From Desulfobacterales bacterium (GTDB lineage: Bacteria > Desulfobacterota > Desulfobacteria > Desulfobacterales > UBA5852), in the NCBI GenBank assembly GCA_963674755.2, contig CAXXVS010000002.1:1088001-1152000 (forward strand): DNA of 64,000 bases, in the 5' to 3' direction. This document shows positions 1 through 64,000 of this stretch, piece by piece; positions within the stretch are counted from its first letter, which is position 1, and each line of letters begins with the position of its first letter. The notes beneath the pieces were generated by a model. The model saw nothing but the letters and a program-made list of their open reading frames with translations, made no database searches and was not told the origin of the DNA. The position numbers were made by a program, and so were the translations under genes.

Positions 1-195
1 CTCCATCCCCGGCGGAACGCTCAATTTCATCACCGGAAACAAAGTCCAGGCCACGGCCAGGGCCAGACCGGCTTTAAACATGTTCGGCACATTGTTCCCG
101 CTGAAAATGGGCAGACTCATCACAATCGCGGTCACCCGCAGGAAGACCAGAAAAAACAACTGAACCTGGGGATAGGAGAAGGTCAGAGCGATCAT
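1..195 (-). CDS. fliR: Flagellar export protein FliR (5' part; runs off the window start)
   Basis: Manual translation from ATG at 195: MIALTFSYPQVQLFFLVFLRVTAIVMSLPIFSGNNVPNMFKAGLALAV; FliR N-terminal pattern, directly after fliQ. Confidence 0.9.
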   Translation of the reverse strand, partial: MIALTFSYPQVQLFFLVFLRVTAIVMSLPIFSGNNVPNMFKAGLALAVAWTLFPVMKLSVPPGME

Positions 196-217
196 TGGCG
201 GTCACGCGAGGACAGGA

Positions 218-487
218 TCAACGGATGGCTCCGGGCAGTCCGATGATCAGGTTTTGCATGAAATCGATGAGCACCTGAAGCATCCAGGGAAATGCCAGCA
301 GGAGCGCTACGGCTACGGCCAACATTTTGGGGATGAAGGTCATCGTCATCTCATTGATTTGGGTGGCCGCCTGAAAGACGCTGATCAGCAAACCGACCAC
401 AAGACCGGCCAGCAGCATGGGGGCGGACAGCAAAATGGTCAGCTTTATGGCTTCCAGAAAAAAGCCGGTCACAAATTCCGGTGTCAT
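218..487 (-). CDS. fliQ: Flagellar export protein FliQ
   Basis: GLLISVFQAATQINEMTMTFIPK signature; start taken at MTPEF (487) after a GAGGAGA RBS. Confidence 0.95.
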   Translation of the reverse strand: MTPEFVTGFFLEAIKLTILLSAPMLLAGLVVGLLISVFQAATQINEMTMTFIPKMLAVAVALLLAFPWMLQVLIDFMQNLIIGLPGAIR

Positions 488-503
488 GACAGTCTCTCCT
501 CGA

Positions 504-1280
504 TCAGGCAAACCCCTTGACCAATGAACCGACGATCAGATGCCAGCCGTCGGCCAGGACAAACAGCATCAATTTGAACGGCAGGGAAATCATGACCGGC
601 GGCAACATCATCATCCCCATGGACAGCAACACCGAGGCCACCACCATATCGATGATCAGAAACGGGACATACAACATGAACGCCATCTGAAAGGCCGTTT
701 TCAGCTCGCTGATAATGAAGGCGGGGATCAGCGCGCTAGTGGGCACTTCCGCCATGTTCTTCGGATGGGGTGCTTTTGCGATCTCCATGAGCATGGCCAG
801 GTCCTTTTCCCGGGTCTGTTTGAACATAAACTGCCGGACGGGTGCCATGGCGCGTTGCAGCGCTTCCTTTTGGGTGATCTGGCTTTCCAGGTAGGGTGTG
901 AGCGCCTCTTGGTGCACCTGTTCCCAGACGGGCGACATGACAAAAAAGGTCAGAAAAAGCGCCAATCCGATAATGACCTGGTTGGGCGGCATTGATTGGG
1001 TGCCGATCGCCTGACGCAGGACAGAAAGAACGATGGCCATCCGCGTGAAGGAGGTCAGCATAATCAAAAGGGCCGGCGCCAGCGAAAGTACCGTCAGCAG
1101 GAGAAAAATCTGCATGACCACCGAGGTTTGGGCCGGATTGTCGCCCTTGGCCATCTGGACGCTGAAAAGGGGGGATACAGCCCCATCCGCAGCATAACCC
1201 GTACCGGCCAAAACCAGCATGACAAGGACGACGACAATGACCGTCGGGCCGGCACGGAAGGGTAAAATGCGGTTCAACAT
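504..1280 (-). CDS. fliP: Flagellar export protein FliP
   Basis: [39 protein letters not shown] motifs. Confidence 0.97.
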
Positions 1281-1681
1281 GGCTTCGAATCCACGGGCGC
1301 GACCGGGTCGGCCTGCATCGGCCGGCGCTGCCAGGCGTCGGTCACTTTCCGCAACTGATCCTGAAACGAGGAAAAGCGCGGCTGCTCCTGGACATCTGCC
1401 AGATCGGCATAGTCACGGCCGTCCATACGATCCAGCAGGGTGATGCGGTCCGCGGTCACGCCCAGAACCAGAACCGCCCCGGGCACCTTGAGCAGCGTGA
1501 TCGATTTTTTCAATCCCATGGGCGTACTTTCAAGGATTTGGAGGTGCTTCCCCCCTCTCCCGCCCAGGCCGCTTTTCAAAAACCGCTTGGAATACCGGTT
1601 GACAGCCAGCAAAGCGCCGATGATCAGCGCCAGAACACCGATCATCTTCAGTGCGGCCGTCATCAGCTCCGGCGGCATCAT
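1274..1681 (-). CDS. fliO: Flagellar biogenesis protein FliO
   Basis: Single N-terminal TM helix, [13 protein letters not shown] motif, position between fliN and fliP. Confidence 0.85.
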
Positions 1682-2073
1682 TTAAGTTTCTCCACACGTT
1701 CCATGGGGCTGATGATTTCGGTGACGCGAATGCCGAACTTCTCGTTGACCACGACCACTTCACCGCGGGCCACCAATTTCTGGTTGGCAAGAATCTCCAG
1801 GGTTTCACCGGCCATCTTGTCGAGTTCGATGACCGAGCCCTGCCCGAGTTTGAGGAGATCATTGACCAGCATGCTGGTTCGCCCCAGTTGGACCGTGACC
1901 TCCAGGGGGATGTCAAGGATGAAGCTCAGGTTATTGCTCTTGGCGGCGCCATCACGGCCGCGCAGGGAAGAAAACTGATATCCGCTATCATTCGGACCAA
2001 CTTTGGAAGAACCTGCGCCTTCCGCCGATACGTCCTTGAGTTTGACATTTTTGGGGTCGCGTGAAGGATTCAT
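1678..2073 (-). CDS. fliN: Flagellar motor switch protein FliN
   Basis: ILDIPLEVTVQLGRT...ARGEVVVVNEKFGIRVTEI (SpoA domain). Confidence 0.97.
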   Translation of the reverse strand: MNPSRDPKNVKLKDVSAEGAGSSKVGPNDSGYQFSSLRGRDGAAKSNNLSFILDIPLEVTVQLGRTSMLVNDLLKLGQGSVIELDKMAGETLEILANQKLVARGEVVVVNEKFGIRVTEIISPMERVEKLK

Positions 2074-3068
2074 GATGGTTCCGCGGCAGCCTCCTCTGGG
2101 GATAGGGTCGCAACGACTTCTACGGCACGGTTTCCGTTAATGATGCCCGGATATCCCTTGTATTTGGGCACGCTTTCGATATTGACCGTAATGGGATCGT
2201 GCGGCCCGGTGTTCAATGTAAAGATGTCATCGACCTGCAGCGCCAGCAGATCACCGAAGGTGTGCACCGTCTGGCCTAGTTCGGCGATAAGATTGACTTC
2301 GGTTTCTTCCAGCGTCTTTTGAATGCGGTCGCTGAAGGCGGCCTCCGAATCCTTGGCGCGCAGATAGCGGGACGAGAGTTTTTCTTTGATGGGTTCCAGC
2401 ATCCGATAGGAAAGACAAAGATGGAAATTGCCCGTGAATTCATCTCCTTTGATGGAGAAAGCAATAACGATCATCAATTCGTCGGGGCTTACCAAATGGA
2501 CGAATTCCGGCTTTGTTTCGGTCTTCTTGGTGGTGATGTTGATCGCATATACGGTCCGCCAGGCCTGTTCGAAATCCTTCAGCATTTCACGACTCAGCCG
2601 TTTGACCATGCCAATCTCGATCGGGGTAAACTCCCGGCGCTGCTTCAAAGGAGTGCCCTTGCCGCCGAACATGCAGTCGATCATGGAAAAGACCAGACCC
2701 GGTTCGATGGCCAGTAGAGCGGATCCGATCAGGGGGTCCATGTTGAACACGTTGAAACTGGTGGGATTGGAAAAAGCCTGGATGAAATCGCCGTATTTGA
2801 CCATTTCGGTGGAAACGAACTCAACCTCGAAAGATTGTTGAACAAGCCCCGACAGGGACGTTTGCAAAAGGCCCGAAAACTTGTCGTAGACTTCCTCCAG
2901 GGCCGAGAACTGATCCCGCAACATAATGTTCTGGGAAGTGATGTCATAGGCCTCGGCCTTGACTTCGGGAGGGGTATCTTTTTTGGTCAGGTCGACTTCA
3001 CCGCTGTCCATTGCCGACAGAAGGGCATCGATCTCATCTTGGGAAAGTACATTGTCAGCCATGGTCAT
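2070..3068 (-). CDS. fliM: Flagellar motor switch protein FliM
   Basis: N-terminal CheY-binding LSQDEIDALL, MFGG middle motif, C-terminal SpoA-like domain. Confidence 0.96.
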   Translation of the reverse strand: MTMADNVLSQDEIDALLSAMDSGEVDLTKKDTPPEVKAEAYDITSQNIMLRDQFSALEEVYDKFSGLLQTSLSGLVQQSFEVEFVSTEMVKYGDFIQAFSNPTSFNVFNMDPLIGSALLAIEPGLVFSMIDCMFGGKGTPLKQRREFTPIEIGMVKRLSREMLKDFEQAWRTVYAINITTKKTETKPEFVHLVSPDELMIVIAFSIKGDEFTGNFHLCLSYRMLEPIKEKLSSRYLRAKDSEAAFSDRIQKTLEETEVNLIAELGQTVHTFGDLLALQVDDIFTLNTGPHDPITVNIESVPKYKGYPGIINGNRAVEVVATLSPEEAAAEPS

Positions 3069-3076
3069 TCCACCCG

Positions 3077-3538
3077 CTATTGGATGACAAATTCTGTAAA
3101 GTAAATATTGGCGACACCATTGCCGTTCAGGATTTCATTCAAACGGCCCATAATCTCGGTGCGCAAAGCCGCCTTGCCCTCAACCGTTCGAATATCCTTG
3201 AATTCTTTGGTGGGAAGAATTGTCAGGACAACGTCACGAATCTGGGGGAGTCGTTGTTCGATGGTTTCCTTGTGTTCCTCCGGGGCCAGCTCCAACTGCA
3301 TCGTCGCCCGCAGATAGCGCTTGCCGCCGGCATCCGCCAAATTGACCACAAAAGAATCGAGGGGGAACATTTCGCCCACCGCGGGGGCCTCCTCGGCACC
3401 TTCCGGGTTATCGGCGACCGCTTCCTCCGGAGGTGTCAAGCTGGCGATTTTCGTCCACATCATGAAAAAACCGCCTCCCACCAGCGCCATGAATACGATC
3501 GCTACGGAGGTGAGAATAATAATGGCCTTTTTACTCAT
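3077..3538 (-). CDS. fliL: Flagellar basal body-associated protein FliL
   Basis: N-terminal TM helix, FVVNLAD...RYL, IRD, IYFTEFVIQ; start taken at MSKKAII (3538). Confidence 0.93.
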   Translation of the reverse strand: MSKKAIIILTSVAIVFMALVGGGFFMMWTKIASLTPPEEAVADNPEGAEEAPAVGEMFPLDSFVVNLADAGGKRYLRATMQLELAPEEHKETIEQRLPQIRDVVLTILPTKEFKDIRTVEGKAALRTEIMGRLNEILNGNGVANIYFTEFVIQ

Positions 3539-3744
3539 TTGGTCTTTCCCTTTCAGCAGAACAAGCTCAATCCGTCGATTGGCAGCACAGTCCAGAGGCC
3601 CTGACCGGTTTGTGTTCTTCTCCGATACACGTTTGGGGTTTGGTCGTTCACATGCGACCGCCACTATTTATGAGAATCCAAGTCCGTGACCGACAGCGTA
3701 GCGGCAAACGTTGTCTTCCGTGTCTTCTGTCATCCCGTTGTTTG

Positions 3745-3760
3745 AGCAAGGACTGTGCCA
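3745..3760 (-). promoter_or_regulatory. sigma54 (-24/-12) promoter for fliL-fliR operon
   Basis: Minus strand TGGCAC-AGTCC-TTGCT, perfect consensus. Confidence 0.85.
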
Positions 3761-3940
3761 TGCGCAATTCGTTCTTACACGCTGCCGGAAACAATTCGGG
3801 CCGTCCTGTGCTTAGCGACTATCTTTCCGTTTTTACAATATATTTCAACATTACAAGTGGTTTACGGCGGCATCTGCATATGAGGAGTGGCGAAATGCGC
3901 TACGCGGGAAATCCATAGGACGCGTGGGAGGTATTGACGC

Positions 3941-3958
3941 CTGTCAACGCGTTGACAG
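3941..3958. promoter_or_regulatory. Putative enhancer-binding-protein site (FleQ-box-like)
   Basis: Perfect palindrome CTGTCAACGCGTTGACAG (GTCAA-N4-TTGAC), ~180 bp upstream of the sigma54 promoter. Confidence 0.65.
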
Positions 3959-3979
3959 AAAAAGGCCGACCAAAGGGGA

Positions 3980-4020
3980 CGGCCGGAATGATGTTGTGAG
4001 CGCTTTTGTCATTCCGGCCG
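3980..4020 (-). terminator. Stem-loop after flgE
   Basis: CGGCCGGAATGA...TCATTCCGGCCG 12-bp inverted repeat just past the flgE stop. Confidence 0.5.
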
Positions 4021-4040
4021 CAGGAAGGGAATTGCTCCCC

Positions 4041-5270
4041 TTATCGTTTGATATTGATTAACTCATTCAAAATCTCATCGCTGGTGGTAATGACCCGCGA
4101 ATTGGCTTGGAAAGCGCGCTGGGTGGTAATCATTTTTACAAATTCCTGGGCCAGATCCACGTTGGACATTTCGATGGAGCTGGGACTGATACTTCCCAGG
4201 CGGCCGGTACCCGGCAATCCGGGCATGGCATCACCGGATTCCAGAGAGGAGCTGTAGAGGTTGTTCCCCATTTTGGTCAGTCCGTAATAAGAGGGGAAAT
4301 CCACCAGCGCCACCTGGAAGAGCGGCACCAGCTGCCCGTTGGAATAAGAGCCTGTAACAACTCCGGCTTCGTCCACGGAAACACTGCGCAGCATGCCGGC
4401 CGGGTATCCGTCCTGGGTCTGGAAGGAGGTCGTGGAAGCGGTCGCGTATTGGGTCAGGTCGCCGTTGGTCACGTTGCCAGTGTCGTACAAATCCCATGTC
4501 AAGGCCGGCATGACAGCACCATTGGAAAGGGTGAGGTTGATGGTCGGATCGGTACCGTTGGTCAATTCGCCCGTGTTGGGGTCAAAGGTAATGGCCGTGG
4601 CGCCGGCCGGAGTGACGGCGGTCGCCATCGGTGAGCTGGCCTGCCAGGTCCAGGCGTTGTTGGCGGTTTTAACAAAATCGATCGCTACGGGGATGTCATT
4701 ACCCAGGGAGTCATATACGGTAATCGTGGTGGAATAGGTGTCCCCCACGGCAGCCCCGGAGTTCAGGTTGACATCCACCGAGAATTCAGTGGTGGCCGAA
4801 GGCGGCGAAGTGCTCTCGGTGGGAATCTGGATATTGGTAATGGAACCCAGGGCCATGGTACCGTCGGCGGCCACCGACTGAACCGCATAGCCTTGGAGCA
4901 CAAGACCGTCCGGATTGATGAGTTCGCCTTCGTTGTTGAAGGTGAACTCCCCGGCGCGGGTATAGAAAGAGGATCCGGCATCGTCTACAACTTCGAAAAA
5001 GCCACGGCCGTTGATCGCCATATCCATAGGAGAGCTGGTGTTCTCCAGGGAGCCCTGGCTCCAGACCGGGGTCGTGCCCCAGAAATCCACCCCGCGACCA
5101 ATGTCGCTTCCACCGCCGCCTCCCAAACTCTGGCTCAGGACGTTGGCAAACGAGGCCCGGTTGGATTTAAAGGCCGTCGTGTTCACATTGGCGATGTTGT
5201 CGCCAATTACCGTCATCGCTGTCGAATTGGCATTGAGTCCGGAAATTCCTGCGAATAATGAACCTATCAT
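4041..5270 (-). CDS. flgE: Flagellar hook protein FlgE
   Basis: GDNIANVNTTAFK, YTRAGEF, EMSNVDLAQEFVKMITTQRAFQANSR. Confidence 0.97.
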   Translation of the reverse strand: MIGSLFAGISGLNANSTAMTVIGDNIANVNTTAFKSNRASFANVLSQSLGGGGGSDIGRGVDFWGTTPVWSQGSLENTSSPMDMAINGRGFFEVVDDAGSSFYTRAGEFTFNNEGELINPDGLVLQGYAVQSVAADGTMALGSITNIQIPTESTSPPSATTEFSVDVNLNSGAAVGDTYSTTITVYDSLGNDIPVAIDFVKTANNAWTWQASSPMATAVTPAGATAITFDPNTGELTNGTDPTINLTLSNGAVMPALTWDLYDTGNVTNGDLTQYATASTTSFQTQDGYPAGMLRSVSVDEAGVVTGSYSNGQLVPLFQVALVDFPSYYGLTKMGNNLYSSSLESGDAMPGLPGTGRLGSISPSSIEMSNVDLAQEFVKMITTQRAFQANSRVITTSDEILNELINIKR

Positions 5271-5377
5271 GAGTTCCTCCTAATATCAGTTGTTCCCGCA
5301 CGATCATATCGGGTTATGGGGTTTACGAGGGAACGTATATCGTTTTATGTATCCCGTTTCGGACCTACATCTATGGA

Positions 5378-6058
5378 TCAGGCATCTTCATTTGTCTCCT
5401 CCTGAATGACCTTTATTACCGAATCCAGCGGAACGGTTAAGTCATTCACGATCAATGCAGCCTCCCCGTTGCGATACGACACGCCACTGACCCGTCCGCT
5501 GCTAAGGGGAGACACATCGATTTCATTGCCGGAACCGTCCACGGCTTTCACTTCAAACCAGTAATTTCCATCCGGCAAAGGATTGCCGTCCATATCCGTA
5601 CCGTCCCATTCGATCTCGCCCGGTCCGGCGTTCATTGCATCGGTACTGAAGGTGGACCGCAAATCGCCGTCCGCATCGTAAACGCTCACGAAAACTTCAT
5701 CCGCCCGATTAACAAGTGCAACCTGCAAGGGGTCCACGTTACCGTCGGCGATGCGCGTCGCGTTCCCATATGCGAGAATCGTGCGCCCGATATAGTTAAC
5801 GGCCTGGGAGTTGTTGAGGTCCGCCTGGGCGGTCGATAGTGTTTCAAATTGTTCACTTATATTGGTCAGCTGCTCCAAGGAACTGAATTGGGCCAGTTGG
5901 GCGGTAAAATCCCCACTGTCCATCGGATTCAACGGGTCCTGGTATTGCAGCTGGGCCACCAACAGGTTTAAAAAATCATTGCGTCCCAATTCGCCGGGGG
6001 CTTGGGTGACGCCGCTGGCCGTCGTATTGCCGGTGCTGGTTACGCCGCTGATGGTCAT
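5378..6058 (-). CDS. flgD: Hook capping protein FlgD
   Basis: FLNLLVAQLQYQDPLNPMD...AQLAQFSSLEQ; WDG Ig-like domain. Confidence 0.96.
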   Translation of the reverse strand: MTISGVTSTGNTTASGVTQAPGELGRNDFLNLLVAQLQYQDPLNPMDSGDFTAQLAQFSSLEQLTNISEQFETLSTAQADLNNSQAVNYIGRTILAYGNATRIADGNVDPLQVALVNRADEVFVSVYDADGDLRSTFSTDAMNAGPGEIEWDGTDMDGNPLPDGNYWFEVKAVDGSGNEIDVSPLSSGRVSGVSYRNGEAALIVNDLTVPLDSVIKVIQEETNEDA

Positions 6059-6141
6059 GGTCGCCTTCTCCTCAACTTATTACAATCACTTAAAAAATCT
6101 TGTGCGAGACAGGCCTTCGCAAATCGTACCCCGAAGTCCCG

Positions 6142-7719
6142 TCAAGCGAAATAGTCGATGCCGCGTGAACGGTCCCGTCCGGTCGAGGCCTGGTGCATGT
6201 CGGATGGAAGCGGGCGGAGGTCTTCTTCCGGGGTCGCTTGCCCCTTAGAGGCCATCTGGCGAAAAAAGAACTCTCGCTGGCGCTCACCGCGATAAGCATC
6301 GCCCTGGCCGTTCGAAACGGACACTTCGATATGTTCAACGGTCAGCCCCTGATGCTGGAGCTCCGCTTTGAGCTGGTGGGCATGGGTATCGATTAAATCG
6401 CGTGCCGCCGGCGATTCGGTCATGATCTTGATGCTCACCAGGTGGTGCTCTGTTACGACTTGCATCTGAACATGACCGAGATGGTCGGGTTTAAGGGCAA
6501 TGCGCGCCTCGGACTGTTCGCCCCGCACCGCGAATATGGCGCGTTCCACTAGTTGGTTGAAGTTATCCTGATGAAACTGCTCGGTCGCCGCCATGGTGGT
6601 TGCTGCCCCTGCTCCGGGGGATACGGTCTCAGTCCTGCTGGCCGTTGCGGCAGTCGTAATCGATATCATGGGATCGTGCGGGACCTGACGGTCGACGGTT
6701 TGACCGTTAGCGTCGTTCGCCATAGGTGTCAGTGTTTCGCGCCCCGTCGCTCCCGCAGATTCCAAATCGCGCGGCGGCGTCTCCCCATTCGAGGAATGTT
6801 CGCTGCGCATCACCTGTGGTTCGACAGATGTTTTTTGCCCGGGAACATCACGTGCAGCCTCCCCTTTACGGCCGTCAGCCCTGCTCGGGAGCGATTTGGC
6901 ACCCCCGTCCATCGCGAGTCGGCCGTTTTCCCCGGCATCGCCATCTTCCGTGGCGAGGCTGTTTCCGGCACCGGGGGCTTCGTCCCCGGTTTCATCACCG
7001 AGAACCGGCAGGATGGTTTCGGCCTTCTTTTTCTCCTGCAAGGACTTGCCTGTCTGGTTCATCGGGTCGGGCGCAGCGGCACCTCCTGCTGCAATGTTTG
7101 CGGCGTCAGCCGACGGTGGTGACGCCGGTGTCGGGGTTTGCTGCGAAAGATCGACCGGCGTTTGGGAAACTGATTCAGAGGTTGCCTTAGCTACCGTTGC
7201 GGCCTCGGGGTTCACCTTGGGCGCGAGTTCCTCTCCCTGGGCATCGCCGGGCGTAACGGCCTTCTTGTGGAGCGCTTCCTGGGATTGGAAACCAGTTTGC
7301 GATGTGATTGGGGTTTCGTTATTCGTAGCGTTTTCAGCCTTCGCGACGCCCCCCTCTTCACTCTTGCCCGCCGCAGGCCCTGCGGGAATTTCTTCCCCTT
7401 CGAGGTTCTCATTCCGATTCAGCGGGGCCGGCATGGCCTGTGCCGATTCCTCGCCGTTGCAGGGTTTATCCTCATCTCTGACCGATCGGCGCTCTTTAAT
7501 TTCATTGTCGCGTTCATCGCTGGTCTCACTGGCCTGAGATTGGTGGCCGTCTCTTTCTGTATGGTGATGCTCATGGACCGCCTTCAGGGTCGAAGCAAAA
7601 CTGGAGGTGCCTTCCGCCCGGCCGTATTCGCCCGCATTTGGCAAAGGTCTCTCGGTTTTAAGCGTCCCTCCCGTGATTTCCATGGGTCCGGTCGGTAATG
7701 GCATAGCATTCATCATCAT
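6142..7719 (-). CDS. fliK: Hook-length control protein FliK
   Basis: Long low-complexity N-terminus plus C-terminal ARIALKPDHLGHV motif, upstream of flgD. Confidence 0.9.
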   Translation of the reverse strand: MMMNAMPLPTGPMEITGGTLKTERPLPNAGEYGRAEGTSSFASTLKAVHEHHHTERDGHQSQASETSDERDNEIKERRSVRDEDKPCNGEESAQAMPAPLNRNENLEGEEIPAGPAAGKSEEGGVAKAENATNNETPITSQTGFQSQEALHKKAVTPGDAQGEELAPKVNPEAATVAKATSESVSQTPVDLSQQTPTPASPPSADAANIAAGGAAAPDPMNQTGKSLQEKKKAETILPVLGDETGDEAPGAGNSLATEDGDAGENGRLAMDGGAKSLPSRADGRKGEAARDVPGQKTSVEPQVMRSEHSSNGETPPRDLESAGATGRETLTPMANDANGQTVDRQVPHDPMISITTAATASRTETVSPGAGAATTMAATEQFHQDNFNQLVERAIFAVRGEQSEARIALKPDHLGHVQMQVVTEHHLVSIKIMTESPAARDLIDTHAHQLKAELQHQGLTVEHIEVSVSNGQGDAYRGERQREFFFRQMASKGQATPEEDLRPLPSDMHQASTGRDRSRGIDYFA

Positions 7720-7757
7720 TCATCCTTCGTCATCGGTTGGTCATGGGACTCACTTAA

Positions 7758-7773
7758 AGCAGGTTTCATGCCA
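7758..7773 (-). promoter_or_regulatory. sigma54 promoter for fliK-flgD-flgE
   Basis: Minus strand TGGCAT-GAAAC-CTGCT (GG-N10-GC). Confidence 0.75.
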
Positions 7774-7956
7774 TTCCAGTCAATGTTTCCCCTTCCCTCA
7801 CTGCGCAATGCTAACCAGATCATATTGCCTCCGAAATCTGCAGATCCAAAGGGATTCCCCTTGCCGGTTGGGCGGCAACCCTACGCGTATGGCCTTGGCC
7901 GATCAAAACCGTTTATCGGGAAGATCTTACCACCTGCGGCAAATTGTGCCGCCTGC

Positions 7957-8406
7957 TCAGATTTCCCTGGCGTTGCGCTGATAGCGGGTGATCGCCACAT
8001 CGTTCAACAATTTCTGCTCCCTGCCCCGCTCCTCGACTTCCAATTGGTTCAAGTGGTGCTCCCTTAATTTTTCAATCACCTTGCGATCTTTTAAAGCGGC
8101 CATGAGGGCCTGTCGCTGTTTTTCTTTTTCCTGCCGATGCGCCTGAACAACCTTCTCTTGAGCTTGGATTTCAGTATCGAGACGTGTCAGGTAGTGCATA
8201 TACATAAGGATTTCCGCTGCGGCCTCCCCGTTGCGCTGTTGGCGCCGTAAGTCCTTACGGTAGGTTTGACGCGTCGTTTGCATGGCCGCCAACCGCTCCT
8301 GCTGCTGTCGCAATTTCCGCATCTCATCAGCGTATCGTTTGCGCGCGGCATCTTCACGATGCCGGCGATGATTTAGAACGACTTCCAGCTTGAACGGGCG
8401 AGCCAC
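7957..8406 (-). CDS. fliJ: Flagellar export protein FliJ
   Basis: FKLEVVLNHR start, coiled coil, DRKVIEKLRE...EQKLLND; follows fliI. Confidence 0.9.
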   Translation of the reverse strand: MARPFKLEVVLNHRRHREDAARKRYADEMRKLRQQQERLAAMQTTRQTYRKDLRRQQRNGEAAAEILMYMHYLTRLDTEIQAQEKVVQAHRQEKEKQRQALMAALKDRKVIEKLREHHLNQLEVEERGREQKLLNDVAITRYQRNAREI

Positions 8407-8418
8407 GGCAGGCCTCCA

Positions 8419-9738
8419 TTATTGGAACAAGGCGATCAAATCTTCGATGCTGTCTTCAAAGGTGACCGTATCCGCGACGTCCTGTTGCAAATAGGCGTTG
8501 ATGTTCCCGATCATTTGGATCGCATAGTCGATCTCGGGATTGCTGCCCGCGGCATAGGCGCCGATATTGATGAGATCCTCCGCTTTGCGGTAGGTTGCCA
8601 GAACGGATTTAAATTTTCGCGCGCATTCGCGGTGGCGATCGGCGATGATGTCCTCCATCACACGACTGATGCTGCAGGAGACGTCGATGGCCGGATAATG
8701 GCCCTGCATGGCAAGGTCCCGCGTGAGCACGATATGGCCGTCCAAAATGGATCGTACGGCATCGGCGATGGGTTCATTGGTATCGTCGCCTTCCACCAGA
8801 ACCGTGTACAGTCCTGTTATCGAGCCCCGCGTGGCGGATGTGCCGGCCCTCTCCATCAGCTTGGGCAGAAGGGTGAACACCGACGGGGTGTAGCCTTTGG
8901 TCGTGGGAGGTTCTCCTAAGGCCAGGCCGATTTCCCGCTGGGCCATGGCAAAACGGGTCACGGAATCCATCATTAAATTGACCTTGAGCCCCTGGTCGCG
9001 GAAATATTCCGCTACGGCCGTCGCGATGAAAGCCCCCCTCATCCGGATCAACGGCAAATGATCCGACGTCGCGACAACGATTACCGACCGCTGCAGACCG
9101 TCTTCCCCCAGCTGTTTTTCGATGAAGTCGTTGAGCTCCCGGCCGCGCTCCCCGATCAAGGCGATCACATTCACATCGGCGCGGGTTTTTTTGGCAATCA
9201 TGCCCAGCAGGACACTCTTGCCCACCCCGGAGCCGGCAAAAATGCCGATCCGCTGCCCGCACCCCACTGTCAGCAGCCCGTTGATGGTGCGGACACCCAG
9301 GTCCAAGGGGTCACAGATGCGTTTGCGTTTAAGGGGATTCAGAGGTTTGGCATAGATCGGATAGGCTTCCTTGGCGTGGATAGGGCCTTTGCCGTCGATG
9401 GGATTTCCAATACCGTCGATGATGCGCCCCAGCAGGTGCCGCCCCACGGGGATGTAGGCTTCGGTCTGACGCGCCACCACGCGGCTTCCCGGTCCGATAC
9501 CGTGAATTTCCTCCAGCGGCATGAGCAGCACCCGATTGTCTTTGAAGCCCATGACCTCGGCCGGAAATTTACGGCCGCCGTCCTTGGTGAAAATATCGCA
9601 GACGGTGCCGAGCCGGCATTCCGGACCGATGGATGCCACGGTGAACCCGACGACCTGGCTGACCTTTCCATAGGCTTGAATCGGACGACAATCATCGAGG
9701 CAGGCGTGGTAGCGATCCAGGCATACAAATGAACTCAT
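8419..9738 (-). CDS. fliI: Flagellar export ATPase FliI
   Basis: Walker A AGSGVGKS, LIGERGRE, MDSVTRFAMAQRE, GEPPTTKGY. Confidence 0.98.
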   Translation of the reverse strand: MSSFVCLDRYHACLDDCRPIQAYGKVSQVVGFTVASIGPECRLGTVCDIFTKDGGRKFPAEVMGFKDNRVLLMPLEEIHGIGPGSRVVARQTEAYIPVGRHLLGRIIDGIGNPIDGKGPIHAKEAYPIYAKPLNPLKRKRICDPLDLGVRTINGLLTVGCGQRIGIFAGSGVGKSVLLGMIAKKTRADVNVIALIGERGRELNDFIEKQLGEDGLQRSVIVVATSDHLPLIRMRGAFIATAVAEYFRDQGLKVNLMMDSVTRFAMAQREIGLALGEPPTTKGYTPSVFTLLPKLMERAGTSATRGSITGLYTVLVEGDDTNEPIADAVRSILDGHIVLTRDLAMQGHYPAIDVSCSISRVMEDIIADRHRECARKFKSVLATYRKAEDLINIGAYAAGSNPEIDYAIQMIGNINAYLQQDVADTVTFEDSIEDLIALFQ

Positions 9739-9744
9739 AATAGT

Positions 9745-10476
9745 CTATCTCTGCTCGGCAATGGTGCTGCGCATCTCGGCGCGCAAGGCTTCTTCGATAT
9801 AGCGCAGCTGTTCTTCAAGCCGTGCATCGACCTCGCCATATTCGGTGTGGATATAACAGCCCCCGCTTTCGATTCCGGCATCTTCTTCAAAATGGATGTT
9901 TTCAAAATTTTCAAAAGCGGCCTGCGAGCGTTCTCCGGCCTCCCGTAACCGCTTAAGATCGAGGGGATTCAATCGAATGGAAATTTTCTCGGGGTCATCC
10001 AACTGGGCCATCGCCTCTTTGACAACCCCGATAATGGCATCATCGGAAATCGCTACTTCCCGCTGGATCACCTTGCGTGCCACATGCATGGCCAGCTCCA
10101 CCACTTCCCGCTCCAGCTGCTGTTTTATCCGGTTGCGAACCCCATCGAGTTCGGCGAGGGTCGTCTGCAACGTCGTGATCAAGGGGGCGGTTTTTTCCTG
10201 GGCAGCTATCCGACCGTCTTCTTGTCCTTTACGCAACCCCTTTTCATATGCCTGACGGTGAATGTCTTCTTCCTTTAATCGCAGTTGATCTTCGGGCGTT
10301 AAAGATCTTGATCCGTGGATCGTCGCAGCGGAAACCGTTAGATTTCCGGCCCCGGGCGCACTGCTCCCCTGGACAGCACCCTCATCACCAGCATGCGGTG
10401 CCGGAATGCTGGGAAAATAGTGGAGCCGGAAGGTATTGACCTGTTCCGTGTTGGAGCTTTTGATGATCTTACGCAA
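9745..10476 (-). CDS. fliH: Flagellar assembly protein FliH
   Basis: AxxxGxxxGxxxG repeats, IRLNPLD, GGCYIHTEYGEVDA. Confidence 0.93.
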   Translation of the reverse strand: MRKIIKSSNTEQVNTFRLHYFPSIPAPHAGDEGAVQGSSAPGAGNLTVSAATIHGSRSLTPEDQLRLKEEDIHRQAYEKGLRKGQEDGRIAAQEKTAPLITTLQTTLAELDGVRNRIKQQLEREVVELAMHVARKVIQREVAISDDAIIGVVKEAMAQLDDPEKISIRLNPLDLKRLREAGERSQAAFENFENIHFEEDAGIESGGCYIHTEYGEVDARLEEQLRYIEEALRAEMRSTIAEQR

Positions 10477-11446
10477 CGAGCGCCTCTCCCCGTCGTCCGC
10501 TGATGATCAATTCGCCCTTGAATTCCATATCTTGAATCAATCCGGTGATTTTTTGCTGGGCGGCTGAGACATCGTTCATGCGGACCGGTCCCATGTCGGC
10601 AATTTCTTCACGCAGCATATCGCCGGCGCGGGCCGACATGTTGCGGAAAACTTTCTCTTTGACCTCGTCCGAAGCCGCCTTCAGGGCCACGGCCAGTTCC
10701 GCTGTCTCCACTTTGCGCAGCAGTTTCTGGAAGCCCTTGTCATCCACCAGAATAATATCTTCGAACACGAACATTTTCTGTTTGATCTGAGCCGCCAGTT
10801 CGGGGTTTTGTTCTTCGATTTCCCCCATAATCAGCTCACTGGACATCTCATCGGCCAGGTTAAGAATCTCGGCTAAGCGGTCAACACCGCAAGCTTCGTG
10901 GGTTTGGGAGGTTTCCTTGTTACTCAGGATAGCCTCGATAACCTGGTTGATTTCCTCCACCATACCGCTGCTGACTTTATCCAGCCTGGCAATCCGCAGG
11001 GCGACGTCTGTTTTGACCTCATCCGGCAGGCGCGACATGACCTCGCTGGCCGCTTCGGTTTTGGCATGGACCAGAATGATGGCTATCGTTTGGGGGTGTT
11101 CGTTCTCCACCAGTTTGAACAGCCGGTCCGGTTCAAGCGTGGCAATCGCTTCCAGGTTGGTACCACCGGATTTGGCCACCGCCTTGGCATCGCTATCGTC
11201 ATTTAAGGCTTTGCCGGGGTTTCGGTCATTTGCAGGGCGGTTCCGACGCTGCATCTTTTCGACAAACTCCTCCGCAATTTTCTCCACCAACTCGGGCGAT
11301 ACAGTGCCCAATTGTTCCATCTGGGCGAGTACGGCCTGCTTTTCCGTATCGGCCAGATTGCGCATTATGATCTGGGACGTTTCCGCGCCCAGAGATTGGA
11401 TCAAAATCGCAATTTTTAATGAACCCGGGAGATTCCGCGCATCCAT
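10469..11446 (-). CDS. fliG: Flagellar motor switch protein FliG
   Basis: EHPQTIAII, KMFVFEDI, NMSARA motifs. Confidence 0.97.
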   Translation of the reverse strand: MDARNLPGSLKIAILIQSLGAETSQIIMRNLADTEKQAVLAQMEQLGTVSPELVEKIAEEFVEKMQRRNRPANDRNPGKALNDDSDAKAVAKSGGTNLEAIATLEPDRLFKLVENEHPQTIAIILVHAKTEAASEVMSRLPDEVKTDVALRIARLDKVSSGMVEEINQVIEAILSNKETSQTHEACGVDRLAEILNLADEMSSELIMGEIEEQNPELAAQIKQKMFVFEDIILVDDKGFQKLLRKVETAELAVALKAASDEVKEKVFRNMSARAGDMLREEIADMGPVRMNDVSAAQQKITGLIQDMEFKGELIISGRRGEALVA

Positions 11447-11476
11447 GTCAACTTATCCCCTTGTCACCCAAGCGGT

Positions 11477-13084
11477 TTAACGCTCCTGAATCCAGTCTCG
11501 CATCACACCCAGGGAATTTTGGTTATCACTCGCAATCATCTGTTGAACCCGGTCACGGTACGGCAGACTGGCGGCATTTCTGGTATATTCCCGCTCCAAT
11601 TCACTGACGGTCTTCGGCAATTGGCGTACAATCTGTCCTCCGGCGGGTTCCGCCGTGAGCCACCGGACAATCGGGCGAACCAGAAACATAAAACTGAAGA
11701 TGACAAACAACCCCAGGAGCAGGTACTCGATAATAAACTTGAACTTGCGGATCATATCGATCCAATTGCCGGTTGGTTCATCCGTCTTGCTTGAATCCAG
11801 TTGGCCCGTTTCAAAGGGTATATTTTCGATTTCCACGGTATCGCCGCGCCTGGCATCAAAATTGATAGCGCTTTTGACGATTTTCTCGAACTGCGCCATT
11901 TCCTCGGCCGTGCGAGCCGTGTACTGCCACTCTTCCTTGCCCTTGCGTTTGGAAACGTTCTGGTAGTTGCCGTCCACGATCACCGCCGCGGAAACGCGGC
12001 GCACCGTGCCGGAAGGCATCACTTTACGGCTGACCACTTTGCCGATCTCGTAGTTCTTGGTCTGATCCTGCTTGCGGAACAGGGTCGCATTGCCGCTTCC
12101 GGATTGTCCCTGCTGGGTATTGTCAATGCCGACGCTGTTGGAGTTGATATTGGCGCTGACCCCCGGCACACCCATGGCCGCAGGACTGTTGTCCGTGGTT
12201 GCCTCGTCGTGGATTTGTTCGCTGCGCACCACCTGATTTTCCGGCAAAAACGTTTCTTCGGTCTGCTCTTGCCGCATGAAATCGAGGTCACAGGAAACCC
12301 TTACGATGGCTTTGTCAGGCCCTAGGACTTCTTCCAGCATGGTCTTGATGCGGCTTTCCAGAGAGCTTTCCATTTTGCGCTGATACATGAATTGGTCGGT
12401 GCTCATGGCGGCTGCGGAAGTTGACTCCCCCTTTCCGGCCAGCAGCTTGCCGCGGTTGTCCACAACGGTCACATTTTCCGTATCCAACCCGGATATGCTC
12501 GATGAGACCAGGTGGACGATGCCCTGGATCTGACTCTGTCCGAGCTGTTTCCCCGGCTTCAGTTTTAAAACCACCGAGGCGCTGGCCGGTGTCGCATCTT
12601 CAATAAACAAGGTCTGGGTCGGCATGACGATGTGGATGCGGGAGCTTTCGATTTCGTCGATTTGATTGATCGTGCGCGCCAGCTCACCCTGCAGGGCGCG
12701 CTGATAATTGACATTCTGCATGAATTCGGTCATGCCGAGTTTGGCATTGTCAAAAACCTCAAACCCGATCCCGGACCCCTGGGGAAGCCCTTCGGAAGCC
12801 ATGACCATGCGCAGCTCGTAGACTTTCTCCGCCGGCACCTCGATGCAGGAGCCCCCGTCGGTTATCTGGTAGGGAACCTTCTGGCTTTTCAATTGTTCGA
12901 CAATCATCCCGGCGTCGTCCATCGACAAACCCGTATAAAGTCTTTCAAAATTGGGACGGCCGCTCCATTGGATGAGATAGATCAACCCACCCACCGTCAG
13001 TCCGATGATCGCCAGAAGACTGACCTTTTTTTTAAGAGGCATGGCGGCCAGCGCCGCTCCCAATTGTCCCGCAACCTTATCCAT
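11477..13084 (-). CDS. fliF: MS-ring protein FliF
   Basis: GFEVFD, NYQRALQGELARTI, ASASVVL, two TM segments. Confidence 0.97.
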   Translation of the reverse strand: MDKVAGQLGAALAAMPLKKKVSLLAIIGLTVGGLIYLIQWSGRPNFERLYTGLSMDDAGMIVEQLKSQKVPYQITDGGSCIEVPAEKVYELRMVMASEGLPQGSGIGFEVFDNAKLGMTEFMQNVNYQRALQGELARTINQIDEIESSRIHIVMPTQTLFIEDATPASASVVLKLKPGKQLGQSQIQGIVHLVSSSISGLDTENVTVVDNRGKLLAGKGESTSAAAMSTDQFMYQRKMESSLESRIKTMLEEVLGPDKAIVRVSCDLDFMRQEQTEETFLPENQVVRSEQIHDEATTDNSPAAMGVPGVSANINSNSVGIDNTQQGQSGSGNATLFRKQDQTKNYEIGKVVSRKVMPSGTVRRVSAAVIVDGNYQNVSKRKGKEEWQYTARTAEEMAQFEKIVKSAINFDARRGDTVEIENIPFETGQLDSSKTDEPTGNWIDMIRKFKFIIEYLLLGLFVIFSFMFLVRPIVRWLTAEPAGGQIVRQLPKTVSELEREYTRNAASLPYRDRVQQMIASDNQNSLGVMRDWIQER

Positions 13085-13110
13085 GAATCAGGATCCCTTC
13101 GCCTTAGTTA

Positions 13111-13248
13111 GTGTTCATCCAGAGATGGTAGATTTTGGTTTCGGCCAAGGCCGCCGTGATTTGGAAACCGCAGGCCTAGCGGGGCTACGCGAGGATTTCC
13201 AAAGCGCCCGCCGGCCGGTGCCAAAAGACGCCACATATGGATGAGCAC
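13111..13248. repeat. Small palindromic repeat / MITE-like element, copy A (138 bp)
   Basis: Terminal inverted repeats GTGTTCATCCA / TGGATGAGCAC; both ends similar to the element at 60525-60713. Confidence 0.75.
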
Positions 13249-13251
13249 CGG

Positions 13252-13554
13252 TTAGATCTGCATGCGCATAACGGTCTCGTAGGCGGATACCACTTTGTTG
13301 CGTATCTGCATGAGAAGCTGGAAGGAAACATCGGCCTTCTGGAGCGCGATCATGGTGTTGTGGACATCGGCGCTACGCCCTGCGGCCAGCGCTTCGACTG
13401 CCTGGTCCGCCTCATGGTGCAATTTGCCGACCTCTCCGATGGCCCCCGTAAGAAGGTCGCCGAATCCTTTTGAACGCTCGGCAGAGGTCGCTTGGCCGTT
13501 GACCGGTGGCATCGGCAAAGGGCTGGATACCCCTTTAATCGTCATGTCGCTCAT
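13252..13554 (-). CDS. fliE: Hook-basal body protein FliE
   Basis: DVHNTMIALQKADVSFQLLMQIRNKVVSAYETVMRMQI. Confidence 0.97.
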   Translation of the reverse strand: MSDMTIKGVSSPLPMPPVNGQATSAERSKGFGDLLTGAIGEVGKLHHEADQAVEALAAGRSADVHNTMIALQKADVSFQLLMQIRNKVVSAYETVMRMQI

Positions 13555-13557
13555 GAA

Positions 13558-13998
13558 TTACCTCCCGATTTCCAGGGCTTTCAGAACCATGTTCTTGGTG
13601 GCCTTCACTGCCGCAATGTTGGCTTCATAGCTGCGGGAAGCCGACACCAGATTGACCATTTCCTCGGTCACACTGATATTGGGCATGGCGACAAATCCAT
13701 TTTGGTCGGCATCCGGATGATCCGGTTCATATTTCATGATGGGATCGCGGCCGTCTTTCACGACGCCGACCGTTTGGACCTCCACAACCTCACCCTGCTG
13801 ACGGGCCTGCAGGACATCCTGGAAGGAATCGGCACGCGGCGAAGCGGCCGAAAAAATCGGTTCGCGCCTTTGGTAGGGCCCCCCTTCAGGTGTACGGGTG
13901 GTATTCACATTGGCCAGGTTACCGGCAATCAGTTTCATGCGCATTCGCTGGGCCGACAATCCGGACGCACTGGCGCGCAACGCATCAAGAAATCCCAT
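13558..13998 (-). CDS. flgC: Basal body rod protein FlgC
   Basis: SASGLSAQRMRM, NLANVNTT, YEPDHPDA, ASRSYEAN. Confidence 0.98.
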   Translation of the reverse strand: MGFLDALRASASGLSAQRMRMKLIAGNLANVNTTRTPEGGPYQRREPIFSAASPRADSFQDVLQARQQGEVVEVQTVGVVKDGRDPIMKYEPDHPDADQNGFVAMPNISVTEEMVNLVSASRSYEANIAAVKATKNMVLKALEIGR

Positions 13999-14000
13999 GA

Positions 14001-14420
14001 CTATTGTCCCCCTTTGATAACGTCTTTGAGCATTTTGAACTTGCTTGAAATAATGCGTGTGGCCGTATTGTAGAGCAATGTGTTTTCCGCCAGATTGGCC
14101 ATCTCGCGGTCCAGTTCGACCGTATTGCCGTCACCTCTTAGTGCCAGCGGATCCTCTTCAACGCGCTCGATACGTCCCAAATCCGAGGAACCGGAGAAGG
14201 CCGTCCCAAGGTGTCCCACCTGGGTCCTGGTCATGCTCAGTTGCGGCTGATTCCCGTTGGCATCTTGCATCTCCTCGCCCACCATCATTTTAAAGGCTTT
14301 GAAGTTGGGCGTGTCCATGTTGGCGATATTCGAGGTTATCAATTTCTGGTTTTGGGCGCGCAGATTCAAGGAGCGTTCCAGGGTCGCCATGGTTTTGTCG
14401 AACAGCATATTTGCTTTCAT
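14001..14420 (-). CDS. flgB: Basal body rod protein FlgB
   Basis: SNIANMDTPNFK, DGNTVELDREM. Confidence 0.96.
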   Translation of the reverse strand: MKANMLFDKTMATLERSLNLRAQNQKLITSNIANMDTPNFKAFKMMVGEEMQDANGNQPQLSMTRTQVGHLGTAFSGSSDLGRIERVEEDPLALRGDGNTVELDREMANLAENTLLYNTATRIISSKFKMLKDVIKGGQ

Positions 14421-15829
14421 CGGTCGGCATCCTTTCCAAGCGCTTCCGTGCGCTGCCTGTATTCGCGAAGCTTGTTGCGCAAGGTGCGCACACTGATGCC
14501 CAGCATTTGGGCCGCCCGCTCACGGTGGTCGTTCACCTCGTGCAGCGTTTTCCTGATAAGCGCTTCCTCGACGGCCTTGACCGAAAGACCGGCCCGAATG
14601 GCCAGCGGGTCAGAAGCATCGTCGGCCCCTTGATCCGGTTGGCAAGCCTGCCCCGGTATTCCGTTCAGTGAGCCGATCAAAACAGCGCGTTCGATGCTGT
14701 TTTCAAGTTCGCGGATGTTCCCCTGCCATTCACGGCGCATCCACAATGCCATCGTATTTGCATCGATTTCAGGTGGTTCTCTCTGATATTGATGGCTGAA
14801 GCGCCCCAGGAAGTGATTCACCAGAAGCGGAATATCCTCACGTCGTTCCCGCAAGGGTGGCAGGTGCAGCGGGATAACGTTGATGCGATAGTAGAGATCT
14901 TCCCGCATCTTCCCGCTGCGGACCAGGTGCTCGAGATCGCGATTGCTGATGGCAATCACCTGGGCATCGAACGGAACCTGCTGCCGGCTTCCGATACGAT
15001 CGATCCGTCTCTCCTGGAGCACACGCAGGAGTTTGGCCTGCAGCGTCAAAGGCATTTCACTGATTTCGTCCAAAACCAGGGTGCCTTCGCCGGCTTGTTC
15101 GAATTTGCCCTCTTTGCGGCTCATGGCCCCGGTGAAAGCGCCTTTCTCGTATCCAAAAAGCTCGCTCTCCATCAGGGTGTCGGGCAGGGCCGCACAATTG
15201 ACGGCGACGTAGGGCGCCGCGCTACGGCCGGAATGCCGGTGGATATAGGAGGCCAGGACCTCCTTGCCCGTTCCGCTTTCACCGGTGATCAGAACAGTGG
15301 CCCGACTGCCGGCGACGGCCCGGCCGGTTTCCAAAATCTGCTTTATGGCCGGGTTATCCGTAATAAAAGGATTGTCCTCCAAGGAGCGGGTCGCATGGTG
15401 TGATGAAACAAGCCGGGTTTCACGGGTCACAAGATGGAGCACGCACGATTCAAGCATGTCCGCCCCGAGGGGCTTCATCAGGTAGTCCATCGCGCCGTTC
15501 TGCATCGCGTCCACAGCATGCCGAACCGTGGCCGCGGCGGTTGTCATCACCACCGTAAGCTCAGGGTTTTCAATCTGCAGGCGCTTCAGAAGATCCATAC
15601 CGTGACGGTCATCCGCACTACTGTCGATTAGGGCGAGCGCATAAGTCCGCTGGGCCAAACAGTGCAGGGCTTGTTCGGCACTGTCGACCTTTTCCAAGGA
15701 AAGCCCTCTTCTCCGCAAACGGCGTACGACCTGCATTGGCAAGTCGTCCGCTTTGTCGACGATTAAAATGGCGCACGGCGTCGTTTCATCGGGGCAGCCG
15801 GTATCAAGGTTAAGGGCGGCTTGACTCAT
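14417..15829 (-). CDS. sigma54-dependent response regulator (REC-AAA+-HTH), FleR/FlgR-like
   Basis: Receiver domain, GESGTGKE, ESELFG..GAFTGA, Fis-type HTH; first gene of the flgB operon; start 15829 or 15874. Confidence 0.9.
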   Translation of the reverse strand: MSQAALNLDTGCPDETTPCAILIVDKADDLPMQVVRRLRRRGLSLEKVDSAEQALHCLAQRTYALALIDSSADDRHGMDLLKRLQIENPELTVVMTTAAATVRHAVDAMQNGAMDYLMKPLGADMLESCVLHLVTRETRLVSSHHATRSLEDNPFITDNPAIKQILETGRAVAGSRATVLITGESGTGKEVLASYIHRHSGRSAAPYVAVNCAALPDTLMESELFGYEKGAFTGAMSRKEGKFEQAGEGTLVLDEISEMPLTLQAKLLRVLQERRIDRIGSRQQVPFDAQVIAISNRDLEHLVRSGKMREDLYYRINVIPLHLPPLRERREDIPLLVNHFLGRFSHQYQREPPEIDANTMALWMRREWQGNIRELENSIERAVLIGSLNGIPGQACQPDQGADDASDPLAIRAGLSVKAVEEALIRKTLHEVNDHRERAAQMLGISVRTLRNKLREYRQRTEALGKDADR

Positions 15830-15953
15830 GACGTCACGATGATCCTTGGATGGCTGCTCTGTCGATGGCGGCAATGAGATCGGTCATATTGTTTTATTTT
15901 TCTATAAGTTATGACACTTACCGGAATATGCCGGCGGAAACGCTCATCTTTTC

Positions 15954-15969
15954 TGCAATCTATATGCCA
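15954..15969 (-). promoter_or_regulatory. sigma54 promoter for regulator-flgBC-fliE-J operon
   Basis: Minus strand TGGCAT-ATAGA-TTGCA. Confidence 0.85.
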
Positions 15970-16164
15970 CTCACACCGGACGGCATTGGGCCCCCATTAA
16001 TGGTCTGGGACCCCTCAACCCTGGAATGGGGAAACCTATGTTAACCATCTATTTTCGCTTTATTTCTAATCCGTTATCACGATTCGGAACAACACTTGGA
16101 AAGGCCTGTGACATGAGGAAGGAAATGAAACGCGGAAGGTCGTTCGTCAAAATCGACAGTTTTT

Positions 16165-16180
16165 CGTCATCTCTTTGACG
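16165..16180. promoter_or_regulatory. Putative enhancer site (FleQ-box-like)
   Basis: CGTCATCTCTTTGACG, ~200 bp upstream of the sigma54 promoter at 15954. Confidence 0.55.
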
Positions 16181-16209
16181 CTACTAGCGCCTGGGATCAA
16201 ACCCGGGGC

Positions 16210-16236
16210 TCAAGAAAATCTTTCTCCGGTCGATAA
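16210..16236 (+). promoter_or_regulatory. Putative sigma28 (FliA) promoter for GGDEF gene
   Basis: TCAAG-N14-GTCGATAA. Confidence 0.55.
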
Positions 16237-16312
16237 TAGACGCGTCAGATCTCGGTCGCCGGGGGGGCGACGTTATGGCGGTTACCATCAAGGGAGGCAG
16301 GAGAAAAACGGC

Positions 16313-17398
16313 ATGTTTTTAAAAAAACGAAAGCATCTTGATGACGATAATGTGGTGGAATTGAGCAGTCGCCTCCAGGTCAGTGAAACCCGTGAACAAG
16401 CCTATCATGCCGTCATCCAGACGCTTTTGGTGTTGATGAAAGATTTTGCTTTGGACATTGCGGAGATCCGGACCGACCGCTTCCACGCCGCTGTCGATCG
16501 TTTTGGTCAAACGATTGCGGAGCGTGAAGTTCCCAAACGCATCCTCGCGCGTTTTGACAAGCATAAGGCGACAATCGCCGGCTTCATCGACGATCAAAAA
16601 CATTACATCGATGAACGCGAAACCGAACTTCGCAACATCATCGATTTGCTGACCCGGGCCATGGTCTCGGTGGATGTGGAAAATGATGCCTACCATCAAA
16701 AAATCCTGGAACAAGGCGAAAAAATGGAGCAGATTACCCGGCTTGACGACATCCGCAAAATCAAGTCCGCCCTAGAAAAGGAAGTGCAAACCCTGCGAGA
16801 GACCGTTCGCCATAAACAGGACGGAGAGCAGGCGCGAATCGAGAACCTGGCCGGTCAGGTAAAAATCCTGCGCCGGGAGCTCGAGGCCGCCAAGGAAGAA
16901 TCCCGTCGTGACGGCCTCACCGGAACTTATAATCGCAAGGCTTTTGACGATCATCTCCAGTCATTTGTCGAGCGCAACCTGATCCACCGCCTGGATTTCG
17001 CTCTGCTGCTCCTGGACATCGATGATTTCAAAAAGGTCAATGACACCTATGGCCATCCTGTCGGCGACCGGGTCATTCTGGCCATGGCCAATACCTGCAA
17101 CCATATGATACGCAGCGACGACTTCCTGGCGCGTTACGGCGGGGAGGAATTTGTGATTCTTCTTCCGGGAGCTTCACGCCGCAATGCCGCCAAGAAAGCG
17201 AAACAGATCTGCAACACCATCAACAGCACCCGCTACACCCTTGACCAGGACGTTAGGGACGGAGCGCTTTCTCTGACGGTCAGCATTGGGGTTACCGCTT
17301 TCAAGCGAGGGGATAGCGCCGCAAGCATTCTTGAACGGGCCGATCAGGCCCTCTACAAAGCGAAAAGCGCCGGTAAGAATACGGTTTTCACGGCTTGA
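16313..17398 (+). CDS. Diguanylate cyclase (coiled-coil + GGDEF)
   Basis: DGLTG, DIDDFKKVNDTYGH, I-site RSDD five residues before GGEEF; start at MFLKK after GGAG. Confidence 0.93.
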   Translation: MFLKKRKHLDDDNVVELSSRLQVSETREQAYHAVIQTLLVLMKDFALDIAEIRTDRFHAAVDRFGQTIAEREVPKRILARFDKHKATIAGFIDDQKHYIDERETELRNIIDLLTRAMVSVDVENDAYHQKILEQGEKMEQITRLDDIRKIKSALEKEVQTLRETVRHKQDGEQARIENLAGQVKILRRELEAAKEESRRDGLTGTYNRKAFDDHLQSFVERNLIHRLDFALLLLDIDDFKKVNDTYGHPVGDRVILAMANTCNHMIRSDDFLARYGGEEFVILLPGASRRNAAKKAKQICNTINSTRYTLDQDVRDGALSLTVSIGVTAFKRGDSAASILERADQALYKAKSAGKNTVFTA

Positions 17399-17517
17399 TG
17401 ACCCGGTACGGCAATATTTTCCGCAAGGCAGCTCTATAGGGGCAATATTTTCAATACGCCCTCTCTGCTACTGATGGTATTTCCTTGAAACGAAAGGCGT
17501 TTGGCAAATTCCGGCCC

Positions 17518-17533
17518 TGGCATGCAGTTTGCT
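17518..17533 (+). promoter_or_regulatory. sigma54 promoter for hypothetical + lytic transglycosylase
   Basis: TGGCAT-GCAGT-TTGCT. Confidence 0.8.
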
Positions 17534-17606
17534 TTTAATCCGGATGATGTGTTTTCAATGGTCTTGTTAAAGAACAGACCCCATCGTGCCAGCAAAGGAG
17601 TTGATT

Positions 17607-18059
17607 ATGAAAATAGGACACACCACGCCCTTTACGCCATTGGATCAGAGCGTGTCACTATCCAAAACCAAATCCGCGTCTTCCCGTTTTGAACAGGTTT
17701 TCAATGAGTCCCTGCAACGGCAAGCCGGTGCGAAGCGGGACCCATCACCTGTTGTTCAAACGACGGCGACCATGCCCTGCAGCCTGAACGCGATCGATTC
17801 GGCTGACCCCGTATCCGGTGCCCAAGCGATGGAAGACTTTATCGACGCCCTGGAAGGCTACCAGCAGCAATTGGGGGATCCCTCAAATTGCCTGCGGGAT
17901 ATTGCCCCATCCGTGGAGCGCCTTGAGCAGGCCCAGCGCCATCTGGCGGATTTTGCTTTCGAGGAACCTGCCGATTCGCCCTTGGGCCCTATCATGAACG
18001 AAGGCCTGGTCACGGCAGCCATGGAAATCCAACGCTTTCGCAGCGGCGTCTATTGTTGA
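17607..18059 (+). CDS. Hypothetical protein, probably flagellar-associated
   Basis: AAGGAG RBS, sigma54 promoter, low-complexity N-terminus then helical C-domain ending EIQRFRSGVYC. Confidence 0.7.
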   Translation: MKIGHTTPFTPLDQSVSLSKTKSASSRFEQVFNESLQRQAGAKRDPSPVVQTTATMPCSLNAIDSADPVSGAQAMEDFIDALEGYQQQLGDPSNCLRDIAPSVERLEQAQRHLADFAFEEPADSPLGPIMNEGLVTAAMEIQRFRSGVYC

Positions 18060-18141
18060 CCGTTGGCGCGCCCCCCAGGGCTTTTGATATGATATGCTGG
18101 AAAGTTTTTCATGCTTCTGAGCATCTTTTACACCGCATGCC

Positions 18142-18882
18142 ATGATTAAATCGACTCATAAAACTATACAGGATTACTTTCAGCCGGCCCAGCCCCCGTC
18201 CAAGCGGACAATAGCGCGATCAACCCGGGAGAGCTCTTTTAACGCCACCTTGCAGCGCATCTATTCCACAACCCGCCCCGCACCCGACTCCGGATCGACC
18301 GGGCGCGATATCCGTGACTATATGGAACGCCGTCTGGTCGATGCCGCCGCTGCGGCCGCAGCGCGTTTGAACACCGCCAATCGGTCGTCCCGCACGCCGG
18401 CGCAATCAGGAAATGGGGGCGGCGCCGCGGAGGCGCCTTCATCTCAGCCCCCATCTTCCGAAATGGATGCAACCGGGTCCGAAGCCCACGCGATTAAGCA
18501 GGCGATTCAACACGCCGCCGCCCGCTATGAAGTTTCTCCCGAATTGATTCAGAGCGTTATCCGCTGTGAGTCCAATTTCAAAGCAGATGCCGTTTCACCT
18601 GCCGGCGCCCAGGGATTGATGCAACTGATGCCCGGCACGGCACGGGATTTAGGCGTTAGCGATCCGTTTGATATCCAACAGAATATCGACGGGGGGACAC
18701 GCTATCTGCGTCAAATGCTGGATCGCTTCGAAGGCAAGGTTGACGTCGCCCTGGCAGCCTATAACGCCGGACCGGGCAATGTCAGCCGCTATGGCGGCAT
18801 TCCACCCTACCAGGAAACCCAGACCTACGTAAAAAAAGTGCTGCAATTCGCCGGTGTCTCCGGAGCGGTTCCTGCAACCTGA
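18142..18882 (+). CDS. SLT-domain lytic transglycosylase (possible rod-assembly peptidoglycan hydrolase)
   Basis: ES catalytic motif, [32 protein letters not shown]. Confidence 0.92.
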
Positions 18883-19100
18883 GACAGGGCGGACAAAGCG
18901 CACAAGAATCATGTGGCAAAAGCGGCCTGGATAAAGGAAGCACCTCGTTCTTGGTCGCGCGGCAGCGGTAAAATCTGACCCCGGACAATTTTGTGAAAAA
19001 CGTGGAATAGCGATAGAGAGGACAAGTTTCGCGAAGGCATTTGGCGCGATCGTTCACGGCTGCTGATGAATGCCGCTGAAGGAATTGCCCGTCATTTCCG

Positions 19101-19886
19101 TCATTCTTTGAGGGGCAGGCGCTGACGAAGCATTTTGCGCTGCATGTTGTAGAGCACCCGGGTAAGGGATTTTTCTTCATTTCCTTCAATACGCGAGAAC
19201 TGGAAGGCATACTGGCGATAGCCTGTCACGGGATTCGTTTCCACCCGCACAATGGTGGCCTCAGCGACGCGAATCTTTGTGGTCACATTCTCATCCCGAA
19301 AAAGCAGTTCCAAACTTTTCAGATGGCGGCCCCTCGTCAACATAAGGTTGCGCTTGATGCGCTCCCGGGCTGACTCCACGACGCACAACAGCCCTCCCAG
19401 GCTGAAATCGAGGACCACCATTCGCAGGGCCGGTTGAAGCTGACGGAGGATGAGCTCCGTTCCCATCGGGGCTTCAAGCCGGAAATTGCGTCGTCGCTGA
19501 ATGCGGTCAACTTCGTCGGGGACAGGAATCCAGACTTCCCCCCGTCGCCATTCGGGGGCGGGCGGTATCTCGAAGGTATAGAGCACTTTGTCCTGTCCGT
19601 TGAATTCGAAGCGAAGGTGGCCGCAGTCCTTGCTTTGCAGAACGATCTGAAAATTATCCGGGCTGTCGATGCAGAATTGGGCCTGTCCATTCCTTGAGCG
19701 TAGTCCGGTGATGACAGTGACGCTTTCGTACCCCGTGCCCTTGACCGCGAGCTTTACGAGAACACGCTTGTCCATGAGGTATTTGAAAAGCTGGTGGGTC
19801 TTTTCTTTCGATAATTTTGCAGCGCCATCCATGTCAAATATACGATTAACCTTTGTGGCAAGCGATGCTGGCGACACTGCTTGCAA
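19101..19886 (-). CDS. PilZ-domain protein, YcgR/flagellar-brake-like
   Basis: QRRRNFR (RxxxR) and DFSLGG (DxSxxG); start may be 19832. Confidence 0.85.
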   Translation of the reverse strand: MQAVSPASLATKVNRIFDMDGAAKLSKEKTHQLFKYLMDKRVLVKLAVKGTGYESVTVITGLRSRNGQAQFCIDSPDNFQIVLQSKDCGHLRFEFNGQDKVLYTFEIPPAPEWRRGEVWIPVPDEVDRIQRRRNFRLEAPMGTELILRQLQPALRMVVLDFSLGGLLCVVESARERIKRNLMLTRGRHLKSLELLFRDENVTTKIRVAEATIVRVETNPVTGYRQYAFQFSRIEGNEEKSLTRVLYNMQRKMLRQRLPLKE

Positions 19887-20310
19887 ATTCCTGGTCTTCC
19901 ATTAACAGTTTGGCAAACGTAATGTATTTTTCGGCAATCGCCCGCACCGCAAACTGGAGCGCAAAGGGCCGGATCGGTTTCTCCAGAAGATAGTTCACAT
20001 TCGAGGCCATGCACATATTGACGACATCCTCGCTGGCATTTCCGGTAACGACGATGGCATCCTTGTGGGCCGCGGGAAACTTCTTTTCGACGGCATCGAG
20101 AAAAAAGAACCCGCTCTTGCCGCCCAGAAAAACGTCAACGATAAAAATACCAACCCCGATCGGACTGCTGAGGCAGTAGAGAATGGCCTCATCGGCATTA
20201 TTGAAGGGTCGGACTTCACCCCACGTATAAAAGGTTTTGACCGAGTCAGCGATCAACTGACAAACAGAAGGATCATCATCCACAATGATAACGTCGAGAC
20301 CGTCGGACAT
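19846..20310 (-). CDS. Response regulator receiver protein
   Basis: IIVDDD, IVDVFL, VTG, KP motifs. Confidence 0.85.
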   Translation of the reverse strand: MSDGLDVIIVDDDPSVCQLIADSVKTFYTWGEVRPFNNADEAILYCLSSPIGVGIFIVDVFLGGKSGFFFLDAVEKKFPAAHKDAIVVTGNASEDVVNMCMASNVNYLLEKPIRPFALQFAVRAIAEKYITFAKLLMEDQEFASSVASIACHKG

Positions 20311-20598
20311 GTCGCAACTCCTTCCGCCCATGGTTTAATCACGTTCCGCTCCCGGGGGCCTCGATGTGTCGATGGCACACCCTCCGGCTAACAGCGGCCA
20401 AGATCATATTCATCGATAATTAACGTTAATTTTAGCAGATTGTCAATGGATGCGGGAACAGCCTCCGGTCGTCGATCTGTCCGGTAACCTCCAATGCTTT
20501 TCCGGAATGATCCAGGGATTTGGAAACCACAACACGCTGATCGGAAGGTATTTACCATAGTGCTCTCATGTTATCAGGTAACAGAGGGCACCCTCATT

Positions 20599-22101
20599 TC
20601 ATCCAAGAAGGGTGTTGAACATTTGACGCAACTCATCGAAGCGATACGGTTTGGCCACCACACCGCAAAAACCATAATCGGAATAATGCGTCACACCGGG
20701 ATCATTGGCATACCCGCTTGAAACAATCGCTTTCACTTGGGGGTCCAAAGCAATCAGGTGCCGAATGGTTTCCTTGCCGCCCATCCCGCCCTTGACGGTG
20801 AGGTCCAAGATAACGGCGTCAAAAGGGGAGCCTTTTTGCAACGCCGCTTCATAGGCGGCAATCGCCTCTTCGCCGTTGCAGGCAAAATGCGGTTCGAAAC
20901 CCAATTTCCCCAGCATGCTGCCTGCCAGTTTGCGAATCATGTTCTCGTCATCCATCACCAGGATCCTGCCGCTGAAAACGGATTGCTCGGAAACCGTGGC
21001 GGGTTCCGGAAGATCGGCTGCTCCGCAGGTCGAAAGGGAAGCCGGTAAAAACACGTGGAACAATGCGCCCTCACCCGAAGGAGCTTCGACAATGATTCGC
21101 CCCTCGTGTTGTTCGATAATAGAATTGGCAATGGACAAGCCCAGCCCCATACCGCGCTGTCCTCCCATTTCCTTGGTCGAAAAATAGGGATCAAATATTC
21201 TGCCCACGACTTCTGGAGAAATGCCGGTGCCGGTATCCTTGATGGAAACCGCCACATAACGGCCAGGCTTCATATGCGTGCCCTCCGGCATGGACTCCTG
21301 ATTGACCGCGCTGACAAAGAGAGTGCCGCCCTCCGGCATGGCCTCGCGGGCGTTGATGACCAGATTGTGGAAGGCCTGGCCGATCTGGGTGCGGTCCACA
21401 TCGGCGCACCGAAGGTCGGCGGCAATATGGAATTCCGCGACGATGTTGGAGCCGCTGAGCGCAAATGCGGTCACACTCTCGATCAACCCGGCGATGTCGA
21501 CCGTTTCCTTCTGGGGGGCGCCGCCTTTGGAAAAGGTGATGAGTCGATTGGTCAGCTCTTTGGCAATCAGGGCCGCATCCTGGGCTTGCGAAAGCCAATC
21601 GTATATGGCGTCGTCTTCCGGGATGCCGGTGAGGGCAAGGGATATGTTGCCCATGATGGCGGTTAACAAATTATTGTAATCGTGAGCGATGCCGCCGGAA
21701 AGCGCTGCTATTGACTCAAGCTGCCGGGCCTTGAGCAGTTCCTTTTCCATTTTTTTGTGTTCGGCGATGTCGCGCACGATAACAATCTGGACCTCTCCCG
21801 GTTCGCCCTCCACCGAATGCAATGAAACAGCGACGTCCCGAAGGGAGCCGTCAGCCATTTTTAAACATGCTTCCCACACCATTAACGGTTCCGAAGTTTC
21901 GGGCGGTTCCCGTTCTAGGTGAAAATCTGCCGGCAAACCATCGAACAGGTCGTCCAGTGTCTGTCCAGTCATTTTGGAGCGCGTCATATCCGTCATATTC
22001 AACATGGCACAATTGACTTGGCGAACACGTCCTCCCTCGAACGTGATAATGCCTTCGTCGATACGTTCGATGATAATCGGATCGTATGGTTTGCTGATCA
22101 T
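20599..22101 (-). CDS. PAS hybrid histidine kinase (HisKA-HATPase-REC)
   Basis: GGIAHDYNN, NLVINAREAM, DTGTG, FDPYFSTK, GLGL, C-terminal receiver; start approximate. Confidence 0.92.
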   Translation of the reverse strand: MISKPYDPIIIERIDEGIITFEGGRVRQVNCAMLNMTDMTRSKMTGQTLDDLFDGLPADFHLEREPPETSEPLMVWEACLKMADGSLRDVAVSLHSVEGEPGEVQIVIVRDIAEHKKMEKELLKARQLESIAALSGGIAHDYNNLLTAIMGNISLALTGIPEDDAIYDWLSQAQDAALIAKELTNRLITFSKGGAPQKETVDIAGLIESVTAFALSGSNIVAEFHIAADLRCADVDRTQIGQAFHNLVINAREAMPEGGTLFVSAVNQESMPEGTHMKPGRYVAVSIKDTGTGISPEVVGRIFDPYFSTKEMGGQRGMGLGLSIANSIIEQHEGRIIVEAPSGEGALFHVFLPASLSTCGAADLPEPATVSEQSVFSGRILVMDDENMIRKLAGSMLGKLGFEPHFACNGEEAIAAYEAALQKGSPFDAVILDLTVKGGMGGKETIRHLIALDPQVKAIVSSGYANDPGVTHYSDYGFCGVVAKPYRFDELRQMFNTLLG

Positions 22102-22123
22102 AAGCTCTTTCCGGCAAAAATCC

Positions 22124-22444
22124 TTAATGGAGGGTGATGTCATCGCGCAGAAACCAGTCTTCGGGCGGGATGACAATGGTTTTGGTTCTTTCCTGGCCCC
22201 AGGCAAACAGGATCAGCTCCCGCGTGTCTTCCACCCAGAACCCGGTGCAAGGGACTCCCGGAGGACCGTTTTCCGACGGCCTCAACGTGGCATCGCCACA
22301 GGGACAAAGGGCCATGTCGTAAAGCGCTTGGTAGATACGATGCTGGGATGCCTGATCGATTTCAATATCTTCAAGCGATATTTCATTGAGCCGATCGGTG
22401 GCAATGTCGAGCGCAAGGCTGACCGATTGTTTGATGCGTTTCAA
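22124..22444 (-). CDS. Hypothetical protein (~106 aa)
   Basis: TTG start after GGAGG; sigma28-like promoter upstream; adjacent to kinase gene. Confidence 0.6.
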   Translation of the reverse strand: MKRIKQSVSLALDIATDRLNEISLEDIEIDQASQHRIYQALYDMALCPCGDATLRPSENGPPGVPCTGFWVEDTRELILFAWGQERTKTIVIPPEDWFLRDDITLH

Positions 22445-22520
22445 GGGTTTCCTCCATTCCCTGACAATCTTATGCCGGCAGCTGCATGACGCGAAGTGCG
22501 GCTGTGATACGTTGCTGTCG

Positions 22521-22547
22521 TTATCGGCAAATGACGGCAAACCCTAA
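22521..22547 (-). promoter_or_regulatory. Putative sigma28 promoter
   Basis: Minus strand TTAG-N15-GCCGATAA (perfect -10, imperfect -35). Confidence 0.5.
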
Positions 22548-22655
22548 AGTAAATTCAATTAGCAATGCACAGCTTGGTTTGAATCTGGAATTCTTGATCC
22601 CTCCTGAGCAAATGCTGTCCCTCCATCCCATCAAGCAACAACCGACATAACCGAA

Positions 22656-22671
22656 CGTCAATCGTTTGACG
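22656..22671. promoter_or_regulatory. Putative enhancer site (FleQ-box-like)
   Basis: CGTCAATCGTTTGACG (GTCAA-N4-TTGAC), ~110 bp upstream of the sigma54 promoter of the glycosylation island. Confidence 0.65.
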
Positions 22672-22780
22672 AATGCGGGTTCATCAGAAGTGCCGCGAGG
22701 TTCGAAAGCATTCCCGGAGTTATGGCACTACCATTATTTACTATCTGATATTTTTAGCTATTTTTTTTTCTTGTCAATTC

Positions 22781-22796
22781 TGGCATTTCATTTGCA
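22781..22796 (+). promoter_or_regulatory. sigma54 promoter, glycosylation operon 1
   Basis: TGGCAT-TTCAT-TTGCA. Confidence 0.8.
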
Positions 22797-22962
22797 ACTT
22801 AGCAGAGAAAATGGCCGAAGATGCGAATCGTCATTCAAGAATCAGGATTTTTGCATTGCCCAAAGGAAGTATTGCGGTTGGTTAGCCGCCTCTTCGTCTG
22901 CCGCAAACGTTACGCGAAATCACTTTGATCCCCCAATGATCAAAGTTTGAAAGTTCGATGAC

Positions 22963-23955
22963 ATGCAAATCAAAAACCGAAATATACTGGTCACCGGTGC
23001 TGACGGCTTTATCGGATCGCATTTGACAGAGATGTTGGTGCAAAGAGGGGCCAAGGTTAAAGCATTGACCTGTTACAATTCATTTAACACTTGGGGATGG
23101 CTCGAGGATCTCGATTGCCTTTCAGAGGTCGAAATTGTCTGCGGGGACATCCGCGACGCTCAGTTTTGCCGCTCCATAACGAGAAACATCGACATTGTTT
23201 TTCATTTAGCAGCGCTCATTGCCATCCCCTATTCATATCAAGCGCCCCAAAGCTACATCGAGACCAACGTCAATGGAACGCATAATATCTGCCAAGCTGC
23301 GTTGGAGAACAATTGTCAACGGGTTCTTCACACATCGACAAGCGAGGTTTACGGAACAGCCCGTTATGTCCCAATTGATGAGAATCATCCCCTGCAACCC
23401 CAGTCGCCTTACAGTGCCACCAAAATCGGCGCCGATGCATTGGCCACGAGCTTTTTCCATTCGTTCGGTCTTCCTTTGGTAATCGGCCGCCCTTTCAATA
23501 CGTATGGGCCTCGTCAATCGGCACGCGCGGTCATCCCTACCATTATCTCCCAAATCGCTTCCGGACGTAACACCATTGTTTTGGGTGATACCCGACCAAC
23601 TCGCGATTTCACATTTGTAAAGGATACCTGTAGCGGTCTTATTGCCCTAGCGGAATGCGATAAGGCGGTCGGCGAGGTCGTCAATATTGGGAGCAATCAG
23701 GAAATCCGCATCCAGGATCTTGCCCATCTGATTGCTGAGGTAATGGAGGCAACAATCACCCTAAAAGCATCAAACGAACGCTTGCGACCTAAAAATTCGG
23801 AGGTTTTTAGACTTTTGTGTGACAACCGCAAATTCTTGACCTTAACAGGTTATAAGCCAAGCTACGCGTTTCGTGAAGGACTGCACGCCACCGTAGCCTG
23901 GTTTAGGACCGCGGATCATTTGAATCGGTATAAAGCGGATATCTACAATGTGTAA
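22963..23955 (+). CDS. legB: NAD-dependent nucleotide-sugar 4,6-dehydratase, LegB-like
   Basis: VTGADGFIGSHL, YNSFNTWGWL, HLAALIAIPYSY, YSATK, RPFNTYGPRQS, C-terminal YKADIYNV. Confidence 0.8.
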   Translation: MQIKNRNILVTGADGFIGSHLTEMLVQRGAKVKALTCYNSFNTWGWLEDLDCLSEVEIVCGDIRDAQFCRSITRNIDIVFHLAALIAIPYSYQAPQSYIETNVNGTHNICQAALENNCQRVLHTSTSEVYGTARYVPIDENHPLQPQSPYSATKIGADALATSFFHSFGLPLVIGRPFNTYGPRQSARAVIPTIISQIASGRNTIVLGDTRPTRDFTFVKDTCSGLIALAECDKAVGEVVNIGSNQEIRIQDLAHLIAEVMEATITLKASNERLRPKNSEVFRLLCDNRKFLTLTGYKPSYAFREGLHATVAWFRTADHLNRYKADIYNV

Positions 23956-24718
23956 CAAGGCTGTTATTCTGGCAGGTGGCAAGGGAACCCGCCTGGCGCC
24001 CTATACGACCGTGTTTCCCAAACCTCTCGTGCCGTTGGGGCATCGACCAATTCTGGAGATTATAACCCTCCAGCTCATGCATCACGGTATCACGGATATC
24101 GTTTTAAGTCTGGGCTACCTCGGTGAACTTATCCAAGCCTATTTTCAAAATGCCAACGGGCGCTTCGCCAACTTGAACCTGAGCTATATCAAAGAAAAAA
24201 AGCCTCTGGGTACAGCGGGCTCCCTTGCATTGATACCGGATTTCCATGAAACCTGTATCGTAATGAACGGCGATGTACTGACGACCATGGACTACTCTCA
24301 GCTCGTCAGCCATCACAAGGCCCATGAGGGCATCCTCACCATCGGCATGTTCCGCAAACCGGTCAATATCGATCTGGGTGTGATTGAAACCGATCCCGAC
24401 GGCGCCATCACGGCCTATATCGAAAAGCCGACCCAGCAATATAACGTCAGCATGGGGATCTACGTGTATGAACCCGAGGTTCTGAAATACATCGAACCCG
24501 ACACCTACCTCGATTTTCCCGATCTTGTGAGCCGATTGTTGGCGCACGGCGAAAGAGTGGTCGGCTATTCGTTTGACGACTTCTGGCTTGATATCGGACG
24601 CCATGAAGATTATGCCCTGGCCCAGCAGCAATTCGACAGCATGCAAGAGCGCTTGCTTCCGACTGACAACCCAATCCCTTACGGTGAAATGAATCATGTG
24701 GACCATCTCCTTATCTGA
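23948..24718 (+). CDS. Sugar-phosphate nucleotidyltransferase
   Basis: ILAGGKGTRLAPYT...PKPLVP, PLGTAG, MNGD, WLDIGR. Confidence 0.9.
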   Translation: MCNKAVILAGGKGTRLAPYTTVFPKPLVPLGHRPILEIITLQLMHHGITDIVLSLGYLGELIQAYFQNANGRFANLNLSYIKEKKPLGTAGSLALIPDFHETCIVMNGDVLTTMDYSQLVSHHKAHEGILTIGMFRKPVNIDLGVIETDPDGAITAYIEKPTQQYNVSMGIYVYEPEVLKYIEPDTYLDFPDLVSRLLAHGERVVGYSFDDFWLDIGRHEDYALAQQQFDSMQERLLPTDNPIPYGEMNHVDHLLI

Positions 24719-25877
24719 CACTCGCTTCGATACCGGCGATGCGGAGGCGGTATGCAACGTACTGGCCTCAGGATGGATCAGCATGGGTGCGGTCACCGAG
24801 CAGTTCGAGCGGCGCTTTGCCGAGATGGTCGGCGCACGGCATGCCATTGCGGTTGCCAACGGAACAGCTGCCCTACACCTGGCGCATCGGGCGGTCGGCA
24901 TAGGTCCTGATGACGAAGTGATCTGCCCCGCGCTCACCTTCGTGGCCACCGCCAATGCAATCGTATACGCCGGGGGGCGTCCTGTATTTGCCGATATCCA
25001 AGGTGACCATAATCTGACCGTATCACCTGCATCGATCGAAGAACGGATCACCGATAAAACGCGCGCCATAACCGTGGTCCATTATGCCGGCCACCCTTGC
25101 GACATGCACGTTATCCTTTCTATTGCCCAACGGTATAACCTCCATGTGATCGAAGACAGCGCCCACGCCCCCGGCGCCCGCATCGGCAACCGGTACTGCG
25201 GAACATTCGGCGACATCGGCTGCTTCAGTTTTTTCGCCAACAAAAACATGACCACCGCCGAAGGCGGCATGATCACCACGGACAACGACCTGCTGGCCCG
25301 TCTTATTCGCCGCATGCGCTCCCACGGCATGACGTCCTCGACCCTCGATCGCCATCAGGGGCATGCCTACAGCTACGACGTCGTGGAACTGGGCTACAAT
25401 TACCGGATCGATGAAATCCGATCCGCATTAGGGTTGCGTCAGATAGATAATCTACCCCGCTGGAATGCCCGCCGGGGAGAGCTTCAGCAGCGCTACCGCG
25501 ACCGGTTATCGGACATCGATCACCTGTTCATCCCTTTTTCCAGCCCGCAAGGCGAGCCCGCCCATCATATCTTCCCCATCCTGCTGGCAAGGGATATCGA
25601 TCGGCGGGACTTTATGGCCTATTTGAAAGCACTAGGGATCCAGACCAGCATCCACTACCCCCCGGTGCATCTTTTCAGCCACTATCGCCGTGCCTTCGGC
25701 TGCAGCGAGGGGCTGCTGCCCCGAACCGAAGACGTCGCCGCCCGGGAAGTGACCTTGCCGCTATACCCGGTCATGCAAAACGAAGATGTGGACACCGTCT
25801 GCCGGAGCGTCAAATCCTATTTCGTACGGTCGGGAATGCACGCGGGCCCGGGCCGTGCCTTTTCAACCCATCCGTAA
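24696..25877 (+). CDS. DegT/DnrJ/EryC1/StrS PLP sugar aminotransferase 1
   Basis: NGTAALHLA, EDSAHA, FSFFANKNMTTAEGG, GYNYR. Confidence 0.93.
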   Translation: MWTISLSDTRFDTGDAEAVCNVLASGWISMGAVTEQFERRFAEMVGARHAIAVANGTAALHLAHRAVGIGPDDEVICPALTFVATANAIVYAGGRPVFADIQGDHNLTVSPASIEERITDKTRAITVVHYAGHPCDMHVILSIAQRYNLHVIEDSAHAPGARIGNRYCGTFGDIGCFSFFANKNMTTAEGGMITTDNDLLARLIRRMRSHGMTSSTLDRHQGHAYSYDVVELGYNYRIDEIRSALGLRQIDNLPRWNARRGELQQRYRDRLSDIDHLFIPFSSPQGEPAHHIFPILLARDIDRRDFMAYLKALGIQTSIHYPPVHLFSHYRRAFGCSEGLLPRTEDVAAREVTLPLYPVMQNEDVDTVCRSVKSYFVRSGMHAGPGRAFSTHP

Positions 25878-25894
25878 CGATTGATTATATCGCA

Positions 25895-26614
25895 ATGGCA
25901 AAGAGCACATCTCATAACGAAACCATGCCGAACGGCTTTCTGCGGGAAGGTCACCTGTCTGCACGACGCTATACGGTGGCCCTGCTCTTCGACCGGGACA
26001 ACGACTGGCTTTATCATACGATGCAATCGACTGAGCGCCTGGCAGCCATGAAGGCCCGCTACGGCATCAGCATCCATTTCGATCACCGCACGGTTCGCGA
26101 GCGCGATATCGTTTTCGTCCTAGGCTACACCAAACTGCTGAAACCCGAATTCCTGGCGGCCAACAAACTTACCCTGGTGGTGCATGAAAGCGATCTCCCC
26201 CGGGGTAAAGGCTTCTCTCCCGTTCAATGGCAAATTCTGGAAGGACGCAACGAAATCACCGTCTGCCTGATTCAAGCCACGTCAAACCTGGATGCCGGTG
26301 ATATTCTGGAAAAAGATACCCTGCGGCTGCAGGGACATGAACTTTTCGATGAAATCCGCCGCCGGCAGGCCGAAATGACGCTGACGCTGATGGAGCGTTT
26401 CCTGAAGCGCTATCCGCATTTTTCGGCGATCTCCCAGCATGGCCGGGAAACCGTCTACCGCCGGCGTACCAGCCGCGACGATCGTCTCGACGTCCACCGC
26501 TCTATCGCCGACCAGTTCAATGCCCTGCGAATCGCCGACAATGAAAGGTATCCAGCTTATTTCGAGCTGAATGGCCACACCTACTACCTGAAAATCTACA
26601 GGAAACCGTCGTGA
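25895..26614 (+). CDS. Formyltransferase-like protein (probable sugar N-formyltransferase)
   Basis: VVHESDLPRGKGFSP, LDAGDI, LRIADNERYPAYF. Confidence 0.75.
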   Translation: MAKSTSHNETMPNGFLREGHLSARRYTVALLFDRDNDWLYHTMQSTERLAAMKARYGISIHFDHRTVRERDIVFVLGYTKLLKPEFLAANKLTLVVHESDLPRGKGFSPVQWQILEGRNEITVCLIQATSNLDAGDILEKDTLRLQGHELFDEIRRRQAEMTLTLMERFLKRYPHFSAISQHGRETVYRRRTSRDDRLDVHRSIADQFNALRIADNERYPAYFELNGHTYYLKIYRKPS

Positions 26615-27690
26615 GGAAACAGACCGTTATCAACAAAGGCAATTACACCATGGAACCGGATGAGCGCGAGGCGCGCTTCGAGACTTTGCGGGCCTTTGGA
26701 TGGGAAAAAGAGTACGCGGTCTACCGTCGTCAATGGCATGACCTCCCCCAGGAGCGTCGTGTATCCAATTATCCCCTGCTTGTGGATATCGAACTATCGT
26801 CGATTTGCAACCTGCACTGCCCCATGTGCTATACGATAACGGATCAGTTCAAACAGCAGGTCCCTGCAACCCTGATGAATTTTGACCTGTTCAAAAAAAT
26901 CGTCGATGAGATAGGCGGACGCGTACCCGCCCTGCGCCTCTCGTACCGGGGTGAGCCCACGCTTCACCCGCGGTTCATCGACTGCATCCGTTACGCCAAA
27001 GCCAGCGGCATTGGTGAAGTTTCCTTCCTCACCAACGGAAGTCGTCTGTCCTCTCCCTATTTTGAAAAAATCCTGGCCGCCGGCGCCGATTGGATTACGG
27101 TTTCGGTTGACGGTATCGGGGCTGAATATGAACGCATTCGTTCACCATTGAAGTTCGAGGCGACCTTCAGCCGTCTCAAGGCGATGCACGCCCTCAAACT
27201 CAAGGCAGGCGCCGACAAACCCGTGATCAAGGTTCAGAGCGTCTGGCCGGCCATCCAGCGCAATCCCGAAGAGTATTATAATCTTCTCGCTCCATGGGTC
27301 GATCTGATCGCATTCAATCCCCTGATCGATTTCATGAATTCGGATGACAACATCGCCTATATCGATCAATTTTATTGCCCCCAGCACTATCAACGACTGG
27401 TCATCGGCGCCGACGGCCGCGCCATGATGTGCGCGAATGATGAAAATACGGAAGAACCCGTCGGCAATGCCGTCGAATCATCCATCCACGCTATCTGGCA
27501 CGGCCGCCGTTTGACGGAAATACGGGCCTGCCACCAATCCGTCGAAGGCTTCAAACATGTGGCGGTCTGCCGGCGCTGTTATCTCCCGCGGGTGGTGGAC
27601 ACCCGAGAAACGGCAACGGTCAACGGACGGACCTTTGCCATTGCTAATTATGCCCGAGCTAACCTGGGCGATTGTTTAACCGCAAGCTGA
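26611..27690 (+). CDS. Radical SAM / SPASM-domain protein
   Basis: CNLHCPMC (CxxxCxxC), GEP, C-terminal C...C...CRRC. Confidence 0.9.
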   Translation: MRKQTVINKGNYTMEPDEREARFETLRAFGWEKEYAVYRRQWHDLPQERRVSNYPLLVDIELSSICNLHCPMCYTITDQFKQQVPATLMNFDLFKKIVDEIGGRVPALRLSYRGEPTLHPRFIDCIRYAKASGIGEVSFLTNGSRLSSPYFEKILAAGADWITVSVDGIGAEYERIRSPLKFEATFSRLKAMHALKLKAGADKPVIKVQSVWPAIQRNPEEYYNLLAPWVDLIAFNPLIDFMNSDDNIAYIDQFYCPQHYQRLVIGADGRAMMCANDENTEEPVGNAVESSIHAIWHGRRLTEIRACHQSVEGFKHVAVCRRCYLPRVVDTRETATVNGRTFAIANYARANLGDCLTAS

Positions 27691-27755
27691 TGAGGAGCCC
27701 GGACCGTCGCGCCAGCTATTCGCCGGGAGATCATTTTCGTGACATAGGGGCTATC

Positions 27756-28772
27756 ATGCTGAAGCATTATCACCCTCTGCGCTGCTATATCATTGCCGAA
27801 ATCGGCGGCAATTTTACAACCTTCGAACAGGCGCGTCTCTTGGTCGACCTGGCGGCCTCCTGCGGAGTGGATGCCGTCAAGCTGCAAACCTATCGCGCAG
27901 ATACGATCGTCAATCGTACCGCCCTGTTTGATCTGGACAATATCGGCCAGCTTCCGCAACATGAATTTTTCCGCCGGTTTGAAATCGACGAAGCGCTTCA
28001 CCGGGAGGTTTTCGACTACATCCGCTCCAAAAAACTGGACTGGTTCTCGACCCCCTCGCATCCCAGCGATGTGGAGCTGCTCGAGCGGCTTAAGGTTCCT
28101 GCTTATAAAATCGGTGCCGATGACGCGACCAACCTGCCGCTCCTGCGTCTTGTGGCGTCGAAAGGAAAGCCGCTGTTTCTTTCGACTGGTCTGTGCACGC
28201 TCGACGAAGTCAGAGAGGCCGTCGATACGGTGCTCGCCGCCGGCAATCGGCACCTGTTCCTTTTTCACACCGTTTCCAACTACCCAACCCGTCCGGAGGA
28301 AGTCAATCTCCGGGCCATCCGGACGCTGCAACAGGCATTTCCCCAGATCCCAGTCGGCTTTTCGGACCACACCATTGGAACCAACGCTGCCATATTTGCG
28401 GCCGCGTTAGGCGCCCGGTTCATCGAAAAACATTTCACCTGGGATAATAAAGCCGATGGCCCGGATCACCTCATATCGGCGACACCGGAGGAGATGAAAG
28501 CCATCGTGGATGCCATCCGTGAGCTGGAAGTCATGCAGGGGGACGGCTCCAAATTACCGGTAGGCAAAGAAGTGGGGAATCGCCTTAAAAACCGCAAGAG
28601 CATTGTTCTTGTGAAGCCGGTGGAAAAAGGCGGCCCTTTGACGCCGGCCGTTATGGATATCAAACGGCCCGGATTCGGCATCGCCCCTAAATACATCGAT
28701 CGGGTTGTCGGATGCCTGGCCAGCCGCGATCTTGAAGCGGACGAGGTTCTCCAGTGGTCCGATATCCATTGA
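27756..28772 (+). CDS. NeuB-family nonulosonic acid synthase with SAF domain
   Basis: IIAEIG, AVKLQTY, YKIG, STG, GFSDHT, IEKHFT, KRPGFGI. Confidence 0.92.
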   Translation: MLKHYHPLRCYIIAEIGGNFTTFEQARLLVDLAASCGVDAVKLQTYRADTIVNRTALFDLDNIGQLPQHEFFRRFEIDEALHREVFDYIRSKKLDWFSTPSHPSDVELLERLKVPAYKIGADDATNLPLLRLVASKGKPLFLSTGLCTLDEVREAVDTVLAAGNRHLFLFHTVSNYPTRPEEVNLRAIRTLQQAFPQIPVGFSDHTIGTNAAIFAAALGARFIEKHFTWDNKADGPDHLISATPEEMKAIVDAIRELEVMQGDGSKLPVGKEVGNRLKNRKSIVLVKPVEKGGPLTPAVMDIKRPGFGIAPKYIDRVVGCLASRDLEADEVLQWSDIH

Positions 28773-29485
28773 TCGGCGTTGTCGTCCAGGCCCGCATGGG
28801 CTCGACGCGTCTGCCCGGGAAAGTGCTGATGCCAATCGGCAGCCGGCCGCTTCTGGACCATATCCTGCGACGGATCGAGCGCCTGGAGCATCCGGCCCGG
28901 GTCGTTATCGCCACCAGCACCGCCCTGCGCGACGACAGCGTGGCCCGCTTTGGCCGAGATAACGGCGTTGAGGTCTATCGCGGCAGCGAAAAGGATGTCC
29001 TCGGCCGCTACCGCCACTGTGCGATGGCCTTCAGCTTCGACCATGTTGTCAGGCTCACCGGGGACAACCCTTTCGTGGACGTGGACGAACTCGACCGGCT
29101 CATTGCATTGCACCTGCGACATCATGCGGACTATTCATCCTCCCTCGGCAGTCTGCCCGAAGGCGTCGGTGCGGAAATCTTCACCTCCGCCGCCCTGCAG
29201 ACGAGCCACACCCACGGCCGTGAAGAGCACCACCGCGAGCATGTCAACGAATATATTCTGGAGCACCCGGAGCGTTTTCGGATCATGGACCTGACCGTGC
29301 CGGTGATCAAGCAACGACCGGATATCCGACTGACCGTCGATACTCCCGAAGATTTCCGCCGGGCCTGTCGGATCGCCGATGCCTGCGGCGGTTCTTCGGT
29401 CGGCACCGTGGAGGCCATCGCCATGGTCGCCCCCAAGGATTGGCGCCTGCCGAAGCCTGTTCCAGGCGAGGTTCAAGGCACATGA
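28754..29485 (+). CDS. Cytidylyltransferase 1 (SpsF-like)
   Basis: QARMGSTRLPGKVL, RGSEKDVLGRY, RLTGDNP, REHV, RLTVDTPED. Confidence 0.88.
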   Translation: MVRYPLIGVVVQARMGSTRLPGKVLMPIGSRPLLDHILRRIERLEHPARVVIATSTALRDDSVARFGRDNGVEVYRGSEKDVLGRYRHCAMAFSFDHVVRLTGDNPFVDVDELDRLIALHLRHHADYSSSLGSLPEGVGAEIFTSAALQTSHTHGREEHHREHVNEYILEHPERFRIMDLTVPVIKQRPDIRLTVDTPEDFRRACRIADACGGSSVGTVEAIAMVAPKDWRLPKPVPGEVQGT

Positions 29486-30444
29486 TCGCCATCTGCATCG
29501 AATCCTCCCATGCCAAGGGGCTGGGGCATCTGTTTCGCGGCATCCACCTGGCCCGTTGTCTGGCGCGCCACCACCGGCGGCACATCATTCTGGTCAACCG
29601 TCATCCGCCTTCGATCCGACTTTTGGAAGCATCCGGGCTTCCCTTTATGATCGTCCCCCTGAATGCCGCACAAGAATGGGAACCGTCTGTCATCACCGAA
29701 CTTGGCATTGATCTCTGGATCAATGACCGGCTGGATACCTCTCGCCGGCATGCCGAACGGGTCAAGGCCTGCGGTGTGGCCCTGGCAACTTTTGACGACG
29801 CCGGCAACGGGGCGGCCTTGAGCGATCTGCACATCGCCCCGTTGGCCGGTTTCCGCCGCGCGCCATTGACGGGAGAAAGGCTGCTGACCGATCTGCGCTA
29901 CCTGATTCTTGACCCGGCCCTGTCCCCATATCGACGCCCCCGCGAGAAGATGAACCGGCTTCTGGTCACACTGGGCGGCAGCGACACCCACGCCGTTGTG
30001 ATCACGGTTGTGGACATGCTCACCCGGTTGGGTTGGGGTGCCACGATCCATAGCGGTCCCGGTTCCAAGTACGGCGACGACCTTAAACGCAGGTTGGGGA
30101 AAGCCTTTACACTGGCGTCCTCGGTACCGTCCATGGGCGCCCTGTATTGGGAACACGACCTGGCCATTACCGGCGGCGGCATCACGCCTTTTGAAGCGGC
30201 GGCCACCGGTCTGCCAACGGTGGTTATCGCCAATGAACCTTTCGAAATACCGACCGGAACTTTCTTGGCGGCCAAAGGGGCAGCCTGTTTTGCGGGGCAT
30301 CACGCCCGGCTTACATTTGACGGGCTTGACAACGCCCTTGCGGCGGCCGGGGAGCGATTGTGCGCAATGAGTGCCTGCGGCCTGTCAACCATCCCCCAAG
30401 ACGGGGTTGAGAATGTTTACCATGCCATTTGCCGATACTTATAA
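29482..30444 (+). CDS. PseG/SpsG-like GT-B nucleotide-sugar hydrolase
   Basis: GLGHLFRG, LVTLGGSD, GGITPFEAAATGLP. Confidence 0.8.
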   Translation: MIAICIESSHAKGLGHLFRGIHLARCLARHHRRHIILVNRHPPSIRLLEASGLPFMIVPLNAAQEWEPSVITELGIDLWINDRLDTSRRHAERVKACGVALATFDDAGNGAALSDLHIAPLAGFRRAPLTGERLLTDLRYLILDPALSPYRRPREKMNRLLVTLGGSDTHAVVITVVDMLTRLGWGATIHSGPGSKYGDDLKRRLGKAFTLASSVPSMGALYWEHDLAITGGGITPFEAAATGLPTVVIANEPFEIPTGTFLAAKGAACFAGHHARLTFDGLDNALAAAGERLCAMSACGLSTIPQDGVENVYHAICRYL

Positions 30445-31153
30445 CACCGCCGTCATCCATCAACCCGACTTCATGCCCTACCCCGGTTTCTTCCATCGGT
30501 TGCTGGACGCGGACCTGTTCGTCGTCCTGGATCATGTCCAGTTCATGCGCGGCAGCCGAAGCTGGCACCATCGGGACCTGATCAAAACCCCCCAGGGAAC
30601 GGCCTGGCTCACCGTGAGTGTCAAAAAAAACCGCAGAGATACCGCCATCAAGGATATTCTGCTTTCGGAGGCCGTGGATTGGCGCAGCAAACATCTACAC
30701 CTCCTCCTTCACCATTACCGCAAAGCGCCCTTCTTTGAGGAAATCTTCCCCTACGTCCAGAAACTTTATGCCTGGCCTTGCGATACCCTGGTCGAATTCA
30801 ATTTGGCTTCTATCCGCATGTTGTTGGATCTTTTCGCCGTGACCGTCAATATGGTTCACAGCAGCGTACTTGGGTCCACGGCCAAAGGCTGCGACCTGCT
30901 TGTGGATCTTTTACGGAAAGTAAAGGCCTCCCGTTACCTATCCGGCAACGGTGCCCGGGACTACTACCGGCCTGAGCCGTTTGAACAGGCCGGCATCATG
31001 GTTCACTGGCAAAAATACGAGCCTGTGGTTTATCCCCAGCGCTACACCGGCTTCATTCCCAATCTGAGCAGCATCGATATGCTGTTCAACTGCGGTATTC
31101 AGAATTCCAGGCAATTGCTGCGCAAACGGACGGAGAAAGGAAAGCGACCATGA
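30422..31153 (+). CDS. WbqC-family protein
   Basis: IHQPDFMPYPGFF, WLTVSV, YLSG, YPQ..F.PNLSSIDMLFN. Confidence 0.88.
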   Translation: MPFADTYNTAVIHQPDFMPYPGFFHRLLDADLFVVLDHVQFMRGSRSWHHRDLIKTPQGTAWLTVSVKKNRRDTAIKDILLSEAVDWRSKHLHLLLHHYRKAPFFEEIFPYVQKLYAWPCDTLVEFNLASIRMLLDLFAVTVNMVHSSVLGSTAKGCDLLVDLLRKVKASRYLSGNGARDYYRPEPFEQAGIMVHWQKYEPVVYPQRYTGFIPNLSSIDMLFNCGIQNSRQLLRKRTEKGKRP

Positions 31154-31950
31154 AAATTGTCGGCACCATTGAAGCCCGCATGGGCTCCAGTCGTCTCCCC
31201 GGTAAAACCCTCATGCCCATATACGGCGACAAAACCCTGCTCGAGTTGGTGGTGGCACGTTTTAGACGCTGTCACGAGGTCGATGCCGTGTGGGTCGCCA
31301 CCTCCCGGGAACCGTCCGACGACGCCATTGCCCGGTGGTGTGCCAGCCATGGCATAGCCTGTTTTCGGGGATCCGAAGCGGACGTTCTGGATCGGGTAAC
31401 GCGAACCGCCAGAGAAGCCTGCGCCGACGGCATCGTCCAGATGGGAGCGGATTCAGCTTACCTCGACGGTGCCCTGACCGATGAGCTGGTGGCCCGGTTC
31501 CGCACCAACCGCTATGACTACGTCTGCAACGACATGCGCTTGACCTATCCACTGGGGATCTACGGCCATGTGGTACGCACGGCCTGCCTGCAAGCCCTCA
31601 ACGAGCGCCGCGATCTTGATGCCCAAGACCGTGAAGACGTGGTGCGCCCCATCTGGGAGCATCCGGAACGCTATGCCATTTTGAGCTTGTCGGCCCCGCC
31701 CGGGCTGCACTGCCCCGAAATCCGGCTGACCATCGACTACTCCGAGGATTTGACGCTGGCACGGCAAATCTACCGTCATTTCGGCCGAACCGATTTTACC
31801 ACCCGGGATATTCTGGACCTCTACGCCCGCCAACCGGACCTGTTCCGCGAAACCCGGGGATTGATTCAACGGCAGGCCCCTTTTCTCAGTGCGGTGAGCG
31901 GGTATGAAACAGCGCCTGCTTCCCCATCGGGCCGGACGATGGCCGCATGA
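31150..31950 (+). CDS. Cytidylyltransferase 2 (SpsF-like)
   Basis: EARMGSSRLPGK, RGSEADVLDR, RLTIDYSED. Confidence 0.85.
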   Translation: MKIVGTIEARMGSSRLPGKTLMPIYGDKTLLELVVARFRRCHEVDAVWVATSREPSDDAIARWCASHGIACFRGSEADVLDRVTRTAREACADGIVQMGADSAYLDGALTDELVARFRTNRYDYVCNDMRLTYPLGIYGHVVRTACLQALNERRDLDAQDREDVVRPIWEHPERYAILSLSAPPGLHCPEIRLTIDYSEDLTLARQIYRHFGRTDFTTRDILDLYARQPDLFRETRGLIQRQAPFLSAVSGYETAPASPSGRTMAA

Positions 31951-32993
31951 ACCCCCGGACCTCCATATTGTCCTCCGCCATTATCGGGACCGGGCAAATC
32001 GCAGGGGGTTATGACCAGCGTCGTCAAAGCGGCGAAACAGGGGTCTACACCCATGCCGGAGCTTATTGCCGCCACGAGGGGTTTCGACTGCGAACCGTCT
32101 GCGATATCGATCCGCAAAAAGCCCTGGCCTTCAGGCAAACCTGGGGCGTCGAACGTTGGACCACCCGCCTCCGGGATCTGACGGACGACTTCCACGACGT
32201 GATCAGCATCTGTACGCCCGACAAGACCCATGCCGCTCTTCTCCTGGCACTCATCGAAAGCCGTTGCTGCCGTTCGATTCTGGTTGAGAAACCTCTGGCC
32301 ATGAATTGCAGGCAGATGGCCAAAATTATCACGATGGCTCAGGAGGCCGGCATTCAGGTGGTGGTCAATTACCAGCGTCGTTTTGAGCGAACCTACGAGG
32401 ACCTTCGCCTTAGCATCGGAACGGACAGCCAACGTCCACGTCTGCTTGCGGCCAATGCGCATTATGTCAAGGGGCTGCTGCACATCGGCACCACCATGAT
32501 CGACACGTTGACGGCAATATGCAGTTACCCGCGCCAAGTGCTGGCCTTCAACCGGGTTTGGAATGGTGAGATCAAGGCCTACACCTACGATTTCGTGATG
32601 TTCTACCCCGACTTTAGTATTTGCGTGACCACCATCGATTCCGCCCGTGATCGCTATAACTATCACATATTCGAACTCGATTTCCTGCTGCGGGACGGCC
32701 GCATCACCCTGACCGACTGCACGCGCTGCAAAGAGACGCGACCCCTGACAACTTTTGCCTACGACGGTGTGAAGGTCATCGATGACGGCCATCCGGTATG
32801 CGAACGCACCGATTTCGACCACGCCATGGAAAATGCCATCGTCTATCTCCATGACATCACCACCGGTAAAAGACAGCATAGCGTCAATCGGCCGGAACAC
32901 TCCTACAATAATGGTCTTATCATAGAAAAAATAATGCTTTCCTATCGCCTGGGTGCCAAGCTCACCCTGAAGGAGACCGAATGGATGCTGTGA
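31947..32993 (+). CDS. Gfo/Idh/MocA oxidoreductase
   Basis: IIGTGQIA, ICTPDKTH, VEKP, VNYQRRF. Confidence 0.88.
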   Translation: MNPRTSILSSAIIGTGQIAGGYDQRRQSGETGVYTHAGAYCRHEGFRLRTVCDIDPQKALAFRQTWGVERWTTRLRDLTDDFHDVISICTPDKTHAALLLALIESRCCRSILVEKPLAMNCRQMAKIITMAQEAGIQVVVNYQRRFERTYEDLRLSIGTDSQRPRLLAANAHYVKGLLHIGTTMIDTLTAICSYPRQVLAFNRVWNGEIKAYTYDFVMFYPDFSICVTTIDSARDRYNYHIFELDFLLRDGRITLTDCTRCKETRPLTTFAYDGVKVIDDGHPVCERTDFDHAMENAIVYLHDITTGKRQHSVNRPEHSYNNGLIIEKIMLSYRLGAKLTLKETEWML

Positions 32994-34225
32994 GAACCAA
33001 ACCATTTCCGCCCTACAACCCGATCGGCCCGGAGGAAGCTGAAGCGGCCCGCCGCGTGGTGGCCGGCGGCATCTTATCCGATTTTATCGCCCGCGGGGGC
33101 GATCATTTTTGCGGGGGCCCACAGGTTCGCGAATTCGAATCGCGTTGGGCCGATTTCCATGGCGTCAAGCACGCCGTCTCGTTCAATTCAGCCACGTCGG
33201 GACTCATTGCGGCGCTGGGTGCCCTGGAGGTACTGCCCGGCGATGAGATCCTGGTGATCGGATACAGCATGTGCATTTCGGCAACCGTGCCGCTGTTTTA
33301 CGATGCCATCCCCGTCTTCGTGGATATTGAGCCGGACTACTACGGCATGGACCCGGCACACATCGAAGCGCACATAACACCGCGCACCAGAGTCATCCTG
33401 CCTGTAGATCTCTTCGGACAATCGGTCGACATGGATCGTATCAATACGATCGCCCGCAAGCATGGCCTCAAGGTGTTGAACGACGCCTCGCACGTCCCGG
33501 GCTGCCGCTATAGGGAGGGATTTGCGGGCACCTATGGTCATATCGGGGTGTTCAGCCTGAATCAACACAAGATCATCCATTGCGGTGAGGGAGGCGTGGC
33601 GGTTACCGACGATGACGACCTGGCCCTTCGACTCCAGTTGATCCGCAATCATGCCGAGGCGGTTGTCAGCGATATGGCCTACGGCAATCTGACCAACATG
33701 CTGGGAACCAATACCCGCATGGGTGAAGTGGAGGCCGCCATTGCCATCGAACAGCTCCGCAAGCTGCCCCGCCTGCTTGAACAGCGCATCCGCTTGTCGA
33801 CCTATCTAACGAAACGTCTATCGCGCCTGGAGTATCTGACGCCCCCAGCCGTGCGGCCTTCCAGCGAGCACGTATATTATCTTTATCCCATACGCTACCA
33901 TGCGGAGGCTACAGGGATCAGCCGCGCACGCTTCGTACGGAATTTGCGCACGCTCGGCATCCCCATCCACAAATTTGCCGAAGGCTATATCCGCCCCCTC
34001 TATCTCGAACCCATCTTTCAGCACCGGGACGCCCTTAAAAACGGCTATCCCTACAAGCTGCGGCCGGAATCGGAACGGCCACACTATTCAGAAGGTCTCT
34101 GCCCGGTTCAGGAGCGCTTGTATAGGGATGAAATGATCATAACCGCCTATAACTACCCGCCTCTCGAGATCTCCGACATGGAAGATGTCGTCAAAGCGTT
34201 TGAACGCGCGGGGTCGATGCCATGA
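32981..34225 (+). CDS. DegT/DnrJ/EryC1/StrS aminotransferase 2
   Basis: NSATSGL, DASH, FSLNQHKIIHCGEGG, IRNHAE. Confidence 0.9.
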   Translation: MDAVRTKPFPPYNPIGPEEAEAARRVVAGGILSDFIARGGDHFCGGPQVREFESRWADFHGVKHAVSFNSATSGLIAALGALEVLPGDEILVIGYSMCISATVPLFYDAIPVFVDIEPDYYGMDPAHIEAHITPRTRVILPVDLFGQSVDMDRINTIARKHGLKVLNDASHVPGCRYREGFAGTYGHIGVFSLNQHKIIHCGEGGVAVTDDDDLALRLQLIRNHAEAVVSDMAYGNLTNMLGTNTRMGEVEAAIAIEQLRKLPRLLEQRIRLSTYLTKRLSRLEYLTPPAVRPSSEHVYYLYPIRYHAEATGISRARFVRNLRTLGIPIHKFAEGYIRPLYLEPIFQHRDALKNGYPYKLRPESERPHYSEGLCPVQERLYRDEMIITAYNYPPLEISDMEDVVKAFERAGSMP

Positions 34226-35202
34226 GCCTTAACCATCTTGAAGCCTATAACCAGGACCTGCATGCCTATCTATTGGCGGTGGCATCCTATGCCCGTGAAC
34301 TTGGCACTCAAAACCTAACGTACCGTCCATGCCCCGTCTGTCGAGGAACCGATCTTTCCGGTTTCGCTCATAACGGATTTTTCAACTATGACCGCTGCGA
34401 TCAATGTGGGCTCGTTTTCATGAATCCCACCTTCCCTCCGGAACAAGTCAACGAAGGGTTTAAAGGGGAGGACGCTCTCCTGATGCAGTACTTCCAGCTT
34501 ATGATCAAATACAAGCAGCCGCTGCGTACCACCATCGAAGATCCCATGCAGGACGGGCAGCTAAAAGATATTTTTTCGTTTAAAAAGCAGGGACGCCTGC
34601 TCGATATCGGCTGTTCGGTGGGTGACTTTCTGCACAGGGCCAAACACTATTACGATGTCGAAGGAATCGAGGTTAATCCATATACCGCTGATGTAGCGGC
34701 CGATCATTTCAGAATCCACCGCGACTATCTGGGGAATCTTGCCTTGGGCAAAGACTACGATATTGTCACCTTGAACCAGATATTGTACGGCGTTCCTTCG
34801 CCTGTGGACTTATTGAATGAAATCCGTGCCGTGCTAAAGGAGGACGGTATCCTCTATGTCAACACGCCCAATGCTGACGCCTATGCGGTTCAGCTTTACG
34901 GCGGCCGCTGCAATCATCTTTACGGATATACCACTCAGCATGTTTTCAGCCATAGCGCACTGGCCAAACTGGCAGCCTGTTGCGGCTTTAAATTAGCTTC
35001 TTTCCGCACTGAATGGCTCGATATCTACTTGACGGATCTTTTAGTTTTCCTGGACGAACCGGATCATTTCATCCATCGGCGCAATGCCCAGGTACTAGAT
35101 TACGCGGACAGGATTCGCCGGGAGGAAGAACTGATTCGTCACATGAATTTGGAGCTTGGCCATCGGGGCAATTATCTCGTGGCCGTTCTGGTGAGACAAT
35201 GA
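34222..35202 (+). CDS. Class I SAM-dependent methyltransferase with N-terminal Cys4 motif
   Basis: CPVC...CDQC; LLDIGCSVG; TPN. Confidence 0.85.
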   Translation: MSLNHLEAYNQDLHAYLLAVASYARELGTQNLTYRPCPVCRGTDLSGFAHNGFFNYDRCDQCGLVFMNPTFPPEQVNEGFKGEDALLMQYFQLMIKYKQPLRTTIEDPMQDGQLKDIFSFKKQGRLLDIGCSVGDFLHRAKHYYDVEGIEVNPYTADVAADHFRIHRDYLGNLALGKDYDIVTLNQILYGVPSPVDLLNEIRAVLKEDGILYVNTPNADAYAVQLYGGRCNHLYGYTTQHVFSHSALAKLAACCGFKLASFRTEWLDIYLTDLLVFLDEPDHFIHRRNAQVLDYADRIRREEELIRHMNLELGHRGNYLVAVLVRQ

Positions 35203-36293
35203 CGACCCCGCGCGTGCTATTTTTCAGTTGTGAAGCCGGTGGTGCGGAAGTACTGATACCTGTCGTCCGCCTTCTGGAAGCCCACGGTGGATACCATGTT
35301 ACCGTCGCCTGCTACGGCCATGCGCTTTCGCGCTTCACCCGCCGCAAAATTTCCTGCGCGACCCTTCAGCCCGTGCTCCGGGACGATGACGCATGGGTCG
35401 AAAGGTTCCGGCCGGATCTCCTGATAACATCGGCCACCAGCCTGCCGGCCGAAGACATGTCGGAAAAACATCTATGGCAGCACGCGCGCATGAACGGTAT
35501 ACCGTCCCTGGCCTTTCTGGACCAATGGCAAAATTACGCATTGCGCTTTTCCGGCCCCCGACCGAACGAGGGCCTGCGGTTTCAACCTGATTTTATCAAT
35601 TGCCTGAATCAAATCGGACATCAGGAAATGACAGCGGCCGGATTCGAAGCCCGGCGTCTGCTTATGCTGGGGCACCCCTATCTCGACAGTCTGCCGGCCG
35701 CCGCTGCCCGACTTGATCTTGAGGCGATCCGCAAAACGATGGGAATTGGGCTTTCCCGGCATGCTCTGCTTTTCGTATCGGAACCCATCCATGAGTACTG
35801 CGGTCTTTCGCGCGGCTACGATCAGTATACCATCCTGGAGAGCTTGCTGGAATGCTCGAAGAAGATGTCGCCGCCACCGGAGGTTTTGATCAAACTGCAT
35901 CCGAAGGACAATCCGGAACACTACCGAACTCTCCTATCGAGATTTAAAAACGATAGGGTGCATTTGCTCGACGCTTCGGTTAACCCCTTGCAGTGTATTG
36001 TCGCCGTCGATCGGGTTTATGGGATAAGTTCGGTGATGTTGCTGGAATCCTATGTTTTGGGCAAAGAAACCTTTTCGATTCAACCGAATTTGCAGATTGA
36101 TGATCCCTGCGTATTGTCCAAGTATGGTTATATCAAACGACTGGAAGTGATAAATTCGGTCACGATGACTGATAACGGCGGGGCAGGCGAAATGCCATTT
36201 GATTACCGTTTTGATGCCCATGCCTTTTTGTCGATCGTGATGAGGCTGGTTGCTCCGCCTTGGGGAGATTATTCGCCCGGCCGGCAATCTTGA
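35199..36293 (+). CDS. GT-B-like protein with HP motifs, candidate ulosonate transferase
   Basis: ATGA overlap with previous gene; EAGGAE, LDQWQNY, LGHPY, IKLHPKD, SSVMLLES. Confidence 0.6.
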   Translation: MTTPRVLFFSCEAGGAEVLIPVVRLLEAHGGYHVTVACYGHALSRFTRRKISCATLQPVLRDDDAWVERFRPDLLITSATSLPAEDMSEKHLWQHARMNGIPSLAFLDQWQNYALRFSGPRPNEGLRFQPDFINCLNQIGHQEMTAAGFEARRLLMLGHPYLDSLPAAAARLDLEAIRKTMGIGLSRHALLFVSEPIHEYCGLSRGYDQYTILESLLECSKKMSPPPEVLIKLHPKDNPEHYRTLLSRFKNDRVHLLDASVNPLQCIVAVDRVYGISSVMLLESYVLGKETFSIQPNLQIDDPCVLSKYGYIKRLEVINSVTMTDNGGAGEMPFDYRFDAHAFLSIVMRLVAPPWGDYSPGRQS

Positions 36294-36301
36294 TCCTTGA
36301 C

Positions 36302-36317
36302 TGCCAAAATATTGACA
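36302..36317. promoter_or_regulatory. Putative enhancer site (FleQ-box-like)
   Basis: TGCCAAAATATTGACA, ~180 bp upstream of the sigma54 promoter at 36499. Confidence 0.5.
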
Positions 36318-36498
36318 TCGGCCAAAAGAATTATGAGAAGCTGTGCTGTTGTTCCGGGTATTATCATCCCCCTTCTACGACCAAACCCGATCTCAGGAGC
36401 GTGTTTTCCTCCACCAGCGCTGAGTTCCCGCTGTTCACCACCGTCCTACCTTTGACCAGTCAATACGCGTCGGCGGGACCGCGCCGGTTATTCCACAA

Positions 36499-36514
36499 TG
36501 GCATGTAAATTGCT
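36499..36514 (+). promoter_or_regulatory. sigma54 promoter, glycosylation operon 2
   Basis: TGGCAT-GTAAA-TTGCT in the only large intergenic gap of the island. Confidence 0.82.
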
Positions 36515-36606
36515 TTTCCTTGTCGCTGACCGGTTCATCTCTCAGGCCGGAACCGTACCGCAATATTCGCAGCGAAGAACGCTATCTGGCATTTAAAAGG
36601 GCTCAT

Positions 36607-37236
36607 ATGAATATCCTGGCAATCGGAGCGCATTTTGACGATATCGAACTCGGGTGCGGCGGAGCGCTGGCCAAACACGTTCATGATGGCGATGCAGTTT
36701 TTGCCTACGTGGCCACCGTCTCAGGTTTCACCAGTCATGACCACAGGGTCATCCGTACGAATGAGGTGGCACGCAAAGAAGGGCGCAGTGCCATGGAGGT
36801 CCTCGGCATCACCCTTTTCGAAGGCCGGTTTCCCACCCTGAAAATCGAGTTCTCCGAAGCGTTGAACGCTGATATCTTGGCCATTGTCGAAAAGCATCAT
36901 ATCGACAGAGTTTACACCCATTGGACAGGCGATATTCATCACGACCACCAGGCCGTGGCTCAGGCTTCGCTGCACAGCTGCCGGCATGTCCCCTGCCTTC
37001 TGATGTACCGCAGCAACTGGTACCACTCCCCGCACGATTTCCACGGGAATTTCTATGTCGATATAACCCCCTACTGGTCCATCAAGGTGAAATCAATCAA
37101 AGCTCATGCTTCCGAACTGGAACGCACGCGTCACAAATGGCTGAGCTTTTTTGAAAACGAGGCCGAAAATGCGGGGCAGCGCATCGGTGTTCGTTATGCG
37201 GAAATTTTCGAGGTGGTCAAATGGCTGGAAAGATAG
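36607..37236 (+). CDS. PIG-L/LmbE-family N-deacetylase
   Basis: GAHFDDIELGCGG (HxDD), DIHHDH (HxDH). Confidence 0.88.
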   Translation: MNILAIGAHFDDIELGCGGALAKHVHDGDAVFAYVATVSGFTSHDHRVIRTNEVARKEGRSAMEVLGITLFEGRFPTLKIEFSEALNADILAIVEKHHIDRVYTHWTGDIHHDHQAVAQASLHSCRHVPCLLMYRSNWYHSPHDFHGNFYVDITPYWSIKVKSIKAHASELERTRHKWLSFFENEAENAGQRIGVRYAEIFEVVKWLER

Positions 37237-37289
37237 CGAGCGGACCTACCCAGAGTTCAACTGAACCGTTTCGCTCGACCGGTACCGGT

Positions 37290-38339
37290 ATGGCGCCTGA
37301 TGTATTTAAAAGCGATTCAGGGCCGCTGATCATAGCCGGCCCCTGCAGTGCCGAAACGGAAGCTCAGGTTCTGGCAACGGCCTGCCAGTTATCGGAAATC
37401 GGGCGGATCGACATTTTCCGGGCAGGCTTGTGGAAGCCCCGCACCCGGCCCAATAGTTTTGAAGGGGTGGGCCAACAGGGACTGCCCTGGCTGAAAAAGG
37501 CGAAAGCCCTGACCCATTTAAAGACCGCTACGGAAGCGGCCAATGCGCATCATATCGAACACTGCTTGGAACAAGGGATCGATTTCATCTGGATCGGCGC
37601 ACGGACGACCGTGAATCCCTTCCTGATCGAGGACATCGCGGAAGCATTACGGGGTGCCGATGTCCCCGTTCTCGTCAAAAATCCCATCAATCCCCAGATC
37701 GATCTCTGGATAGGGGCGATCGAGCGTCTCTATCGAAAAGGCGTTCGGCAAATTGCCGCCGTTCATCGGGGTTTCAGCCACAGCGCCCCCGGCAAATTGC
37801 GCTACGACCCCGCCTGGATGATTCCCATCGAGCTCAAACGTCATTTGCCGCATATCCCTCTGATATGCGACCCGAGCCACATGGCCGGCCAACGGGAGCT
37901 TATAAAGCCTTTAGCCCAGATGGCACTCGATTTCGGGATGGAGGGTTTGATGATCGAAAGCCATGTCCATCCAGCCCAAGCCTTCAGCGATACGGCGCAG
38001 CAACTGGAGCCCGTGCAGTTAAAGCGTCTGCTGTCCGACCTGGTAGTCCGCCGTCCGGGGACGCAGGGCCATGGCATCGACCAGGCCCTGGATACGTTGC
38101 GAAACCAGATCAACCTGACGGATACGCAAATCATCAATGCGCTCAGCAAACGAATGGGGTTGGTCCGTGAAATAGGCCACCTCAAACGCACCCACAATAT
38201 TCCGGTTTTTCAGCTGGAGCGATGGGATGCGCTCCAGAATGAACGCATATCCCAGGGATGCCGGGCCGGACTGGAAGATTACTTCATCAAAGGCCTTTTT
38301 GACCTTATTCATGCCCATTCCGTCGAGGCGCAGTTCTAG
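37290..38339 (+). CDS. Bifunctional DAHP synthase (I-beta) / C-terminal AroQ chorismate mutase
   Basis: IAGPCSAE, WKPRT, WIGART, HRGF, CDPSH, IESH; C-terminus LRNQINLTD...KRM...IGHLK...QLERW; start 37290 or 37221. Confidence 0.9.
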   Translation: MAPDVFKSDSGPLIIAGPCSAETEAQVLATACQLSEIGRIDIFRAGLWKPRTRPNSFEGVGQQGLPWLKKAKALTHLKTATEAANAHHIEHCLEQGIDFIWIGARTTVNPFLIEDIAEALRGADVPVLVKNPINPQIDLWIGAIERLYRKGVRQIAAVHRGFSHSAPGKLRYDPAWMIPIELKRHLPHIPLICDPSHMAGQRELIKPLAQMALDFGMEGLMIESHVHPAQAFSDTAQQLEPVQLKRLLSDLVVRRPGTQGHGIDQALDTLRNQINLTDTQIINALSKRMGLVREIGHLKRTHNIPVFQLERWDALQNERISQGCRAGLEDYFIKGLFDLIHAHSVEAQF

Positions 38340-38369
38340 TGGGCGCACGTTGTCTGAAAGGAAACGCTT

Positions 38370-39083
38370 ATGACCTCCGTTGGTGACACCATCGAATCCG
38401 GCAATGCCCGCTGGTCGTTTGGCGGCAGTGTTTGCGACATATTTGATCAACACGTGCGCAAATCGGTCCCCCTTTACGATCTAGGTCATTCCCTCGTCTG
38501 TCAGCTCAGTGATTTTTTTATCTACGAGAACGCGGTCTGTTACGAGTTGGGATGTTCCACCGGCGAGCTGCTGATTCAGCTTGCCTCGCGGAACGCCGAC
38601 AAGGCGGGGGCACGCTTTATCGGCATCGATAAAGAAGCAAACATGATCCAAAAGGCGGTCGACAAAAGCAGGGATCTTACCAATATCCAATTCGTTTGCG
38701 ACGATGTCCTACACCATGAATACGAGAAAGCCGACATGATCGTGGCCTATTACACGATCCAATTCATCCGCCCGGCGAAGCGTCAGACGCTGTTCGATAC
38801 GGTCTATCAGGCCTTGAATTGGGGCGGCGCCTTTCTGCTCTTCGAAAAAGTGCGCGGCCCCGACGCACGTTTTCAGGACATCATTTCCACCATGTACAGC
38901 GACTATAAAATCGAGCAGGGATATTCGGAAGCCGAGATCGTCAATAAAACACGGAGCCTGAAAGGCGTTCTCGAACCGTTTTCCACCCAGGGGAATCTGG
39001 ACCTGCTCAGCCGCGCCGGCTTCAAGGACTATATGACCCTGATGAAATCGATGTGTTTCGAAGGGTTTTTTGCGATTAAGTAG
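38370..39083 (+). CDS. CmoA-like (carboxy-S-adenosylmethionine synthase family) SAM-binding protein
   Basis: WSF...FDQHVRKSVPLY, YELGCSTG, TIQF, FEK, GYSEAEI..K..L..VL, L..AGF; parallels E. coli CmoA along its length. Confidence 0.78.
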   Translation: MTSVGDTIESGNARWSFGGSVCDIFDQHVRKSVPLYDLGHSLVCQLSDFFIYENAVCYELGCSTGELLIQLASRNADKAGARFIGIDKEANMIQKAVDKSRDLTNIQFVCDDVLHHEYEKADMIVAYYTIQFIRPAKRQTLFDTVYQALNWGGAFLLFEKVRGPDARFQDIISTMYSDYKIEQGYSEAEIVNKTRSLKGVLEPFSTQGNLDLLSRAGFKDYMTLMKSMCFEGFFAIK

Positions 39084-39095
39084 GATGAGCCCGCC

Positions 39096-39926
39096 ATGCT
39101 GATCGAATACGCCAATTTGAAATTCGGCTACCATGATGAAGGCTGGGACCTGGCTTTCCGGGACCGGGATATCGATCAATACCGTTTCCGACTGCTGATA
39201 AACGATCATACGATTCACTCGGTTTTCAAAGAAATCTACATGATCGTTGCGGATTTGCGGGCCGCCGGGCGGCCGGTTACCATGCTGGACGTGGGTTGCG
39301 GCACCGGCCACCAAATTGCCAGCCTCGCCTATCTTTGTGACCGCAGCGTCGGATTTGATATTTCGCCGGCCGTCATCGAAAACAATCGCTGTCTGAATAC
39401 GACGACCGAATATATCCTAGGCGACGCTCTCCGCCACCCGTCCTTCAAAGAGCCCTTCACGGTTGTTCTCATGGCGGGTGTTCTCTACAGCATCGACGGG
39501 CGTCGCGAAACGCATTTGCGCATCCTGCGGGAGGTGCACCGCGCCCTGGCGGATGAGGGCACCTTCGTTTTTTATCACCGCGGGTATCTCAGTCTGGTCA
39601 AATACCTGGATTTGCGCATCAGGGCCCTGCGGGACCGCATCATGAAAAACCAAAAGCGCGACTATGCCATGTGCTATTTCGATGATCGCTACATTCGTTC
39701 CTTGTGCGATCAGGTCGGGTTCGAAATTATTCGTTCGCGCAAATCCGACTTCGCCTACTATCTGTGCAATACGATTTTCAAAAAAATCCTGACGAGGCCG
39801 TCGCCCAACGTCTGGGACAGTTTCGCCAATCTGAACCTATTGGGGCGGTTTGTTTACATCGTCGCCAAATATGCCATGCCGTTTCTGTGCGCACGCAGTT
39901 CCACTTTCATCCTGAAAAAAGCGTGA
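39096..39926 (+). CDS. Class I SAM-dependent transferase
   Basis: MLDVGCGTG, GFDIS, LREVHRALADEG. Confidence 0.85.
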   Translation: MLIEYANLKFGYHDEGWDLAFRDRDIDQYRFRLLINDHTIHSVFKEIYMIVADLRAAGRPVTMLDVGCGTGHQIASLAYLCDRSVGFDISPAVIENNRCLNTTTEYILGDALRHPSFKEPFTVVLMAGVLYSIDGRRETHLRILREVHRALADEGTFVFYHRGYLSLVKYLDLRIRALRDRIMKNQKRDYAMCYFDDRYIRSLCDQVGFEIIRSRKSDFAYYLCNTIFKKILTRPSPNVWDSFANLNLLGRFVYIVAKYAMPFLCARSSTFILKKA

Positions 39927-39951
39927 TCGCAGGAAGGTTGTAAACGGCCGC

Positions 39952-41046
39952 ATGACCATTGGGAGACGTATTTTGGACACTTTGCAAATTCTCGAGAAAA
40001 ACCGTTCGCTACACCATCGGCATGCAGGCCAGCGCTGCTTTCTGATCGGCAACGGACCTTCGATCGCCGCCCAAGATCTGGTCGCGCTACGTCATGAGAT
40101 CAAAATCTGTTTCAACAGCTTCTACAAACATCCGCACTGCCAAGAAATCGCCCCCGATTACTGGATGGCGGCCGATCCCGCGATTTGGCAAAATAAAAAC
40201 CAATTTCTTCTTCCGCTCTTGGAAGCCGTGGAATCCGCAGGCATCGTGACCAAGCTTTTTTTCCCCCTTTGGGGTTCGGTCAAGGTCGGCGGCAGCCGCT
40301 TCCTCGATATCCATTACTTCTCCTATGATCAGGCAAGCCGCCATTTGACTACCAACATCGATTTCTGCACCGGTATCCCCCCCTTTGCCCAGAACGTGAT
40401 GCTCGTGGGTATGATGCTGGCTTTCTACCTGGGCTGCAATCCGATCATCATCCTCGGTGCCGATCATACCTGGTGGGAGTGGACCCGTGACGAATACGCC
40501 GGCAAAGAAACGCCCCATTTTTTTAAAAACGACTATAGTCCCATATCGAAACGCTATTCTTTTGATATCCTCCAGTCCACCATTGCCGTACAGCGCTATC
40601 AATACCGGCAACTTCAGAAATATGCCGCTCTTCGCGGTTTCGAGATATACAATGCAACCCCCCACTCCGCCCTGGATATCTTTCCCCGCATCGATTTCGA
40701 CACCCTGCGCTTCGCTGCTCACAGCCCCTATGTGGACCACGGCCATCCGTCCTGCTCGCCGGCGCCGGCCCAAGAGCTTGGCGCCGCGGCCCTCGGTCTG
40801 ATCGGGGCGGGACGCTATGTGCCGGCTTTGGCTCTTATCGATGAAGCACGGCGGCGGAACATCAACCGCTCCTCGAAGGTGCAGGGTCTGGATTATCTGC
40901 GCTCCCTGTGCCTGGCAGGCTTGGGTGAAAATCACGAAGCGCTCATCGCGGCCCACCAGGATTTTATCAGCAACCCCGCCAATCGCGGAAATGCGGGAAA
41001 TCTTCTGCGCGCCTTGGGGGATCGCAGCGTCAACCTTGCCGATTAA
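39952..41046 (+). CDS. Maf/DUF115-like protein with C-terminal TPR-like helices
   Basis: HAGQRCFLIGNGPS, AADP, AFYLGCNPIIILGAD, IYNAT. Confidence 0.75.
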   Translation: MTIGRRILDTLQILEKNRSLHHRHAGQRCFLIGNGPSIAAQDLVALRHEIKICFNSFYKHPHCQEIAPDYWMAADPAIWQNKNQFLLPLLEAVESAGIVTKLFFPLWGSVKVGGSRFLDIHYFSYDQASRHLTTNIDFCTGIPPFAQNVMLVGMMLAFYLGCNPIIILGADHTWWEWTRDEYAGKETPHFFKNDYSPISKRYSFDILQSTIAVQRYQYRQLQKYAALRGFEIYNATPHSALDIFPRIDFDTLRFAAHSPYVDHGHPSCSPAPAQELGAAALGLIGAGRYVPALALIDEARRRNINRSSKVQGLDYLRSLCLAGLGENHEALIAAHQDFISNPANRGNAGNLLRALGDRSVNLAD

Positions 41047-41106
41047 ACGACTGCATGGTGCGGACCATGCCGTTTGTCGTGTTATCCCGCTTAAAGAGGT
41101 CAGATT

Positions 41107-44100
41107 ATGATCATCGCCGGAAACAGCCATGTCACCCTATTTCGAGGACGCCTCCGGAACCGTGCCAACGACAGCATTGTCAGCGTAAGGTGGGTCGGGG
41201 CGCTCACCGCCGATCATTTCCTTAACAACCATTCAGCGGCACGGGCCATCCAAGCCGCCTTCGCGTCAACCGACGGCTGGAAGATTTTATCGATCGGTAT
41301 GCATGACATCTTCGGGTTGTGCCGGGCCTACTCCCAGAACGTTTACCGGCAAGCCTGCAACCAATTGCTGAAACGCTATCAGGACCTATTTGGGACCTTT
41401 GGCCAGGCGGGACGCTTTGCCTGGTTGATATCGCCCCAGCAGTTGGAGGGCACCGCCACCGCTTCTCTGTCTCCGGGAAAGGTTTTCGAAATCTCGGAAG
41501 AATTCAACCACCTGACGACAAAATGGTGCCGGCAGCGCCATATCGCGGTCATTAACCCGCTAAAGGCCTTGCGGCGGCCGGATGGCACACTCAACGCCAA
41601 GTTCGTTCAGCAAGACGGGATTCATCTCAACGATCAGGCGCTTGCGCCCTACGTCAAGGAATTGAAGGCGCAGACCGGCCTCGACCTTGCCATCGAAACT
41701 TTGCCGGCGAGCGCATGCCATCGTGTGAAGGCCCGGAATGAGCCGGAGTCCCTGGCGCTGCTGATCGCCGACGAATTGCAGCTGGGCTGGGACCATTCCA
41801 AATGGCCCTACGGTGAAAGGCAGGATTTTGAAGACGACCTTATCGCCCATGTCCAGCGCGGCTTCGATCAAAAGGGCCAATCCGTCACGCTGGACCGAAC
41901 CACATGCTACAATGCGGACAATGCCTTAAATTCAGCCGATCTGGTATCGCTCTATAACCACGCCACCGATTGCTTGGGCGTGGAACTTGCCTTCGATGTA
42001 AACATCCGCGAGCTGAACACGGTCGAAAAAATCGCCGATTTTCTGTTGGCGCGGAAACCGCTTTCCAAAAACGATTTTTACGAAACCCTTTCCAGGGATA
42101 GCGGCAATGCCCTGCGACAATCGGAAACCTTTATCGCCGACCGGAAGCTCGCGGCCCTCGATGAGGAACGCTATAGCCGTCTGAGGGAAATCATTCATCA
42201 TCTGACCGGGGGAGCCCCTTGTCAGTATGGCGTCGTCTATTTTTGGATAGCCCTCATCGAAGCCGAAAGGGGCAACTACGGGTGGGCCTGTCAATTGTTG
42301 GCGCTGGCCGAATCGCCGCACATCAGCTTTCCGTTGTGCTCTTCACGCGTGTCTTTCTATCGTCAACTCTGGCACGCCAAGTCCTGTCCGCCGCCCCCGG
42401 ATACAAGCGCAGCCGATCGGAAGGCGCCCCTGGCGACGGTCTATGCCGACGATCTCCATGACCTGGTGTCGCACTGGTCCCGGCAGGTCGAATCGCTGCG
42501 GTCAACCATCGGGCATCTTTACGTCGTTGCCGCCGATGACGGTACCCAACGTTTGCTCGAGATGTTTCCCCGCTTGCAGACCGTTGATCTCTTTGTGCCG
42601 CCCGCGGCGCGCCACCGTCAGATGGCTGAACGTTATCGCCATGATCCGCGCGTCAGGGTCTGGCCCTTTATGCTGTCGGATCGAACAGGGCATGAACTCA
42701 TTTCCTATGCCGAACAAAAGGGGAATCATAGGGTATCGGCCGGTGCTCCCAATACAGCCTGGCCCGCAGACATTCTTTCGACGGAAACCGTCACATGGGC
42801 GGATTTCCTCGACACGCACGCCGCGGAGCCTCCGGACTTGCTGATCTGTTCCGTCCCAGGACTGTCGGAGCGGCTCTGCGACGCCATTCCGGCCGCGGTC
42901 ATGGAAAATCTCAAGGCGGCATGTCTGGCGACTTCCCGGCTGGTAGCCCACCTTCCCGCGGCCCAAACTCCGGCCGACAGCAAGCCGGCCGCCAGGCCTT
43001 TTGATCTTTTCGGTCTGGTGCGTTCGTCCGGGCTTCAGCGCCAGGCCGTCACGGCGCTCTATATCAATCCTCGATCGGCGTCGACCGTCTATCAGAACCA
43101 GAGGATCCTCGACCGCCTCATGGCCAGTGCGGCGGCTGGAGCGCCCCTCTTGACGACACAGAATACGGTTCCGGCCGAATTTGACGAATGCGCGGCAGGA
43201 CTCACGGAAGAGTTGTATGGTTTGGGGCGACGGCTCCAAAAGGACCAGAAGAGCGAGGACGCCCTCTTCGTCTTCAATCAGGTCATGGACACCGATCCCC
43301 ATCATGCCGATGCCCTCTATCAGATTGGGGCGCTTCTCAATCGGGCCGGAAAGGTTAGCAAGGCCCTGCCCTATTGGGAAGCGGCATTCAACCAGCGGCC
43401 CTCCGACCGGATGATGGCCCTGGCCTACGCTCAGGCCTTGTGGTCTTCCGGACGCCAGGAGCAGGCGCAAGCGGTGTGCCGGCGCTATGCGGCCCGGAAT
43501 TGGCGCCTTGACGATCGTTGCGACGATCTCCTGGCGGATATCGCCTATCCCCATGGTCTTCCCAATGAGGACGAATCGGCGGCCCTGCACAACGTCCGGA
43601 GCCTAGCCGACCAAGGACAGCTGGGACAAGCCTATCAGGCGCTGTCCGAATGGGTGGCCGAACACCCCGATAGAGCCCAGGGCCATAACGATCTGGGTGT
43701 GTTGGCATGCCGTCGGGGAGACGACGAAAAGGCCCTAAATCACTATGCACGTGCCGTCGAGCTCGAACCGCATAACCGTACCTACCAGAAGAACCTGGCG
43801 GATTTTCGCCTTGCCCGCCAGGGCGACGTCGAAGCCGCCTTGCGAACATACACCGCCCTGCTCGCTGACGATCCCCGTGACACCGAAGTTTTGTATGCCC
43901 TTGCCCAAATCTGCCGCCAGGTTGGCAACGCCGATGATGCGCAGGAATTTCTCGCCCGCATTCTCGACATCGATCCCGACCATGGTGCCGCACGCGAGGC
44001 GCTGACCGCGATACGCGATGACGCCCCCGGCTGTCACCGCCTTGAGGCGGACGCTGCATCGCGGCCTCCCGTCGCCCCAGTGTCGGCTCCCGCCCCCGTC

Positions 44101-47100
44101 CTCATTGCAACCAGCATCGCGCCGCATTCGCTGGAAATTCAGCAAAAAGCGGTCAAGTCCTGGAAGGACCTGGGTTTCGATGTCGTCTCGCTGAATTCGC
44201 CGGAAGAAATCGCCGGTTTGAAGGACAGCTTCCCGGATATCGCTTTTCATGCGGTGGACCGCACCAGTCAAGCGCATTTCGGGAAACCCTATATCTACTT
44301 CGATGATGTCATTGCCCATTTTAAAGGCGTTGACCGGCCCGTCTACGGGATTGTCAACTCGGACATCCACCTGAAGGCCGACGACAATATCCTGGCCTTT
44401 TTGCAGGCCGAGGCGAACCAGTCCCTCCTCTTCGGCCATCGCTTGGATGTCACCTCCCTCTCCTCTAGCCAGGGCGACTTCTACCGGAACGGCTATGATT
44501 TTTTCTTTTTCGACAGATCCCTTTTGGGGCTGTACCCCGATTCGATCCTCAGTCTGGGCGTTACGTGGTGGGATTATTGGACCGTGTTGATTCCGGCGCT
44601 GAATGGATTCCCCGTCAAAAAGCTGGTGTCGCCCTTGGCCTACCACCTTGAGCACCCGAATCGTTGGGACCGCAAACAGTGGATCCATGTCGGGCGCCTG
44701 ATCTCCGCTTATTTGAAAGCAGAGGATATCGACCAGGGCCGGACATGGCCGGCGGATTCCCCCTGGTTACTGTTTCGTGAAATTCTCCAGAACGGGGCGG
44801 CGGTCAAATGCCTCCAAAAACCTTTCCAGGATCGCACGCGGCGGCGCTTCGCATACGGCGACAACTTTACCCTCAATATTTGCATCCTTGATTTTATAGA
44901 GCAAATTTGCCAAAAGGTTACCCTGCCCTGGGACGATGAATTGATACACCATGGCGACACCACCAAGGGGCCTAATTTTTCCCCGGATTTTTTTGACGCG
45001 CATCACCTCCCGACACCGAAGACGGTACCGCCGCCCCTGATGCAGGATTGTGCTCTGCGCACCCATCAGGCCCAAAGATTGTATCGCGAGGGGCGGGGGC
45101 CAGAAGCGCAGGCCATCCTGGAATCGATTATCCATGAGATCCCCGGCCATCCCCCCGCCTGCAACCTTCTTGGCGCGATGGCCTGGGAGGCAGGATCGAC
45201 CGATACGGCCCTGCGTCACTTCCACAACGCCCTGCGCTACAATCCTTACGACCGGCCGACGATCATTAACTGTTCGGCGGCCCTCGCCCGTGTGGGGCGA
45301 CCCGAGGAAAGCCGCCAGATCTATGCCGCCTATCTGCGTTTCAATCCGGGGGATATCGAAATCGGACGCTGGTGCCGCCGACTGGAAGCCGGCCAAAACC
45401 TCCAGCCGCCGGACCAGTTCACGCTCCACCAGCCGGGAGACCTGTCGCTATTGCCCATCCTCATCTACCAGATGGGCAAGGTGGGCTCCACCTCGCTTGT
45501 CGACTCGATCGCGAAACTGGGCCTGCCGGTCAAACACGTCCACACCCTTTCCTGGCCCGGCATCCTCCATGCCGAAAAAGCTTTCCGGGATGAAACGAAG
45601 CGCGAACTGCCCTCCTGGTTGACACACTATCGCGGTATCCGCACGCACATCGACCGCTTGGGTCAATCCGCCCACTGGAAGATCATCACGCTAGTCCGGG
45701 ATCCGCTCAAACGCTACATTTCCGATCTGTTTCAGAACCTGGACCGCTATTTTCCGCATCTGAACGATCTGCCCAATGAGGACCCGGCCCCCATCAGGGA
45801 GCATATCCTGCGCTACCTCGAGGAATTCGACGAGGCGCAAGACCATGCCTGCAGCTGGTTTGATAAGGAACTTCTGGGCGTATTTGGGGTCGATCTCCTG
45901 GCTTCCCCCTTCAATACGGCAAAAGGGTATCAGCGCTACCAGACCAAACATGCGGACATCCTTCTTATACGTCTGGAAGATCTGGAGTCCTGCGCTGCCG
46001 AAGCCATGGCCGATTTTCTTGCAATCGACACCTTTCAACTTGCGCATTCCAATGTCAGTGCCACTAAGCCATATGCCGCTCTTTATCGACGGCTGAATGA
46101 CGAATTGCGCTTCGATCGATCCCTCTTGGACAGATTTTACAGCAGCCGGTTGGCACAACATTTTTATACGGCCTCCGAAATTGAGGCTTTCAAAGCTCAA
46201 TGGTGTTCTCAACCCTCTATGCAAGACGCTGTTGTCTCGCAAACCCCACCCCGGGTTTCGGCGGTCGTATCGACCTATGCATCGGCGCGTTTCATTGAAG
46301 GCCGTCTGCAGAATTTGGTCGATCAGACGTTATTCCAAAAAGGCGGCCTGGAGATCATCGTCATCGATTCAAGTTCGCCCGAGGATGAAGGCGCCATCGT
46401 GGAACGCTTTGCGGCACGACATCCGAATATTTTTTATCTCCGAACCGATGAAAGAGAAACCGTATACACCGCATGGAACCGCGGCATTGAAATGGCACGC
46501 GGCACCTATTTCGTAAACGCCAACACCGATGATCGGTTTTCAACGAACGCCTTGGAGCGAATGGCGGACGCGCTCGATTCCCATTGTGAATATGACGCCG
46601 TTTACGGGAACTGGGTCGTAACCCGCATTCCCAACGACAGCTTCGACAGCGATGCCCCTAAGCGCCTTTTCATCTATCCCGAATTTGATCCGGGATTGTT
46701 TTTCTATCTCCAAATAACGAGCCATGCCAATTTCGTGCGGCGGTCCGTATTCGACTCTATCGGCGGGTTTGACGGATCCTACACCGTTTTCGGTGACCGT
46801 GAATTTATGCTGCGGTTTTCCGCCAGTGGTCACAAAGCAATGAAACTGGAAACCATCGTCGGACTCTACCTGGAAAATCCTACCAGCGTCGAGAGGGCCA
46901 ACAAAGAAATCGGCCTCCAAGAGTGCCGGGCCTTGTATGACCATTATCTCGAAGCCGACCGGTTTGCGACACTCATGGGTTTCGGAAAAGGAACATCCCC
47001 TGCCATCCTTTCCAAGGAATACACGCGGATCGGCTGCTTGGGGATGGGACTCTACGATATCGACGGCAAGTCCCTTCATGCCCTGGGCTCACCGGCACGA

Positions 47101-50100
47101 TTGTTCGCGAAAGCGATCGAGCTCAATCCCGAAAACGTCATCGCGCTGAACAATCTTGGCGTTGTCGCGCAATGCCAGGGTGCGCCGGAAGAGGCTTGTC
47201 AGTTTTTAAAACAGGCGCGCTCGCTTGCCGGCCCTGAACAGCGCGCGGTCATCGATAGCAACCAGGATCTGGCCGCTAAAAAAATCTCCGATCCGAACCG
47301 CTTGCAATTTCTGTTTCCGAGGGCCTTTACACCGATCCGGGTCAGCGAAACATCATATCCGGTTGACAGGCGCTTGTCCCCTCGCCCGGCGGTCCCATCG
47401 TCGGTGTCGGGTGCCAGCCGAAAGCGGACACCGCAGAGCCGCAAACAAATCAGGAAACAGAACCGCTCCCAAAAGCCTGAATTGGCGCCGGACTTGGCCA
47501 GGAGACCGGACGATGAAATCGTGGTTCCGCAACCAGCGACGGAAAGCGCTCCATGGCAGGCCTGCTTGAGAGGGGATTATGCCGCCGCGGCTTCGTTACT
47601 GCGCCGGAACATCGCTTCCCACATTGAAGATTGGGAGGCATACGCATTGTTGGTGGACGTGCTGTTGCAGTCCGGCCAGGAGGCCGCGATTGTGGAACAG
47701 CTGCACCCCTTGGAGAGCCGCCCCGATCTTCCGGCCGGCATGCGGGCCCTGATCGGCAGTGGCTACGAGGCCGCCGGCGATTTGAAAATGGCTGCGGATT
47801 TTGCCGAACAAGCCTTGGCCGCAGACCCCGACTGCGCCCGGGCATGGAACCTCAAAGGCGTGCTCGCCTTTCGCAGCGGCGACAAGCAGGCGGCCGAAGC
47901 GCATTTTAAAACGGCCGCCGGCAAAGATGCCGCCTGGGGAGAACCCTGGACCAACATGGGCACTGTCTACTGGGAGCAGCGTGATCGGGAAAACGCTCTG
48001 GCGTGTTTTGAAAAAGGCTTTCGCCTTTCCCCGGCCGCGCCCAACGTGGCCACCACCTATCATGTGGCCGTCAGCGAAACGGGTGAGTTTGAACGCGCCC
48101 GAGCGCTGTTCGAAGACGTCGTCACCCGCTACCCTGATTTCCGCCGGGCCCGCTTTCTCTTGATCGACATCCTGATCCGCCGGGAGGCCTTTCCGGACGC
48201 CCTGGAGCGGATCGAAACCGTTATGGTGGATTTCGGCGTCGATGCGCAGCTGCTGCAGGCGGCCAGGGCCGTCCGTGCCAAGGTGGGACCCATGACCGTC
48301 AAAAAACGCAAACGCCCTTCCCTGTCCCTTTGCATGATCGTGAAAAACGAAGAACGCTATCTGGCCCGCTGCCTGCAAAGCTTGAAACCCCTCGTCGATG
48401 AAATGATCATTGTGGATACCGGCTCCAGCGATGCCACCCGTGACATCGCCGAGGTCTTCGGCGCCAGGGTCTTTGATTTCGAATGGGACGACGATTTCGC
48501 CGCCGCCCGCAACCACAGCCTGGAAAAGGCCGTCGGGGACTGGATCCTCGTCATGGACGCCGATGAGGTCATCGCCCCCAGAGACCATGCCAAAATCCGC
48601 CGGCTCATCGCACAATCCAAAACCAGGCAACACGCCTATATGCTAACGACGCGTAACTACACCGATCGCCGGGACTCCGTCGACTATCGGGAAAACGCCG
48701 GCGAATACGATGAAGAAATGAGCACCGGCTGGGTGCCCAGCCGGAAAGTGCGGCTTTTCCCCAACCGACAGCACATCCATTTCGTTTTCCCGGTGCATGA
48801 GCAGGTCGATCCGGTACTTGCTGAAAGAGGTACGGCACTGGTGACATGTCCTGTGCCTGTTCATCACTATGGTAAATTGGATCATGACCGCACCGACAAA
48901 CGCTGGGCGCTGTATTATGCCATTGGCAAGCAAAAGCTCGATTCTCTTGGTGAAAACGAAAGCGCCCTAAAAGAACTGGCCATTCAAGCCGCGCTGCTCT
49001 CAAAATGGGAGGAGGCCGCCACCTATTGGAAACGCTATCTTGATCTCAAACCCGAATCCGTCGAGGCCTGTTTGAACCTTACCCGGGTCATGGCGGCAAA
49101 GGGTAACCATGCCGAGGCGCTCCAGTATGCCCGCCTGGCTTTTCAACTGGATGCCGATCGCCTGGAAACCCACTACAATCTGACGTTGAGCCACCTCCAG
49201 GCAGGAGAAGCCGCGCAGGCTATACAGACATCCCGTCAGATGACGGCAGCGTTTCCTGGCGATCCGGATGGACGGTTGTTGCAGGCTGCGGCCACGCTTT
49301 GTGCCGGGCAGCTTTCACAGGGAAGGCAACTGGCTTTAGACCTCGCTCATGAAATACCGGCTAAAACGCTCAAATCCCGCATCCTGACACTTATGGCGGC
49401 GATAGCTTCCGCCGGACTCATGGATTGGATTACCCGTCTCGTAGATGCCTTGTCACAGATCGATGGCCTGCACGATATCGGGGCGCAATTGAACGCCATG
49501 GGGCCTCAATCCGTGGCGCCTTCTCCCAAATCGCCGCCATTGGATAATCAACAGACCGGCGTTCTATTGGATGAAGCATGGCACAGCTACGTCCATGGGG
49601 ATTTTCAGGCTGCCGTTGACAACCTGGTATCCATCATTGTCGCAAATCCAGATCAGTGGGAGGCATACGCATTGTTGGTGGACGTGCTGTTGCAGTCCGG
49701 CCAGGAGGCCGCGATTGTGGAACAGCTGCACCCCTTGGAGAGCCGCCCCGATCTTCCGGCCGGCATGCGGGCCCTGATCGGCAGTGGCTACGAGGCCGCC
49801 GGCGATTTGAAAATGGCTGCGGATTTTGCCGAACAAGCCTTGGCCGCAGACCCCGACTGCGCCCGGGCATGGAACCTCAAAGGCGTGCTCGCCTTTCGCA
49901 GCGGCGACAAGCAGGCGGCCGAAGCGCATTTTAAAACGGCCGCCGGCAAAGATGCCGCCTGGGGAGAACCCTGGACCAACATGGGCACTGTCTACTGGGA
50001 GCAGCGTGATCGGGAAAACGCTCTGGCGTGTTTTGAAAAAGGCTTTCGCCTTTCCCCGGCCGCGCCCAACGTGGCCACCACCTATCATGTGGCCGTCAGC

Positions 50101-51552
50101 GAAACGGGTGAGTTTGAACGCGCCCGAGCGCTGTTCGAAGACGTCGTCACCCGCTACCCTGATTTCCGCCGGGCCCGCTTTCTCTTGATCGACATCCTGA
50201 TCCGCCGGGAGGCCTTTCCGGACGCCCTGGAGCGGATCGAAACCGTTATGGTGGATTTCGGCGTCGATGCGCAGCTGCTGCAGGCGGCCAGGGCCGTCCG
50301 TGCCAAGGTGGGACCCATGACCGTCAAAAAACGCAAACGCCCTTCCCTGTCCCTTTGCATGATCGTGAAAAACGAAGAACGCTATCTGGCCCGCTGCCTG
50401 CAAAGCTTGAAACCCCTCGTCGATGAAATGATCATTGTGGATACCGGCTCCAGCGATGCCACCCGTGACATCGCCGAGGTCTTCGGCGCCAGGGTCTTTG
50501 ATTTCGAATGGGACGACGATTTCGCCGCCGCCCGTAACCACAGCCTGGAAAAGGCCGTCGGGGACTGGATCCTCGTCATGGACGCCGATGAGGTCATCGC
50601 CCCCAGAGACCATGCCAAAATCCGCCGGCTCATCGCACAATCCAAAACCAGGCAACACGCCTATATGATCGTCACACGGAATTATACCAACCGGCACAAT
50701 ATCATCGGCTGGGAAGCCAATGTTGGGGAATATTCCCGGGAAGAATCCGGACTGGGATGGACGCCTAGCCCAAAAGTGCGCCTCTTTCCCAATCTGGCCA
50801 GGATCCGCTTCGAATATCCTGTGCATGAGGTGCTCGGCCCTGCCCTGTCCCGCAACGGGATTTCAGTGAAAGCCTGTTCCTGTCCGGTCCATCACTATGG
50901 GAAATTGGACGAGAGGCTGGATCGCCGGAAAGATGAACACTACTATCAAATCGGCATGCGCAAACTGTCCGATGCGGGCGATGATCCCGTGGCCATTCGC
51001 GAATTGGCGGTCCAGGCCGGCAGGCTGGAAAAGCATGAAGACGCCTTACGGCTTTGGAAGCGTTTTGTGACCCTTCAGCCTGAAGATGCCAAAGGCTATA
51101 TCAACATGGCATCCAGCCATGGTAAACTGGGACAATTTGACAAGGCCCGGGAAGCCGCCCGCATAGCCGTCCGACTCGCTCCCCGATTAAAGGAGGGCTA
51201 TCTCAATTTGGGATTGAGCGAGTTCCACTCAGGCAATCTCGTTAAGGCCGAACATATTTTCAGTGAAATCGTAAAGCAGCACGGCAACTATTATTCAGCC
51301 GTATTCCTGTATGGCGTAACCCAACTGGGCCGGAAAAAGATCAACGAAGGCGTTAAAACGCTACGTTCCTTGGAGGGCACGGCAATCATTTGGGACCATT
51401 TATCCTACGCTATCCAGGAGTTGGTCGAAAGTCTCATGAAATCCGGGCTAACTGGTATAGCGCGTCAATTGATTATCGGAGCAGAAAAACTGGAGCGTAC
51501 CAACGACTACCTTAAAGGCTATCACCGTCAACTTGAAATGGAGGCGGCCTAG
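41107..51552 (+). CDS. Giant 3481-aa multidomain glycosyltransferase/TPR protein (SGNH-like, ACP-like, TPRs, sulfotransferase-like, three GT2 domains)
   Basis: Uninterrupted ORF; GNSH...DGIH; NSADL...ELNTVEKIADFL; many TPRs; YQMGKVGSTS; VSAVVSTY...NTDD; two SLCMIVKNEE...MDADE. Confidence 0.9.
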   Translation: MIIAGNSHVTLFRGRLRNRANDSIVSVRWVGALTADHFLNNHSAARAIQAAFASTDGWKILSIGMHDIFGLCRAYSQNVYRQACNQLLKRYQDLFGTFGQAGRFAWLISPQQLEGTATASLSPGKVFEISEEFNHLTTKWCRQRHIAVINPLKALRRPDGTLNAKFVQQDGIHLNDQALAPYVKELKAQTGLDLAIETLPASACHRVKARNEPESLALLIADELQLGWDHSKWPYGERQDFEDDLIAHVQRGFDQKGQSVTLDRTTCYNADNALNSADLVSLYNHATDCLGVELAFDVNIRELNTVEKIADFLLARKPLSKNDFYETLSRDSGNALRQSETFIADRKLAALDEERYSRLREIIHHLTGGAPCQYGVVYFWIALIEAERGNYGWACQLLALAESPHISFPLCSSRVSFYRQLWHAKSCPPPPDTSAADRKAPLATVYADDLHDLVSHWSRQVESLRSTIGHLYVVAADDGTQRLLEMFPRLQTVDLFVPPAARHRQMAERYRHDPRVRVWPFMLSDRTGHELISYAEQKGNHRVSAGAPNTAWPADILSTETVTWADFLDTHAAEPPDLLICSVPGLSERLCDAIPAAVMENLKAACLATSRLVAHLPAAQTPADSKPAARPFDLFGLVRSSGLQRQAVTALYINPRSASTVYQNQRILDRLMASAAAGAPLLTTQNTVPAEFDECAAGLTEELYGLGRRLQKDQKSEDALFVFNQVMDTDPHHADALYQIGALLNRAGKVSKALPYWEAAFNQRPSDRMMALAYAQALWSSGRQEQAQAVCRRYAARNWRLDDRCDDLLADIAYPHGLPNEDESAALHNVRSLADQGQLGQAYQALSEWVAEHPDRAQGHNDLGVLACRRGDDEKALNHYARAVELEPHNRTYQKNLADFRLARQGDVEAALRTYTALLADDPRDTEVLYALAQICRQVGNADDAQEFLARILDIDPDHGAAREALTAIRDDAPGCHRLEADAASRPPVAPVSAPAPVLIATSIAPHSLEIQQKAVKSWKDLGFDVVSLNSPEEIAGLKDSFPDIAFHAVDRTSQAHFGKPYIYFDDVIAHFKGVDRPVYGIVNSDIHLKADDNILAFLQAEANQSLLFGHRLDVTSLSSSQGDFYRNGYDFFFFDRSLLGLYPDSILSLGVTWWDYWTVLIPALNGFPVKKLVSPLAYHLEHPNRWDRKQWIHVGRLISAYLKAEDIDQGRTWPADSPWLLFREILQNGAAVKCLQKPFQDRTRRRFAYGDNFTLNICILDFIEQICQKVTLPWDDELIHHGDTTKGPNFSPDFFDAHHLPTPKTVPPPLMQDCALRTHQAQRLYREGRGPEAQAILESIIHEIPGHPPACNLLGAMAWEAGSTDTALRHFHNALRYNPYDRPTIINCSAALARVGRPEESRQIYAAYLRFNPGDIEIGRWCRRLEAGQNLQPPDQFTLHQPGDLSLLPILIYQMGKVGSTSLVDSIAKLGLPVKHVHTLSWPGILHAEKAFRDETKRELPSWLTHYRGIRTHIDRLGQSAHWKIITLVRDPLKRYISDLFQNLDRYFPHLNDLPNEDPAPIREHILRYLEEFDEAQDHACSWFDKELLGVFGVDLLASPFNTAKGYQRYQTKHADILLIRLEDLESCAAEAMADFLAIDTFQLAHSNVSATKPYAALYRRLNDELRFDRSLLDRFYSSRLAQHFYTASEIEAFKAQWCSQPSMQDAVVSQTPPRVSAVVSTYASARFIEGRLQNLVDQTLFQKGGLEIIVIDSSSPEDEGAIVERFAARHPNIFYLRTDERETVYTAWNRGIEMARGTYFVNANTDDRFSTNALERMADALDSHCEYDAVYGNWVVTRIPNDSFDSDAPKRLFIYPEFDPGLFFYLQITSHANFVRRSVFDSIGGFDGSYTVFGDREFMLRFSASGHKAMKLETIVGLYLENPTSVERANKEIGLQECRALYDHYLEADRFATLMGFGKGTSPAILSKEYTRIGCLGMGLYDIDGKSLHALGSPARLFAKAIELNPENVIALNNLGVVAQCQGAPEEACQFLKQARSLAGPEQRAVIDSNQDLAAKKISDPNRLQFLFPRAFTPIRVSETSYPVDRRLSPRPAVPSSVSGASRKRTPQSRKQIRKQNRSQKPELAPDLARRPDDEIVVPQPATESAPWQACLRGDYAAAASLLRRNIASHIEDWEAYALLVDVLLQSGQEAAIVEQLHPLESRPDLPAGMRALIGSGYEAAGDLKMAADFAEQALAADPDCARAWNLKGVLAFRSGDKQAAEAHFKTAAGKDAAWGEPWTNMGTVYWEQRDRENALACFEKGFRLSPAAPNVATTYHVAVSETGEFERARALFEDVVTRYPDFRRARFLLIDILIRREAFPDALERIETVMVDFGVDAQLLQAARAVRAKVGPMTVKKRKRPSLSLCMIVKNEERYLARCLQSLKPLVDEMIIVDTGSSDATRDIAEVFGARVFDFEWDDDFAAARNHSLEKAVGDWILVMDADEVIAPRDHAKIRRLIAQSKTRQHAYMLTTRNYTDRRDSVDYRENAGEYDEEMSTGWVPSRKVRLFPNRQHIHFVFPVHEQVDPVLAERGTALVTCPVPVHHYGKLDHDRTDKRWALYYAIGKQKLDSLGENESALKELAIQAALLSKWEEAATYWKRYLDLKPESVEACLNLTRVMAAKGNHAEALQYARLAFQLDADRLETHYNLTLSHLQAGEAAQAIQTSRQMTAAFPGDPDGRLLQAAATLCAGQLSQGRQLALDLAHEIPAKTLKSRILTLMAAIASAGLMDWITRLVDALSQIDGLHDIGAQLNAMGPQSVAPSPKSPPLDNQQTGVLLDEAWHSYVHGDFQAAVDNLVSIIVANPDQWEAYALLVDVLLQSGQEAAIVEQLHPLESRPDLPAGMRALIGSGYEAAGDLKMAADFAEQALAADPDCARAWNLKGVLAFRSGDKQAAEAHFKTAAGKDAAWGEPWTNMGTVYWEQRDRENALACFEKGFRLSPAAPNVATTYHVAVSETGEFERARALFEDVVTRYPDFRRARFLLIDILIRREAFPDALERIETVMVDFGVDAQLLQAARAVRAKVGPMTVKKRKRPSLSLCMIVKNEERYLARCLQSLKPLVDEMIIVDTGSSDATRDIAEVFGARVFDFEWDDDFAAARNHSLEKAVGDWILVMDADEVIAPRDHAKIRRLIAQSKTRQHAYMIVTRNYTNRHNIIGWEANVGEYSREESGLGWTPSPKVRLFPNLARIRFEYPVHEVLGPALSRNGISVKACSCPVHHYGKLDERLDRRKDEHYYQIGMRKLSDAGDDPVAIRELAVQAGRLEKHEDALRLWKRFVTLQPEDAKGYINMASSHGKLGQFDKAREAARIAVRLAPRLKEGYLNLGLSEFHSGNLVKAEHIFSEIVKQHGNYYSAVFLYGVTQLGRKKINEGVKTLRSLEGTAIIWDHLSYAIQELVESLMKSGLTGIARQLIIGAEKLERTNDYLKGYHRQLEMEAA
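47632..48642 (+). repeat. 1011-bp intragenic direct repeat, copy 1
   Basis: Matches 49657-50667 (offset 2025); one mismatch noticed (C48510 vs T50535). Confidence 0.95.
49657..50667 (+). repeat. 1011-bp intragenic direct repeat, copy 2
   Basis: Matches 47632-48642. Confidence 0.95.
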
Positions 51553-51803
51553 CTGTCCGTTCTAAATTTCTTCGACGCTGTGCGGTATGCCCGTCGCGAT
51601 ATCCGCTATGATTTGCAGCTGCCACAGATGGATGAAGCCGCTTCCGTTGTTTCGGGAGTGGCTTTGCCTTTAGATGCCTGCCTTTTGAGTCGGGCCGTCC
51701 CTGACAATGGCCGCCCCATCAGTGGCATTTTTTTGGATAGTGAGCCTTTTCCCTATAATAGCTTAACACGGGGGCCTTCTGTGTTGCCCCCTGGGTATAA
51801 GCA

Positions 51804-51846
51804 AAGGCGCATTCCGTTCGGTTGGCTTCTGTATGGAATGCGCCTT
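51804..51846. terminator. Stem-loop between the convergent giant GT and flaF genes
   Basis: AAGGCGCATTCC...GGAATGCGCCTT 12-bp inverted repeat. Confidence 0.4.
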
Positions 51847-51909
51847 AACGATTGGTTTTATTTATGGTGGGGGTAGCGTTGGGATGATCCGTTAAGCGTC
51901 GGCAACTGA

Positions 51910-52296
51910 TTATACGCCCGGTCCGGGAGACCCTCGCAAACCAGCAGCAATATTCTGGTTGATGTTGATGATGATATTCAGCTTTTCAGGTGATGGATAG
52001 GCCATGACTTCGAAAATGCGCTTGTCGATAAAGGCCGCCAGACGAAGGATGTCGATTTTGAGCTTGCCGGGCAGCGGATTATCCTCGCGTTCCAATTCTC
52101 CCTGAAAAAGGCTCCAGATTTTCTGATTGTAGCGCAAGGCCTGATCAAGTTGCACCTCCAGATCGGAACTTCCCCAGTTCTCTTGGCATTTTTTCAGCTT
52201 GAGGGCCGCTTCGGTCAGGACCCGGGCTTCGGTTTCACGGCCCGAGATCGTCGATTTGTCCACCTGTTTATAAGCATTAACGGCAGGGTTATACAC
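51910..52296 (-). CDS. flaF: Flagellar biosynthesis regulator FlaF
   Basis: AY...SGRETEA..L..AA..L, AL..NQKIWS.F, NPLP..LK, ININQNIAAGL; adjacent to flbT. Confidence 0.88.
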   Translation of the reverse strand: MYNPAVNAYKQVDKSTISGRETEARVLTEAALKLKKCQENWGSSDLEVQLDQALRYNQKIWSLFQGELEREDNPLPGKLKIDILRLAAFIDKRIFEVMAYPSPEKLNIIININQNIAAGLRGSPGPGV

Positions 52297-52675
52297 GGCT
52301 CATGATCTCCTTCTCGTAGTCAATCAGTTTGCGGGCCAGTTTGAGAGCCTGATAATAATGGTTACCGACAATTTTTTCGCTGATCTGATCGATGGTGGTA
52401 ATGGTGGAAGGGGCGGCCTTGGTCATTTCTTTGACATAATTCCAGTAGGTGTTGTGGTGATCGATCAGATTTTCCTGGTCGATGTACATCAACTGGACCG
52501 TAAAATAAATTTTCTGGGCTACCGTTCGGGCATCGGCTTCACTCAGGATGTCTTTTTCCCGCAGGAGCAGCACCTTGTTTTCGATGAACAATTCGGCTTT
52601 GCTGTCACCGTTTTTAACGACGGCTCCGCCGATAATCATCTTCTCTCCGGGCTTCAACGAGATTTTCAGCGCCAT
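52289..52675 (-). CDS. flbT: Flagellin post-transcriptional regulator FlbT
   Basis: MALKISLKPGEKMIIGGAVVKNGD, IYFTVQLMY, YYQALKLARKLIDYE. Confidence 0.92.
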   Translation of the reverse strand: MALKISLKPGEKMIIGGAVVKNGDSKAELFIENKVLLLREKDILSEADARTVAQKIYFTVQLMYIDQENLIDHHNTYWNYVKEMTKAAPSTITTIDQISEKIVGNHYYQALKLARKLIDYEKEIMSRV

Positions 52676-52819
52676 GGTCAGTCTCCTTGCAGATTGTCGA
52701 CGATGTTCGGCCGCCCCTTCGAACCGCTCCTTAAGGGCCGGCCTTTAATGTGTAATCGGAAATCCTGTCCCTGTCAAAAGTCACTTTTCCATGACAACCT
52801 GCACTTCTGCTCTGCGACG

Positions 52820-53497
52820 CTACATCATTTTCTCTATCGATCGAATGACACGCCCGGCATCCTCTGCTAATTTGCTGCGGCGCTGCTGGATCGTCTGCCG
52901 TGCCTGACCGAGGGCTTTCTGCATCGCTGCAACCTGTTCATCACTCGAATGGATCGTAATGTCGGGCAACCCCAATCCATCCCTCCCTGTATGTACCGGC
53001 TGACGGCGTATGCTCTGTCCCGTCTTCTGTCCCCCGATTTCAACTTCCCACTCTTTCGTCTGTTCGGCACCAGAGGGCCCGATGAGGTATTTTGCTCCGG
53101 CGTCCGGCGGAATGGTCAACTGATCGATCTGTTTGCGCAGCAAGGCAAATCGGCTCAGATAGTTGACACGGTCCTCGCTGCCGGGTGGATAGGGTGGATA
53201 TTGCTTCAAGAACATCTCCACCTCGGACTCCATCTGTTCGACATTGACGTCGATCTCGGTCATGGCTTGGTCAGCAATACGGATGCTTCTGACCACAGCA
53301 TTGAACTCGGCGTTGAACTGCTGCAGCGGGTGGGTCGAAAAAGGGCTGATCTCTGCTTTGATGCCGTCTACCGCCTCTCCTTTAGGGGTCTTGATGCTGT
53401 CCTCGCTGCCGTGATTCTCTCGCGAGGCGTCATCTCCCTTGTAGATGCGGTTGATTTGTGTAAAGGCCTGATTCGCAGCAATCTTCGACGTAATCAT
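52820..53497 (-). CDS. Hypothetical protein, flagellin-D1-like without D0 termini
   Basis: GAGG RBS; segments NAVVRSIRIADQAMTEI, SEDRVNY...LRKQIDQL, GLGLPDI...ALGQARQTIQQRRSKL resemble flagellin helices. Confidence 0.65.
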   Translation of the reverse strand: MITSKIAANQAFTQINRIYKGDDASRENHGSEDSIKTPKGEAVDGIKAEISPFSTHPLQQFNAEFNAVVRSIRIADQAMTEIDVNVEQMESEVEMFLKQYPPYPPGSEDRVNYLSRFALLRKQIDQLTIPPDAGAKYLIGPSGAEQTKEWEVEIGGQKTGQSIRRQPVHTGRDGLGLPDITIHSSDEQVAAMQKALGQARQTIQQRRSKLAEDAGRVIRSIEKMM

Positions 53498-53523
53498 GGC
53501 TCGTTATCCTCGGTATAGGGTTA

Positions 53524-53553
53524 GCCCGGGGGAGGCTTTCTACCTTCCCCGGG
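53524..53553 (-). terminator. Stem-loop downstream of flagellin 1
   Basis: GCCCGGGG..AGG / CCTTCCCCGGGC inverted repeat; no U-tract on the minus strand. Confidence 0.4.
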
Positions 53554-53595
53554 CCTTCTTCCTAGCTGACAAATTGGCGGTCAGCTATCGGCCTG

Positions 53596-54411
53596 TTAGA
53601 ACAGTCTCATGACGGACTGTGCCGCTTGGGAGGCCAGGCTCAGCGATGTGGTCCCCAGGCTCTGTCGCGTCTGGAGCATCAGCATGTTGGCGCCTTCCTC
53701 GTTCAAGTCGGCATTGACCAGTGTCGCGGCCCCATCCTCGAGGGTGTTGATCATCTTCGAGGTGAACTCCTGGCGCGTGGTGATCGTGCTCAACTGGTTG
53801 GACAGCGTCTTGGACGATGTCCGCAGGCTATCGCGAGCATCATCCAGAAGCGCAATGTCTCCGGTGATGTTGGCATCCGTTGCCCAACTGCCGCTGGCTG
53901 TGGTGCCGTTCAACGCACCGGTACCGTCCTTGCCGCTTACCGTCAATGTTGACTCGCCGGATTCGTCAAACGAGACGACGATGGACTGGCTGGCATCCAG
54001 CAGATTGGTGCCCTTGTAGCCGGAGTCGCCCCGCAATTCGGAGATCTGGGTCATCATCGTGTCGTACTGACCTGACAGCGTCGCGCGTTCCGTGGTGTCA
54101 TTGGTGGCCAGGGCGGACTGCGCCAGCGACTTGGCCGAAGCGATCATGTCGGTGATGGCCGAAATACCGTTGTCGGCCGCCTTGATGGTCTGGATGGCTT
54201 CGGACATTTCGTCCTTGCGCATGGCCAGGTCGTTGGCCCGCTGGGTGTGGCCCTGGGCCGCAAAGAAATTGATGGGGTCATCCAGCGCGGAATTGACGCG
54301 CTTGCCCGTGCTCAGACGGGTCTGGGTGCTTTCCATCAGGTTTTGGGTCTGCTGCAGGCTGTAAAGATTGGCCCGCATGCCGCTGGTCAGGGTGATGTTG
54401 TTCATAGCCAT
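53596..54411 (-). CDS. fliC: Flagellin 1 (271 aa)
   Basis: RLSTGKRVNSALDD, AADNGI, LVNADLNEE, LQTRQSL...ASQAAQSVMRLF. Confidence 0.95.
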   Translation of the reverse strand: MAMNNITLTSGMRANLYSLQQTQNLMESTQTRLSTGKRVNSALDDPINFFAAQGHTQRANDLAMRKDEMSEAIQTIKAADNGISAITDMIASAKSLAQSALATNDTTERATLSGQYDTMMTQISELRGDSGYKGTNLLDASQSIVVSFDESGESTLTVSGKDGTGALNGTTASGSWATDANITGDIALLDDARDSLRTSSKTLSNQLSTITTRQEFTSKMINTLEDGAATLVNADLNEEGANMLMLQTRQSLGTTSLSLASQAAQSVMRLF

Positions 54412-54501
54412 GGTGTGTTGCTCCTTTCTAGAGGGTTTTCCCGGTCCTTCTGGCCAGGGAAATAGGGTTTATCCTTCTGGTAAACGGCGCCGTTAAGTCT
54501 G

Positions 54502-54528
54502 TTATCGGCCTTACTAAAAGAGACTTTA
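54502..54528 (-). promoter_or_regulatory. sigma28 promoter for flagellin 1
   Basis: Minus strand TAAA-N15-GCCGATAA, perfect consensus. Confidence 0.9.
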
Positions 54529-54635
54529 GCATTATTAAGAAACTTAACGTAAAGCGTTCTATGAGTCTGCATCCGGTTGACAGACAAACGCTTAACCATT
54601 TTATTTTTTTACATTTTATATGCGGTTTTTTTACT

Positions 54636-54665
54636 AAAAAAGGGGCGCCGAAGCGCCCCTTTTTT
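54636..54665. terminator. Rho-independent terminator after flagellin 2
   Basis: AAAAAAGGGGCGC-CGAA-GCGCCCCTTTTTT. Confidence 0.9.
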
Positions 54666-54717
54666 CATGCCTTTTACCACGACCGTCGGCCAATTGGCAT
54701 TGGCGCGCGGTTTTTCG

Positions 54718-55533
54718 TTAGAACAGTCTCATGACGGACTGTGCCGCTTGGGAGGCCAGGCTCAGCGATGTGGTCCCCAGGCTCTGTCGCGTCTGGAGCA
54801 TCAGCATGTTGGCGCCTTCCTCGTTCAAGTCGGCATTGACCAGTGTCGCGGCCCCATCCTCGAGGGTGTTGATCATCTTCGAGGTGAACTCCTGGCGCGT
54901 GGTGATCGTGCTCAACTGGTTGGACAGCGTCTTGGACGATGTCCGCAGGCTATCGCGAGCATCATCCAGAAGCGCAATGTCTCCGGTGATGTTGGCATCC
55001 GTTGCCCAACTGCCGCTGGCTGTGGTGCCGTTCAACGCACCGGTACCGTCCTTGCCGCTTACCGTCAATGTTGACTCGCCGGATTCGTCAAACGAGACGA
55101 CGATGGACTGGCTGGCATCCAGCAGATTGGTGCCCTTGTAGCCGGAGTCGCCCCGCAATTCGGAGATCTGGGTCATCATCGTGTCGTACTGACCTGACAG
55201 CGTCGCGCGTTCCGTGGTGTCATTGGTGGCCAGGGCGGACTGCGCCAGCGACTTGGCCGAAGCGATCATGTCGGTGATGGCCGAAATACCGTTGTCGGCC
55301 GCCTTGATGGTCTGGATGGCTTCGGACATTTCGTCCTTGCGCATGGCCAGGTCGTTGGCCCGCTGGGTGTGGCCCTGGGCCGCAAAGAAATTGATGGGGT
55401 CATCCAGCGCGGAATTGACGCGCTTGCCCGAGCTCAGACGGGTCTGGGTGGTCTCCATCAGGTTTTGGGTCTGCTGCAGGCTGTAAAGGTTGGCCCGCAT
55501 GCCGCTGGTCAGGGTGATGTTGTTCATAGCCAT
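54718..55533 (-). CDS. fliC: Flagellin 2 (271 aa)
   Basis: Near-identical to flagellin 1; start at MAMNN (55533) after AAGGAG. Confidence 0.95.
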   Translation of the reverse strand: MAMNNITLTSGMRANLYSLQQTQNLMETTQTRLSSGKRVNSALDDPINFFAAQGHTQRANDLAMRKDEMSEAIQTIKAADNGISAITDMIASAKSLAQSALATNDTTERATLSGQYDTMMTQISELRGDSGYKGTNLLDASQSIVVSFDESGESTLTVSGKDGTGALNGTTASGSWATDANITGDIALLDDARDSLRTSSKTLSNQLSTITTRQEFTSKMINTLEDGAATLVNADLNEEGANMLMLQTRQSLGTTSLSLASQAAQSVMRLF

Positions 55534-55616
55534 GGTGTGTTGCTCCTTTCTGGATGTTGATCGGGCATTCTGCCCTTTAGAGTGAGGCATTGACGAAATA
55601 TTCGTCGCTGGAATGC

Positions 55617-55643
55617 TTATCGGACGTCCGTGGAAAACCTTTA
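55617..55643 (-). promoter_or_regulatory. sigma28 promoter for flagellin 2
   Basis: Minus strand TAAA-N15-TCCGATAA. Confidence 0.85.
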
Positions 55644-55712
55644 AGTTTTTTTTCACAACATGTGTCCCTATCCGTTTCCGGCACCGCCAGAGCCCCTCCT
55701 CAGAAATTCATG

Positions 55713-55853
55713 GAACCCATCTCAAATAAGTTTTCCCGCCCGTTATCGGCGCTGAAGCCTTGTGGCAGGTCCTCGACATAGTGGCGTATACTTGCGGGTT
55801 GATCCTCGGCTTCGCCCTGATCTCGAACGAAAACGCTAATTTTGAGCTGAGTC
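55713..55853 (-). repeat. Small palindromic repeat element, copy C (related core)
   Basis: Imperfect terminal inverted repeats; 28-nt core CCGCAAGTATACGCCACTATGTCGAGGA on the minus strand resembles the cores of copies A and B. Confidence 0.55.
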
Positions 55854-55919
55854 ATGGTCTTTCCCGATGGATTGTCCTTTCTAATGAGCAATAGCAGGGC
55901 ATTGTATTTCACAAGCCTC

Positions 55920-55946
55920 TAAAGATTTCTTCAAACAATCCGATAT
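55920..55946 (+). promoter_or_regulatory. sigma28 promoter for REC-HDOD-kinase operon
   Basis: TAAA-N15-TCCGATAT. Confidence 0.75.
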
Positions 55947-56038
55947 AAAAAAAAAGAATCCTGCGCGCTGTCCAAAAACGACGGTCCGCAGCCGATATCG
56001 AAATGCAAAACGAGATGCCTTAATAAAGGATAAACACC

Positions 56039-56422
56039 TTGGACAGCCGAACGAAAATTCTGGTGGTGGACGACGAACCGACCATCTGCAGCATGATGAA
56101 GGTGTTTCTGACCCGAATCGGCTATGCGGTCAAAACCGTCAACACGGGCGATGAAGCCATCACGGTCTTTGATGAGGATCCTCCCGATATGGTCTTGTTG
56201 GATATCAGCATGCCCGGGATGCGCGGCATCGATGTTCTGCAGCTCATGAAGACCCGTAAAGCCGATTGCGGGGTCATTATGTTGTCAGCTTATGGCGACG
56301 AGCAAACCATCCAGGAGGCCATCGACATGGGGGCATACTGCTATATCCAAAAACCCATGGAACTGCTGGATTTAAAAAAGCGGCTGGAAGAATTGCATGA
56401 ACACATCTCGGAGGCAGCCTAA
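56039..56422 (+). CDS. Single-domain response regulator
   Basis: LVVDDE, LLDISMPG, LSAY, QKP; TTG start after AAGGA. Confidence 0.9.
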   Translation: MDSRTKILVVDDEPTICSMMKVFLTRIGYAVKTVNTGDEAITVFDEDPPDMVLLDISMPGMRGIDVLQLMKTRKADCGVIMLSAYGDEQTIQEAIDMGAYCYIQKPMELLDLKKRLEELHEHISEAA

Positions 56423-56749
56423 GTGCGGCGTATCCAGCTGAAAGAGGCCCAGGTCGATATGATTCTGGCTGCCGATATCGACAATGCACAGCAGATGTTG
56501 CTATTGAAAAAAGGGACCTGTCTGACAGCGAAAAATCTACGTATGCTCAAATCCTGGGGGATTGATCGTCTTTATGTTGAATTGCCGGCGAATGATGATG
56601 CGGATAACGCTCAGGCGCCTGAAAATCTCATCGACCTGGAACAGCAAATCCTATCCCGATTTACCGGTCCCGTAGAAAACCCGATTGTATCCGAAATCTG
56701 TCACGTGGCGGCCGAAATCATTCATGACCGCAGGCCTCTGAAGGAATAA
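56423..56749 (+). CDS. Hypothetical protein resembling the N-terminal module of HD-GYP/HDOD proteins
   Basis: MILAADI...LLLKKG..LT....L.SWGI pattern; tightly coupled in operon. Confidence 0.6.
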   Translation: MRRIQLKEAQVDMILAADIDNAQQMLLLKKGTCLTAKNLRMLKSWGIDRLYVELPANDDADNAQAPENLIDLEQQILSRFTGPVENPIVSEICHVAAEIIHDRRPLKE

Positions 56750-56753
56750 GGTC

Positions 56754-57659
56754 ATGCTGTCACCGCGACTCAAGGCACTTGTCCGTCACATTGATGATCT
56801 TCCTACCCTGCCCCGGACGGTTTTCCGCATCACGGAAATGATCAACAATCCCGGCGCGTCCGCCCGCGACCTGGCGAGCGTCATCACAGACGACCAGGTC
56901 CTTACGGCACGTCTGCTGCGATTGGTCAATTCCTCTTTCTATGGGTTTCCCCAGCGCATTTCAACGGTCACCCGAGCCATCGTATTGCTGGGCTTTGATG
57001 CCATTCGCCATCTTCTGCTAACCACTTCGGTGTTTGATGTGTTCTCGAATCGCAATCAAGAAACGACGTCTAGCCATGAAGACCTCTGGGATCACTCGCT
57101 GGGCTGCGCCGTGGCGGCCAAGGTCATCGGCCGACATATCCGTCACGAGAAAATTGAAGAATTGTTTGTCTGCGCCCTGCTCCATGATATCGGCAAAATC
57201 GTATCCATGGTGTACGCCCCCGATGATTATTATGCTGCCGTCCGCCTGGCCGCTGAAAAGAATAGTCTGCTGATCGAGGCGGAAACAGAACTTTTCGAGT
57301 TTACCCACACTGACACCGGCCGCCTGTTGGCGGAACGGTGGCACCTGCCGGCCATGGTCACCGAGGTCATCGTACACCATCACACACCCGGCCAAGCCGG
57401 CGCTTTCGTTCGGGATGCAACCATCGTTCACCTGGCGGATATTCTCTGCCGTGCGCTGCGATACGGTTCCGGTGGCGACAATCGTATTCCGGCTCTCGAT
57501 CAATGCGTTTGCGACCTGCTTAATATCCAAAAAGATCAAATCGATACGCTGTTGCGTGAAATTGAAGCAGGCTTTAATGACATCCGTCCGTTCACCGAGG
57601 CGATCACAACAGCGGCGTCCGATGGGCATAAGGCGGTGGTGACGCCTGTCATCTTTTAG
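56754..57659 (+). CDS. HDOD-domain protein
   Basis: LPTLP, DQVLTARLLRLVNSSFY, LWDHS, LLHDIGK, WHLP, HH. Confidence 0.92.
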   Translation: MLSPRLKALVRHIDDLPTLPRTVFRITEMINNPGASARDLASVITDDQVLTARLLRLVNSSFYGFPQRISTVTRAIVLLGFDAIRHLLLTTSVFDVFSNRNQETTSSHEDLWDHSLGCAVAAKVIGRHIRHEKIEELFVCALLHDIGKIVSMVYAPDDYYAAVRLAAEKNSLLIEAETELFEFTHTDTGRLLAERWHLPAMVTEVIVHHHTPGQAGAFVRDATIVHLADILCRALRYGSGGDNRIPALDQCVCDLLNIQKDQIDTLLREIEAGFNDIRPFTEAITTAASDGHKAVVTPVIF

Positions 57660-57686
57660 TCTATAGCCACTTAAGCGAGCCGTTAT

Positions 57687-58943
57687 ATGAATTTGCCCCT
57701 TCCTGAAAGCGCTATTCTCGCCTTTGTTGATAAAGTGGAGGATCTCAGTCTTTTCCAGGACCGCATCGAAAAACCATCCCGCATCCCCCAAATCTGGGAC
57801 GCTTTTCGAGAAGAGATCGAGCGACAGATAAAATCGACGGCCATTGCCTTGTTTCTGGTTGACCATAAAACGCGCAGCTTTGAGTTACGCCACTGGGCAC
57901 CCCTTGATTGTGAAAGCCCGTGTCGCCGCGAAGTCGATGCGCAAATCGAATGCGGCACTTTTGCCTGGATCATCAACCGCCGACTACCGGCGGTTATACC
58001 GTCACAGGTTTTCAGAGGCCCCCAGACCCTTGTCATGCTGCCCCTGGCAACCCATGCCCGAACACTTGGCGTTGCCATGGTCACGACGACGATCGAAGAA
58101 CAAGCCGTAACCCATGAACGTCTGCGCCTTTTGGGTATTTTATCCAAGCAATGCGCGTTGGTGATGGAGAACACCCTGCTTTACGATCAATTGAAAACGG
58201 AACACGCTTCCCTGCAGGCCGCGCAGGCGCAAATCATCCAGGCGGAAAAATTTGCCGCGTTTGGGAGGCTTACATCAGGCGCCTTCCATGAATTGCTGAA
58301 CCCTCTTAACATTATCAGCGGTCACCTGCAGCTCATGATGATGGCCGAAGATCTTAAGCAACCCTGGAGTGACGACCTCTTCTCAATGAAATCGGCCTCA
58401 GACCGTATTGCGGCCATTGTCAACAGTCTGCTGAAATTCTCCTCGAAGCGCGCCTCGAAAGGCGTTGCGATTGACGTCGCTGAGGCGCTTCGGCAACTGC
58501 TCGAAGACGTCAAAGCCCGTCGACCGGAGCGCCCTGTTGCAATTGAAATGTCATGCGAACCGGGGTTGCCCCCGATAACGGCTTATGAAGAAGATTTCAA
58601 AACCGTTCTTAATCATCTTTTAGACAACGCCTTCGATGCCATGCCGGAAGGGGGAACACTTCAAATTGGGGTTGGATATGCCACAATTACGATAGAGGAA
58701 AATGACGTCCGACAGGCCCTTGAAATCCGTGTGACCGACAGCGGATGCGGCATTTCGGAATCCAATACGCACAAGGTATTCGATCCCTTTTTCACGACCA
58801 AGGCCGTAGGAGAAGGAATGGGATTGAGCCTTGCCGTCAGCTATGCGCTGGTGTGTGCCATGGGAGGAACGCTCGCCTTCAAAAGCGCCGAAAATGATGG
58901 GACCGAGTTCTACATTCGACTGCCGATCGACACATCGCCCTAA
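57687..58943 (+). CDS. GAF-like sensor histidine kinase
   Basis: HELLNPL, NAFDAM, DSGCG, FDPFFTTK, GMGLSL. Confidence 0.9.
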   Translation: MNLPLPESAILAFVDKVEDLSLFQDRIEKPSRIPQIWDAFREEIERQIKSTAIALFLVDHKTRSFELRHWAPLDCESPCRREVDAQIECGTFAWIINRRLPAVIPSQVFRGPQTLVMLPLATHARTLGVAMVTTTIEEQAVTHERLRLLGILSKQCALVMENTLLYDQLKTEHASLQAAQAQIIQAEKFAAFGRLTSGAFHELLNPLNIISGHLQLMMMAEDLKQPWSDDLFSMKSASDRIAAIVNSLLKFSSKRASKGVAIDVAEALRQLLEDVKARRPERPVAIEMSCEPGLPPITAYEEDFKTVLNHLLDNAFDAMPEGGTLQIGVGYATITIEENDVRQALEIRVTDSGCGISESNTHKVFDPFFTTKAVGEGMGLSLAVSYALVCAMGGTLAFKSAENDGTEFYIRLPIDTSP

Positions 58944-58987
58944 TCGTTTGAACTGCCCGCCAGTACTTTTTATGGGCTATTTTAGTC

Positions 58988-59014
58988 TAAAGGAAATGCG
59001 GTATCAGCCGATAT
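58988..59014 (+). promoter_or_regulatory. sigma28 promoter for cheX-REC
   Basis: TAAA-N15-GCCGATAT. Confidence 0.8.
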
Positions 59015-59065
59015 GGGGTACAGAACATTTCAACCGGGTGACATCACAAGAAGGGACAATAAACG

Positions 59066-59539
59066 ATGGAATTAGCAACCTTTGATCTGCCCATTTTTCT
59101 CCGGGGAGCAACCCGGGAAGTGTTTGATACGATGTTATCCATGGAATTGAACGAACAGGATACCCTGTCCTTGGCGGACGGTAGCCGCATTGTGGGGTCC
59201 GTCAGTCTCGCCGGCAGCGTCTCAGGCACGGTCAATATCCATGTCAGTGACACTTTTGCGGCTCAGATTACAGCAAACATGCTCGGTATGGAGATCGATG
59301 AGATCGAAAGCGACGAAGAAGTCCATGACGTCATCGGTGAACTGAGCAACATGATTGGCGGCGATTTGAAATCCCGTCTGTGCGATGCCGGGTTCATCTG
59401 TGAACTTTCCATTCCGTCAATCACATCCGGCAGGGACTTCAACATCGAGTCGAAGGGCTGGGCGGTAAAAGAATCGGTCTGTTTTCAATATCAGGACCAC
59501 ATCGCGTTGATCGAGGCCTTTATCAAAAACGGCGGATAA
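59066..59539 (+). CDS. cheX: CheX-family phosphatase
   Basis: DVIGELSNMIGG (ExxN), LSIPSI. Confidence 0.88.
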   Translation: MELATFDLPIFLRGATREVFDTMLSMELNEQDTLSLADGSRIVGSVSLAGSVSGTVNIHVSDTFAAQITANMLGMEIDEIESDEEVHDVIGELSNMIGGDLKSRLCDAGFICELSIPSITSGRDFNIESKGWAVKESVCFQYQDHIALIEAFIKNGG

Positions 59540-59562
59540 GCCGCCGCATTAGGAGGAAAACG

Positions 59563-60306
59563 ATGGGATTAAAAATTTTGACGGTCGATGACAGCAAGAC
59601 CATACGCATGATCGTTAAAAAAGCGTTCCGCCCCTATGATTGTCAGATTGTCGAGGGCGAAAACGGGGTGGAGGGACTGGCCCTGGCATCCAAGGAGAAG
59701 CCGGATCTGATCATTCTCGACATTACCATGCCCGTGATGAATGGGGCTGAAATGTTGTCCAAGATGAAGGAAGAGCCTGATCTCAAAAATATTCCGGTGA
59801 TTATGCTGACGGCCGAAGCCGGCAAAGACAATGTGATGAAAATCGTCCAGATGGGGGTCAAGGACTACATGGTCAAACCCTTCAAGGGGGAGCAGCTCAT
59901 CGAACGCGTTACCAAAATTATGCCGCTGTCAGAGAAAAAGGCGGAAGCGCCGGCGGAAGAAGAGAGCAGCAAATATTTTAATCTCGATGGTGATATTCAG
60001 CTGCTCGCCGTTCCTTCTAAAATTTTACGCCCCACGATCGTCGACGTTGAATCCCAGCTCAAGCCCAAACTCAAAGAGATGTCCAGCGGCGGCATTAAAA
60101 AAATGATTCTGGATCTTTCGAAAATTACCGAAACCAATGTCTCTCTGATCAAGCTGATCATCACCATACTTGACAATTGCCAACTGGCCGGCGTCAAGGT
60201 TCTTACGGTCGCCAGTGCCAGTCTTGGCAAGGAGCTTAAAGAATTTCAGGAAACAGGCAATATCCCCATTCATTTTTCCATCGACGATGCCAAAGCCGCC
60301 TTCTAG
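59563..60306 (+). CDS. Response regulator with C-terminal STAS-like domain
   Basis: REC (VDDS, LDITMP, LTAE, KPF); C-terminus MILDLSKI...IHFSIDDAKAAF. Confidence 0.8.
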   Translation: MGLKILTVDDSKTIRMIVKKAFRPYDCQIVEGENGVEGLALASKEKPDLIILDITMPVMNGAEMLSKMKEEPDLKNIPVIMLTAEAGKDNVMKIVQMGVKDYMVKPFKGEQLIERVTKIMPLSEKKAEAPAEEESSKYFNLDGDIQLLAVPSKILRPTIVDVESQLKPKLKEMSSGGIKKMILDLSKITETNVSLIKLIITILDNCQLAGVKVLTVASASLGKELKEFQETGNIPIHFSIDDAKAAF

Positions 60307-60524
60307 TATACCCGTTGCGAATTGACATGCCTGTCGACCGATCATTCCGACTGGTTTCAAGCCTCTCCTAATTCAACAAAGGGGGGCTGGAATCAGTTGG
60401 ATGACCGGGGAGCAGTCCGGCATCGTAGGTGTTGATGCCGCAATCCCTGAAAAAGCCCCCTCAGCTAAAACTAAGGCCCCCCGTCTGTTCAACCTCAACC
60501 GCACCACCCGCGTGGAAAATATCA

Positions 60525-60713
60525 GTGTTCATCCAGCGATGATAGATTTTGGTTTCTGGCTGGGCCCAAGCGCGTTTTCCCGCTCTGCGGGACTTCCTGT
60601 CTGATTGATGCCCATCGGTGGGTGTCAAGCGGAGGAATAGCGCGCCATTTCGAGGATTGAAAACAAGTGAGAACGCCGCCAGGCGCCGAAAGATGCCATT
60701 TATGGATGGACAC
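60525..60713. repeat. Small palindromic repeat / MITE-like element, copy B (189 bp, with internal insert)
   Basis: GTGTTCATCCA / TGGATGGACAC termini; shares GATG.TAGATTTTGGTTT and AAAGA.GCCA..TATGGATG with copy A. Confidence 0.75.
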
Positions 60714-60760
60714 GATCAAACGGGATCAAATCATACCCGGCCCTTCTTTTGGTTTAAATC

Positions 60761-60787
60761 TAAAGTTTTCCTATTAAATACCGATAG
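60761..60787 (+). promoter_or_regulatory. Putative sigma28 promoter for HDOD-kinase pair
   Basis: TAAA-N15-ACCGATAG. Confidence 0.6.
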
Positions 60788-60929
60788 TTTTCCATGATGG
60801 CGTATAGGTAGGCCACCCTGTCTATCGTTTCATCGGAGGTCATCACTGGTGTTTGCGATCAAACATGTGAAACGGAAAATGGAATGCGTGCCGTTACGGC
60901 CATACGATTTTCGGATTTAAGCCGTAAGA

Positions 60930-61883
60930 ATGACACATGACAAGCAAGCATCAACGGTTTTTCTAACGGTCGCCCTGCCGGCCATTCAATGGGACTGTAC
61001 TGAAATGAAGATACCCCCCAAAGCCATTGTTCCCCTCAATGACTTGATTGATCAGGTCAATCGATCCAACATTTCAACCATTGGCAGTGTCGTCGCACGG
61101 ATTATCGCCGTCATCAACAATCCCGATGCAACCGCCAAAGAACTCGTCGAGATCATTCTGACCGATCCGCCCCTGGCTGCCAATGTTCTGCGACTGGTGA
61201 ATTCCGCCTATTGCGCTCCCAAAAATAAAATTGCCGATATTCAACAGGCGGTGATTTTTATCGGTTTTGAAGCCCTTAAAGAGCTTGCCTTGAATCAGAA
61301 AGTTTGTGAAATTTTTAAGCGAAACCAGAACATTAACGGCTATTCCCGCGCCCGACTGTGGAAACACAGTGTGGCGGTTGCTCTGTTCAGCAAAATGATC
61401 TATAGACGAGAATTCGCACAAAGAGGTGAAAACGCTTACGCGGTAGGGCTATTGCATGATTTGGGCATCATCATCGAAGACCAGTTTCAGAACGAAATCC
61501 TGACCCATATTCTTGAAACAGCTTCCACCAGAGATATCGCCCTTGTCAGCGCCGAACGGGAAGTGCTGGGGTATGATCATGCCCAGATCGGTATGGCACT
61601 GGCGGAAAACTGGAAGTTACCGGCAGAGATTACCATGGGTATCGGATACCACCACAATCCAGAGCAGGCACCGGATGCTTGCGTGCCGTTCACCCGCGTA
61701 ATCCATATTGCCAATGCGAGCTGCCAGAAAAACGATATCGGCTATTGCGATGCAACCCAGCAGGATGAGGGTCTGTTCAACCAGTGCCGGCAAGCACTCA
61801 ACCTCGAACCTCACGCCCTCGACTTGATCATGCAGGAAGTCCAACAAAAGCTCACTGAAATGGAAGCCGAAGGCGTACTATAG
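60930..61883 (+). CDS. HDOD-domain protein
   Basis: DPPLAANVLRLVNSAY, LWKHS, GLLHDLG, WKLP, YHH; alternative start 61005. Confidence 0.9.
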   Translation: MTHDKQASTVFLTVALPAIQWDCTEMKIPPKAIVPLNDLIDQVNRSNISTIGSVVARIIAVINNPDATAKELVEIILTDPPLAANVLRLVNSAYCAPKNKIADIQQAVIFIGFEALKELALNQKVCEIFKRNQNINGYSRARLWKHSVAVALFSKMIYRREFAQRGENAYAVGLLHDLGIIIEDQFQNEILTHILETASTRDIALVSAEREVLGYDHAQIGMALAENWKLPAEITMGIGYHHNPEQAPDACVPFTRVIHIANASCQKNDIGYCDATQQDEGLFNQCRQALNLEPHALDLIMQEVQQKLTEMEAEGVL

Positions 61884-61893
61884 ACGCGCACTC

Positions 61894-63642
61894 ATGGAAC
61901 CGTCCCATTCATCAGAAGAAGATAGGATCAGGCCGCTAGAAACCAAAATCCGTCATCTGCAAAACGAACTCGATCTGACCCAGACGGAATATCAAAACCT
62001 GATCGATAATTATTTCAACATCTTCTCCAACATGGAAAAGATGGTCGAAGAGCGTACGCGTGAGTTAAATCAAGTCAAGTCACAACTGGAGGTCAAGACC
62101 CGCGAACTCCAGATTATGCTCGATGCGTCGCCGGCCCTGATTTTTTACAAAGACACCCGGGGCCGCTATATCCGTGCCAACCGCAAATTTTCCGATTTTC
62201 TGGATATTCCCATTACCGAGATCATTGGGAAAACTCATCACGATCTCCTTCCCGACAGCAATGAGCCCATCTTTTTAAACGACGAAGACGTTCTCTCATC
62301 CGGTCAGCCGATCCTGGGCCAATACAGCCATGTCAATACGCCGGCTGGCCGCAAGCCCATGATAATCGACAAAATTCCGAATAAGGATGCAAGGGGCAAT
62401 GTCATCGGCATCATCGGCTTTGCCACGGATATGTCCGAGCAGGAAAGAGCCCAGAAAGAGAAGCTCGAATTACAGGAGCGATTGGCCCGCTCCCAGAAAA
62501 TGGAATCCATCGGACTGCTGGCAGGCGGCGTGGCCCATGATCTCAACAATGTCCTGACCGGCTTTGTCAGCTATCCGGAATACCTCCTCATGGAACTTCC
62601 GGAAAACAGTCCGTTGCGCGATCCCATTTTGACCATCCAGGAGTCCGGGAAGAAAGCCGCCGCCATTGTGCAAGACCTGCTGACCCTTGCCCGCCGCGGC
62701 GTTACCCATACCGAGGTGCTCAACCTCAATGAGATCGTTACCAGCTATGTCGCATCTCCCGAACATCAGCGAATGGCATCCGATACCAGCCGCGTGCGCC
62801 TGGAGATGCGTTTGGGGGGCGATCTGCTCAACATCAAGGGCTCAGGCGTCCACCTGCGTAAAACCATCATGAATCTGGTGTTCAATGCCTTTGAGTCCCA
62901 GTCGGACGAAGGCCAGGGCCAGGTCGTCATCCGAACTTTCAACCGCTACGTCGACAAGTCATTGAAGGGCTATGACAACGTCCAAGAGGGCGACTACGCC
63001 GTTCTGGAAGTCCAGGATCACGGGATCGGGATAGCGGCTGAAGACTTGAACCGCATCTTCGAGCCCTTCTATACCCGCAAGGCGATGGGACGCAGTGGGA
63101 CCGGTTTGGGGATGGCGGTGGTCTGGGGAACGGTTCAAGACCACAAGGGCTACATCGACGTGGAGAGTATTGTTGGGGAGGGCAGCGTTTTTCGGCTCTA
63201 TTTCCCGGCCACCCGCGAAGCGGCCAGCTGCGGGGCCGATCCGATCCCCATTCAGGCCTACATGGGGCGCGGCGAGCGCATCCTTGTCGTCGACGATATC
63301 AAGGAACAGCGCGAAATCGCCACGAGCCTGCTGGGACGGTTGAATTACAAGGTCGAAAGCGTGGCCAGCGGCCTGGACGCCCTTGAATACCTCAAGCGCA
63401 AAACGTCTGATCTGGTGATCCTGGATATGATCATGGAACCGGGCATCGACGGCCTGGAAACCTACCGCCGTATTCTATCCATACGGCCGAAGCAGCGCGC
63501 CATCATCGCCAGCGGCTATTCGGAAACCCAGCGTGTGCACGAAGCCCAGCGGCTCGGTGCGGGCACCTACGTGCGCAAACCTTACATGCTCGAAACAATC
63601 GGCTTGGCTGTGCGCCGGGAGTTGGATCGACCGGCGGCTTAG
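61894..63642 (+). CDS. PAS hybrid histidine kinase (PAS-HisKA-HATPase-REC)
   Basis: PAS (FYKD..GRY..AN), GGVAHDLNN, FEPFYT, GTGLG, C-terminal receiver. Confidence 0.93.
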   Translation: MEPSHSSEEDRIRPLETKIRHLQNELDLTQTEYQNLIDNYFNIFSNMEKMVEERTRELNQVKSQLEVKTRELQIMLDASPALIFYKDTRGRYIRANRKFSDFLDIPITEIIGKTHHDLLPDSNEPIFLNDEDVLSSGQPILGQYSHVNTPAGRKPMIIDKIPNKDARGNVIGIIGFATDMSEQERAQKEKLELQERLARSQKMESIGLLAGGVAHDLNNVLTGFVSYPEYLLMELPENSPLRDPILTIQESGKKAAAIVQDLLTLARRGVTHTEVLNLNEIVTSYVASPEHQRMASDTSRVRLEMRLGGDLLNIKGSGVHLRKTIMNLVFNAFESQSDEGQGQVVIRTFNRYVDKSLKGYDNVQEGDYAVLEVQDHGIGIAAEDLNRIFEPFYTRKAMGRSGTGLGMAVVWGTVQDHKGYIDVESIVGEGSVFRLYFPATREAASCGADPIPIQAYMGRGERILVVDDIKEQREIATSLLGRLNYKVESVASGLDALEYLKRKTSDLVILDMIMEPGIDGLETYRRILSIRPKQRAIIASGYSETQRVHEAQRLGAGTYVRKPYMLETIGLAVRRELDRPAA

Positions 63643-63672
63643 CCTCGACGAATGGTGTGTTCAGATTTGGAT

Positions 63673-63694
63673 GGGGGGCACGTCAGTGCCCCCC
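63673..63694. terminator. Stem-loop terminator between convergent genes
   Basis: GGGGGGCAC-GTCA-GTGCCCCCC. Confidence 0.6.
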
Positions 63695-63734
63695 TTGTAG
63701 ATTGGATGAGTGCGGATATTTGTTTGCCAATCAA

Positions 63735-64000
63735 TCACCGTGCGCCGCTTACGGCCACCGCCACGCTGAAAACCTGATCGATTATCGAGACCGCCACGTT
63801 GAAATTGCCATCATCATAACGCTCATCACTGCTGTAGTGATGGTAGACGTGCTTTTCAACCACCGGCCTTTTGCGGTCGTAGTCCCGGCGGTGATCCTGC
63901 CCCTGATGCCGATATTCCCGGCGCTGTTGGTAGCGGTTCCGGTGGGGGTTGCCCTTGCCCTTTTCCCAGCCGTAATGGTTCCCTGGAGGGGTTTTGTAGG
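63735..64000 (-). CDS. 3' end of a hypothetical His/Arg/Tyr-rich protein (starts outside the window)
   Basis: Manual translation ...YKTPPGNHYGWEKGKGNPHRNRYQQRREYRH...VAVSGAR*. Confidence 0.55.
   Translation of the reverse strand, partial: YKTPPGNHYGWEKGKGNPHRNRYQQRREYRHQGQDHRRDYDRKRPVVEKHVYHHYSSDERYDDGNFNVAVSIIDQVFSVAVAVSGAR

What the first reader, a model, noticed from the sequence alone, without database searches (positions are those of the whole stretch)
36499..41046. Candidate prephenate / carboxy-SAM flagellar glycan-modification system
Seen: one sigma54 promoter (36499) heads a tightly packed run of PIG-L deacetylase, DAHP synthase-chorismate mutase fusion, CmoA-like protein, class I SAM transferase, Maf-like gene and the giant GT. 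Established: E. coli CmoA makes carboxy-SAM from SAM and prephenate, and CmoB transfers the carboxymethyl group to tRNA; chorismate mutase produces prephenate. Inference: a dedicated prephenate-supplying enzyme placed directly before a CmoA homologue in a flagellin glycosylation operon, with no recognisable cmoB or tRNA context, suggests carboxy-SAM is used to carboxymethylate a sugar. One route would be the deacetylase freeing an amine and 39096 (or 34222) acting as carboxymethyltransferase. I am not aware of such a glycan pathway being described. Caveat: in my manual alignment the Arg that binds the carboxylate in E. coli CmoA (QKRSML) corresponds to NKTRSL, i.e. shifted by one, and NFTLQF is YYTIQF.
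Basis: partly seen in the sequence, partly recalled or inferred. Interest (0 to 1): 0.92.

Follow-up and report, generated by a model that had tools for sequence, protein, structure and literature searches.

The report
Carboxy-SAM synthase in flagellar glycan operon
A flagellar sugar-decoration gene cluster carries its own maker of carboxy-SAM, a rare carboxymethyl donor known so far only from tRNA, peptide-antibiotic and phage-DNA chemistry, next to an enzyme linked to its co-substrate prephenate, which suggests that this bacterium puts carboxymethyl groups on its flagellar glycan.

Summary
The gene run is real. A sigma54-type motif at 36499 precedes PIG-L deacetylase, a DAHP synthase-chorismate mutase fusion, a CmoA homologue, a class I methyltransferase, a weak Maf-like gene and a 3481-aa TPR/GT2 protein. 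The run lies between flagellar genes and two flagellin genes.

The CmoA homologue scores below NCBI's CmoA cut-off. It belongs to a large clade about 60% identical across many phyla. That clade is the only CmoA homologue in 16 of 16 CmoB-bearing genomes checked, and it sits beside CmoB and TrhO in 4 loci. It is therefore very probably a true carboxy-SAM synthase. The shifted Arg also occurs in CmoB-linked members, so it does not disqualify the protein.

The window's genome has no CmoB. Its DAHPS-CM is an extra, divergent paralogue. The same pair occurs in five other genomes from three lineages, but in only 3 of the 80 clade loci sampled. In 26 of 76 loci without an adjacent CmoB, another methyltransferase gene lies within two ORFs. 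NeuB lies nearby in 8 of 80.

Carboxymethylation of a flagellar nonulosonic-acid glycan is the best reading, but it is inferred. The acceptor and the transferase (39096 or 34222) are unknown. I found no paper linking carboxy-SAM to glycans. Earlier notes of this scan recorded chorismate mutase-CmoA pairs in phages.

The parts
36499..36513 (+). sigma54-type -24/-12 promoter motif TGGCAT-N5-TTGC
   Evidence: 5 such motifs in the window against 0.54 expected, 0 of 100 shuffles reach 5. The motif is intergenic. Function is not tested.
36607..37236 (+). PIG-L/LmbE-family de-N-acetylase. The ORF is open from TTG 36520, but the likely start is ATG 36607.
   Evidence: PF02585 at 61 bits, match from residue 33 of the long ORF. 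BshB1-like, 68 bits, below cut-off; start codon reading.
37221..38339 (+). Extra, divergent type I-beta DAHP synthase fused to a C-terminal AroQ chorismate-mutase domain
   Evidence: the GPCS..E, KPRT, GAR, DPSH, E.H and SD motifs are kept against 1zco; the genome holds 4 other DAHP_synth_1 genes and 2 other CM_2 domains; the CM domain keeps the residues matching EcCM R11, R28, K39, R51, S84 and Q88, but has D48->Q and E52->W.
38370..39083 (+). Carboxy-SAM synthase candidate, a member of a large divergent CmoA clade
39096..39926 (+). Rare class I methyltransferase, first candidate carboxymethyl transferase
   Evidence: Methyltransf_11; only 13 proteins at E<=1e-10 in 5.8 billion; 1 of 401 genomes of the class; generic methyltransferase fold.
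39952..41046 (+). Maf-like (MptE-like/DUF115) protein, weakly supported
   Evidence: PF01973 at 24.5 bits, below the 34.6 cut-off; no NCBIfam or PDB sequence match.
41107..51552 (+). 3481-aa TPR protein with three GT2 stretches and an NKWYS domain
51710..51726 (+). Terminator-like hairpin with a T run after the giant gene; possible operon end
   Evidence: The overall count of such sites is not above the shuffles.
34222..35202 (+). Zn-ribbon plus Methyltransf_23 methyltransferase in the upstream unit, second candidate transferase
   Evidence: 25% identity over 241 aa (E 4e-13), with the same two CxxC motifs, to the methyltransferase that flanks the clade gene in L039. Cluster mates flank it in L037 and L088.
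27672..31950 (+). Nonulosonic-acid core genes: NeuB, two CMP-sugar cytidylyltransferases, a PseG-like gene and WbqC
53596..55656 (-). Two flagellin genes (53596-54411 and 54718-55656), the presumed glycosylation targets
   Evidence: Flagellin_N.

Best explanation
A sigma54-driven operon inside a flagellin glycosylation island makes and uses carboxy-SAM.

Step 1 is inferred from homology and motifs. The extra DAHPS-CM raises flux into the shikimate pathway and converts chorismate to prephenate. At the least, it couples DAHP synthesis to the prephenate level.

Step 2 is inferred from comparative genomics and I rate it about 0.75-0.8. The CmoA-clade protein 38370 converts SAM plus prephenate into carboxy-SAM, as E. 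coli CmoA does.

Step 3 is inference and I rate it about 0.5. The genome has no CmoB, so a methyltransferase-fold enzyme of the island transfers the carboxymethyl group. The first candidate is 39096, directly downstream; the second is the Zn-ribbon methyltransferase 34222. The acceptor would be a nonulosonic-acid-type sugar or its nucleotide precursor. One possibility is an amine freed by the PIG-L deacetylase.

Step 4 is inferred from the gene setting. The Maf-like protein and/or the giant TPR-GT2 protein then place the modified sugar on flagellin.
For: Gene identities, spacing and promoter motif come.

The clade acts as the CmoA of CmoB-bearing genomes:
- CmoB (PF08003) is present in 24 of 80 genomes that carry the clade gene (13 of 50, 11 of 30).
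- In the 13 CmoB-positive genomes, the clade gene is the only TIGR00740 hit at E<=1e-20 and none exceeds the cut-off. The same holds for all 30 of 30 genomes tested.
- In 4 loci (L019, L049, L053, L072) the clade gene lies next to CmoB (E 1e-125 in L019). TrhO lies beside it in 3 of them (L049, L053, L072).
- In a cyanobacterial sample, a CmoA homologue was found in 15 of 16 CmoB-positive genomes and 0 of 20 CmoB-negative ones. Three of the 15 are clade members at 57-58% identity to 38370.
- In the tree, the CmoB-adjacent rows nest among methyltransferase-adjacent rows.

Conservation is about 60% identity across phyla, with 61 invariant columns in 23 sequences. This fits an enzyme of universal small substrates.

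The link to prephenate:
- A DAHPS-CM of the same subfamily (45-51% identity) lies directly upstream of, or within 3 genes of, the clade gene in L017, L020, L087/L098, L099 and L100.
- It is an extra paralogue in this genome.
- In genus g12 the pair coexists with CmoB in 3 of 3 genomes. This ties the pair to carboxy-SAM use independently of any glycan.

Partner transferases:
- A second methyltransferase-family gene lies within two ORFs in 30 of 80 loci, 4 of which are CmoB.
- These partners belong to at least 7 unrelated families.
- The clade gene occurs in 0 of 80 control loci centred on generic methyltransferases.
- L037 and L039 repeat the set NeuB, 39096-like methyltransferase, clade gene, 34222-like methyltransferase and CMP-transferase.

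Published precedent exists for a carboxy-SAM synthase working with non-CmoB transferases: MccS/MccB and TglE/TglF (PMC10491745, sections 2.1.3 and 2.5.1, passages read) and phage CmoA/CmoX (PMC12783734, abstract and passages read).
Against: - No chemistry was tested.
- 38370 scores below both NCBIfam CmoA cut-offs (158.9 against 193.3, and 121.6 against 285).
- E. coli R199 and N132 are not conserved in position.
- The AF2 model is poor (pLDDT below 50) exactly over residues 163-230, which hold the K-T-R-S-L motif. The reach of R195 could not be judged.
- 50 of 80 clade loci show no methyltransferase partner within two ORFs. About 12 loci (Hyphomonadaceae, Sphingobium) have amine oxidase, GT2, LPG_synthase_TM and deacetylase genes instead.
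- Some clade members (L020, L042) have neither Arg.
- DAHPS-CM adjacency is rare (3 of 80). Its subfamily also occurs in 4 genomes with no CmoA-like gene.
- The CM domain has D48->Q and E52->W, so it could be mainly regulatory.
- PIG-L homologues accompany the clade in 0 of 80 loci.
- 39096 has no detectable CmoB-like features and only a generic fold.
- The genome is 97.4% complete, so a missed CmoB cannot be fully excluded.
Confidence: 0.5

Rival explanations
1. 38370 makes carboxy-SAM, but the acceptor is not a sugar. The acceptor could be flagellin side chains (for example lysines), another flagellar protein, a small molecule, or tRNA through an unrecognised transferase.
For: The synthase assignment does not depend on the acceptor. 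Relatives with the same DAHPS-CM/CmoA pair have CmoB and may use the pair for tRNA. 39096 has only a generic methyltransferase fold, with peptide N-methyltransferases such as CypM among its top structural matches. That flagellin lysine methylation exists in other bacteria is recalled, not tested here.
Against: No CmoB is present in this genome. The operon sits among nonulosonic-acid genes, and the clade recurs in NeuB/CMP-transferase, GT2 and Wzt/Wzx clusters of non-flagellated phyla such as Cyanobacteriota and Bacteroidota.
Confidence: 0.2
2. 38370 has lost carboxy-SAM synthesis and is an ordinary SAM methyltransferase acting on the sugar. In that case the neighbouring DAHPS-CM is unrelated to it.
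For: It scores below the CmoA family cut-offs. R199 and N132 are changed. 50 of 80 clade loci lack a second methyltransferase within two ORFs.
Against: The same motif state occurs in CmoB-adjacent clade members. Glycan-linked and CmoB-linked rows interleave in the tree. About 60% identity across phyla despite unrelated glycan contexts is unusual for an acceptor-specific sugar methyltransferase. A DAHPS-CM partner recurs.
Confidence: 0.12
3. The DAHPS-CM serves another end, and its place before 38370 is not a prephenate supply line. It could make an aromatic or shikimate-derived substituent for the glycan, or act only as a feedback-regulated DAHP synthase.
For: The subfamily occurs in 4 genomes without a CmoA-like gene, once beside KdsD-like, PFK and Kdo-transferase genes. 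CM residues D48 and E52 are replaced in all 10 subfamily sequences aligned. A CM_2 domain lies near the clade gene in only 2 of 30 genomes.
Against: Direct or near adjacency to the clade gene occurs in this genome and in five others from three lineages. No other prephenate- or aromatic-using enzyme was recognised in the operon. Earlier notes of this scan report chorismate mutase-CmoA pairs in phages (not checked here).
Confidence: 0.1

Closest known systems
E. coli CmoA/CmoB (carboxy-SAM synthase and tRNA U34 carboxymethyltransferase; PDB 4GEK, 4IWN, 4QNV)
   Same: 38370 matches CmoA at E 8.5e-32 and about 30% identity. CmoA/YecO are the top Foldseek matches (TM about 0.65). The SAM-site positions Y39, G-C-S 64-66, D89 and D117 are kept. 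Clade members partner with CmoB in other genomes.
   Different: It scores below the TIGR00740 cut-off. R199 aligns with T, with Arg one position later, and N132 aligns with Y. There is no CmoB in this genome and no tRNA context. The gene lies in a sigma54 flagellar glycan operon.
Phage CmoA/CmoX/CmoY 5-carboxymethylcytosine system (Synechococcus phage S-B43; PMC12783734)
   Same: A CmoA homologue is teamed with a non-CmoB methyltransferase-fold enzyme that uses carboxy-SAM on a new acceptor class. The carboxylate then serves as a handle.
   Different: The acceptor there is DNA cytosine. Phage CmoAs are below 40% identical to 38370. No C5-cytosine methyltransferase is present here. Amide ligation is not evident in the window, although AsnB-like genes flank the clade gene in 7 other loci.
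MccS/MccB-CTD (Bacillus microcin C-like) and TglE/TglF (3-thiaglutamate), as reviewed in PMC10491745
   Same: A carboxy-SAM synthase is encoded in a biosynthetic cluster together with a dedicated carboxymethyl transferase.
   Different: Those acceptors are a peptidyl-nucleotide and a peptide thiol. Here the setting is nonulosonic-acid and flagellin glycosylation. I did not compare sequences with MccS or TglE.
Type I-beta DAHP synthase fused to an AroQ chorismate mutase (for example PDB 5J6F, 3NVT; 2D8D for the CM domain)
   Same: The metal-site and PEP-site motifs of DAHPS are kept, and a fused CM_2 domain is present.
   Different: The CM domain here is C-terminal. NCBIfam scores are far below cut-off (181 against 335). 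D48->Q and E52->W are changed. It is an extra paralogue placed in a glycan operon.
Maf-dependent nonulosonic-acid flagellin glycosylation islands (Campylobacter, Aeromonas, Clostridium)
   Same: NeuB, CMP-sugar synthetase, aminotransferase, methyltransferase and Maf-like genes lie next to flagellins.
   Different: No described island that I could find carries a CmoA homologue or a DAHPS-CM (literature searches).

Membership tests
CmoA, carboxy-SAM synthase (NCBIfam TIGR00740 / PRK15451) | HMM score at or above the curated cut-off | tested here: not met
   158.9 bits against 193.3 (TIGR00740), and 121.6 against 285 (NF011995). Both are full-length matches and the best family by far (E 1.7e-46).
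CmoA, carboxy-SAM synthase | CmoA-type fold with solved CmoA/YecO structures as nearest neighbours | tested here: met
   the top 6 Foldseek hits are 1im8, 4gek and 4iwn (E about 1e-14, TM 0.62-0.67). The model has mean pLDDT 72 and is poor over residues 163-230.
CmoA, carboxy-SAM synthase | SAM-site residues of E. coli CmoA (Y39, G64-C-S66, D89, D117; residue list recalled from UniProt, not from a call) | tested here: met
   these align with Y36, G61-C-S63, D87 and D112. Y36, G61 and S63 are invariant in the 23-sequence clade alignment, and C62, D87 and D112 are conserved in at least 90%.
CmoA, carboxy-SAM synthase | Arg199, which contacts the carboxylate of carboxy-SAM, and Asn132 | tested here: not met
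   R199 aligns with T194 and Arg is at 195; N132 aligns with Y127. The same state occurs in CmoB-adjacent clade members L049 and L053. A third CmoB-linked type and phage CmoAs lack Arg at both positions. The feature may therefore not define the wider family.
CmoA, carboxy-SAM synthase | Works with CmoB: co-occurrence or adjacency in genomes | tested here: inconclusive
   Met for the clade: it is the sole CmoA homologue in 13 of 13 plus 3 CmoB-bearing genomes, and is adjacent to CmoB in 4 loci. Not met for this genome, which has no CmoB.
CmoA, carboxy-SAM synthase | Forms carboxy-SAM from SAM and prephenate | not testable with these tools
   Needs an enzyme assay or complementation of a cmoA deletion.
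CmoB / Methyltransf_9 (PF08003) carboxymethyl transferase | Family HMM match for 39096 or 34222 | tested here: not met
   no PF08003 hit. 34222 gives TIGR00452 at 19.1 bits against 275, and 39096 gives none. BLASTP of 39096 against E. coli CmoB finds only the core methyltransferase motifs (E 2.6e-4).
Type I-beta DAHP synthase | Pfam DAHP_synth_1 match plus metal ligands (Cys, His, Glu, Asp) and the KPRT and GAR motifs | tested here: met
   130.4 bits against 25.5; alignment to 1zco shows GPCS..E, KPRT, IGAR, DPSH, E.H and SD. The NCBIfam equivalog cut-offs are not reached.
AroQ chorismate mutase (CM_2) | Pfam match and the EcCM active-site set R11, R28, K39, D48, R51, E52, S84, Q88 (residue list recalled) | tested here: inconclusive
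   64.3 bits against 27; 6 of 8 residues are kept. D48->Q and E52->W are invariant in 10 subfamily sequences.
Maf (motility accessory factor, MptE-like/DUF115) | PF01973 at or above the gathering score | tested here: not met
   24.5 bits against 34.6 (E 2.6e-5). No NCBIfam or PDB sequence match.
PIG-L/LmbE deacetylase | PF02585 at or above the gathering score | tested here: met
   61 bits against 28.2.

The most novel reading that the evidence does not exclude
Carboxy-SAM may be a widespread second alkyl donor for bacterial surface chemistry, not a tRNA speciality. The supporting observations are these:
- A CmoA clade that NCBI's CmoA model misses occurs across at least nine phyla.
- It lies mostly in genomes where no CmoB was found (56 of 80 sampled).
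- It is teamed with at least seven unrelated methyltransferase families.
- These sit in nonulosonic-acid, O-antigen (Wzt/Wzx) and lipid-type clusters.

If this holds, carboxymethylated sugars would include the flagellar glycan of this organism, and the carboxylate might serve as a handle for amidation by the AsnB-like neighbours. Such sugars would be an undescribed class of glycan modification. DAHPS-CM or chorismate mutase genes would be recruited repeatedly to feed the pathway.
Probability: 0.4. Interest if true: 0.9.

Novelty: new variant of a known kind. Interest (0 to 1): 0.78.

Why it matters
Carboxy-SAM has four described uses: tRNA cmo5U, 3-thiaglutamate, a microcin C-like antibiotic and phage DNA. 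A glycan use would add a new acceptor class and a new negatively charged sugar substituent. That could affect flagellar filament surface charge, phage and immune recognition, and the mass-spectrometric annotation of unknown glycan masses.

The comparative data also show that the curated CmoA model misses at least two CmoA lineages that partner with CmoB. Many genomes are therefore annotated as lacking carboxy-SAM synthesis, or these genes are named plain methyltransferases.

The prediction is directly testable with a simple LC-MS assay, a cmoA complementation and flagellin glycopeptide mass spectrometry.

Tried and rejected
- Structure test of the Arg position: the AF2 model of 38370 from the 23-row alignment A1 has pLDDT below 50 over residues 163-230, so it says nothing about R195.
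- Fold of 39096 (pLDDT 81): Foldseek gives only generic class I methyltransferases. PDB sequence searches of 39096 and 34222 were uninformative.
- Metagenome scan with the 39096 alignment: the pattern hit generic methyltransferases only (best partial identity 30-43%). I used those loci only as a rough control (0 of 80 carry the clade gene).
- 39096 relatives in 401 genomes of the class: only the own genome matched, so no co-occurrence test was possible.
- Phage CmoAs as experimental proxies: none belongs to the clade, all being below 40% identity. S-B43 itself was not among the rows shown, so I used S-CRM01 and a Staphylococcus phage for motif comparison only.
- Expression: no RNA holder was listed for 36400-41100, and no reads were laid.
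- Careful tree search: it did not finish within 300 s, so the quick IQ-TREE tree was used. One row (L074) was dropped because my extraction gave a fragment.
- Literature: 4 searches found no paper joining carboxy-SAM or CmoA with flagellin, nonulosonic acids or polysaccharides. The 'CmoA' in PMC5072692 and PMC6976573 is an unrelated Paenibacillus motility protein. The library covers open-access papers only.
- Idea rejected: that the DAHPS-like domain is a KDO8P-type synthase making a glycan sugar. It carries the DAHPS-type KPRT motif and matches DAHPS far better than KDO8PS.

Full report
**1. What is in the sequence**

ORF listing and profile searches show a same-strand run of genes:
- 36520-37236: PIG-L.
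- 37221-38339: DAHP_synth_1 with a C-terminal CM_2 domain.
- 38370-39083: CmoA-like.
- 39096-39926: class I methyltransferase.
- 39952-41046: weak MptE-like/Maf hit (24.5 bits against a 34.6 cut-off).
- 41107-51552: 3481 aa with TPR repeats, three GT2 stretches and an NKWYS domain.

The gaps between genes are -16, 30, 12, 25 and 60 nt.

Upstream lies a nonulosonic-acid gene set:
- a GDP-mannose-dehydratase-like gene at 22963;
- DegT at 24696;
- a formyltransferase at 25895;
- a radical SAM/SPASM gene at 26611;
- NeuB at 27672;
- two cytidylyltransferases, a PseG-like gene and WbqC;
- a GFO oxidoreductase and a second DegT;
- the methyltransferase at 34222;
- a polysialyltransferase-like gene at 35013.

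The island lies between flagellar structural genes (FliP to FliF, 504-13084), a sigma54 activator (14417-15874) and two flagellin genes (53596-54411 and 54718-55656).

The motif TGGCATGTAAATTGC at 36499 is one of 5 exact TGGCAY-N5-TTGC sites in the window. The expected number is 0.54, and 0 of 100 shuffles reach 5. Because the -12 element ends 7 nt before the TTG at 36520, the PIG-L gene more likely starts at the in-frame ATG at 36607. A terminator-like hairpin follows the giant gene at 51710.

**2. Is 38370 a carboxy-SAM synthase?**

It is a full-length CmoA homologue: TIGR00740 E 1.7e-46, and 4gek E 8.5e-32. It scores below both curated cut-offs. E. coli R199 aligns with T194 with Arg at 195, and N132 aligns with Y127.

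The protein is not an oddity. A word-indexed search returned 6288 proteins at E<=0.001, and the best 120 are 60-94% identical. A genome scan found at least 536 encoding stretches. The best 80 loci come from Pseudomonadota, Cyanobacteriota, Bacteroidota, Omnitrophota, Actinomycetota, Spirochaetota, Verrucomicrobiota, Gemmatimonadota, Bdellovibrionota and others. A 23-sequence alignment has 61 invariant columns.

The key test was CmoB, which needs carboxy-SAM:
- CmoB (PF08003) is present in 24 of the 80 genomes: 13 of 50 and 11 of 30.
- In the 13 CmoB-positive genomes, and in all 30 of 30 genomes tested, the clade gene is the only TIGR00740 hit at E<=1e-20. None passes the cut-off.
- In L019, L049, L053 and L072 the clade gene lies next to CmoB. 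TrhO (UPF0176 plus rhodanese) lies beside it in L049, L053 and L072.
- In an independent sample of 201 cyanobacterial genomes, 17 have CmoB. A CmoA homologue was found in 15 of 16 further CmoB-positive genomes and in 0 of 20 CmoB-negative ones.
- Of those 15, one is canonical, three are clade members (57-58% identical to 38370), and eleven are a third type at 34-38% identity.

CmoB-adjacent clade members carry K-R-R-S-L-K-G, K-T-R-S-L-K-G or K-N-R-S-L-K-G. The third type and phage CmoAs that sit next to DNA C5-methyltransferases have no Arg at either position. N132 is Y, I or L in all of these. R199 and N132 are therefore not requirements of the wider, CmoB- or CmoX-partnered family.

A quick maximum-likelihood tree of 84 rows sets the clade apart from E. 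coli and phage CmoAs with 99% SH-aLRT support. It nests the four CmoB-adjacent rows inside a group of methyltransferase-adjacent rows. The window's protein sits on an unresolved basal branch. The AF2 model's nearest solved folds are CmoA/YecO, but the model is unreliable over residues 163-230.

I rate carboxy-SAM synthase at about 0.75-0.8. This is inference from comparative genomics. No clade member has been assayed as far as I could find.

**3. The DAHPS-CM**

The DAHPS domain keeps the metal and substrate motifs of type I-beta DAHP synthases. The genome already has three high-scoring DAHP_synth_1 genes at about 275 bits, one of them followed by a CM_2 domain. It also has a probable KDO8P synthase at 215 bits and a third CM_2 domain in a 411-aa frame. 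The window's copy, at 131 bits, is therefore an extra and divergent paralogue.

Homologues of the same subfamily (45-51% identity) lie directly upstream of the clade gene in three genomes of one genus of the same order: L098 (which has the same match statistics as L087), L099 and L100. A further homologue lies divergently adjacent in a Gemmatimonadota MAG (L020), and another lies three genes upstream in a Bdellovibrionales MAG (L017).

All three genomes of that genus also have an unlinked CmoB. There the pair most simply feeds tRNA modification. This ties DAHPS-CM to carboxy-SAM synthesis independently of any glycan.

The association is not general:
- It holds for 3 of 80 clade loci.
- A CM_2 domain lies near the clade gene in only 2 of 30 genomes.
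- Four genomes of the phylum have the subfamily without any CmoA-like gene, once beside KdsD-like, PFK and Kdo-transferase genes.

The CM domain keeps six of eight EcCM active-site residues. D48->Q and E52->W are invariant in the ten subfamily sequences aligned. It may be a weaker catalyst or mainly a prephenate- or chorismate-sensing domain. Either role links DAHP synthesis to the prephenate pool that CmoA drains.

**4. What uses the carboxy-SAM?**

The genome has no CmoB, and the clade gene is rare and accessory among relatives. It was found in 4 of 201 genomes of the order including this one, and in 0 of 3 of the same genus.

I called ORFs with my own simple script. For L037-L089, annotations were carried over from cluster representatives, and three edge ORFs were dropped. 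On that basis a second methyltransferase-family gene lies within two ORFs of the clade gene in 30 of 80 loci, 4 of which are CmoB. The partners fall into at least seven families with little or no mutual similarity: Methyltransf_11, two Methyltransf_23 types, Methyltransf_25, FkbM-like, CARME-like and PEMT. This is the pattern expected of one cofactor synthase serving many acceptor-specific transferases.

Other neighbours recur:
- NeuB in 8 of 80 loci.
- CMP-sugar cytidylyltransferases and GT2 genes.
- Wzt with its C-terminal domain, and Wzx.
- Sulfotransferases and polysaccharide deacetylases.
- AsnB-like amidotransferases in 7 loci.

L037 and L039 repeat the window's logic: NeuB, a 39096-like methyltransferase, the clade gene, a 34222-like Zn-ribbon methyltransferase and a CMP-transferase.

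The methyltransferase 39096 is very rare. Only 13 proteins match at E<=1e-10 in 5.8 billion, and only 1 of 401 genomes of the class carries it. Its fold is generic.

The transfer of a carboxymethyl group to a nonulosonic-acid-type sugar is therefore inference. So is the idea that the PIG-L enzyme exposes the acceptor amine; PIG-L homologues accompany the clade in 0 of 80 loci.

Evidence against a universal two-enzyme model: 50 of 80 loci show no nearby methyltransferase. About 12 loci from Hyphomonadaceae and Sphingobium have amine oxidase, GT2, LPG_synthase_TM, PMT_2 and deacetylase genes instead.

**5. Comparison with what is known**

I read passages of two papers for the published uses of carboxy-SAM. 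PMC10491745 (sections 2.1.3 and 2.5.1) covers CmoA/CmoB, TglE/TglF and MccS/MccB-CTD. PMC12783734 (abstract and passages) covers phage CmoA/CmoX/CmoY.

Four full-text searches found no paper that joins carboxy-SAM or CmoA with flagellin, nonulosonic acids or polysaccharides. The library holds open-access papers only.

Two earlier notes of this scan describe chorismate mutase genes beside CmoA/CmoX in phages. They are an independent analogy for a prephenate supply. I did not check them.

**6. Verdict**

The carboxy-SAM synthase and its link to a prephenate-pathway enzyme are well supported by comparative genomics. Glycan carboxymethylation is the best but untested reading, at about 0.5. The case is a new variant of a known kind, and the experiments that would decide it are simple.

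Noticed in passing
L194-L204 (cyanobacterial genomes G665, G704, G755, G710, G671, G677, G641, G650, G695, G734, G656): A third CmoA lineage, 34-38% identical to 38370 and about 30% to E. coli CmoA. It has YYTLQF and no Arg at or next to the R199 position. It is the only CmoA homologue in 11 CmoB-positive cyanobacteria and is adjacent to CmoB in at least three (G665, G755, G710). It also falls below the TIGR00740 cut-off.
   Followed up: partly
L010, L016, L017, L018, L027, L035, L043: An AsnB-like glutamine amidotransferase lies directly beside the clade gene, often together with a Methyltransf_23 gene. It could amidate a carboxymethyl group, by analogy with the phage CmoY ligase, or it could be an unrelated sugar amidotransferase.
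   Followed up: no
L064, L078, L033, L015: In cyanobacteria and Omnitrophota the clade gene sits with a sulfotransferase and a methyltransferase (FkbM-like in L033, L064 and L078) in polysaccharide clusters. A Wzt ABC-transporter gene with a Wzt_C domain lies nearby in L064, L078 and L015. This suggests a terminal cap on an ABC-exported O-polysaccharide.
   Followed up: no
L025, L028, L029, L042, L046, L047, L050, L051, L055, L059, L069, L080: Hyphomonadaceae and Sphingobium share a conserved cluster: PMT_2, GT2, amine oxidase, clade gene, GT2, LPG_synthase_TM, amine oxidase and polysaccharide deacetylase. No second methyltransferase is present. The layout resembles an Arn-type lipid or glycan modification system. 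Some of these clade members lack Arg at both positions (L042 has K-T-G).
   Followed up: no
window 48362-50663: Identical short matches recur exactly 2025 bp apart inside the giant TPR/GT2 gene (48362/50387, 48382/50407, 48484/50509, 48638/50663). This indicates an internal tandem duplication of a module about 2 kb long.
   Followed up: no
window 53919 and 55041: The two adjacent flagellin genes share an identical 15-mer 1122 bp apart. They are probably recent paralogues.
   Followed up: no
window 3746(-), 15955(-), 17518(+), 22781(+): Four further exact sigma54-type motifs occur in the window. The one at 22781 lies just upstream of the first sugar gene (22963), so the glycan island may be under flagellar sigma54 control in at least two units.
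   Followed up: no
window 25895-27690: A formyltransferase-like gene and a radical SAM/SPASM gene lie directly before NeuB. This hints at further unusual tailoring of the nonulosonic acid.
   Followed up: no
L023, L032, L036, L038, L060 (Luminiphilus and relatives): The clade gene lies between a Mur-ligase-domain protein of about 810-1117 aa (with a weak methyltransferase-like stretch in L023) and a PAP2 phosphatase. These genomes also have an unlinked CmoB.
   Followed up: no
L108 (G128:C49): A DAHPS-CM of the window's subfamily sits between a KdsD-like SIS+CBS gene and a phosphofructokinase, near a Kdo transferase. The genome has only one other DAHP_synth_1 gene, so here the subfamily may be the housekeeping DAHP synthase.
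   Followed up: partly
model m08864c9c8d47 (39096): Among the Foldseek hits, the highest query TM-score (0.57) is to 4htf, an E. coli SAM-dependent methyltransferase. I recall, without having checked it, that this is SmtA/CmoM, the enzyme that methylates cmo5U. This is a lead only.
   Followed up: no
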